From Paramicrosporidium saccamoebae KSL3 (lineage: Eukaryota > Fungi > Cryptomycota): 32,000 nucleotides of DNA. Made by a program: the position numbers and the translations under genes. Below are positions 1 to 32,000 of this stretch, piece by piece. Below the pieces are notes generated by a model. That model was not told the origin of the DNA, ran no database searches, and saw nothing but the letters and a program-made list of their open reading frames with translations. The stretch spans positions 44,484 through 76,483 of the forward strand of contig MTSL01000174.1 of assembly GCA_002794465.1 (NCBI GenBank), in the 5' to 3' direction. The stretch's first letter is position 1; every line of letters begins with the position of its first letter.

Positions 1-266
1 AACAATATTCGCTTATGACTGGTGATCCTCATAGCTATCCTAGAATCCGGCATGTATAAAGACACTTTTAATAAAATGTTCTCTCGTGCATTTTATCTCT
101 GGTACGTGGTAGGGAAACCGTCATAGCCTCATGGGCCTTTGTATAGACCGACCACCACTCTGATGGGTCAGTCTGACTTTTGATCCAACTCACACATTGC
201 GCGTCTCTGGATTTGGATCAAATTCTTCACAGTCTCAGCGCCAATAAGTGTTTATTGGATTCGGGA

Positions 267-941
267 TCAAAGTAGAAACATCGCAGCGGCAAATAAGAGC
301 CCCAACATGGGAGTGAGGGCGTCGGTAAGGATGGCTGCTGCATTCACAGTGTATGCACGAGGCTTTTGCAGACGGGTGGGATAGTTGAATTCGTTGTAGT
401 AGCCCCATCCATTCTGAGGTCCCGGGGCGTAGGGATCAACAATCATTCCAGGCGGTGGTTGATATCCACCAGCCGCACCCCCAGCGCCGCCACCGGCAAT
501 GTCCAAAGGACCAGCAACAGGCAATGATGGGGATGCGGCGTTAGGTTTGGTCTTGTCCGAATCGCCACTTGAACTTGGCTTGGTGCCCGCTGGCTTTTTG
601 TCAACGGGTTCGGGATCCTTTTTGGCGGAAGCAACTGGAGGAGGCGGAGGCGGAGGGGGAGGAGGCGGCGGAGGTGGAGGCGACGGAGAGGAAACGCCAT
701 CTTTCTTCACGGGTGGTGACTCTTTCCCAGGGGACTCCATCCTGGGCTGCTCCAAGGGAGACAGAGCATCTCTTTTCGGCCACTGCATCCGGTCTCTCGG
801 ATCGGCCTCTACAAACTCGGCCTCTTCAGTGTCTTCGACCTCGGCGATCTCGGCAACTTCAACTGCCTCCTCTGCCTCGCAATTTACGACGGCTATGGTA
901 AACAAAAGTAGGAACAAAACATATAGGAGCCTTGACCTCAT
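267..941 (-). CDS. Predicted secreted, GPI-anchored Pro-rich surface protein (224 aa), no recognised family
   Basis: Hydrophobic N-terminal signal (MRSRLLYVLFLLLFTIAVVNCEA), Glu-rich segment, a KR dibasic site, a 15-Pro run and a Gly-rich spacer. The C-terminus is hydrophobic without a cytosolic tail (VNAAAILTDALTPMLGLLFAAAMFLL), typical of a GPI signal. AATAAA follows on the minus strand at 251-256. Confidence 0.75.
   Translation of the reverse strand: MRSRLLYVLFLLLFTIAVVNCEAEEAVEVAEIAEVEDTEEAEFVEADPRDRMQWPKRDALSPLEQPRMESPGKESPPVKKDGVSSPSPPPPPPPPPPPPPPPVASAKKDPEPVDKKPAGTKPSSSGDSDKTKPNAASPSLPVAGPLDIAGGGAGGAAGGYQPPPGMIVDPYAPGPQNGWGYYNEFNYPTRLQKPRAYTVNAAAILTDALTPMLGLLFAAAMFLL
637..681 (-). repeat. 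Poly-proline codon run (15 x CCN)
   Basis: The plus strand reads 15 consecutive GGN triplets, giving P15 in the minus-strand CDS. Confidence 0.9.
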
Positions 942-1007
942 CTCACAGCAAATATGTTTATTGCATCCGTTTTATGATAGAGAATCGTCATGGTAACGAC
1001 AGAGCCA

Positions 1008-1760
1008 TTATAGGACATAGAAGATGGGAATTAGAATACCAACAACAAGTCCAACGATCAAGGCCGAGTTACGAGTGGCTCCCGAATTCAAGTTCCGTTG
1101 CATGTCCATGTTGGGGAGTTCAAAGGAGGATTTTTTGTAAGTGTTGTACTCGTTGATGTTGAAGGGCTTGAAGCGACGACTACGACGACCGGTGGGACGA
1201 GGACGACGACTGACTGATCGACGAGAGGTACGTGACACTGAGGAGGCCTCACTACTGACTGTTTTGGAGACGGCAGACGATCGGGTAGGAGTGGTACGGC
1301 TAGTAGTTGTCCGTGAAGAGGTAGTCTTGACAGAAGTACGTCGGACGCTGCTGGTCCGGACTGAGGAACGACGAGTTGGAGAGGGTCGAGCACTGGAGGA
1401 ACGACGACTTGCAGAGGTTCTTGTTGGAGATGGACGTCTACTTGAAACAGCTGGCTTTGCCACAGCCGGCTTGACTGTAGGCAACGAGACTGTCTCCATC
1501 TCTGTCACCACGATCACTTGAATGACCGTGTTCATCGGTCTTTGGGGTTGGACGGACGGTCTCACTGGCCTCGGTGGTCCTCGCATCACTCTTGTCGGTG
1601 CAGCCGGCGCTACACTGTTCACCGGCGCGGCTGCTGTTGGAGCGACAGGCGCAGATTGCACGGCAGCAAGATTGACAAGTGGCACATCCAAATCGGGCAG
1701 TTGGGGGATTTCTGCATAGAGGGAAAGTGCAAAGAGGAAGAGGGTCAACAGACAATTCAT
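1008..1760 (-). CDS. Predicted secreted, GPI-anchored Ser/Thr/Arg/Pro-rich mucin-like protein (about 250 aa)
   Basis: A signal peptide begins at the second Met (MNCLLTLFLFALSLYAE, ATG at 1760; alternative ATG at 1781). An Ala/Pro-rich region precedes an S/T/R-rich low-complexity core. The C-terminus is hydrophobic and GPI-like (NSGATRNSALIVGLVVGILIPIFYVL). Confidence 0.75.
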   Translation of the reverse strand: MNCLLTLFLFALSLYAEIPQLPDLDVPLVNLAAVQSAPVAPTAAAPVNSVAPAAPTRVMRGPPRPVRPSVQPQRPMNTVIQVIVVTEMETVSLPTVKPAVAKPAVSSRRPSPTRTSASRRSSSARPSPTRRSSVRTSSVRRTSVKTTSSRTTTSRTTPTRSSAVSKTVSSEASSVSRTSRRSVSRRPRPTGRRSRRFKPFNINEYNTYKKSSFELPNMDMQRNLNSGATRNSALIVGLVVGILIPIFYVL

Positions 1761-1822
1761 GTTTTGTTGGTGGGCGGGCAATGATGGACGGAAAAGGGAA
1801 CTTTTGGAGCCGGGTCGTTGGC

Positions 1823-2569
1823 ATGGAGATGGAGCAGGTCAAAACATTCCAATTGGAAATTGTATGTCCATGGTCCATGGTGTTGGTACTAGGCATAGGA
1901 GGCGGAGCAGCATCAGGCCAAGGACATTCTTAGGGGTTCGGCTTCCAGCTGCACCTAATGTTTAGCCGTCTTACACACCATCCTGTTCCACAGACTGCTG
2001 GGTCCGACAAGTCCCAAGGATGTCTCTTTGGATTTTCCCAAACTAGCCTATGTATGTAGCCAGTATTTGCAGGATAATTGCAGGTGAAATGTAGCGACTC
2101 GACCATTGAACGGGAAGTAGAGTCTCAAGTGAATGCGGCCATGTCCAATCTAAATGGCCAAACCACCGTATCATGTCGTTCTGGTGTAATGCATAGACGG
2201 TTTCTGTGTCATTTTTTGAACACATGGAGCGACGTGGATGGCTGTTTGGTGGGGCGGTGGAGCGGGAATGGGAGCGTTGGCTGCTCCGGCTGACGGTGCG
2301 CAAGGTCATTTCGGATAAAGGTAGCATCTGTCTAGGCTAATTGGGCAGAATTGACAAAGTTTCGTCAAATGTTGGAGCGCAATCTGCAAGGTTGTCTGTT
2401 GTACATTTCCACCATGGCAATGGAGTATCGCAGTCACATGCCCACTCCTCACGAGCCCATCCGTAGCTCGCCTTTTCGCATCCTCGTCGGTCACACCGCC
2501 TCGGAATCGTGGGGCGGCATACTCAAAAAACTTTTAAGCGAAACGGCCTCTGCCAACATTCTGGGATGA
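1823..2569 (+). CDS. ATG101: Autophagy-related protein 101 (HORMA domain), 6 exons, 196 aa
   Basis: Exons 1823-1861, 1899-1935, 1966-2051, 2084-2167, 2197-2320 and 2349-2569, with GT-AG introns of 37, 30, 32, 29 and 28 nt and all phases compatible. The spliced product reads MEMEQVKTFQLEIEAEQHQAKDILRAVLHTILFHRLLG...VSFFEHMERRGWLFGGAVEREWERW...RSHMP...SPFRI. This matches the ATG101 hallmarks LHTILFHR, the W-x-F finger, WExW and HxP...PF. Confidence 0.85.
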
Positions 2570-2574
2570 TAGTT

Positions 2575-2962
2575 TTAATGTAAAGACTCATAAACTGACG
2601 GGTCGTCTTGGTACATGGTCCGAAACATCCGGAAGCCGCCCATGAGAACACGGACGGATGGATGGGGTCGGTTCTTCATGTGGGCGGCGTACATGCGGGC
2701 GGCTGCAGGACCGCGCGTCTGCGAGTAGTAACAATGGAATACAACCAGTTCTGCGTCCTGTACTCTATACGCCAGCTTTTCTAACACACTCTCCAACAGG
2801 TGGAACGGGAAATGCAGACTCCCCCTAATCTTGCCAAACTATACATTAGACTCTTTCCATATTTACAGAATAGTCTGCCTCGCGCACATCAATGACGGCC
2901 ACTGGCGCATTGCTTTTAAGCAGCTCAGCCAACCGCTCAGCCTCGATAAATGACACTTCCAT
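2575..2962 (-). CDS. YCH1: Cdc25-like rhodanese-domain phosphatase / arsenate reductase (Ych1/Ibp1/Acr2 family), 2 exons, 119 aa
   Basis: Exon 2962-2867, a 28-nt intron 2866-2839 (GTAAAT...CTAATGTATAG), and exon 2838-2575. The product MEVSFIEAERLAELLKSNAPVAVIDVREADYS|FGKIRGSLHFP...VFHCYYSQTRGPAAARMY...VLMGGF carries the DVR motif, the HCX5R active loop and the LxGG motif. Confidence 0.85.
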
Positions 2963-2975
2963 TGGTGGCGAGGGT

Positions 2976-4094
2976 ATGGTGCATCAGCATGGCCGGGAGC
3001 GGTCACCGGACCGTCGTGATGCAGAGAATTGGCAACACAAGGAACGACAATTTCACAGGAAACAACTCGTAGAACGGGCCAAGGTGAGACTGGGCGAGAG
3101 GAGAGAGACTTGCTTCGACGTGCTTCTTCTGAATACCGTCAAATGCGGCATCTTTTCAGATAGAAATCCGGCCAAAGCTGTGCAAGCAACTCTGGAAGTC
3201 GTAGAAAATATCCTCGAAGTCTTGGAGTATGAAGAGGATCCCACGGCCCGTGAGTATTGGAAGGCGCTGCAGGCGTGGGTGGACTTTCAACGAAATAGTC
3301 CTCAGACGGGAACCAGAACAAACGTATCGGTACGTGACGACATTCGCGACATGTTGGGAAAGAAGAATTACGAGGAGCTTTGTCGATTAGAAGTGCAGGT
3401 GAAGAGGAAGCTGCAGGAACCAGAGGTAGATCCTGACTACTGGGGAGGGTTGTTACTAGAGCTGAAGGAATTCAAGCTGAGGGAATGGCTGGTAGAGTGC
3501 AACAAGAGACTTCTTGTCCTGAGGAGGTCTGAAAATGCCGATTTGGTGTCAATAGAGGCTTATTCAGCATCCATACAATCTGAGAGGAAATCAGAAAAGC
3601 CTGACCAGCCCATTGTCACGAATTGGGATGAGAGTCTGGAAGCCTTGCGTCTTTATGAAAGTCATCTGGCCATGAATGGCGAGACGGATCAAATTTTATT
3701 CGATGAAGAGGTAAACATTACACAAAGCCGCGGAGCCATCAAGCCGAGATATGTAAACTGGGTGACGATGAAGGTGGAATGGACCAAATACAATCTGGCC
3801 CATTACACGAATGAGAACCCGCCCGCCCCCACTCCCCAAGCCTTTGCCTTTAACCTTTTCTATCCGCAGCTCCGGGATCCCACCAGAGTCCCCACATACA
3901 CCACTGAACCCGATCCTAGCCATCCTGACACTTACCAATTACTCCGTTTCAGTGGGGGCCCTCCGTATGCCGATCTCGTTTTCCGTCTGCCTGCCCATCG
4001 CTGGGAGCTTGGACATCGACAGGGCTTCCGATGTACATTTGAACGCTCCACTCTGAGCCTAGAATTTCAATTTAAGAGGCAGTTTTATCGATAA
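2976..4094 (+). CDS. CACTIN: Cactin (spliceosome C*-associated factor)
   Basis: Cactin-mid motif (ERQFHRKQLVERAKVRLGERR...DVL, DPDYW) and cactin C-terminal domain (KPRYVNWV...EWTKYNLAHYTNENPP...FNLFYPQL...GGPPYADLVF...FRCTFER...FQFKRQFYR). Start placed at ATG 2976 because the upstream ATG 2892 lies antisense inside the rhodanese exon 1. Confidence 0.9.
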   Translation: MVHQHGRERSPDRRDAENWQHKERQFHRKQLVERAKVRLGERRETCFDVLLLNTVKCGIFSDRNPAKAVQATLEVVENILEVLEYEEDPTAREYWKALQAWVDFQRNSPQTGTRTNVSVRDDIRDMLGKKNYEELCRLEVQVKRKLQEPEVDPDYWGGLLLELKEFKLREWLVECNKRLLVLRRSENADLVSIEAYSASIQSERKSEKPDQPIVTNWDESLEALRLYESHLAMNGETDQILFDEEVNITQSRGAIKPRYVNWVTMKVEWTKYNLAHYTNENPPAPTPQAFAFNLFYPQLRDPTRVPTYTTEPDPSHPDTYQLLRFSGGPPYADLVFRLPAHRWELGHRQGFRCTFERSTLSLEFQFKRQFYR

Positions 4095-4221
4095 ACACTA
4101 GTTTGAGAGAGTCCAGAAACAGAGTGATGGACAGGTAGCCGTCTTTGCGATGACTAGGACTTGGGATCAGTCTCCGTGTGATCAAGGCATTTCAGTTGGC
4201 GAGTAAGAGTGCTCAAACTCT

Positions 4222-4400
4222 TTCCATTAAGTGCCCCTGACTTTTCCCACCAACACCACAATTATGGACTCATCAATGTAATTAATTGGTTCCATTAAGC
4301 GCCCCTGACTTTTCCCACCAACACCACAATTATGGGCTCACCGACATAATCAATAGTTTCCATTGAATTCCTCTGATTTTTCTCACCAGCGCCACGATGA
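4222..4400. repeat. 68-bp degenerate tandem repeat, about 2.6 copies, between convergent cactin and SCS7
   Basis: Units begin TTCCATTAAG/TTCCATTGAA at 4222, 4290 and 4358. Copies 1 and 2 are nearly identical over about 50 bp. Differences are mostly transitions. Confidence 0.9.
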
Positions 4401-4490
4401 TTCTACTACGTTACAGTATGGTTGCAATGGGTTCGGATGCAAAAGTTTTCTTTTACACCGTCCCCACAATCATAGCGACTTTATTTACAT

Positions 4491-5588
4491 TCAAGGGAGA
4501 CGCAAGGGAAGCATAGTGTCAAAGACTACATCCCAGATCATGTTGCTCACCCCAAAGCCCTGATTCGGATTCACATAATGATGGTCCATGTGATACGTCT
4601 TCATCCGCTGCACATATTTGGGCAGAAAGGTGCCGTGATGTGAGTAGTAGTGGATCATGTCATATGCCACGTAGCCTGTAAGTGAGCCGGCCAGCAACAT
4701 TGCGGCGATGGGAGCGTCAAATAGGATGCGAAGCGTAATGGCCACCGGAATGGTAAAGGCACTCATCAGGAGGGGTGGCATCACCAAGCGATACCGATCC
4801 ATTGGCAGGAAATGGTGTACTCCGTGTATCAGGAAATGAACCACCAGGGCCATTGGGCGTTCTGGAAGTGCTTCGTCCATGTGGAAGACGAATCGGTGAA
4901 AGAAATACTCGTATATGGTCCACAACACCAGTCCATCAACATAATAGTGCGCTGCCGCCACTGTAGGAATACTTTGGGCAGCATATCGGGTCAGAAGGAA
5001 AATTATCGGGAGCCAAAATATCAACACACCATACCAAGTGTTCTTTGTAAAGAATTCCAAAATTGGACTGGCAAAAAAGACTGGCGTTGTGCTGGTGTAG
5101 CGCGGAATGTGCACCTGCTCCAGATAGTAGTTTTTACTCCACGTGTTTGCCCACACCTGCGGCATCAGGGGCTTGCTCAAGTCTAGAAATTCCTCATCTC
5201 GCCTCTCCCGCATGGTTGCACTCAGCGGCAATTCCTTTACCAACACACTGTCTTGATAACCCTTTAACGGCACATTGTCTTGATAATCCTTTACCAGCAC
5301 TGCTGCCCCGCCCTTTAACACATCGCCTTGGTAATCCTTTAAAACACCGATTTGATAATCCTCCAGCAGCATTTGCGCGTAATCCGAGTGTCGATGGAGC
5401 TTGGCAAACGCTTCGGTAATGTCCTGTCCCGCATATTCCAGCAACACCTCCAAGCCACCGGGATGGTCCTCTGCAAATCCCGACACATTGTACACCTTTC
5501 CGGCGTAATGTACCCACAGGTCATCCTTGGTGGCGTGTTGGGAGACCTCTTCGGGAGTGTAGGTTGGTCTTCGTTGTACCAAAGGCAT
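4491..5588 (-). CDS. SCS7: Sphingolipid fatty-acid alpha-hydroxylase (cytochrome b5 + fatty acid hydroxylase domain)
   Basis: Cytochrome b5 heme motif (HPGG, YNVSGF, HSDYA) followed by His-box hydroxylase motifs (EYFFHRFVFH, IHGVHH, YDMIHY.SHH, HMDHH, FGVS). Start chosen at ATG 5588 (MPLVQRRPTYTPEEV); an upstream in-frame ATG lies at 5654. Confidence 0.95.
   Translation of the reverse strand: MPLVQRRPTYTPEEVSQHATKDDLWVHYAGKVYNVSGFAEDHPGGLEVLLEYAGQDITEAFAKLHRHSDYAQMLLEDYQIGVLKDYQGDVLKGGAAVLVKDYQDNVPLKGYQDSVLVKELPLSATMRERRDEEFLDLSKPLMPQVWANTWSKNYYLEQVHIPRYTSTTPVFFASPILEFFTKNTWYGVLIFWLPIIFLLTRYAAQSIPTVAAAHYYVDGLVLWTIYEYFFHRFVFHMDEALPERPMALVVHFLIHGVHHFLPMDRYRLVMPPLLMSAFTIPVAITLRILFDAPIAAMLLAGSLTGYVAYDMIHYYSHHGTFLPKYVQRMKTYHMDHHYVNPNQGFGVSNMIWDVVFDTMLPLRLP
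5234..5370 (-). repeat. In-frame 24-27-bp degenerate repeat (KDYQxxVL-like, 5-6 copies) inside SCS7
   Basis: The protein reads LEDYQIGVL KDYQGDVL KGGAAVLV KDYQDNVPL KGYQDSVLV KELP. The DNA shows recurring CCTTTA...TTGATAA units. Confidence 0.85.
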
Positions 5589-5879
5589 TTGCTTGTTGTC
5601 ACTGGCCGTTATTTCCAATTTAGGAAGATGACGCCTGATTTGGAGATGTTGCATACTGCGAATCTTACTGGTTGCTGCAAGGTTGTCAAGTGTTTACAAA
5701 CTTTGTGTAATCCAATTGGAGCCCGTCTAAAGAATGGCGTCATGATTTTGTGACCATATCCAGATACTGGTCCAGTAATATTAGTTAGACGCATTTCCAG
5801 TGGTAGTCTCTTGAATATACCCACTTGCAATGCATCTATCGATAATGTTATCTGAAACGAATAAAGGAATTAGTTGTTA

Positions 5880-8800
5880 ATGAACGAGGCCGCCGTGGAG
5901 GAACCCTCCTCAGGCATGGCCGAATCGAGCCATAAGGCACCAAGCATGGACTTGGCAGGGATGCGTGGCACTCTCTACGATTTGTGCTGCATCTTACAAA
6001 GCAGTGGCCCTGATGAGCGTGCCGCACCTCTCGCACAGTTGGACACTATTCTTCGCTCTGCCGTATTAGTCGTGGTGAATTTTAATCGTTAGAAAGATCA
6101 TCAAGATGTGATATTCTCACAGCTTGCAGATATTCTGTGGCTGTTAGACTTGGGTTGTGACGATTCAGCTGAGCAGAGGGCCGTCTTGGGCTCACTGATC
6201 CAGACATTGATGGAGAGGCAGGTGGTTGATGAAGACGTGCTTCGGGAGCGTCTTGAGCCAGAGCTTTTAGAATTGGCTGGACTGCTTCCCTCGGCACAAA
6301 TATTTAACAAGAAGATTATCCGCATCAACACCAACATGCTGTATAAGCAACAAAAGTTTAATCTGCTGAGGGAGGAGAGTGAAGGTTTTGCAAAGTTGAT
6401 CGCTGTGCTTGCCTATGCAGAAGATAATGTTCTTGTCCATGACCAAGTAGTTGCTCTCATTGGTACGGGGTTGCTGGTGTATTAATTTTCAGGGTATTTC
6501 GATTTGGACCCGAACAAAGTTTTGGATATCATTCTAGATGTGTATGCCCAGAGGATCAGGACCGGCAGTCGTGTTTTTGAGGAGCTTCTAACAAAGTTGG
6601 CATTCCCTCCCAGCACAATAGCAAATGTCTTTGGCCCGAAATTGTCCTTTTTGGCACATGAAAGGAAGAGCGAAGAGGTGATGCAGGACATGATGCTTGC
6701 TGCCGCTCGTCTCATCAAGATTGGACTAATGACATTAGAGGGGATCTATGGTCATCTTTCCCCCTCTGACGAGGATACTGAAAAGGAGCTTGAAACTATC
6801 CTCCAACGTATTAGGAGTGGAACCTCTGCTGCTCCGCCGCCAGTCGTCAAGGAAGGCACCACCAAGGACCTGGTTCAAGAACATCAGCCTACTGTCCATG
6901 ATGTTGGGGTGGAGATTGGTAACGCAGTTGGTGTAGTCCGAAATCAAAAGGTGCTTTTGGTCGCAGGATTACTGCAGGTCGGCGATTTTAAAAGGGCCCG
7001 GATCTTTTTGGATCGATTTCCCTTGGTTGTCCATGCCCCGGTAGTTGCAAGCATGATTGCGCTTGTAATCCATGTGATTTTGGAACCGTCTTTGGCAAGT
7101 AGAGAGGCTTGCATAGAGGGATTCCTTAATGTCTCCAATGAAGAACTTGCAGCAATCACACCAGCGGATCAGGGGGCATTATTTGAGAGCCTCGTTGGAT
7201 GGCTTCGTTACATTAAGCATGGACTATTCCTTGATCCTAGGCTTATTAGCAAAATCTGCCGTACTGCTTCTTTGTACCTCGCTCAGGGAGATTCAGGGGT
7301 AAAGGAGCAATGGCTGACTGTCATCATTCACCACTTGTTACCCTCCATGACCCTTGTGCAGTCGAATCCCGCAGTTTCGTTTGAAATTTGGGACATTTTT
7401 AAAAAGTATCCGTACGCGACTCGATTTGCAGTGTATGGTAATTGGCGAAATGAAATGTATGCAAAGAATAGCGAAATGACACTGGCAAAGTCCATTGTAC
7501 TGGCCGACATTCGTCGTGTCATGCGCCGCCTAACGCGTGAAAATGTCCGACAGTATGGAAGGTTGATTGCCAAGCTTGCTCATTCCAACCCGGTGGTTGT
7601 ATTTCCAGTAATCTTGGAACAATTGCAAGCATATGACAATCTTATTCAACCAGTGGTGGATTCCATGAAATATCTGACTCCGCTGGATTTCGATGTTTTG
7701 ATTTTCATTTTAATTGATTGTTTGGCGGCCACACCGGGCAAGGATCGACTCAAAGACGACGGAACCAACTTGTCTTCATGGCTGCAGGGACTGGCAACAT
7801 TTGCCGGGTCTCTCTTCCGTCGATACTATTCCATCATTGATGCCGAGAGTCTCCTTCAGTATATTGTCAATCAGCTACGCGATGACAACTCTTTTGATTT
7901 GGTTGTACTGTCAGAGCTAATCCATCGGATGGGCGGCGTGGAATCGGTGGAAAATATGGCTAATGTGCACGTTGAAGCCCTCGCAGGAGGCCCTTTGCTA
8001 CTTGCCGAGGTCATCTCCAACCAAACCGTATCAGCCACACTTCGCTTCAATAAGCGTTCAAGCCAACACTTGATTCAGGTGCTGACCCAGAGCAAATTGA
8101 CAATTCCTCTATGGATCCTGCTGGCTCAACAAAGAACAGTTGCCTCGTTCAAGGGAGACTACAACCATTTAAAGCTGATTGGGGGCCTTCTTGACACTGG
8201 CCAAGCAGTGTTCCTGCAGTACTCTTCGTTGCTGGCGCAGGCAATTCGTACTGGTCAGATTAAATCTTGCGATTTGCCCGATCTTGCGACGCTGACCAAA
8301 ACACACGGAATTGATCTTGACTTGGCGTGTTACATGCGACGTACATTGGTACGTGCCGCGGGACAAAGGGACGTTATTAGTGATCAGAGTCTTTTTACCC
8401 TGACGGTCCCCAAATGTCCCCCGGATTTGTGTCGACTGTTTTGGTTCCTGGGGATTTCTGATATCCACGTGCCAGTCATTCGATATCAGTCCGAGTTGCT
8501 CCGTCTAAAGACGATCCTGTCATCTGCGTCGCCCTCTACTGAGGCCGAGATTACACGTTGGCGCCGTGACAGAGAGCGAGCGCCTCAGACAATTCTCAGC
8601 TTGGAGGGAGAGTTGCGCACACAGCAGGAGACTGTAGCTCGTAATATCGAACTGATTGGACAGATGAAGACAAGTCTCTTCATCAGCGAGGGAGAGGGCA
8701 ATTTTTTCTTCCAATGTGTTCTTCCGCGATCAATACAATCACCTGCCGACGCAATGTTCACAGCGCGCTTCATCCTGCTCTTGAACAAGTTGGAGATATG

Positions 8801-10043
8801 CAACTTTTCTTTTGTGAACCTGATGGACCGAATTGTATCCGAAATGGGCGGAGTGTTGGCCATGCTTACAGAAAAAGAGGCACACAACTTTGCTCGCTTC
8901 TTTGCCGTATTGTTAGGCGAAGTGACGTGCTGGCATTCCGACGAAAAGCTATTCCAAGCCGTCCGCTTGTTAGGAACCATTGAGTGGAATATGAAGATGG
9001 GAGTGAAGAAGGGTAAGACGGTAGATACGACGAAGAGCGCGAGGATGGATGCGACGACGAGTGTGACGGCGAGTGTGAATGAAAATGGGATGGACATTGA
9101 TGAAACTGTTGGAGATGAAGACAGAGTTGAGATTGACAATGTTGTTGGAGATGATATTGGGACTGTTGGAGACACAGGAGCTGCCGAGGCTGTTGAAATT
9201 GCCGAGACTATTGAACTCGACAAAACTACTGAAACCATCGAAACTACTGAACCCACCAAAACTACCGAAACCACTAACACGGCTAATATTACGGAAATGG
9301 CCTTGGAATCTATGGAAAATTCATCAGTAGTCAGTTCTTGTGTGGCCACACCAACCAAAGAATTTCATAATTTGCAAATTACAGCCACCCCTCTTTCGTA
9401 TGAAGATTATCGACACTTAATGTTTCAATGGCATAGCAAATTACAAAAGTCCTTTACTGCCGCATTGCAATCTCGCGAATATCTCTCAGTTCGGAATGCG
9501 GTGATTGTTCTTACGGGAATCGCATCATTCTTCCCTCTTGTGCGCACGCTCTCCAAGGCTCTGTTGAAGTGCATCACAAAGCTACGTGACGAGGAACATC
9601 GCGAGGATTTGAAAATCTTGGCTACGAGATACACGGCAATGTTGACATTGGCCGAGCCGTCCTGGAAGGCAGAGGAGACTTTCCATCAAACCAATCGGAC
9701 CGAAACGGGCGAGATCTACGATCCCGAGCCTAAGGAGGGACGAAAACGGAAGAGAGATGTTTCTGGGGAGGAACCATCGGCAAAGAGATCAATGATGGCC
9801 TCGCCCAAAGAGGAAGTACGACAGGAACGAAGAACCAGTGAGCGCGATTCAGTGCGCTCCAACGAGCCAAGGCCCCTGAGAAATGAACATCAATCCGATC
9901 TGCGCCAATCAGACAGACGTCGAGGAGATCGTGAACGGGACAGAGATCGAGAAATCAGAGATCGGGATCGTGAAAGGGAACGAGATAGAGAACGCCAACG
10001 GGACCGTGAACGTGAGCGTGAAGATCGTCGTCGAAGATGGTAG
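5880..10043 (+). CDS. THO2: THO complex subunit 2, 3 exons, about 1367 aa
   Basis: Exons 5880-6062, 6093-6462 and 6493-10043, with two 30-nt introns. Splicing restores LIG|YFDLDPNKVLDIIL. Other THO2 motifs are LYKQQKFNLLREESEGFAKL, VMRRLTRENVRQYGRLIAKLAHSNP, YDNLIQPVVDSMKYLT and SREYLSVRNAVIVL. The C-terminal tail is RD/RE-rich. Confidence 0.95.
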
Positions 10044-10071
10044 TCCATTCGATAGCCCAATAAATTTACAT

Positions 10072-10170
10072 TTCCAACTCGATTGTTAATCCCAACTCGA
10101 CTATCAATTCCAGCTCGATTGCCAATTACAACTCTTCACAGTAACTCTCCACAATAACTCTCTACAATGC
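10072..10170. repeat. Compound minisatellite (18-bp x4 grading into 13-bp x3) between convergent THO2 and ESS2
   Basis: TTCCAACTCGATTGTTAA-type units at 10072, 10090, 10108 and 10126; AACTCTYYACART units at 10130, 10143 and 10156. Confidence 0.8.
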
Positions 10171-10176
10171 AATAAT

Positions 10177-10977
10177 CTATTTCTTTCGCTTGGGGGTTTT
10201 AGGAACATCAAAAACGGACCCTATTTTGGGAGTATGCGCCTTCAGTAATCGCTGCACGGCTGGTGTTCGTAATAGCTCTTCTTTTCGTGCTCGACTTTGT
10301 CGAGCCATCCCACTTGCCAAAGCATCCCGAGAAGGCGTGTCAGGTACGCGATATCTGCGTTCTGGTTGATGATCCGGCGTCTCTACAAACGAATAGCCGC
10401 GCAACCTTCCACTGCCCACATCGCTAACAGAACCGGCTGATTTTTCGCCATATTCTTTCCGCATCCGCCAATAATGATGGCGTACATCGTTCGTGTCTCG
10501 CTCCAATAGACTTAGGTCGACCTGTTTCTCCAGTCGCGTATTTTCTCGACACACTCGGCCCTTTCCCGTTGGTATATCGGCCGATGACTCTAATAGCAGT
10601 GGCGCCTCTCTTTTAAAGACTTTGGCAAAACGTCCCCGTCGGGTCGCATTCACTCGTTCCAGCAGCTCCTCAAAGCCCGCCGTGTCCTCGGTTACATAGC
10701 GCATCTGAAAGTCGTCCACTGACATTTCGGGTGCCTGTACGGTCGATGGATTATTGAGACGGGCAGCAGCGGCACGTAGGGCGGTGAGGTCGGACCGCTC
10801 CATGGCAGTCAAATATTCGTATTGCGCCTCAAGCTTTGCCAAGTTTGGGAAAAAGTCGCGTTTCAGGATGGCGCTGAGTTGTGCCAAATATTCATCTTCA
10901 CTCAGCACCTTTCGCTTCCTCAGTGTCCGTACCGGTGCTGTTCGACTGGCCCGTTTGTCTGCTCCTTCTAATTCCAT
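10177..10977 (-). CDS. ESS2: Splicing factor ESS2/DGCR14 (Es2 family), about 266 aa
   Basis: The hallmark VLSEDEYLAQLSAILKRDFFPNLAKLEAQYEYLTAME and MSVDDFQMRYVTEDTAGFEELLE are present, plus YSFVETP and YRVPDTPSRDALA. Start at ATG 10977 (the track start at 11031 is TTG). Confidence 0.85.
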   Translation of the reverse strand: MELEGADKRASRTAPVRTLRKRKVLSEDEYLAQLSAILKRDFFPNLAKLEAQYEYLTAMERSDLTALRAAAARLNNPSTVQAPEMSVDDFQMRYVTEDTAGFEELLERVNATRRGRFAKVFKREAPLLLESSADIPTGKGRVCRENTRLEKQVDLSLLERDTNDVRHHYWRMRKEYGEKSAGSVSDVGSGRLRGYSFVETPDHQPERRYRVPDTPSRDALASGMARQSRARKEELLRTPAVQRLLKAHTPKIGSVFDVPKTPKRKK

Positions 10978-11068
10978 GGACCAATCATCGTGTTCCGTCC
11001 AGAAAGGGAAAAACCCACGGTGGGTAAACAATGGGCTATATCTGCGGGTTAGTCCTTATGTTTGTGGG

Positions 11069-12052
11069 ATGATTAACGACGAGGGTTTGCGTCTCGAGGC
11101 ACTGGCAGTGGAATCGGTGGACGCATTGGACCAATTCTACAATCTTCGACGGACCATTGGCCGTGGCGAATTTGCAAAGGTCAAACTGGCTCAATGCCGT
11201 CAATCAGGCCACATGGTATTGGCGGCAGCTTTGCTGAATCTAGGTGGCAATCAAGATTGTTAAAATGGATAACCTGGCCCGGAGGGAAGAACGTCTATAT
11301 CGAGAAATGTCCATACTCTCTGTACCCTATCTTTTCGTGACAATTAATGTGCAGAGAGTGACGCATCCAAATATTGTCCGACTGATTAGAGTGCTCCGGG
11401 TGGAAGATCGCATTGCAATGGTGATGGACTACATCAAGGGTGGAGAGTTGTTTGACTACGTGCAAGCCAGAGTTCATCTTCCCGAGGATGAGGTGCGTGC
11501 CATCATGATGCAGACGCTCCATGCCGTTGCGTATCTGCACCAACAGGGCGTAGTGCATCGTGATCTCAAATTGGAAAATATTCTACGGGACGGCGATGGC
11601 CGCATCTTTCTCTCAGATTTTGGCTTTGCTACTGAGCTTTCTGGAAATCTTTTAGAAACTGCCTGTGGCTCGCCTTGCTATGCTGCCCCCGAGTTGGTAT
11701 TGGACAAGCAGGTGCAGCTTTGGTGCTGATTAATGTTTAGGGATATTCCGGAATGTCGGCAGATCTCTGGAGTTGCGGCGTGATCATGTTTGCCATGGCC
11801 TACGGCTATCTGCCCTTTGAGGGCGATGTCCACCTCGATCGGCATTCCGATCCCGTGACTTGGACCCCCGCCAACGTCTATCATCTTTACCAACACATTG
11901 CTGCCCATCCTGTCAAACTACCGAGGGGACTCTCTGATGACGGCGAGGATCTCCTTCGGAGGCTACTCACGGCCGATCCCCATCTCCGGATCACATTGGA
12001 GGAGATCTGGAGCCATCCGTGGGTGGAGTCGTCTAATAAACACTCGAGTTGA
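11069..12052 (+). CDS. KIN4: CAMKL-family Ser/Thr kinase, Kin4/Ppk1-like, 4 exons, about 297 aa
   Basis: Exons 11069-11215, 11244-11321, 11355-11711 and 11741-12052 (introns 28, 33 and 29 nt). Motifs are IGRGEFAKVKLA, VAIK, HRDLKLENIL, DFG, TACGSPCYAAPELV and DLWSCGVI. The Kin4-type insert after YLPF (ending NVYHLYQHI) is present. Confidence 0.8.
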
Positions 12053-12385
12053 TCCATATGATGGTGGGCCCAGGGATTATTACTCCTTTGTGACCCGTGG
12101 TGTCTTCAGGCCTGGTCAAACCCTGAGCTTTCGTGCACTGCAGCTCCATACCACGTTGCGTTTTTTCTGCAGAGAAAAGCTACGAAATTGCAGCAGAGTT
12201 TAGTGTACATTTCGGTCTGCTCATTTTCTCACAACTCTCAGTCTCGCCTTTGCAATTGGAGTTTGAAAGTTTGACGCTCTCGTCTAAAGACAAAGAACCG
12301 AATCGCGCAATCCCATTGGTCAATTTGCGCGCCAACTAATCCTAATCCGTAAGAATACGGCTCTCATCCATGCTTATTGCCTAGC

Positions 12386-14040
12386 ATGTTTCTTGAGCGC
12401 AAGCCCAAGTTCCGTAGTCGGAAGTTGGACTTTAACAGAGTACTGCCCGTGTATCGACATGACGAGGTGGACGATTTTGACGAGTTTGAGGAGCCCACAA
12501 GATCCGTGGCGCAAGTGGCAACTGGAGTAGACAAGGAAGAGGAGGATGTAAGGAGCAGTTGAGAATGCTGACATTATAGGAACATCACTTGAAGCAGGCC
12601 TTGACCCAGTCCAGTAGGTCGCAGGCCTATTACATTCCCACTCCGGAGGCGGCGCAGGCGTCTGAATCCTACCAGGAGATATACAAGGCTGATTTTAAGC
12701 AGCCAAAGGCCTATGCAAAGTGCGGTCCAGATGATCCATTGCAGCTGTTTCCAAAATATAATGGCGATCATATTGACGAGACATTTATCGACAATCTTCG
12801 AAAGGAGGGTGTGATTGACGCAAAATTTGATCTGACCCTGTACGAGTGGATTGTGGATTGTCTGGAAGATGCGGCGCACAAGTTTAGCGAGAACATTGCC
12901 AGTAATGAGTCACTTGAGAGGCTTCGGGATCGACACTCTGCTGCTTTGCCAGAAGAGGCCACAGTAAACAAAATGATTGAACACTGGAAAGAGCGGCGGA
13001 TTCAACAACGGAGGATCATTCCAACCCTGCGACATGAAGACCTGGGCAAGATTGGTGCCGACCCTTATGTCTGTTTCCGAAGGAGGGAGCTGAAGATTCC
13101 TCGAAAGACCAGACGAAGCGACGCTCAGATCACTGATCGACTGAAAAAACTGCACTTGGATCTGTCGTCCATGAAGCTGATGCTACATGCTGCAGCGAAG
13201 CGAGATCGGTACAAGAGAGAAGCATTGGTTTTGGAGGGCGAATTGTTTGAAAAATACCGACTTGTGGATAATTGGAGGAAACATCACAAAAGTGACTGGC
13301 CACCCCATCTGGCTACCTTTAAAATTGCTGCACAGAGTCTTTTGGAGCCCAAGAAGAAAAAGAGTCGCATTGAAGGCGATACGCTAGATGGACTCATTGG
13401 TGCCTACAAGATTGCAATTCCGGTGGCGGCTCTGAAGAGTTCGCGACATGGGCGGCCATATTATCCTCACGAAGTGGGACGGATGATCCAGAAAGATATG
13501 GATATTTTGTTGGGACATCATGGAAACCAGGATGCCCTGACGGACGATTTCTGTCCCGATTTTCGAGACCTTTCTGGCCAGGACTTTTATAATTCGCCCT
13601 GGCTCCATGGACAGCCGGTTTCGTTTCGAAGGGGACGGGGTGGTCGTGTAATTGTGGATCGGCCAAGGATTAGCATCCCACCAACCCGCCCTCTCCAGGA
13701 TCTCTCGGATCCGGCCATCATCAAGTTCCACTCCACCCTCCTCACAGCCAAAGATTTTACCCAACTACAGACCCCCGTCGGCAATTACAACGTTCATGCC
13801 GTTCAGACTGCCAACCAAATCCTGCGTCCCATGTCATATCAGGCGTGGGTGGCGTCTACGGCGCCCATCCTGGTGGCTCTCTCTGGGAAGCCGCGCAGTC
13901 CAAAAAAGAAAAGAGAGGATGGCGGGGCACAGATTACGGTCAAGGTGAAGAGTCAGCCAAAGGAGGCCGCGCGGAGGGGCACGGGGGCGAGATTTACGCC
14001 GCACGGACTGGCGCCAGAGTCTAACGATGATGGTAAATAG
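12386..14040 (+). CDS. EPL1: Enhancer of polycomb-like protein (NuA4 subunit), 2 exons, about 540 aa
   Basis: Exon 12386-12547, a 32-nt intron (GTAAGG...CTGACATTATAG), and exon 12580-14040. The product has FRSRKLDFNRVLPVY, ATGVDKEEED|EHHLKQAL, YIPTP, HWKERR and DPYVCFRRRE. Confidence 0.92.
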
Positions 14041-14101
14041 AATTCCGCATGAATGTATTTTATATTTATTTTGTGTGGGTGCCCAGGGTCGGGATTTCGC
14101 C

Positions 14102-17100
14102 ATGGACCAGTTAGAGAGGGCGTGGCAGGAGGTGGAGGAGTCTGCCCGGAACGGCACCTTTGATCCGCGTTCCCTCAACAAGGCGATGCGCTCCTATCTG
14201 GAACGACCCTCTGTTCTTGATGCATCGCGTATCATTGACTGGTGCCACCGTCTCTTCACAAGCACTCTGCCTCTGGACGATATCCTACTCGTTGTATGGC
14301 AGATTCTCTATACAGTTGCACCCCAAACGTCCTTTGAATCGACAGGTACGTGGATGACTTTAGGTAGGGAACGGGCGAGACTGATATTGGGATTGGCCAC
14401 ACCAGAGAATGTCTCGGGCATATTGGCGTTCCTTGTTGCGACTGTCGAGGAGGGTGGACTGAACACAGTGTTGGCGGCAACTATCATGGAGGTTGCTGAG
14501 CGGGTGGCCCGACAGTTTGGATTTAGGGAAACGATGCTGAGACTGGTGGAGGGGGTGGGGAGTAGCAAGGATGAGCTGGTCCTGCACAAGATACGGTCCT
14601 TGGTTGTGACACTGTATCGATCCAATCCACCACTAGAAAATAGGACAGCCTTGGACCGAATCTTGCAAGGAATTGACAGAGATGTCAAAATGAAATATCT
14701 CTTGCTCAAAGATCTTCTCGAATTTGACATTAATGTCCCCGGATTCACTGATCCGTGTCTACAGGATTTGCTTGTGTGTCTCGACGACAAGACTCTTGCT
14801 CCCTCCGTCTCTGAGTGCATCGTCTTGTTGGTAAAACTCAAAGGATACAGTCTCGTGGATCTTGTGGACGAAACGGGCCAACTGGGGGTCTATTTATTTC
14901 CTAAATTGGTACGCAAGCTCCCCAATGAGGCGATTGCGTTGCTGCAAACACTGGAAAGGGCGGCGTTGGAGGAGAGCACTGAACCGCGAATCTTGCAATA
15001 TTGCTCGCTGTACAATTCCATTTTGGGAGGTGAAATGCAACATCAGCCCCTGAATATGGTTCTGGCAAAGCGTGGATTGGTTGCCCATGATGAGATTCTC
15101 TGCAATCGAGCCTTTTCATGTCTCTGTCGTTCTTTCCACACCGACATGCCCTTTTCCGAAGGCGACACTGTGTATAGATTCCTTGTGGATGCTCAGATTG
15201 GGGTCACGGCTGATAACAGACAGCAGACGATTGCATCGTTGAAACAACTGGTGGAAATGCACTTTGCGCGACTCTACAAACTAGAGCGGGCCATCATGCG
15301 TGGTGAAATCCAAGAGACGGAATCTGAGGCGGCGGGAACTAAGGTATTGGATACAGAAATCAAGGCTATTATACAATTTTGGCGACGTATTGTAACACTT
15401 TCGGTAGAGTCTCTCACCGTTTCGGGGTATTACAACAAGAATGATCTCTGCATCAGAACACTTCTTTGCATAACTGAAGTTTGGAGGGAGAAATTGGCAA
15501 AGGTTACGGTAGAGTCACTTGGGCGTCGATTAGGTAATGTACATGAAACAATCATCGAGCCCCTACTACGGGATGATTTTATCAAGAGGATGTGTGAATG
15601 TGTGATGAACAATTCATTTGATACCGTAAGGGAGGGGGCTGCCAAGTTATTAAGATTGCTCAATGTCAAGTTTGATGCAGAATATATTACGGCGGAGCTC
15701 TTGCCAGCTTTGGCTGTACAGAGGGCGCATCTTATTGATGGAGCATCTCGTCTACTTGGTGTGTATTGTGATAAAATGAACAATCATAAGGAAGTGGCTG
15801 CTCTGTTGACAACGGCACTACAGGATGAAATTGCCAAATTGTCAACATCAGACGCCCTTGCCAATAGTCAAGCACTCGGCCTCATGGCTGGTCTGAGGTA
15901 AGGAATAAGGATTCGGGGTTTAACCTGTGTTTAGGGAACTGATGGCAAAGCCTGTCGATGCGGAAAATGTCTTGAAAATTGTCGATTGTTGTCGCCAGTT
16001 AGGTGTTCTTGTCACTGATTTTGTTTCACATCCATCGCCTGAGGGACATTTAGTGAATGTTGACGACGACGAAGAGGATGATGACATGAGCTTTTCCATT
16101 ATGACTTTTTGTTGGCGAGCTGTCAAGGAGAGCAGTGCATTGCTTGCCTGTTGTCTCTGGAGGATTGAACGAATGGACGTTGCTTTGTTGGAACAGACGG
16201 CGCGATATTTGGTGGAAATGCTATTAAAGATTCGTCATCCGGGTGCATTCATGTCGCTTGCCAAACCGCTCCGTGATGTTTGCCAGATTTGCTTCTCCCT
16301 TGGCAATGATGCGTCAAGAATTCCACAAAAACTGTTAAACGAGGCAATGGAGCAATGTGTCCTCCATCCAGAGGTGCAGACTACAAGACGCAGTGCAGGA
16401 CTGCCCGTCTGCATTGCCGCCATTGTGACGGCATCAAAGGACGCCCATCGACGCTGTAAGCTGCTGGGTGAGGCATTTGAGACGCTATTGTCGGTGATTC
16501 CAACTTTGGTATTCCAGCAAATTGCCCCTGATCCGCATGTGGTGCACACACTCAACATTCTCCGACAGCTATTTCGAGATTCTACGCTTGCTGAAGATGT
16601 CATCGCCCTCCTTCCCACTGGTTTCCGCCTCTGTTTCCTGGCATTTGGATCGCCAAGTTGGTCAGTTCGCAACAGCGGGATGATGCTTTTCACTGCACTA
16701 ATGAATCGCACTTTTGGAGTGAGACACGACACAGAAGAATATGCCAAGGGGAATTTGGTAGATGTGCGCAATCTGCATGCCCAATGCCCTTCCATCCTAG
16801 GTCTAATCATGGAAGAATGTAGTAAGAGCGTCCAGATGCTTGGAAACGAAGCGTGCTCCAGATATCAGATCGAGTTTGCCCTCTATCCTTTGCTGTCATT
16901 TATTCAGAGAATCCGATTCTCCATCGGTGGGGAGGCCCGACACACTGGCTTTTACACTGCTGCCATTGCATTTTGTTTGGGGTGTCTTGGGAGTGATATT
17001 ATGAAGGTGCGAAAAATGACGGCTCGATTGGTGGCGAATATGTGTGAGAGTGTGCTGATCAAGACGTTGACTTTGGATTGGATTGAGAATACATTGGAGA

Positions 17101-17771
17101 CTGGATGCAATCAATTGCACGGCTACTTATTGCTACTGAGAATACTGTATGATCAAAAAATTATCCAATCGGATATTTACGAACGACTAAATCGCATTCC
17201 TGATGGATTGGTTTGCTATCCACTGCAACAAATGCTCTGCCCTGATGTGTCAATTAAGGCAGAGGATGATGTGCCCATTGCCACGATTATCGAAAATGTG
17301 ACTGCACGTAGGTTACATCCAGAAGAAATTGTCATCCAAGTGCCTCGACTTGTTGAACATGCCATTTCTAATGAGCCATCGTTGTTTGCATTGTTGGAGA
17401 ACTTTTGGCTTGATTACGATCTCTCTGGGGAGTATCGATTGGCCATTGTCAAAGCTCTTCGTCCCTGCACGCATCCGTCTGTCCTGCGGCTACGCTACCT
17501 TGCCCTCACAGACGATTCCTACGAGATTCGGCAAATTGCATCGGGACCCCGTCTTGGTGCGTCGGCATCAGTTGCTCAATGTCTCCGGACGATTATCACC
17601 AAAGTGGGTGATTTAATGGATTACTTGCCGATCAGTGAAGAGGTGGATAGTGGAAGGAGAAAGTTGTTTGAACCGGAACCCTTGAATAGTTTCAAAGATC
17701 CCATTTGGGAGAGAGAACGCCTAAGCGAACAGCAACCGTGTGTAAACCAGCAATCAACCATAATACACTAG
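14102..17771 (+). CDS. TRM732: THADA/Trm732 (DUF2428) tRNA 2'-O-methylation cofactor, 2 exons, about 1210 aa
   Basis: A 37-nt intron at 15898-15934 (GTAAGG...TTAAC...TTTAG) joins two long ORFs in phase. DUF2428 motifs include CWRAVKESSALL, IRHPGAF, TTRRSAGLP, VHTLNILRQLFRDS, WSVRNSGMMLFTALMNRTFG and LYPLLSFIQR. Confidence 0.9.
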
Positions 17772-18183
17772 AGTACTTGATAGTTATGTGACGTAGAGGC
17801 AGAGGATTGATTAGTTGGGTATTTGTGTGGTAGAGTGGATCGCTTTGCTGGGTATTTGAGGATTATTACGTGATTTGTGAGACCATAAAAGGGCTATTGG
17901 ATTAAAAATGAACGGGTTCTCTTCCCGCTTGATAAAGTCCGTGGTATTATCCCAACTTTGCGACAGTTAAACGACTATGTCATCAGTATTCAAGCCAGTG
18001 GTTTATAACAGACTCTTTCAATTTGATTCATCATGTCCTGTGGTGATACAATAGCCTACGTATATAGGGCGAGTTGGCCCACCAGGTCTCACACTATACG
18101 CCCTTTGCAGTAGACCCTATCCCTGGTGCATAAATATACACTTTTACAACTTACAACTTGCTCACAACTTGGAATGTAGGATA

Positions 18184-18567
18184 ATGTCTCTTTCGAATAA
18201 CGTGAATAGGGTAAAGAAGACACCCTCCAAGCCCGTCCGCAAGGAAGCAACACCTAAAAAGCCAAAGACGAGCAGCAATGACGATAGTGCTGGCGATAAT
18301 ACTGAATGCTTGCCATTCAAGAAATCCAGCTATGTGACCCCCACCCGTCGCACCAAGCCGCAAAAGGTCACTGCGCACACTGTTCCTCCATCCGTACTAC
18401 CGCGTCGCCGATATTGCGACGTGACGGGGTTGCCGGCGCAGTATGTGGAGCCTCGGACGGGAATGCGGTACTACGGCGCCGAAGTGTATCCAGTGGTACG
18501 AAGTCTGACGCCAGAGGCGGCACAGAGACTGCTAAAGATTAGAAATGCGCACACTATTGTCAAATAA
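18184..18567 (+). CDS. IES6: INO80 complex subunit Ies6 (YL1_C domain)
   Basis: PPSVLPRRRYCDVTGLPAQYVEPRTGMRY...EVY..VRSL...LLKIRNAHTIVK matches the Ies6/INO80C C-terminus. Confidence 0.85.
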   Translation: MSLSNNVNRVKKTPSKPVRKEATPKKPKTSSNDDSAGDNTECLPFKKSSYVTPTRRTKPQKVTAHTVPPSVLPRRRYCDVTGLPAQYVEPRTGMRYYGAEVYPVVRSLTPEAAQRLLKIRNAHTIVK

Positions 18568-18623
18568 AGATGTTTATTTATGCGCTGATCACGGAAACCT
18601 GCTGGGGTACAGAGTGCCTGGTG

Positions 18624-19086
18624 ATGGTATGTTGCAGTCTTTGTCTAACTCATCTGCTAGTCGTACTTTCTTACACATTTGACAAACGGATGGCAGGTGG
18701 ACCAGGCCATCCTGGGGGAGGAGGAGCGCATCGTACTGGTACGGTTTGGCCACGACTGGGACAAGGAATGTATGAAAATGGATGAAATCCTGTACAGTGT
18801 GGCCGAAAAGGTCAAGCAATGGTGTGTTGTCTATGTGGTGGACCTCAAGGAAACGCCCGACTTTACGGCCATGTACGAACTATATGACGCATGTACGGTC
18901 ATGTTCTTCTGGCGAAACCGTCATATGCAGGTGGATCTGGGGACGGGTAACAACAACAAAATCAACTGGGCGCTGGACAGCAAACAGGAGCTACTAGACA
19001 TTCTGGAGGTGGTGTACAAGGGCGCACGGAAGGGAAAGGGACTGGTTGTCAGTCCTCGAGACTACTCCACCCGCGTCAAGTATTAA
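18624..19086 (+). CDS. DIB1: U5 snRNP thioredoxin-like protein Dib1/TXNL4A, 142 aa
   Basis: ATG at 18624-18626 is followed immediately by a 34-nt intron (GTATGT...CTAAC...TAG), then exon 18661-19086. The product M|SYFLTHLTNGWQVDQAI...RFGHDWD...DLGTGNNNKINW...GLVVSPRDYSTRVKY has the canonical length. Confidence 0.97.
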
Positions 19087-19104
19087 ATGTAATAAAGCGT
19101 TTCC

Positions 19105-20007
19105 ATGGCGGGAACATTGGTGTGTCCGTTGTATTGCGAACAAGATGGCTCTCGGCACAGCTATCCATGCGAGGGCGACCTTCTTGTCAAGGGAGGGATT
19201 GTCTCCACGTTGGAAGGAGATGAGCTGCTGACGCAGGACGAATTGGGTTCACTGGCCATGGAATTGGATGAAAATGAATACCACACCCTGCACATTTACG
19301 GAGATGGCGTGTCGGATGAATTGAGGAGGATGTTGCAAACTGTTTTTCCGATTGTGCGGGTCAACGAGGAGCCAACACAATTGTGTGTTGTCGATAAGGT
19401 TGAAATTGTCGTCGACGCCATCACTGAAGACCATCCCTCCCTGCGACCATTACTGTTCCATCTCCGCAATGAACTTGTGCAGACGGAATATCTTGGAGAG
19501 ACGACAACAGTGGATGATTGTTTCCTGTCGCCGGTTCGACTTGCATCCATTGGGACGGGACTGTTTCGACTGGGCTTTAAATGCCAGCCAGACCGTCTGT
19601 ATCTTATGGGAGACGGACGACTAATTGAACCGGCCTTTACCGCATTGTTTGCAAGGCATCACATGCCCGCTCCACTGCCGTCCCAGCCGCTGCAGCCTCC
19701 CTCCCAGGCCTCGCTCTTTGATGAGTCGTGTTCCCTGCAATCCTGGACACCCAATCTGCCGGATGTTCCAGACACTCCAAACACGACAGATGCAAAGACA
19801 GCCAACAAAACCCGTCTCAAAAAATTAATGCTTTTGTCATTGCGCCATGTTGGGGTGGACAAGAATCATTGTGAATTCCCCTCCATCTGGAAGCATCTTT
19901 ATTGTGGATGTCTTTTTGCATTGCGAAAGGAGCTGGGAGAGACGGTAGCACAGAGTGAAATGTTGGCAGTGATTCGTACAAACATGAATTTCCTCAATAT
20001 AAACTGA
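19105..20007 (+). CDS. 300-aa protein with a C-terminal Sld7_C/MTBP-like helical domain (tentative replication-initiation factor)
   Basis: Single open ORF between DIB1 and CTK1. The C-terminal NKTRLKKLMLLSLRHVGVDKNHCEFPSIWKHLYCGCLFALRKEL resembles the recalled Sld7 C-terminal pattern (NK..L..LILAGLR.YG....EF..IY...Y....FALRK). The N-terminus is not recognised. Confidence 0.6.
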   Translation: MAGTLVCPLYCEQDGSRHSYPCEGDLLVKGGIVSTLEGDELLTQDELGSLAMELDENEYHTLHIYGDGVSDELRRMLQTVFPIVRVNEEPTQLCVVDKVEIVVDAITEDHPSLRPLLFHLRNELVQTEYLGETTTVDDCFLSPVRLASIGTGLFRLGFKCQPDRLYLMGDGRLIEPAFTALFARHHMPAPLPSQPLQPPSQASLFDESCSLQSWTPNLPDVPDTPNTTDAKTANKTRLKKLMLLSLRHVGVDKNHCEFPSIWKHLYCGCLFALRKELGETVAQSEMLAVIRTNMNFLNIN

Positions 20008-20298
20008 GTGTTATTAAGAGGGGTGTTGCTGAGGGGGGGGACATTGTGAATAGATATATGTTGATAGGTGATATCATGAATACAAGCCCGAGAGGAGGGT
20101 ATAAGGATATCCGATCCACAAAGCATGAAATTTGTATAAAGTCTGATACTCGATGTGAGAATATCAAAGCCATTGACACTTGCGACGCTCGAGACATGTG
20201 ATATTCAACATTTCATACCTACTAATCCACTAATCCGCTCATCCACTCGCCCATATGCACACATTCATACATCCACACGTCTCAACCCACTCACACCC

Positions 20299-21310
20299 TC
20301 ACGATGATACTCGCTGTTTTACATTACGCTTGCGCTGCTTAAATTCAAACTCGTGACAATCACCTTCAATGGTGGGATTGATTAATTCGGTAGAGAGACA
20401 TGCCAAAGGTTCCTCTTGGAACCAAGGATGTTTTAGGGCCGTTTCAGTGTCAATTCGTTGTTCAGGGTCCATGGCCAGCAATCCTCGGACCAAATTCATT
20501 CCTAACTCACCTAATCGGGGACCAAATTCAGCCTCCAGGGAGATTCCTGGGGACGGCATTTCGCCCATGAGACGGAGCCACGGCCATCCGCCGACCATAG
20601 GTCCACATCGTTCACAGATTGCGCGTAATTGTGTCAACTCGTCCTGGCCAGTAAACACTGCCCGCCCTGAAATCAGCTCTAACAGAATACATCCCACGCC
20701 CCACATGTCCACACTGGGTCCATAGGAGGTGGCGCCAAGCAGCACTTCGGGGGGTCGATACCATAGGGTCACCACCCGATTAGTCAGCATTCTTGTTGTA
20801 CGCAGATCGGGATGACGCATACATTTGGCCAAACCAAAATCGGCGAGTTTGATGGCGCCATCACGACCAACGAGCACATTGCTGCCTTTTAAGTCACGGT
20901 GCAACACACCGTGGGAATGCAAATAGTGTAGCGCCTGCAAGATTCCCCGTAGAATGTACTTGACCTGTGCCATGGTCAGGCCTGCCGGCAACAGCCCCGC
21001 CAGGTCAAATTCCAAATATTCAAACACCAAAAAGACGGCCTCAGAGGAGGAGGCGCAGATGCTCTTTAATTTCACAATATTAGGATGGGCCATACTCTTG
21101 AGCAGTTTAATTTCGCGGGCTGCCGTGACGGGAAAGCCCTCTTTTTCGCTCTCCATGCGAATTTTCTTCAATGCCACCAACTCTCCCGTCTTTCGACAAC
21201 GAGCCTTGTATACCTTCCTAATGCCATTAATAACCCATTCAATGGTACCCGTAGGTGCCCTCGCCAACCTGGCTAATGCGCTCAAAAAGGTCCTCTATGC
21301 TGGCCGGCAT
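20299..21310 (-). CDS. CTK1: RNA Pol II CTD kinase catalytic subunit (Ctk1/CDK12), 2 exons, about 326 aa
   Basis: Exon 21310-21249, a 31-nt intron 21248-21218, and exon 21217-20299 restore FERISQVGEGTYG|KVYKA. Further motifs are EGFPVTAAREIKLL, HRDLKGSN and TNRVVTLWYRPPEVLLGATSYGPSVDMW. Confidence 0.9.
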
Positions 21311-21502
21311 TTGTGTAGATATATGTACAGCCCAGGGGTTAAGAGTATACTGCGAGTTTTATAAGGGTCTGTTGTGGGCATACAATGGATCAAAATTCGT
21401 ACTATTGTGAAATCGTATCTAATGGACCAAAACTCGTAATGTTATGAATTACTATCTCATCATTTTGAGCATATAATGGACCAAGGCTTGCAATATTTAC
21501 TC

Positions 21503-22720
21503 TTAATTTTTGTATTCAGTCTGAAAACGTTGTTCGTCGTACGGTTCTGCAATAATCTGTCGACCACCAAACCATCGCAAATGCATCACCCTAATGGCCT
21601 CCTCCAAGACGGTTGCCGTGCTAAACTTTACAAAAACCTTTACTGTCTTGTCGTCGTGTTCCAAATGCGCCTGGCAGCAGATAACGGGACCAAACTTGCT
21701 GCACTCCTCCGATACATCCACCTCTAATTCGGGAATGGCCTCGGGATCTTCTGCCAAGGTAGAGTAATCCTCCAGATTACGAAGAACCATAACAGAGGTT
21801 TCAAGGGGAGATGCTGAATTACTCGAGTTTCCCGAATTGCCTGAATTGCTTGAATTACTCAAAGTGCCCGAGTTGATCTGTTGTGCAGCTCGCAATACGG
21901 CAGTGGGCACTTTGTTGACTGGTGGGGAGATTGGCGTGTTCTTTAGTGACTCCATGCCATGCGGGATCGGGCCACCACTGATAGTCCGACCCACTTTGAG
22001 GAGTCGTTTGGCCAGCTCGAAATTATTTAGCGAAAAGATGGCACTGTTGGCACAGCCCTCATCTTCGTATTCTACATAGGCATAACCCCGATGTTTGCCC
22101 GTTTTCTCATCGGGTACCAAATGACAATGGCGGACTCGACCAAAAGCCTCCACCACCATCCGCAGCTCTTCTTCCTTGACCATTTCGTGCACATTGGCCA
22201 CATAGATCCGACCCTCCACCGGACGGGGTACTCCGGGCGGCAGATCGGCTGGAAAGTTGTTTGGACGGCCCACTCGAATGGCACGACCTCCTAATTCAGC
22301 TCCTTCCATCTGCTCCTGCGCCAGTGCAGCCGCCTCAGCCGTCTCAAACTCAATGAATCCATAGCCTCGATGGCGACGGTTGACGGGATCCTGCATCATA
22401 GACACTGACCGTACCGGGCCAAACTGCGAGAACAGCAGAGTGAGGTCTGCGTCGGAAATGTCAAATTGGATGGAGCCCACATAGATGCGTTGGAAGATGG
22501 CCATGCTACTGACCATGTGCGCCGGTGCCAACTGCGCAATAGCGGCCAGTGGAGTGGTTGCTGGCACATTTGCGTTCGACACAGGACTGGGGCCTATCCT
22601 GAACAATGCCATAATCTACCAATAAATGCATTTGCATGAATCATGTCGTACCTTTTCGTGTTCAATAGACGCATATGCCTTGGCCTGTTCCACCAGTTGG
22701 TCTCCCTCGGGATCCTCCAT
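21503..22720 (-). CDS. PUF60: Poly(U)-binding splicing factor PUF60/half-pint (RRM-RRM-UHM), 2 exons, about 393 aa
   Basis: Exon 22720-22652 (MEDPEGDQLVEQAKAYASIEHEK, resembling the recalled PUF60 AKKYAMEQS motif), a 36-nt intron ending in an in-frame TAG, and exon 22615-21503. RRM1 (RIYVGSI...HRGYGFIEF...VGRPNN), RRM2 (RIYVANVH) and the UHM (VMVLRN...EECSKFG...RWFGGRQI) are all present. Confidence 0.9.
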
Positions 22721-22888
22721 TTCGTTGTCCAAATACAGCCGTTACCCCTGCAGCGGGTGTGAGGGTCGGCTTAAAGTCACAGTCCTTTCAATGCAACCGT
22801 TGGGTTGCACATGATTAAATATGCAAATAATGAAAGCCTATACGACGAATTGAGGTCCTTTAATCTTTACTATCAAGAGAGAGAGTAC

Positions 22889-23090
22889 ATGGAGGATCAG
22901 TCCCCTTTGGTCATGACTACAAATCTCACGAGTATATGAAGGATCAGTCTCCTTGGGCCATGACTACAAATCTCACGAGTATATGCCGAATCAAATCTCG
23001 CAAATTTAGGACGGACCAAATCCCCAGCATATAACAGGCCAAATCTCCAACGTGTAACAGGTCAGATCTCACAAATATATGACAAATCAA
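22889..23090. repeat. About 24-bp degenerate minisatellite (about 9 units) containing a near-perfect 47-bp duplication
   Basis: 47-bp units start at 22889 and 22936. The CAAATC/CAGTC/CAGATC core recurs at about 22896, 22920, 22943, 22967, 22992, 23017, 23040, 23063 and 23083. Confidence 0.85.
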
Positions 23091-23194
23091 ACACTTTGAT
23101 TTTCAATACAAGCGCAAGCGGAAATTGCATGAAAACTGATATATTGTATATTGTTTCGAACTAATGAAAGAATACGCAGTTAGCCAATCAGGAC

Positions 23195-23623
23195 ATGATA
23201 ACTGCGTATTTATTCTTCTTCCTTGTCATCCAGCAGTGCACCTGCAGTCTGTTTGCGTTCAATCGGCATAGACGTACTGACTACTTGCAATACCATTACC
23301 TGCCCGAGGACGAGTTAATTGAACATTTGCACCCCAACACACATGGCAATACATATGTCCTCGATGCTAGCCAATTCACACTGCAGCGCCCCCTCTGGCG
23401 ACACGGCGCCGCCTCTATCAAGCCAAGATCCGTGCCAGTGGACAAGGTGGCCGAGATGATTCTTGAGGAAGACAAGTATGAACGGGTGCCGCTTCGGTCT
23501 CTCATTCAGGCGCTATGGAAGGTGTGGCCGCAGCTTGCCGATGACATTCCGTCAGCCAGGAAGAGGGAGAAACTGGGACTAGAGGAGCTTTTTGTCGGAG
23601 ATTGGCAATGGCGGGATGAATAA
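23195..23623 (+). CDS. Hypothetical secreted protein (142 aa), no recognised family
   Basis: ATG-initiated ORF with a signal-peptide-like N-terminus (MITAYLFFFLVIQQCTCS) and globular-looking composition. The stop codon overlaps AATAAA at 23619-23624. Confidence 0.6.
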   Translation: MITAYLFFFLVIQQCTCSLFAFNRHRRTDYLQYHYLPEDELIEHLHPNTHGNTYVLDASQFTLQRPLWRHGAASIKPRSVPVDKVAEMILEEDKYERVPLRSLIQALWKVWPQLADDIPSARKREKLGLEELFVGDWQWRDE

Positions 23624-23793
23624 ACGACAGCTTCTGTCATCAAAGAGTAGCAATGTAACCGCTGGCGTCCTGTAGCTAACACTTTTAGTAGGAATTGGCT
23701 ACATTCCAGTCGGACGATGCTGCCATTAGAGACTTGATAGACAGTAATCAGAGGATTATGAAATGCATCGACCTGTCGGCCCCGGCATCGTTC

Positions 23794-24023
23794 ATGCGTC
23801 CGAATCCCGCATTAACGCCGTCGCGATGGAATTGGCTAAGCATTAGCGAAGAGGGTCGTGAGCGTATCAATCGCATCACAGAGTACGCGAAACGCACACT
23901 TTATTACGGCTGGATTCCGTTTATCCTCATCTTGGGTACTGTCTTGCCAATATTAAGGTTGTAGGCTTTTGGAGAAGCGACCCACGTCCCTCTTTCTTCA
24001 GGATGTTGAATCCCCTAAGTTAG
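23794..24023 (+). CDS. TOM7: Mitochondrial outer-membrane translocase subunit Tom7
   Basis: SEEGRERINRITEYAKRTLYYGWIPFILILG, then a 29-nt intron at 23936-23964, then FWRSDPRPSFFRMLNPLS-stop, matching the Tom7 core and C-terminus. The 5' end is uncertain: ATG 23794 gives 66 aa, or 57 aa if the in-frame 27-nt intron 23820-23846 is spliced. Confidence 0.85.
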
Positions 24024-24096
24024 TCAGCCAGTCATATGAATACATTTATAACTAGACCATGTGCCGTTCGAATGGTTAGACCATATTTCATACAAC

Positions 24097-25365
24097 TTAG
24101 AAACCATCGCTGTCCTCAAGGTCCTCTTCGCCCAATTCGGCCAACAGCGTTGTCGCAAAGGAGGCAGTGCGAGCAGCAACCTGGAAACCCCATCCTTGGT
24201 ACAGCGACGCCACTCCCTCCTCGCGAACCATCCGCCATAGACAGTTGAGGAGGCCCGAATAGGGACGAGCCGTGCGCACCCGCGTAATGTACGGTGTACG
24301 ACTGGACGTGGTGCATTGGATGAGCAGCCGACGTCGGATAGTCTCTAATGGCATGGTTATTATGAGGGGAACGCAGGTGATAATGTTCTGCAATGCAATC
24401 CAGCCAATGGACAGGGCGAGAGAAGTGTCTTCGGCAGGTGTCATGTAGTAGTTTAGCAATGAAACAGGGAGGATCCTCAATACGGGCTGTATGAACGAGG
24501 TGGTAAAGGTCAGGATCGGATGTTTGAATAGACCAAAGAGTCCCGTCTCCTCTCGGGAAATGGTACGGAGTGCATGCCAAAAGCCATAATACTTGCGCTC
24601 AGGCATCCACACACTCTGGGCGACCAGTCGAAGCCGCACAAACTCCACCGGCGTCAGGAGAGTGCCCACAATGCCCTGTGCCACGCCGGCAATTAGCGAT
24701 GGTCGCACAACATCCTCTGCAAACAGACTCAATGGACCAAAATGCTCACGCAACACATTGCTACTCTCAAGAGCCTCCTCGACGGTGGCTCTCCCAACGT
24801 CCATGAGAACCTCATGGGTCCAGCCTGCCATCACGCCTTGCCATAGACTAAATAATCCCTGTCGACGGCTAATCTCGCCCAAACTGCCCCACAGCGATTT
24901 GTGTTTGTTGAGGTTTAGTGGCCATTGGGAGGACAAATAACCTGCCGGCAGACGCTCAGAGAGATAGCCGGTAGAGTCACGGGAAATGTCTGAGGGAATG
25001 CGGCCGTAAATGTTGCCTTCCGAGGCGTACATTTCGCCTATCCGTTGAGATTCGCGTTTTGAAAAGTGTTCCTCGCGCTCCTTCCGCTGCTGATCCATCA
25101 GTGTGGCATCCCACCAGGCCGATTGTGCATTCCGGACATCATCCGGCACCTCCTCCTCTTCTTCGTCTCCGTTGTTGCATTGGATTTGTCGGAGCAGTCG
25201 TGCCGTCTCAAAGGGGCTGCTAATGGCCGCAACTCCGAACTTTAGTAACGCATAACGTCCGACCTGTGTAAGAGTACTGTGAATAGAGCGTTCGCTCTCA
25301 CTAGCAAGTTCACTGTCCAAGTATTCGCTATATGCCGACTTTGGAAGAGTGCCACGAGAGGACAT
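24097..25365 (-). CDS. UGO1: Ugo1/SLC25A46-type mitochondrial fusion protein (carrier fold), 422 aa
   Basis: Degenerate carrier signatures (SPFETARLLRQ, TPVEFVRLRL, MPLETIRRRL) and carrier repeats (QGLFSLWQG, YSGLLNCLWRMVREEGVASLYQGW). The long acidic insert after the first signature is typical of Ugo1. Confidence 0.75.
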   Translation of the reverse strand: MSSRGTLPKSAYSEYLDSELASESERSIHSTLTQVGRYALLKFGVAAISSPFETARLLRQIQCNNGDEEEEEVPDDVRNAQSAWWDATLMDQQRKEREEHFSKRESQRIGEMYASEGNIYGRIPSDISRDSTGYLSERLPAGYLSSQWPLNLNKHKSLWGSLGEISRRQGLFSLWQGVMAGWTHEVLMDVGRATVEEALESSNVLREHFGPLSLFAEDVVRPSLIAGVAQGIVGTLLTPVEFVRLRLVAQSVWMPERKYYGFWHALRTISREETGLFGLFKHPILTFTTSFIQPVLRILPVSLLNYYMTPAEDTSLALSIGWIALQNIITCVPLIITMPLETIRRRLLIQCTTSSRTPYITRVRTARPYSGLLNCLWRMVREEGVASLYQGWGFQVAARTASFATTLLAELGEEDLEDSDGF

Positions 25366-25711
25366 TTGGGGTTTGGGAGACTCGTCTTTAACAAAACATT
25401 AATTGGGAGATTGTAGTTAAAGCTATCCCTGGCCCATAACGAGATACTGGCCGACTATACACCAGTACTCGCACTAATATCCAATGGCGCAATTTGGCCG
25501 TTTAATAAAAGATCAATGGATTTGTTAAGGAAGAATAACAGTGGCCAATTTTTGATTGGATGGTGATCCGAAATGGAAATGGCTCGACCTGAAATGGCAA
25601 GAGCAACAGAACAGGACCAATAAACGGGGATGCAGGCACAGTGTCGCGTAGCTACGGAGAAAGTTGCAAAAGGGCAGCTATTTATTTTTACTTGTTCCGG
25701 AGCAGCACGAC

Positions 25712-28381
25712 ATGGATCCATTTGGCCGCTATGATCGACGCTCAAGCAGTGACGAAATCCACGGACATCGACGTTCCCACTCTGTGGCCTATGGAGGGGA
25801 TCGCTACTACGGCTATGATCCACGCTATCGTCCGCCCCCATACTATGCAGCAGCATACCAACACCACGACAGCTGTCTTGGCGGCTGCGGGATGGACCGT
25901 CGGTCACGTCGAAAGGTGCGAAATTGGCTACTGCTGCTAGCTCTTGCAGCCGTAGTGGGTTTCCTGACATACCGACGTCTGGGCGGAGCAGACATGAAAA
26001 GTCGACTAACTGAAACGACGATTGAGAACATTATTGACGAGGTAATGGGGAAGAGCATAACCCGACCTGAAATGATTGTGCCCCCAGATGCAGCGCCAAA
26101 GGTACGGATGGCCAAGCAGTCAGCGCCAGAGAAGGAGCGACCGCCCAACCCAGAGGAGCGCGACATTACTGACAATGATCCGCTGGATATTCCGCTCGTA
26201 AGAGAGTCCCCTCCCGTTGCTGCCAAGAAATTAGCCGAAACACTCGTTGCCCTGGATAATCAACCAGAGGAGGGAGAAGAGGGAGGATTGGAAGGGAGAA
26301 AATTGGCAAAACAAATTGAACCAATCGCTGATCTCCAAAAGATGTTGGGGGTGGGCGAGGCATCTCTGCAAAAGTTGAATGAGCAAATTGAGGAACTGAC
26401 GAGGAAACTATCAACGCAATCCCAGATGGTGGAGGACCTGCAACGCGGTCTTTCCAACGATCAAGGCCCTGTCTATGGCGCAGTGGATACACGTTCTGAT
26501 CGTGGAATGGCCGAATCGACAATGGGACAGGATATGCTGCGTCAGTTGGGAATCAAATCGAGGAATGGAGCAGTCCCAAGACCAGCACCCCCGCCCATCC
26601 AGGATCCAGTAGGACAGAAACCCTTTTCTCGTCGCGTGACATTCAGCAACTCGCCCGTCTCTTCGGTTGTGTGCACGGGATCCGATACGGTGGATCGAGT
26701 GTGCAAGATTAAGAACCTGTGCTACGACCCCAGCAAGGATCGCTTCTTCATCTTCAAGGATGTGTCGACCTTGGAGGTGGGAGTTCCCAAGAATCGCACC
26801 TATTTGGTGGATTCGACTTCCATTGACGGCCACAACAAATTTGCATTTGATTACAGCGAAGTGCATCCAGACGCCTTCCGTCAACGCACTGTGGAAATGG
26901 TCGATCGACCAACATTTATGATCAGTCGTTTCCATGCGCTCAACATTATGCACACCATCCACGATGACTTTTTGGGTCTGTACGGGCTGCATCGCATGTT
27001 TGCAAGCAGTGACGAGGTGGACGAGCGTTTCGTCTTTAGTCGCAACAACCACATCCTCTTCCTCGACTCTTTTGAAAACATTCGCTACGATTACGTCTTC
27101 CAATTCCTAACGGACAATCCCTTGCAATTCCGTCAGCGTCTACACGAGAACAATCCTAGAAGCGACACTCCCATTTGTTTCCGTGATGCTGTGGTTGGAA
27201 ACAGCAAAGTCGGCTCATGGTACAGCTACGGCTTTTTGGAGCCTCAGGGTCCCATTGCCAACAAAACTGTCTCGGGATTATATGTGCGGGATGCAGCACG
27301 TTTCCTCATGAACCGCATGGATCTGCCTCTTTGGGATGAGATCACTGTGCGTAGTACCATCCAGGAACTCTATCTGCGCAAGATGAAGCGGGAACGCGAG
27401 GGAAAGCCCCGTTCCAAGGTGCCATTGGCCACAGATCAAATGTTTATTACCGTCTTTTCTCGTCAGCTCGATCGTCTTATGGTCAATGAGGCCGAGGTCA
27501 TCAATGGACTGCAGGACACTTATGGATTACCAGTACGGACGGTGCGTATGGAAGACATGCACATTGGTCAACAGGCTGCCATCCTGCGCTCTACTGCCAT
27601 TGCAGTTGGAGTACACGGCTCCGCCCTCATCCTCTCCATCTTCCTCCCACCCGGCGCCATTCTCATAGAGCTCTTCCCCTATACTGTGCCCGCTGAGAAT
27701 TATACACCCTATCGCACCCTTGCTTCTCTACCCGGAATGCGACTTGCCTATCGCGCCTGGACCAACAAACGCTCCGAAAACAACTATCCTCATCCGGAAC
27801 GGCCTCCTTCCGGCGGTGGTATTGCCCATCTTCCCCTTGTTGAGCAGGAAAAGATCAAGAACACTTTGACTGTGCCTCCTCATCTCTGTTGTCGTGATCC
27901 CTACTGGCTCTATCGCATCTATCAGGACACCAGGGTCGAATTGTCAGAGCTCTACGATGCCATTGACGATGCCTTTGCTGATTCGCTCAAGCTCCTCGAT
28001 ATTTCACCCCAATCCTTCGTTGCCATCCGACCTGGCATCATTGATACTGTTCGCTGTTCGGTACGTGCACCTCCGGGTCTTGATCATTCCAAACTCACCA
28101 ATACCACCCAGCTGCAGATGGATATTAGCTGGGATGAGCCCTGGAACGGCGTCCAGCCCGACAAGTACGGCATCTGGATCCATCAGCCCTACCAAGAGTT
28201 CTTCAGCACCTCCCCCATGCTTGAGCCTCCCAAGTGTGCCTACGGCAGCAAGTATGACATTTGGGTGAGGTCCTATGTCGCCGTCCCCAACACTGATGGT
28301 CTCATCAAGAGTCAATACTCGGAAAAGTTTACTTGTAAGTGTATCCCAGAGACCAGGGCGCAGCGTGGTGACGAATCCTAG
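25712..28381 (+). CDS. POMGNT2: POMGNT2-like protein O-mannose beta-1,4-N-acetylglucosaminyltransferase (GT61 + C-terminal FN3), type II membrane, about 889 aa
   Basis: A single TM segment (WLLLLALAAVVGFLTY) is followed by a long stem. Catalytic-region motifs are CKIKNLCY, RFHALNIMHTIHDDFLGLY, CFRDAVVG, FSRQLDRLMVNE, HGSALILSIFLPPGAILIELFPY, YTPYRTLASLPGM, HPERP..GGIAHL and VPPHLCCRDPYWLYRIYQDT. An FN3-like tail follows (PGIIDTVRC...ISWDEPWN...YGIWI). These match recalled POMGNT2 motifs rather than EOGT. Confidence 0.88.
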   Translation: MDPFGRYDRRSSSDEIHGHRRSHSVAYGGDRYYGYDPRYRPPPYYAAAYQHHDSCLGGCGMDRRSRRKVRNWLLLLALAAVVGFLTYRRLGGADMKSRLTETTIENIIDEVMGKSITRPEMIVPPDAAPKVRMAKQSAPEKERPPNPEERDITDNDPLDIPLVRESPPVAAKKLAETLVALDNQPEEGEEGGLEGRKLAKQIEPIADLQKMLGVGEASLQKLNEQIEELTRKLSTQSQMVEDLQRGLSNDQGPVYGAVDTRSDRGMAESTMGQDMLRQLGIKSRNGAVPRPAPPPIQDPVGQKPFSRRVTFSNSPVSSVVCTGSDTVDRVCKIKNLCYDPSKDRFFIFKDVSTLEVGVPKNRTYLVDSTSIDGHNKFAFDYSEVHPDAFRQRTVEMVDRPTFMISRFHALNIMHTIHDDFLGLYGLHRMFASSDEVDERFVFSRNNHILFLDSFENIRYDYVFQFLTDNPLQFRQRLHENNPRSDTPICFRDAVVGNSKVGSWYSYGFLEPQGPIANKTVSGLYVRDAARFLMNRMDLPLWDEITVRSTIQELYLRKMKREREGKPRSKVPLATDQMFITVFSRQLDRLMVNEAEVINGLQDTYGLPVRTVRMEDMHIGQQAAILRSTAIAVGVHGSALILSIFLPPGAILIELFPYTVPAENYTPYRTLASLPGMRLAYRAWTNKRSENNYPHPERPPSGGGIAHLPLVEQEKIKNTLTVPPHLCCRDPYWLYRIYQDTRVELSELYDAIDDAFADSLKLLDISPQSFVAIRPGIIDTVRCSVRAPPGLDHSKLTNTTQLQMDISWDEPWNGVQPDKYGIWIHQPYQEFFSTSPMLEPPKCAYGSKYDIWVRSYVAVPNTDGLIKSQYSEKFTCKCIPETRAQRGDES

Positions 28382-28545
28382 ATATTTTGTATGTAAAAAG
28401 TCCTTGATACCTATATATGGACCATTTTCGATGTAATTGATTGTTTTTTGCGTTACCAAAAAAGATTTTATCAAAGTATCGGCAGTCTGTAATCCACCAA
28501 TCTTGAATTGCTGCTTTCGACAGTTTAATCATTGAAATCTACAAT

Positions 28546-29094
28546 TTATTCATTTGTTGGAGCTTCCTCTTCCCATAGTTCATATTGCTTCTTCTTTTTC
28601 TTAATAATCTCATCGGCTTCTTTTAGCATTGCTGCAAGATCTTCCTTCTTTACTGCCCAGCGAGGATCAATTGTGGATGGTGCCTTTGATGTCGCAGCGG
28701 GCTTGGCTTTGCCAGGTCTTCCCACTGGTAGAGGCCTTCCTAGCACTGGTAGAGGTCCTCCTGGCACTGGTAGAGGTCCTGGCGCTGGCGGTGGTCCTCC
28801 TCCTGGTGGTGGTGGTCCTCCTCCTGGTGGCGGCGGTGGTCCTCCTCCTGGTGGTGGTGGTCCTCCTCCTGGTGGTGGTGGCGGCCTTCCTCCTGGTGGT
28901 GGTGGTCCTCCTCCTGGTGGCGGCGGCGGTCCTCCTCCCGGTGGTGGTGGCCCTCCTCCTGGTGGCAGTGGCGGCCTTCCTCCTGGTGGTGGTGGTCCTC
29001 CTGTTGCTACCGGCGGTTTATTACCAGCTGCTTGGGAGAGGCCATAAAAACCGACCATAAGCAGCGCTTTCGAGGTGACATTGTCCCTCTTCAT
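28546..29094 (-). CDS. Predicted secreted Gly/Pro-repeat protein with a Lys-rich C-terminus (about 182 aa)
   Basis: ATG 29094 starts MKRDNVTSKALLMVGFYGLSQAAG (weak signal peptide; the track start 29229 is GTG). GGGPPPP(P) repeats precede a charged helical tail (KEDLAAMLKEADEIIKKKKKQYELWEEEAPTNE). The stop overlaps AATAAA. Confidence 0.7.
   Translation of the reverse strand: MKRDNVTSKALLMVGFYGLSQAAGNKPPVATGGPPPPGGRPPLPPGGGPPPPGGGPPPPPGGGPPPPGGRPPPPPGGGPPPPGGGPPPPPGGGPPPPGGGPPPAPGPLPVPGGPLPVLGRPLPVGRPGKAKPAATSKAPSTIDPRWAVKKEDLAAMLKEADEIIKKKKKQYELWEEEAPTNE
28724..29000 (-). repeat. Coding tandem repeat: three 21-bp ACTGGTAGAGG units, then alternating 21/24-bp CCT/GGT units (45-bp higher-order period)
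   Basis: CCTCCTCCTGGTGGTGGTGGT alternates with CCTCCTCCTGGTGGCGGCGGTGGT-like units across about 28795-29000. Confidence 0.9.
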
Positions 29095-29581
29095 TGTGCC
29101 ATCCGTCCATTCATGCGCCGTGGATATAGTCCACTCCGCACCAATGGGATTTCGAGAATGCATTTCATGCTCGATTGAGTCTTTGGTGCCTTTGGAGGTT
29201 TTATCATTAAATAGAATCGAGTTGGCCACTCGAGAGTGTATTAGGGATACATGGCTTAATGAATAGTCCTTCTACAATTTGACCATTTCTGCATCTTTGT
29301 ATTTTTACTTTACCCCCAACGAGTCCCTATTGGTTCGGTCTTGTCCAATCAACCGACAGCTCTGCCTGCGTCTGGGCTCTATTCCTGTCTGTCCAATCCA
29401 ATACAAGCACTTTTCCGGATAAAAGATGGTGTATTCAGGGAAACTGGTAAAGGGGGATAGAATCTCTACAATGTGTCATGTCGTACATAGGATCAATGTC
29501 AAGGGCCATTTGACTCGCGACATGAGCTCTAAAGTTATCAACAATTAGTATTGTTGCCCTGGCTCAGCACCACGGACCGCG

Positions 29582-32000
29582 ATGGTGTGGGTTGTGATCC
29601 TCATTTGGCAGAGTTTTGTGTGCGCTAAGAGAGAAACTTTTTGCCGTGACCATAACGGCCAAATAGTGGATTGGTGGGTGCTATATAAAGAAGCTAAGGG
29701 ACAACGGTACACCTACTTGTCATCAAAGAGTGCAGCAAATGGCAAACCAATTACGGCGCCGCTACGAAACGATCGGTTGGTAACAGATCCAGAGACGTCG
29801 CCTTTTCTAAATACTGTCTATGGCAGTAACCCGTACACGGAAGAGGAACAGAGCGACTCTGAGTCTTCAGATGCAGAGGATAATCGTATGATATTGGCCT
29901 GGAACGACCAACAGCCAAAGGGATCTACCAGGCCAGCAAGAGGCACTTCGTCTTTCCCAGTTATGAATAAGAGGTCAAAAAAGCACGAACAATACATAAA
30001 TGTGATTGATCCGAATCTGGAAGAGACTAAGCTGGGAGATGGCCAGGACATGTATGGATGGGGAGAAAATGTTCTGTTTGCTCATTCAAAAGGAATCTTG
30101 GGTATGAGCGTCAAAAAAACCAATACAAAGAAGGGTATGGTGAATTTCTACTTGATCACTCATTCGTTCCCTAGAACACCAAACGGTATTTGGGAAGAAA
30201 ACGGAAAATATCCGATCAAGCGGAGGTATGTCAGCAAACCAGAAGACTTTTTTGGCCATAATATTACTACTCCCCAGAACAAGGCCCAGCATGCAATGTG
30301 CATTTCCATGACCCAAGAAGTGAAGCTTAAGAAGGGAGAGATTGTCTTTGATCGTGAACAACTAGATCGGAAATCCATGAATCTCTTTTCTATTCTTAAC
30401 GGACTGGACGTCATCGGACCGTCTCTGACTCTGACCAATTACGTTCCCTATTTGGAGAGGTTCAAGGTTTACCATCAACTTTTCAATATTACCATTAAAT
30501 GGTTTTCAAGAGACCCGGCAAAGCTAAGACCATTTTTTAACCCCAACGTGGCACGAATCATCCCCCAAGATATGCCCTCAAGCGCAAAGGATAATGAATC
30601 TTCTCATGCGTTTCCGCTATGGCCGTCAAGATCACGTGTGAAAATTGTTAATGGAAATAAAGAAAAGACGACAAGCGGAAAGCAAGATGTTAGTCTCCGC
30701 AACCCGCAGCAAATTTATGCAACTCGCTGTCAGGCATGGGATGCCTCCGGGCCCCGCCGTGATGCTGGCTGCTACACCTCTGCTCGCCTGACGTCAACAA
30801 ACTTTCAGTCACAGATTGTCTTTGATGTTGATTTCAAGAATGCCCTCGTGAAGGCCGACACTGATGATTTTATTGCCGCCAGATTAATTCCAAAAGATGA
30901 CCTAAATCTGGCCAAGGATGGAACCGTGCTACCAGCCAAAAAGTACGTATCATTAATGGTGGTCACACAATCATGGTTTGATCACGCTACCCTTGGTTCG
31001 CATCCAAGAGAAATCATTAAAAACGACAAGCTGCAGGTCAAAGTATGGTTTCATAACAATCTCGGTATTCGTTTGCCTTGTAGCACTGTTAAATCCCATA
31101 CTGTCAAACCCGGTAAACCAGTCCTCCAACCCTCAAATGGCCAAGACCATTCCAAATGGTTTGTAACCTATTTGTATGGCCAAACGGGTAATTTTGTTCC
31201 TCTTGCCGGTGTTATGGACCTGAATCGAAATGCAAAAGCCACGCAGCTACAGGGTCGTGAACAGGGTCGTGGTGGAATGATATTCTTCACCACTCACCAA
31301 GCCTTTGTTCGTTTCTTCATGTCTTTCTCTCCAATCCTCGAAGATAACACCAACTTTAGCAACGTTCCCATTGATTTTTTTACTAAGAAGCACTTGCAGG
31401 AGAGTGATAATGAAAAGATGGCTACAGTTACAGAGTTTAGTAAAGAGGGGACTCAAATTACCCTCAAGTTTAAATCTCTTGACAATTTATTCAAGTTTCT
31501 CCTGCCATACTGTGCCATTCCTGATGCCGCAACAGCTCCACTAATTCCAAGAGACGAGATAAGTGGCACGGACAAGAAAAAGACACGAAAAAAATCAAAG
31601 TCAAATTCAGAATCAGGGTCAGACTCAAGGTCAGGATCCGAATCCGGGTCAGAATTAGGGTCAGGATCAGACTCTGAAACAGAACCCAGATCCAAGTTAC
31701 CAAAATTTCTGCTTGGATCACCAGGATTCAGACCGACTCCTTTTACCCCCTCTAGAATGCATAGACCGCCCGAACCCAGAATGACTAAAGACGAGTATGA
31801 TGAGGAGGATGAGGACGGGGACGAGGATGAGGACGAGGACGAGGATGAGGATGAGGATGAGGACGAGGACTCCTCAACTTCCAGTTTTGGTGGCTTAACG
31901 CGAAAGAAACTAACCTTTTCACCGGCTCTAAAGGTACCGATCGGAAGAAAACAACCTGTTCGAAACACTTCAGTAAAACCTAACGCCAAGGCCACAACGA
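29582..32000 (+). CDS. DNASE2: Secreted deoxyribonuclease II (PLD superfamily) with insertions and a long basic/acidic C-terminal extension; 3'-partial, at least 806 codons
   Basis: Absent from the ORF track. I translated it by hand: open from ATG 29582 to the window end. Signal peptide MVWVVILIWQSFVCA, then CRDHNGQIVDWWVLYK..YTYLSS, AWNDQQP, first HxK AHSKG (30083), LITHSFPRTP, AQHAMCIS, second HxK QDHSKW (31148) and DLNR...GRGG. All of these are DNase II family motifs in the expected order. Confidence 0.88.
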   Translation, partial: MVWVVILIWQSFVCAKRETFCRDHNGQIVDWWVLYKEAKGQRYTYLSSKSAANGKPITAPLRNDRLVTDPETSPFLNTVYGSNPYTEEEQSDSESSDAEDNRMILAWNDQQPKGSTRPARGTSSFPVMNKRSKKHEQYINVIDPNLEETKLGDGQDMYGWGENVLFAHSKGILGMSVKKTNTKKGMVNFYLITHSFPRTPNGIWEENGKYPIKRRYVSKPEDFFGHNITTPQNKAQHAMCISMTQEVKLKKGEIVFDREQLDRKSMNLFSILNGLDVIGPSLTLTNYVPYLERFKVYHQLFNITIKWFSRDPAKLRPFFNPNVARIIPQDMPSSAKDNESSHAFPLWPSRSRVKIVNGNKEKTTSGKQDVSLRNPQQIYATRCQAWDASGPRRDAGCYTSARLTSTNFQSQIVFDVDFKNALVKADTDDFIAARLIPKDDLNLAKDGTVLPAKKYVSLMVVTQSWFDHATLGSHPREIIKNDKLQVKVWFHNNLGIRLPCSTVKSHTVKPGKPVLQPSNGQDHSKWFVTYLYGQTGNFVPLAGVMDLNRNAKATQLQGREQGRGGMIFFTTHQAFVRFFMSFSPILEDNTNFSNVPIDFFTKKHLQESDNEKMATVTEFSKEGTQITLKFKSLDNLFKFLLPYCAIPDAATAPLIPRDEISGTDKKKTRKKSKSNSESGSDSRSGSESGSELGSGSDSETEPRSKLPKFLLGSPGFRPTPFTPSRMHRPPEPRMTKDEYDEEDEDGDEDEDEDEDEDEDEDEDSSTSSFGGLTRKKLTFSPALKVPIGRKQPVRNTSVKPNAKATT

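What the first reader, a model, noticed from the sequence alone, without database searches (positions are those of the whole stretch)
25712..28381. Animal-type core-M3 O-mannose glycosyltransferase (POMGNT2) in a fungal-lineage genome
Seen: the ordered set of POMGNT2-like motifs, including HDD at 26960, CCRDPYWLYRIYQDT at 27887 and the C-terminal FN3 module, in a neighbourhood of fungal-type genes (SCS7, UGO1, TOM7, Kin4-like kinase). Established: POMGNT2 adds beta-1,4-GlcNAc to O-mannose in the ER to start core M3 on alpha-dystroglycan, which B3GALNT2, POMK, FKTN, FKRP, RXYLT1, B4GAT1 and LARGE then extend. Yeast O-mannose is instead elongated by KTR/MNT mannosyltransferases. Inference: this organism may build a GlcNAc-extended O-mannose glycan on surface proteins, either an ancestral opisthokont pathway or a host-interaction coat.
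Basis: partly seen in the sequence, partly recalled or inferred. Interest (0 to 1): 0.85.

Follow-up and report, generated by a model that had tools for sequence, protein, structure and literature searches.

The report
POMGNT2 orthologue in a rozellid fungus
The gene is an intact, conserved copy of POMGNT2, the enzyme that adds GlcNAc to protein-bound mannose, in the amoeba parasite Paramicrosporidium saccamoebae; it is not an animal import, because the same gene is inherited vertically in Rozella, aphelids and many chytrid fungi, so it dates back to the common ancestor of animals and fungi.

Summary
Window 25712..28381(+) is one uninterrupted 889-aa ORF, identical to PSACC_02748 of Paramicrosporidium saccamoebae (Rozellomycota). 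It matches solved POMGNT2 structures along the whole catalytic and FnIII region (profile 636 bits; EOGT 62 bits). The AlphaFold model (pLDDT 92.8) finds only POMGNT2 as a full-length fold match. Every donor-binding, catalytic and mutagenesis-essential acceptor residue is kept.

The framing as an animal-type oddity is not supported. Full-length orthologues exist in Rozella, the aphelid Paraphelidium, at least 15 chytrid genera (many already auto-named POMGNT2), choanoflagellates and Pigoraptor. The gene tree mirrors the species tree. An independent environmental relative carries the gene in the same gene order, and its composition matches the neighbouring genes. Horizontal transfer, contamination and chimera are therefore rejected.

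The gene is an ancestral opisthokont gene, and no copy was seen among named Dikarya, Mucoromycota or Microsporidia. The most likely function is a type II membrane beta-1,4-GlcNAc transferase acting on O-mannosylated proteins other than dystroglycan. The activity, the substrates and the rest of the core-M3 pathway could not be tested. This is a new member of a known kind, of moderate interest.

The parts
25712..28381 (+). Complete single-exon CDS (889 aa + stop) of the POMGNT2 orthologue, PSACC_02748
   Evidence: ORF. It is 100% identical to P0001. The start MDPFG is shared with relative P0002, and the end ...SQYSEKFTCxC is shared with P0002, P0003, P0006 and P0012.
25712..25924 (+). Cytosolic N-terminal tail (aa 1-71), rich in Arg, Tyr and His, with an RRSRRKVR cluster just before the membrane anchor
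   Evidence: Sequence and hydropathy. The positive-inside orientation is an inference.
25925..25972 (+). Single transmembrane signal-anchor (aa 72-87, WLLLLALAAVVGFLTY), giving type II topology
   Evidence: It is the only N-terminal Kyte-Doolittle 19-residue window above 1.6. The other hydrophobic stretch, aa 627-655, is a buried Rossmann strand in the model.
25973..26659 (+). Lumenal stem (aa 88-316) with a coiled-coil-like segment around aa 190-250. It is much longer than in animals and poorly conserved (31% identity to the syntenic relative).
   Evidence: Weak coiled-coil Pfam hits, a consensus heptad-like pattern in relatives, N-extension lengths and divergence.
26660..27325 (+). GT-B N-lobe (aa 317-538), the acceptor-binding half
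   Evidence: Aligned to bovine POMGNT2 residues about 65-277. The model is confident here.
26942..26965 (+). NxxHxxxD motif (N411-I-M-H414-T-I-H-D418): N411 corresponds to the UDP beta-phosphate ligand N163, and H414 to the proposed catalytic base H166.
   Evidence: Residue map. Roles come from PMC8360118, PMC13123520 and bioRxiv 10.1101/2025.07.18.665579. The positions are invariant in 33 Holomycota and 12 Holozoa sequences.
27326..27436 (+). Inter-lobe linker with a helical insertion of about 25-30 aa (aa 539-575), shared by rozellid and chytrid sequences and absent from animals
   Evidence: 37-residue gap against bovine. Linker lengths are 60-80 against 38-45 residues. The model predicts a helix with high pLDDT.
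27437..28018 (+). GT-B C-lobe (aa 576-769), the donor-binding half, including the POMGNT2-specific insertion carrying the CC motif
   Evidence: Pfam GT61 hits aa 579-651.
27461..27487 (+). RxxxRxxxN motif (R584, R588, N592), corresponding to the UDP-phosphate ligands R294 and R298
   Evidence: The positions are invariant in all 45 sequences.
27887..27931 (+). CCRDPYWLYRIYQDT: C726 and C727 correspond to C436 (mannose contact) and C437 (TPT contact), and Y737 to the UDP alpha-phosphate ligand Y447
   Evidence: The mutagenesis evidence is in PMC8360118.
28019..28342 (+). C-terminal fibronectin type III domain (about aa 770-877) with peptide-binding aromatics W822, W851 and Y869, corresponding to W525, W559 and F572

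Best explanation
The gene encodes a true orthologue of POMGNT2, inherited vertically from the last common ancestor of animals and fungi. The protein is a type II membrane protein. It has a cytosolic tail of about 70 aa, one membrane anchor, and a long lumenal stem with a coiled-coil-like segment. [quoted passage not shown] By analogy with the solved bovine and human enzymes, it most likely works in the ER or early secretory pathway. There it would bind UDP-GlcNAc through the N411/R584/R588/Y737/E614 constellation and use H414 as the base to activate O4 of a protein-linked mannose. The product would be GlcNAc-beta1,4-Man-O-Ser/Thr. The FnIII domain of a partner protomer would help hold the acceptor peptide. 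No dystroglycan has been reported outside Metazoa (PMC8478517 reports none in choanoflagellates), so the acceptors must be other O-mannosylated secretory or surface proteins. Several peripheral acceptor contacts are changed in the Holomycota sequences, which suggests a different peptide context. Shown here: orthology, domain architecture, residue conservation, purifying selection, vertical descent and native genomic location. Inferred: donor, linkage, acceptor, localisation and dimerisation.
For: Identity and family: (POMGNT2 636 bits full length against EOGT 62.5 bits). Fold: AF2 pLDDT 92.8 and pTM 0.88. The 16 best Foldseek hits are all POMGNT2 (E about 1e-51, TM 0.65-0.79), followed only by isolated FN3 domains. 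Active site: N163, H166, R294, R298, E324, Y447, C436, C437, H125, F159 and F247 are all identical in the window protein and nearly invariant in 33 Holomycota sequences, and the FnIII aromatics are kept (roles from PMC8360118 and PMC13123520). Selection: in the catalytic domain pN is 0.24 while pS is 0.82 (saturated) against the syntenic relative, whereas the stem is only 31% identical. Vertical descent: named orthologues occur in Rozella, Paraphelidium, at least 15 chytrid genera, two choanoflagellates, Pigoraptor and animals. In the NJ tree Holozoa are monophyletic at 100%, with the order Pigoraptor, then choanoflagellates, then animals, and the window protein sits inside a rozellid-like clade. 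A longer inter-lobe linker is shared by the Holomycota sequences. Native locus: the contig is 122.9 kb and full of housekeeping genes. GC, GC3 and codon usage match the neighbours. An independent environmental contig has the same gene order, with neighbours 40-52% identical and the GT61 gene 52% identical. Topology.
Against: There is no biochemical or glycomic evidence for any fungal or rozellid member. Several acceptor contacts differ from animals, and some of the changes are shared by many Holomycota sequences: T127K, N160H, Q527H, N532E, T533F, L557D and V575K. UDP-surround residues Q296L and Q348A also differ. Acceptor specificity, and conceivably fine donor specificity, could therefore differ. 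The presence of PMT/POMT in this genome, needed to make the O-Man acceptor, and of any downstream enzyme was not tested. The tree is neighbour-joining without an outgroup, and deep Holomycota nodes are weakly supported (16-51%). Pfam fn3 does not hit the C-terminal domain by sequence.
Confidence: 0.78

Rival explanations
1. It is a POMGNT2 orthologue by descent, but its chemistry has shifted in Holomycota. It would have the same fold and the same UDP-sugar mechanism, yet use a different acceptor (another sugar or peptide context, for example a wall or spore glycoprotein mannan) or a different UDP-sugar donor.
For: Substitutions shared across Holomycota sequences occur at acceptor-contact and UDP-surround positions (T127K, N160H, Q348A, Q527H, N532E, V575K). 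A Holomycota-specific helical insertion lies in the inter-lobe linker next to the active-site cleft. Dystroglycan has not been reported outside Metazoa (PMC8478517). Single-residue switches of donor specificity are documented in plant GT61s (bioRxiv 10.1101/2025.07.18.665579).
Against: All residues shown by mutagenesis to be essential for mannose and TPT recognition (H125, F159, H166, C436, C437) are identical, and so are all UDP ligands. The changed positions include ones whose alanine mutants kept wild-type activity in the bovine enzyme (N532, Y534; PMC8360118).
Confidence: 0.17
2. The gene is foreign to the parasite. It would be either a horizontal transfer from an animal or from the amoeba host, or a contaminating or chimeric contig segment.
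For: At first sight the best characterised relatives are animal enzymes. The organism is an intranuclear parasite, a setting in which transfers are plausible.
Against: The nearest relatives are rozellid-like environmental sequences and Rozella, not animals. Holozoa form a separate 100% clade. No amoebozoan sequence appears among the named hits. Composition and codon usage equal those of the neighbours. The gene lies mid-contig among housekeeping genes. The junctions and gene order are reproduced in an independent assembly, with GT61 as diverged as its neighbours. The Rozella copy is on a 719-kb scaffold and appears in two assemblies.
Confidence: 0.02
3. The gene is a decaying or catalytically dead relic with no glycosyltransferase function.
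For: The genome is reduced and belongs to an obligate parasite. The deposited annotation is only 'hypothetical protein'.
Against: The 889-codon ORF is intact. Every catalytic and donor residue is kept. Non-synonymous change is strongly suppressed in the catalytic domain while synonymous sites are saturated. The genome paper's supplements held no data for this gene, so expression is unknown.
Confidence: 0.03

Closest known systems
Vertebrate POMGNT2 (GTDC2/AGO61; PDB 7E9J/7E9K/7E9L, 6XFI, 6XI2, 8KB7), CAZy GT61
   Same: The order of domains is the same: type II anchor, GT-B catalytic domain, C-terminal FnIII. Identity is 32% over about 530 aligned residues. The NxxHxxxD, RxxxRxxxN, HG(S/A) and CC...RIYQDT motifs are shared. 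All UDP ligands, the catalytic His, the essential Man/TPT contacts and the FnIII aromatics are identical or conservatively replaced.
   Different: The N-terminal region before the catalytic domain is about 320 aa, against about 50-75 aa in animals. The inter-lobe linker carries a helical insertion of about 25-30 aa. Peripheral acceptor contacts are altered (T127K, N160H, Q527H, N532E, V575K). The organism has no known dystroglycan, so the substrates must differ.
Auto-annotated POMGNT2-like proteins of Rozella allomycis, Paraphelidium tribonemae and Chytridiomycota (for example Spizellomyces punctatus SPPG_02325 and Rhizophlyctis rosea)
   Same: They are direct orthologues at 34-44% identity with full-length coverage. 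They share the long N-terminal extension and the longer linker.
   Different: The window protein belongs to a distinct Paramicrosporidium-like subclade that is otherwise known only from metagenomes (50-74% identity). The deposited P. saccamoebae entry is 'hypothetical protein', and its 3' end is probably mis-spliced.
EOGT (EGF-domain O-GlcNAc transferase, GT61; PDB 9WJK)
   Same: It is also GT61, with the GT-B fold, the N-R-R UDP constellation and the equivalent His (PMC13123520).
   Different: It scores only 23 bits with the single sequence and 62.5 bits with the profile, over the core alone. It has no FnIII domain and no CC...RIYQDT insertion.
[quoted passage not shown]
   Same: They share the GT61 core motifs NxxHxxxD and RxxxRxxxN (bioRxiv 10.1101/2025.07.18.665579).
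   Different: They have polysaccharide or N-glycan acceptors and no FnIII domain. No plant GT61 appeared in any search from this protein.

Membership tests
POMGNT2 (GT61 subfamily) | GT61 catalytic domain | tested here: met
   Pfam PF04577 at E=3e-12, 47 bits against a cutoff of 27.
POMGNT2 (GT61 subfamily) | Closer to POMGNT2 than to the other GT61 subfamilies (EOGT, plant GT61) | tested here: met
   The single sequence scores 273.6 bits against 23.1 bits, and the profile 636 against 62.5 bits. All named full-length database relatives are POMGNT2 or unnamed GT61. An outgroup-rooted tree was not possible, because no EOGT or plant sequences could be retrieved.
POMGNT2 (GT61 subfamily) | N-R-R UDP-binding constellation plus Tyr and Glu ligands (N163, R294, R298, Y447, E324) | tested here: met
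   N411, R584, R588, Y737 and E614.
POMGNT2 (GT61 subfamily) | Catalytic base His166 in NxxHxxxD, and His345 in the HGA motif | tested here: met
   H414 with D418. H635-G-S is invariant in relatives.
POMGNT2 (GT61 subfamily) | Mannose and TPT-motif contacts that are essential by mutagenesis (H125, F159, C436, C437, plus F247) | tested here: met
   H374, F407, C726, C727 and F508 are all identical. The non-essential contacts T127 and N160 differ (K376, H408).
POMGNT2 (GT61 subfamily) | C-terminal FnIII domain with peptide-binding aromatics (W525, W559, F572) | tested here: met
   The alignment runs to bovine residue 579. The model shows a beta-sandwich, and Foldseek finds FN3 domains. W822, W851 and Y869 occupy the aromatic positions. 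Pfam fn3 is not detected by sequence.
POMGNT2 (GT61 subfamily) | Type II membrane topology with a lumenal catalytic domain | tested here: met
   There is a single N-terminal hydrophobic anchor at aa 72-87, preceded by an Arg/Lys cluster. Localisation to the ER is an inference.
POMGNT2 (GT61 subfamily) | Domain-swapped dimer in which the FnIII of one protomer serves the active site of the other | not tested
   Only a monomer was modelled. A coiled-coil-like stem might favour dimerisation, but that is an inference.
POMGNT2 (GT61 subfamily) | Enzymatic activity: UDP-GlcNAc to beta-1,4 on protein O-mannose | not testable with these tools
   This needs an in vitro assay or glycomics.
Core M3 / matriglycan pathway | Upstream O-mannosyltransferase (POMT/PMT) in the same genome | not tested
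   The tools gave no way to scan the whole P. saccamoebae genome or proteome. It is expected from general knowledge of fungi, but it was not verified.
Core M3 / matriglycan pathway | Downstream enzymes B3GALNT2, POMK, FKTN, FKRP, CRPPA, RXYLT1, B4GAT1 and LARGE in the same genome | not tested
   No query sequences and no whole-genome access were available. None is encoded in the 32-kb window. No paper was found on this subject.
Core M3 / matriglycan pathway | Dystroglycan as acceptor | not tested
   Dystroglycan is reported absent even from choanoflagellates (PMC8478517). It was not searched for here.

The most novel reading that the evidence does not exclude
POMGNT2 would not be a lone relic. 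Rozellids, aphelids and chytrids would keep a functional O-Man-GlcNAc (core-M3-like) glycan, perhaps with further ancestral or lineage-specific extension. It would sit on a defined set of non-dystroglycan surface proteins used during their wall-less stages (zoospore, amoeboid or intracellular stage) for adhesion or host contact. On this reading core M3 was an adhesion glycan of the opisthokont ancestor, later co-opted by dystroglycan in animals and lost with the walled, non-motile lifestyle of higher fungi and in Microsporidia. The shared changes on the FnIII and acceptor surface would then mark the ancestral or alternative acceptor motif.
Probability: 0.2. Interest if true: 0.65.

Novelty: new member of a known kind. 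Interest (0 to 1): 0.35.

Why it matters
The published survey traces the dystroglycan-glycan enzymes back only to choanoflagellates (PMC8478517). This gene and its Rozella, aphelid and chytrid orthologues move the origin of the core-M3-initiating enzyme, FnIII acceptor-reading domain included, to the opisthokont ancestor. That raises a concrete question: what did POMGNT2 glycosylate before dystroglycan existed? The question is testable in a non-pathogenic, transformable chytrid, Spizellomyces punctatus, which carries an orthologue (SPPG_02325; transformation tools in PMC7213984). The result also corrects a database record: PSACC_02748 can be named, and its 3' end fixed. It is not a surprise of the first order, because annotation pipelines already label the chytrid proteins POMGNT2.

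Tried and rejected
1. The full-length query in the word-indexed database returned only 16 hits. The likely cause is that the low-complexity N-terminal third dominated candidate selection. I solved this by using aa 300-889 and family profiles.
2. The first tree script, using Biopython's distance calculator, timed out. I replaced it with a numpy Kimura-distance NJ tree with 100 bootstraps.
3. EOGT and plant GT61 sequences were not retrievable: the top-150 and top-120 lists were filled by POMGNT2-type proteins, and PDB alignments print only the five best matches. I relied instead on the tenfold bit-score gap, the subfamily-specific motifs and domain, and the unrooted topology.
4. dN/dS could not be computed for the catalytic domain or the whole gene. 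Synonymous sites are saturated against the closest relative with DNA. Only the FnIII segment gave a finite value (dS 2.67, dN/dS 0.175), so elsewhere I report pN against pS.
5. The genome paper (PMC5701793) and its supplements contain nothing on glycosylation, CAZymes, contamination or this locus tag.
6. Five literature searches found nothing on POMGNT2, GT61, fukutin, matriglycan or dystroglycan in chytrids, rozellids or Holomycota.
7. Horizontal transfer, contamination and pseudogene readings were considered and rejected (see rivals).
8. A whole-genome search for PMT/POMT and the downstream pathway enzymes was not possible with these tools.
9. The sample-labelled 'Selenidium pygospionis' homologue (P0031) falls on a long unresolved branch between the two opisthokont clades. 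I did not follow it up.
Full report
**1. What is in the sequence**

Window 25664..28381(+) is one uninterrupted reading frame. The first ATG is at 25712, giving an 889-aa protein. It is 100% identical to NCBI 'hypothetical protein PSACC_02748' of Paramicrosporidium saccamoebae, which UniRef labels 'Glycosyltransferase 61'. The window lies on contig MTSL01000174.1 (122,864 bp) of assembly GCA_002794465.1.

P. saccamoebae is a rozellid (Rozellomycota/Cryptomycota) that parasitises the nucleus of amoebae (PMC5701793). 'Fungal-lineage genome' is therefore correct.

HDD (H417-D419) begins at nt 26960, and CCRDPYWLYRIYQDT (C726-T740) begins at nt 27887.

- A Cyt-b5 + fatty-acid-hydroxylase protein (Scs7 type) at 4491..5654(-).
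- A mitochondrial-carrier protein (UGO1-like) at 24097..25365(-), and a protein kinase at 20299..21285(-).
- Tom7 at about 23195..23964(+).

The other genes in the window are ordinary housekeeping genes: cactin, THOC2, Es2, Trm732/THADA, Sld7 and an RRM protein.

**2. Which family**

Pfam finds GT61 (PF04577, E=3e-12). Against all PDB sequences the protein matches POMGNT2 at E=3e-80 in two stretches, and EOGT only at E=1.7e-4.

A profile of 32 family members matches bovine POMGNT2 with 636 bits, from residue about 61 to residue 579 of 580. EOGT scores 62.5 bits. The C-terminal 80 profile positions weakly hit cytokine-receptor FN3 domains.

An AlphaFold2 model of aa 300-889 is very confident (mean pLDDT 92.8, pTM 0.88). 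Its 16 best Foldseek matches in the PDB are all POMGNT2 chains (E about 1e-51, TM 0.65-0.79, about 580 aligned columns). Only isolated FN3 domains follow them.

It is not met.

**3. Active site and acceptor site**

I rebuilt the bovine sequence from the printed alignment. I checked that the published residue numbers fall on the right letters, and I aligned it with 45 family members. Roles are taken from PMC8360118, PMC13123520 and bioRxiv 10.1101/2025.07.18.665579.

| Role | Bovine residue | Window residue |
|---|---|---|
| UDP ligand | N163 | N411 |
| UDP ligand | R294 | R584 |
| UDP ligand | R298 | R588 |
| UDP ligand | Y447 | Y737 |
| UDP ligand (uridine) | E324 | E614 |
| Proposed catalytic base | H166 | H414 (within N411-x-x-H414-x-x-x-D418) |
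| HG(A/S) motif His | H345 | H635 |
| Man/TPT contact, essential by mutagenesis | H125 | H374 |
| Man/TPT contact, essential by mutagenesis | F159 | F407 |
| Man/TPT contact, essential by mutagenesis | C436 | C726 |
| Man/TPT contact, essential by mutagenesis | C437 | C727 |
| TPT contact | F247 | F508 |
| FnIII aromatic touching the acceptor peptide | W525 | W822 |
| FnIII aromatic touching the acceptor peptide | W559 | W851 |
| FnIII aromatic touching the acceptor peptide | F572 | Y869 |

The UDP ligands and the catalytic base are invariant in all 33 Holomycota sequences.

The differences are confined to peripheral contacts, and several recur in many Holomycota sequences. They are T127K, N160H, Q527H, N532E, T533F, L557D and V575K, plus the UDP-surround positions Q296L and Q348A. 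In the bovine enzyme the N532A and Y534A mutants kept wild-type activity (PMC8360118). The changed positions therefore need not affect catalysis, but they suggest a different peptide context.

**4. Architecture outside the conserved core**

- Residues 1-71 form an Arg/Tyr/His-rich tail ending in RRSRRKVR.
- Residues 72-87 are the only N-terminal hydrophobic anchor, which gives type II topology.
- Residues 88-316 form a poorly conserved stem with a coiled-coil-like stretch.

The region before the catalytic domain is about 320 aa here, 200-300 aa in many chytrids, and 50-77 aa in animals.

The linker between the two Rossmann lobes is 60-80 residues in rozellid and chytrid sequences, against 38-45 in animals. 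The extra part is modelled as a confident helix.

**5. Where it came from**

An exhaustive search of 1.84 billion cluster representatives found 301 clusters at E<1e-30. Two profile searches of the named database and a cluster look-up put names on many of them.

| Group | Named members |
|---|---|
| Rozellomycota | Rozella allomycis (44% identity) |
| Aphelida | Paraphelidium tribonemae |
| Chytridiomycota | Rhizophlyctis, Borealophlyctis, Spizellomyces, Gaertneriomyces, Polyrhizophydium, Entophlyctis, Homolaphlyctis, Blyttiomyces, Zopfochytrium, Irineochytrium, Cladochytrium (two species), Caulochytrium, Quaeritorhiza |
| Choanoflagellates | Salpingoeca rosetta, S. punica |
| Other Holozoa | Pigoraptor chileana |
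| Animals | many |

[quoted passage not shown] JGI also gives this KO name to environmental relatives. No Dikarya, Mucoromycota, Blastocladiomycota, canonical Microsporidia or Amoebozoa appear among the named hits. Only about a quarter of entries carry names, so this absence is suggestive and not proof.

I built a neighbour-joining tree from 46 sequences and 538 columns with 100 bootstraps.
- Holozoa are monophyletic at 100%, in the order Pigoraptor, then choanoflagellates, then animals.
- The window protein sits with 99-100% support among Paramicrosporidium-like environmental sequences.
- That clade lies within a broader, weakly resolved rozellid-like group that includes Rozella.
- The aphelid and the chytrids form their own groups.

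This is the species tree, so the gene descends vertically from the opisthokont ancestor.

**6. Not foreign, not chimeric, not decaying**

- GC, GC3 and codon usage are indistinguishable from the neighbours.
- An independent environmental assembly (Logan SRR28204433, L003) has the same gene order: Trm732, DIM1, Sld7, kinase, RRM, Tom7, mitochondrial carrier, GT61.
- In that assembly the neighbours are 40-52% identical and the GT61 gene 52% identical. The gene has therefore diverged in step with its surroundings.
- The Rozella orthologue is on a 719-kb scaffold and appears in two assemblies.
- Against the syntenic relative, synonymous sites are saturated (pS 0.82), while non-synonymous change in the catalytic domain is only 0.24. 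The stem is far more diverged.

**7. How it most likely works**

The protein is most likely a lumenal, membrane-anchored, inverting GT-B enzyme. It would transfer GlcNAc from UDP-GlcNAc to O4 of protein-linked mannose, as POMGNT2 does. The FnIII domain would help select the acceptor peptide.

Shown here: orthology, architecture, an intact catalytic and acceptor apparatus, and selection. Inferred: donor, linkage, acceptor identity, ER location and dimerisation.

Dystroglycan is reported absent even from choanoflagellates (PMC8478517). The acceptors must therefore be other O-mannosylated proteins.

From my own knowledge, not tested here: fungi generally have PMT O-mannosyltransferases, and microsporidian polar-tube and spore proteins are O-mannosylated. 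Spore, polar-filament or surface proteins are therefore plausible acceptors.

**8. Novelty**

The enzyme family and its mechanism are known. The published evolutionary survey reaches back only to choanoflagellates (PMC8478517). Structural and evolutionary work on GT61 covers metazoans, plants, slime moulds and bacteria (PMC13123520). Five full-text searches found no paper dealing with POMGNT2 or GT61 in chytrids, aphelids or rozellids.

The distribution is nevertheless plain in public databases. This is a new, unannotated member of a known kind, and it adds one modest evolutionary point: an opisthokont-wide origin, with loss in higher fungi.

**9. Limits**

- There was no outgroup-rooted ML tree.
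- There was no whole-genome scan for PMT/POMT, B3GALNT2, POMK, FKTN/FKRP, CRPPA, RXYLT1, B4GAT1 or LARGE.
- There were no expression data, and the genome paper's supplements held nothing for this gene.
- There was no biochemistry.

Noticed in passing
window 28330-29047 (+), against the ORF at 28546..29229 (-): The deposited gene model PSACC_02748 (1043 aa, ending at window 29047) drops the last ~17 codons (CKCIPETRAQRGDES...) and splices on a Pro/Gly-rich tail. All relatives end ...SQYSEKFTCxC plus a few residues, like the plain ORF that stops at 28381, so the deposited 3' end is probably wrong. The tail region is a 21/45-bp tandem repeat (28786-29002) that reads as (PPPPGGG)n on both strands. 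It may instead belong to a convergent proline-rich gene on the minus strand, which has no Pfam hit.
   Followed up: partly
L004 9440-10016 (Rozella allomycis KE561209.1): The Rozella orthologue's gene model (559 aa) stops before the FnIII domain. tblastn finds the FnIII-coding part (query aa 504-578 of the 590-aa region) just downstream of the annotated stop, in another frame. The Rozella model is therefore probably truncated by a missed small intron.
   Followed up: partly
window 12589-17771 (+): Three consecutive plus-strand ORFs (12589..14040, 14027..15901, 15927..17771) carry Trm732/THADA TPR and DUF2428 domains. The syntenic relative has a single product of about 1400 aa. They are probably one gene with short introns or frame changes, not three genes.
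   Followed up: no
window about 14000-28400, against L003 1-12751: A block of at least eight genes is collinear between P. saccamoebae and an uncultured relative from Logan run SRR28204433, at only 40-52% protein identity: Trm732, DIM1, Sld7, kinase, RRM, Tom7, mitochondrial carrier, GT61. Gene order is unusually well conserved for that divergence.
   Followed up: partly
window 31453-31995 (-): This ORF contains a long poly-Ser run and Asp/Pro/Ser repeats, over 6-, 18- and 30-bp tandem repeats at 31610-31870. It has no Pfam hit. It could be low-complexity coding sequence or a non-coding repeat.
   Followed up: no
P0031 (EukProt EP00923, Selenidium pygospionis sample): A full-length POMGNT2-like protein is labelled as coming from a gregarine transcriptome. 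It falls on a long unresolved branch between the Holozoa and Holomycota clades, not with animals. Its true source is unknown: the gregarine, a hyperparasite or another eukaryote in the sample.
   Followed up: no
P0020 / L002 (NCBI GCA_047514055.1, contig JBCAWG010015068.1): An unnamed NCBI assembly carries a single-exon orthologue (705 aa, 43% identity) that groups with the rozellid-like environmental clade. The organism was not identified.
   Followed up: no

Follow-up and report, generated by a model that had tools for sequence, protein, structure and literature searches.

The window analysed here, a 32,000-nt stretch of contig MTSL01000174.1 of Paramicrosporidium saccamoebae, ends in a long open reading frame that bears on a question left open by the genome paper of this organism, namely how the parasite obtains its nucleotide building blocks. 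According to that paper, P. saccamoebae has no de novo purine or pyrimidine synthesis, no NTT transporters and no thymidine kinase, and its nucleoside transporters are highly expressed. Its authors speculate on the uptake and breakdown of host nucleic acids and also raise the phagocytosis of host material; DNase II is not mentioned in the paper or its supplements. In our view, the reading frame is paralog 1, the first of two long-form DNase II genes in tandem, and its product probably enters the secretory pathway and helps to break down host DNA for import as nucleosides. Two intact, selected copies of a much enlarged DNase II are kept here by a parasite that is obligately intranuclear and stands at the base of Fungi/Microsporidia, and a DNase that enters the secretory pathway would provide a concrete and testable first step in nucleotide acquisition.

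The contig is 122.9 kb long and belongs to the P. saccamoebae genome (MTSL00000000; assembly GCA_002794465.1). Paralog 1 starts with an ATG at position 29,582 on the forward strand, 33 nt downstream of an in-frame TAG, and remains open for 806 codons up to the end of the window (29,582..32,000, + strand). The parent contig shows its end 125 nt beyond the window, with a stop codon at window-equivalent positions 32,123-32,125 and a full length of 847 aa, and both the complete ORF and its tandem neighbor were read on locus L009; the two genes fall within contig positions 74,065-79,710. The sequence-only reading that drew attention to this gene described it as missed by the ORF track. It is indeed missing from the in-window list, but the cause lies in the window edge: the lister leaves out ORFs that extend past the source sequence, and the same frame is listed whole on L009. 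The suggestion of Paramicrosporidium as the organism, made in the same sequence-only reading, was correct. The deposited annotation has a single 2053-residue product here that covers both paralogs and more; this model has no Pfam hit on record, did not come up in the homology searches, and probably fuses two or more genes. The deposited FA2H and GT61 gene models likewise differ from the products guessed here.

Paralog 1 is a real member of the DNase II family (phospholipase-D superfamily), as first proposed from its motifs. It scores 59.6 bits against the Pfam DNase_II profile (PF03265; cut-off 23, E 3.8e-16), paralog 2 scores 54.4 bits, and the profile is matched by eight of nine family members. 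The N-terminal PLD-like half of the nuclease domain (aa 21-246; 29,642..30,319, + strand) corresponds to profile positions 2-144 of 326 and aligns by hhalign with canonical DNase II, including the named Tetrahymena enzyme, with a probability of 99.5% (E 4e-22). The C-terminal PLD-like half (aa 471-564; 30,992..31,273, + strand), which contains DHSKW, DLNR and GRGG, matches profile positions 229-313; alone it reaches E 0.007 against these positions, and an hhalign probability of 84% (E 7e-6) against the canonical C-terminal half. Between the two halves the Pfam match skips profile positions 145-228, where the query covers aa 247-470.

Both HxK motifs, which had been called intact, are present and align with their canonical counterparts. 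The first (H168, S169, K170; 30,083..30,091, + strand) lies in AHSKG (A167-H168-S169-K170-G171, aa 167-171, nt 30,080-30,094), aligns to the canonical AHAKG/AHSKG, is invariant in 9/9 aligned family members, and corresponds to H100/K102 of the Burkholderia thailandensis DNase II (PMC5449587). The second (H523, S524, K525; 31,148..31,156, + strand) lies in DHSKW (D522-H523-S524-K525-W526, aa 522-526, nt 31,145-31,159), which lines up with the canonical DHSKW. Throughout the family H523 and K525 are invariant; the motif as a whole varies in some members (HCKH in P0007 and HSKF in P0006). The support residues W465 (in a QSW motif just upstream of the C-terminal half), W526, N548-R549 (DLNR) and R563 (GRGG) are conserved and follow the canonical order. 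W465, W526 and N548/R549 reproduce the conserved W-W-R trio that supports the second motif in the solved enzyme (PMC5449587), the correspondence to its W239-W282-R298 cluster and R305 being one of motif alignment and not of superposition. With H168/K170, H523/K525, W465, W526, N548/R549 and R563, the conserved active-site set is complete in paralog 1, which is apparently an active, DNA-cutting enzyme. The first canonical cysteine pair (C21/C240) is kept and the other two of the three pairs are replaced, the cysteines concerned being those in VCVGD, in GGxVC and at the C-terminal position. The protein also has both conserved sequons, N227-I-T and N591-F-S. The compact single-domain form of ~350 aa with three cysteine pairs is thus not matched by this insertion-split protein of 847 aa, a departure that we take to mark a variant architecture, not exclusion from the family. 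Since two of the three disulfide pairs are missing and an insertion of ~110 aa splits the domain, its pH or substrate behaviour may depart from that of canonical DNase II.

The N-terminus resembles a signal peptide, in agreement with the sequence-only reading. The putative peptide (aa 1-15; 29,582..29,626, + strand) reads MVWVVILIWQSFVCA and is followed by KRETFC, with cleavage predicted after VCA (V at -3, A at -1) by eye and hydropathy. Directly behind it comes the mature start KRETFCRDHNGQIVDWW, the canonical C21-x4-G-x2-VDWW, and hhalign pairs the protein, beginning at aa 17, with canonical DNase II from its mature N-terminus. Similar hydrophobic N-termini are found in all full-length homologs, among them P0001-P0003, P0005, P0007 and paralog 2.

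Beyond the canonical core, several additional regions could be delimited. Length comparison defines a clade-specific charged loop (aa 113-166; 29,918..30,079, + strand), which includes NKRSKKH and lies between WNDQQP (aa 107-112) and AHSKG. The insert of about 50 aa noticed at this place is real: 54-56 aa separate NDQQP from AHSKG, compared with 9-15 aa in canonical DNase II. In most members of the Paramicrosporidium clade the loop measures 55-125 aa, P0008 with 29 aa being an exception, and in other long forms it measures 15-34 aa; its AlphaFold pLDDT is below 50. A family-specific core insertion of ~110 aa (aa ~290-402; 30,449..30,787, + strand), recognized from the gap in the Pfam profile and from family conservation, carries invariant H298, W307, H342, W347, C383 and C397; it is conserved within the family and of low confidence in the AlphaFold model. 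Past the end of the Pfam profile, a conserved C-terminal extension specific to the family (aa 588-645, NFSNVP...KEGTQITLKF...LPYC; 31,343..31,516, + strand) contains invariant F592 and P642.

The predicted structure has the two-lobed, PLD-like fold of DNase II. In a Foldseek search with the AlphaFold model, chain 5i3e_B (B. thailandensis DNase II) was the top match (E 1.1e-6, probability 1.00, target TM-score 0.51) and the only one at E ≤ 0.001, from a model of poor quality (mean pLDDT 50, pTM 0.64) built on an alignment of eight sequences only. Neither phmmer with the single protein nor the family profile found a DNase II among the PDB chain sequences.

The conserved sequence stops near aa 645 and gives way to a charged tail that is disordered and evolves fast (aa 646-806 inside the window; 31,517..32,000, + strand), recognized by paralog divergence, which runs on to aa 847 and ends in ...GGGSKSTRKHRK. 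The more than 200 extra residues described after the nuclease core hold up on the parent contig, where the tail extends ~200 aa beyond the conserved sequence. Across the family, tails range from 36 to 550 aa, most of them exceeding 100 aa. Three tracts had been singled out in this tail as functional modules, and their coordinates proved exact. The K/R patch DKKKTRKKSK (aa 664-673; 31,571..31,600, + strand), which contains KKTR/RKKS and conforms to the K-K/R-x-K/R pattern of a classical monopartite NLS, overlaps a tandem repeat of 11 bp and faces an alignment gap in paralog 2. The SG/SE/SD tract (31,601..31,684, + strand) consists of tandem repeats with periods of 6, 12 and 30 bp and is absent from paralog 2. 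The Asp/Glu run of 27 aa (aa 737-763; 31,790..31,870, + strand), within which lies the 24-residue Asp/Glu tract with one Gly (31,799-31,870), is built from a GAC/GAG hexamer and an 18-bp tandem repeat and has no counterpart in paralog 2, a comparison that rules it out as a conserved module. None of the three has a positional counterpart in orthologs, some of which have acidic stretches elsewhere. As DNA tandem repeats that are gapped against a 75%-identical paralog and not positionally conserved, the tracts lack support as functional modules and are, judging from these comparisons, recent repeat expansions. Because they are repeat-built, absent from paralog 2 and unaligned in orthologs, roles in nuclear import, DNA mimicry or histone binding stay speculative.

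What does recur in the tail is one short motif, together with basic C-termini in some members (paralog 1, paralog 2, P0005, P0007 and P0129). The motif, FLLGSPGFRPTPFTPSRMH (aa 709-727; 31,706..31,762, + strand), has the consensus F-x-x-G-S-P/V ... [ST]-P-x-R/H-M, includes proline-directed Ser/Thr sites, and is kept in paralog 2 as FRLGSVKFHQTPYTPPRMR. It was found in 6/12 clade tails, whereas 2000 shuffles gave 0.08 on average and never more than 2.

Paralog 2 lies directly downstream of paralog 1. The two are 75% identical in the core and 31% identical in the tail. The dN/dS of the core is 0.185, and both paralogs are under purifying selection there; in the tail dN is 0.92 and synonymous sites are saturated. 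In a neighbor-joining tree, which carries no support values and includes hardly any named taxa, the two Paramicrosporidium copies pair as sisters. In the same tree, long forms stand apart from most canonical short forms, with P0191 (470 aa) placed among the long forms.

Homology searches define a rare, unnamed long-form DNase II subfamily, drawn almost wholly from metagenomes and characterized by the ~110-aa core insertion, the clade-specific charged loop and long disordered tails. This subfamily lay outside the view of the sequence-only reading, as did the 3' end, paralog 2 and the large core insertion. Only 86 matches were obtained among 1.84 billion representatives. None of the 24 clusters of long-form members has an informative name, and the only named matches are marginal canonical ones (Tetrahymena). 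A further word-index search with the family profile returned the same eight proteins as before. The sequences have diverged so far from canonical enzymes that the profile reaches these only marginally (E 1e-4 to 1e-6). Sources of the homologs include GCA_020049755.1, GCA_047514055.1, SRR28640811 and ERZ27237304. Scans for exact patterns added one further locus from metagenomes and, in bacterial and archaeal genomes, detected no long-form relative; both scans are weak as negatives. Gene order is also common to P. saccamoebae and related uncultured lineages: Mito_carr / GT61 / DNase II is kept at the P0003 loci, with Maf1, MPP6 and Sec3 downstream; P0001 too is followed by Maf1 and Sec3, and P0007 by MPP6.

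The likeliest role of paralog 1 is the digestion of host DNA for nucleotide salvage. The protein would enter the secretory pathway and, by analogy with other DNase II enzymes, would cleave DNA by a metal-independent route via a covalent phospho-histidine intermediate, leaving 3'-phosphate ends. Two sites are conceivable: the enzyme could act in the host nucleoplasm once secreted, or inside the parasite, in a digestive compartment that receives ingested nuclear material. The breakdown products of host DNA would then be imported by the parasite as nucleosides, which PSACC_00918 and PSACC_02618 take up. The products of DNase II are 3'-phosphorylated oligonucleotides, from which nucleosides are reached only with phosphodiesterases and phosphatases. 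The scavenging of host DNA suggested at the outset is consistent with the published absence of de novo nucleotide synthesis. The genome paper also reports that nucleoside kinases are absent, and the salvage route is therefore incomplete as now understood.

Other explanations differ mainly in where the enzyme acts and in what they make of its tail. A housekeeping role in the endolysosomal system of the parasite, where a lysosomal or vacuolar DNase II would degrade DNA from phagocytosis or autophagy and the tail would be removed or irrelevant, seems rather unlikely; the gene would then be a retained marker of ancestral phagotrophy and no adaptation to the nucleus. As summarized in PMC5449587 from Shpak 2008, DNase II is usually lysosomal, its distribution follows phagocytosis, and it is absent from fungi-like saprophytes and intracellular parasites. 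The phagocytosis raised in the genome paper would fit such a role, and so would the sharing of the family and of its gene order with several uncultured relatives, which makes the gene older than any nucleus-specific lifestyle. On the other hand, a recent tandem duplication under purifying selection, the charged loop and the tail motif suggest functions beyond those of a minimal enzyme. Closer to the sequence-only reading, the enzyme would be an effector delivered into host chromatin, in which DKKKTRKKSK would serve as a nuclear localization signal and the Asp/Glu run would bind histones or mimic DNA. The K/R patch does match the import pattern, the acidic run is real, the parasite is intranuclear, charged tails are family-wide with recurring basic C-termini, and the conserved [ST]-P-x-R tail sites resemble a nucleo-cytoplasmic kinase site, not a lumenal feature. 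However, all three tracts are of the repeat-built, unconserved kind described above, acidic and basic low-complexity runs are common in fast-evolving disordered regions, and it is not obvious why a parasite already inside the nucleus should need an import signal, so that we regard this effector as unlikely. A related proposal that draws on the recurrent features is equally doubtful: the long forms of Paramicrosporidium and its uncultured relatives might be exported nucleases adapted to the host nucleo-cytoplasmic environment, in which the tail motif (resembling a proline-directed/CDK-type site), the basic C-termini and the clade-specific K/R-rich loop next to the active site would serve regulation by host kinases, binding to importin or chromatin, and DNA capture at neutral pH. 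If this were true, exported long forms would represent a class of fungal nuclease effectors that mine host chromatin for a parasite that cannot make nucleotides itself.

A change of function is very improbable, be it to a different phosphodiester substrate (RNA or a lipid head group, for example) or to a mainly DNA-binding, non-catalytic role. It would fit the large conserved insertion that divides the domain, the loss of two canonical disulfides, the profile search of PDB sequences that yielded no DNase II match, and the variation of the second motif in P0007 and P0006. Yet all residues known to matter for DNase II catalysis are invariant in the clade, pseudo-enzymes normally lose their catalytic residues, and the core dN/dS is low. 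Hardly credible is an artefact, in which the tail would be mis-assembled or non-coding, or the sequence would be a contaminant from the host amoeba or some other organism. The fused deposited model, with its lack of a Pfam record and its absence from the homology searches, might raise such a suspicion. Against an artefact, the locus is flanked by fungal-type genes whose nearest named relatives are early-diverging fungi, and its gene order matches that of independent assemblies. An assembly error producing the tail, which the sequence-only reading had itself named as a possible refutation, was checked and is excluded by the ORF, unbroken over 847 codons, by the comparably long tails of the paralog and orthologs, and by the conservation of the tail motif. 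Host-DNA digestion by a secretory-pathway DNase II remains the reading that we favour.

Compared with known systems, paralog 1 shares with canonical eukaryotic DNase II (PF03265; human DNase II-alpha and Tetrahymena thermophila P0187) a signal peptide directly before C-x-x-x-x-G-x-x-VDW, both HxK motifs, the QSW, HSKW, D-x-NR and RGG motifs, the first cysteine pair and the order of the motifs. It differs in its length (847 versus ~350 aa), in a loop before the first HxK that is ~45 aa longer, in the conserved mid-domain insertion of ~110 aa, in the additional conserved C-terminal extension of ~60 aa followed by a disordered tail of ~200 aa, and in the replacement of two of the three cysteine pairs, with a new conserved pair (C383, C397). 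The B. thailandensis enzyme (PDB 5i3e), the only significant structural match to the predicted model, has H100/K102/H279/K281 and the W239-W282-R298 cluster (PMC5449587), all with counterparts in paralog 1; it is 348 aa long without tail or insertions, shows 12% identity in the structural alignment, and is undetected from paralog 1 by phmmer or the family profile. The nearest functional analogy for a parasite that exports DNase II is Trichinella, an intracellular nematode with expanded DNase II genes that encode signal peptides and whose products occur in excretory-secretory material (PMC6230719). Duplicated genes are found on both sides, but the Trichinella enzymes belong to the animal lineage, have a near-canonical domain size and have undergone a large expansion, whereas P. 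saccamoebae has two copies. The true relatives are the long forms from metagenomes and draft genomes (P0001-P0008 and P0129-P0160), none of them named or characterized, which are 32-46% identical across most of their length and share the architecture of insertion, extension and tail, with a common gene order in the closest ones; their tails vary in length and composition, and the long charged loop before the first HxK is confined to the Paramicrosporidium clade.

The DNase II gene at the 3' end of the window (paralog 1, to which residue numbers refer) occupies a frame at 29582-32000 (+) of 806 codons with no stop before the window end, and an in-frame TAG lies 33 nt 5' of its first ATG. The sequence-only reading had reported it as missed by the ORF track; it is indeed absent from that listing, the cause being that the ORF lister drops ORFs running off the source. 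The 3' end was retrieved from the 10 kb flank (locus L009), where the ORF closes 125 nt past the window end, giving a full protein of 847 aa that ends in ...GGGSKSTRKHRK. That reading had also guessed Paramicrosporidium as the organism, correctly: the parent contig MTSL01000174.1 (122,864 bp; GCA_002794465.1) is from P. saccamoebae, whose genome has the accession MTSL00000000 (PMC5701793).

Paralog 1 matches Pfam DNase_II with 59.6 bits (cut-off 23), aa 21-246 aligning to profile positions 2-144, and its C-terminal part, scanned alone, matches positions 229-313 (E 0.007). When the profile of the long-form family (DNase II with a core insertion, a C-terminal extension and a tail) was compared with aligned canonical DNase II enzymes, among them the named one of Tetrahymena thermophila, probabilities of 99.5% (E 4e-22) and 84% (E 7e-6) were obtained for the N-terminal and C-terminal halves, respectively. 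The identification as a DNase II with both catalytic HxK motifs, AHSKG (aa 167-171) and DHSKW (aa 522-526), was borne out. None of H168, K170, H523 and K525 varies in the aligned long-form family, nor do W465 (QSW), N548-R549 (DLNR) and R563 (GRGG), and most members also keep W526 (P0006 has F, P0007 has H). The two HxK motifs, W-W-R cluster and conserved arginine of the solved B. thailandensis DNase II (PMC5449587) all have counterparts in paralog 1. The AlphaFold model of paralog 1 (8-sequence alignment) was poor (mean pLDDT 50, pTM 0.64), yet it had one significant PDB fold match, and only one: that bacterial DNase II (5i3e; E 1.1e-6, probability 1.00, target TM-score 0.51). No match was obtained when PDB chains were searched by sequence, with paralog 1 or with the family profile, which shows the great distance of paralog 1 from solved members.

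A tandem copy (paralog 2) begins approximately 430 nt 3' of paralog 1 on the same strand, just outside the window (window-equivalent 32560-35223; L009 143-2806, - strand). It encodes 887 aa with the N-terminus MSLFTTF..., a putative signal peptide in the same context as in paralog 1 and the two HxK motifs, and it scores 54.4 bits against Pfam DNase_II. The paralogs share 75% identity over the core (aa 16-645) and 31% in the gap-rich tail. By the Nei-Gojobori method, core dN/dS is 0.185 (dS 0.87), so that purifying selection acts on both copies; for the tail, dN is 0.92 and synonymous sites are saturated. The two are sisters in a rough neighbour-joining tree, which points to a duplication specific to the Paramicrosporidium lineage. 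The deposited annotation has a single 2053-residue gene model here, from window 29669 to beyond 35365 (L009 1-5697, - strand), beginning at a non-ATG codon (D30) in frame with the paralog 1 ORF; most simply, it is probably a fusion of both paralogs plus further sequence. Its product was absent from the matches of homology searches with paralog 1 and the family profile, and no Pfam match is on record for it.

Paralog 1 is a new, long-form architectural variant of the known DNase II family. Between NDQQP (WNDQQP, aa 107-112) and the first HxK it has 54-56 aa, compared with 9-15 aa in canonical enzymes, which bears out the insert of about 50 aa reported earlier. Most members of the Paramicrosporidium clade have a highly charged pre-HxK loop of 55-125 aa (P0008: 29 aa), and this loop measures 15-34 aa in other long-form clades. 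Large low-complexity insertions of their own are seen in relatives: in P0001, the pre-HxK loop carries about six copies of KSKRDKKMEKS (aa ~120-180). The Pfam match jumps over profile positions 145-228, where paralog 1 has aa 247-470, and a single conserved insertion of ~110 aa (roughly aa 290-402), judged by eye, makes up the bulk of this surplus; it has invariant H298, W307, H342, W347, C383 and C397, for which AlphaFold gave no usable model. P0008 has an insertion of ~370 aa (aa ~470-840) with poly-Asp and Ser-rich stretches in the core between DDIIASRI and QSW. Compared with canonical DNase II, paralog 1 also has a conserved extension of ~60 aa (aa 588-645) after the domain, followed by a disordered tail of ~200 aa, and retains only the first of the cysteine pairs (C21/C240). 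The N-glycosylation sequons N227-I-T and N591-F-S are kept in position in paralog 2 and most relatives.

When 1.84 billion representative proteins were searched exhaustively with the family profile, only 86 matches had E <= 0.001, including 32 at E <= 1e-30; strong matches were mostly 600-1270 aa long, and canonical ~350-aa enzymes reached marginal E-values only. None of the long-form members looked up had an informative name. Pattern scanning added one metagenomic locus and detected no long-form relative in bacterial/archaeal genomes. The nearest relatives of paralog 1 are 32-46% identical to it. Several homologs of 500-700 aa (P0159-P0167, P0171, P0172 and P0181) start with MG[LVI]K..., the residues right after the first HxK, and as called have neither the N-terminal 170 aa nor the first catalytic motif; their gene calls may be truncated, or they may form a subgroup that is half inactivated. 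At the loci of the relative P0003 (L004, L005, L006 and L007), the gene order is Mito_carr (-), GT61 (+), DNase II (+), then Maf1, MPP6 and Sec3; Maf1 and Sec3 also lie downstream of P0001 (L003), and MPP6 downstream of P0007 (L001). This local gene order, shared with some uncultured relatives, argues for a long residence of the DNase II gene in this lineage. The relative GCA_020049755.1 (L001) has its own tandem DNase II pair, with copies merely 36% identical and a DIM1 gene directly upstream.

The window also has ORFs for ordinary eukaryotic proteins: cactin, THO2, THADA/Trm732, a GT61 glycosyltransferase, a mitochondrial carrier, an RRM protein and a Sld7-like protein. The nearest named relatives of the fatty-acid 2-hydroxylase gene are from early-diverging fungi (~40-43% identity). 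The THADA/Trm732-like gene (12589-17771, +) is split into three successive ORFs (12589-14040, 14027-15901 and 15927-17771), and therefore short introns or frame breaks are implied. A 300-aa ORF (19105-20007, +) has a weak match to the C-terminal domain of Sld7 (24.4 bits; cut-off 23.2); this factor acts in replication initiation and is known best from fungi. A region open on both strands (28532-29229; 171-aa ORF, +; 227-aa ORF, -) contains 4.8 copies of a 45-bp tandem repeat (28787-29002) whose translation is Gly/Pro-rich, (GGGPPPP)n. In the deposited GT61 model (1043 aa, 25712-29047), the + strand repeat reading seems to have been spliced onto the glycosyltransferase; the GT61 gene in L004 ends without this repeat.

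The tail of paralog 1 contains a K/R patch, DKKKTRKKSK (31571-31600, +), an SG/SE tract (31601-31684, +) and a 24-residue Asp/Glu run (31799-31870, +). All coordinates given in the sequence-only reading proved exact, and these tracts are present; a role for them as NLS-like and acidic functional modules was not supported. All three overlie tandem DNA repeats (period 6-30 bp), fall in gaps of the alignment to paralog 2, from which they are absent, and have no counterpart by position in orthologs. Judged on these grounds, the tracts arose by recent expansion of repeats and say little for dedicated functions, and we regard the NLS and acidic-module model as unlikely. Charged long tails are common to the family (36-550 aa, mostly >100 aa; some with 22-32% Asp/Glu), and strongly basic C-termini occur in both Paramicrosporidium paralogs, P0005, P0007 and P0129. 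A tail motif, F-x-x-G-S-P/V then [ST]-P-x-R/H-M, was found in 6 of 12 clade tails (2000 shuffles: expected 0.08, maximum 2); its TPSR/TPPR element can be read as a match to [ST]-P-x-[KR], the consensus of proline-directed kinases.

The long-form DNase II bears on the open question of this parasite's nucleotide supply. According to its genome paper, P. saccamoebae has no de novo purine/pyrimidine synthesis, and the NTT nucleotide transporters and the thymidine kinases found in its relatives are missing; its nucleoside transporters are highly expressed, and the authors speculated that it takes up and degrades host nucleic acids (PMC5701793). Their paper makes no mention of DNase II, and a literature search for DNase II in Microsporidia or rozellids found no paper making the link. 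A duplicated DNase II with intact catalytic residues and a putative signal peptide could plausibly be the enzyme that begins the mining of host DNA, whose breakdown would feed nucleotide salvage. We consider this general salvage model reasonably probable; that the gene is a purely housekeeping lysosomal DNase II seems rather unlikely, a DNase II with changed function is very improbable, and an artefact is scarcely credible. Overall, the observation made in the sequence-only reading was confirmed, and its interpretation was supported in part. For salvage, the host nucleoplasm, reached by secretion, and a digestive compartment of the parasite would fit the data equally well: the former has an analogy in the DNase II enzymes that Trichinella secretes (PMC6230719), and the latter matches the classical association of DNase II with phagocytosis (PMC5449587).
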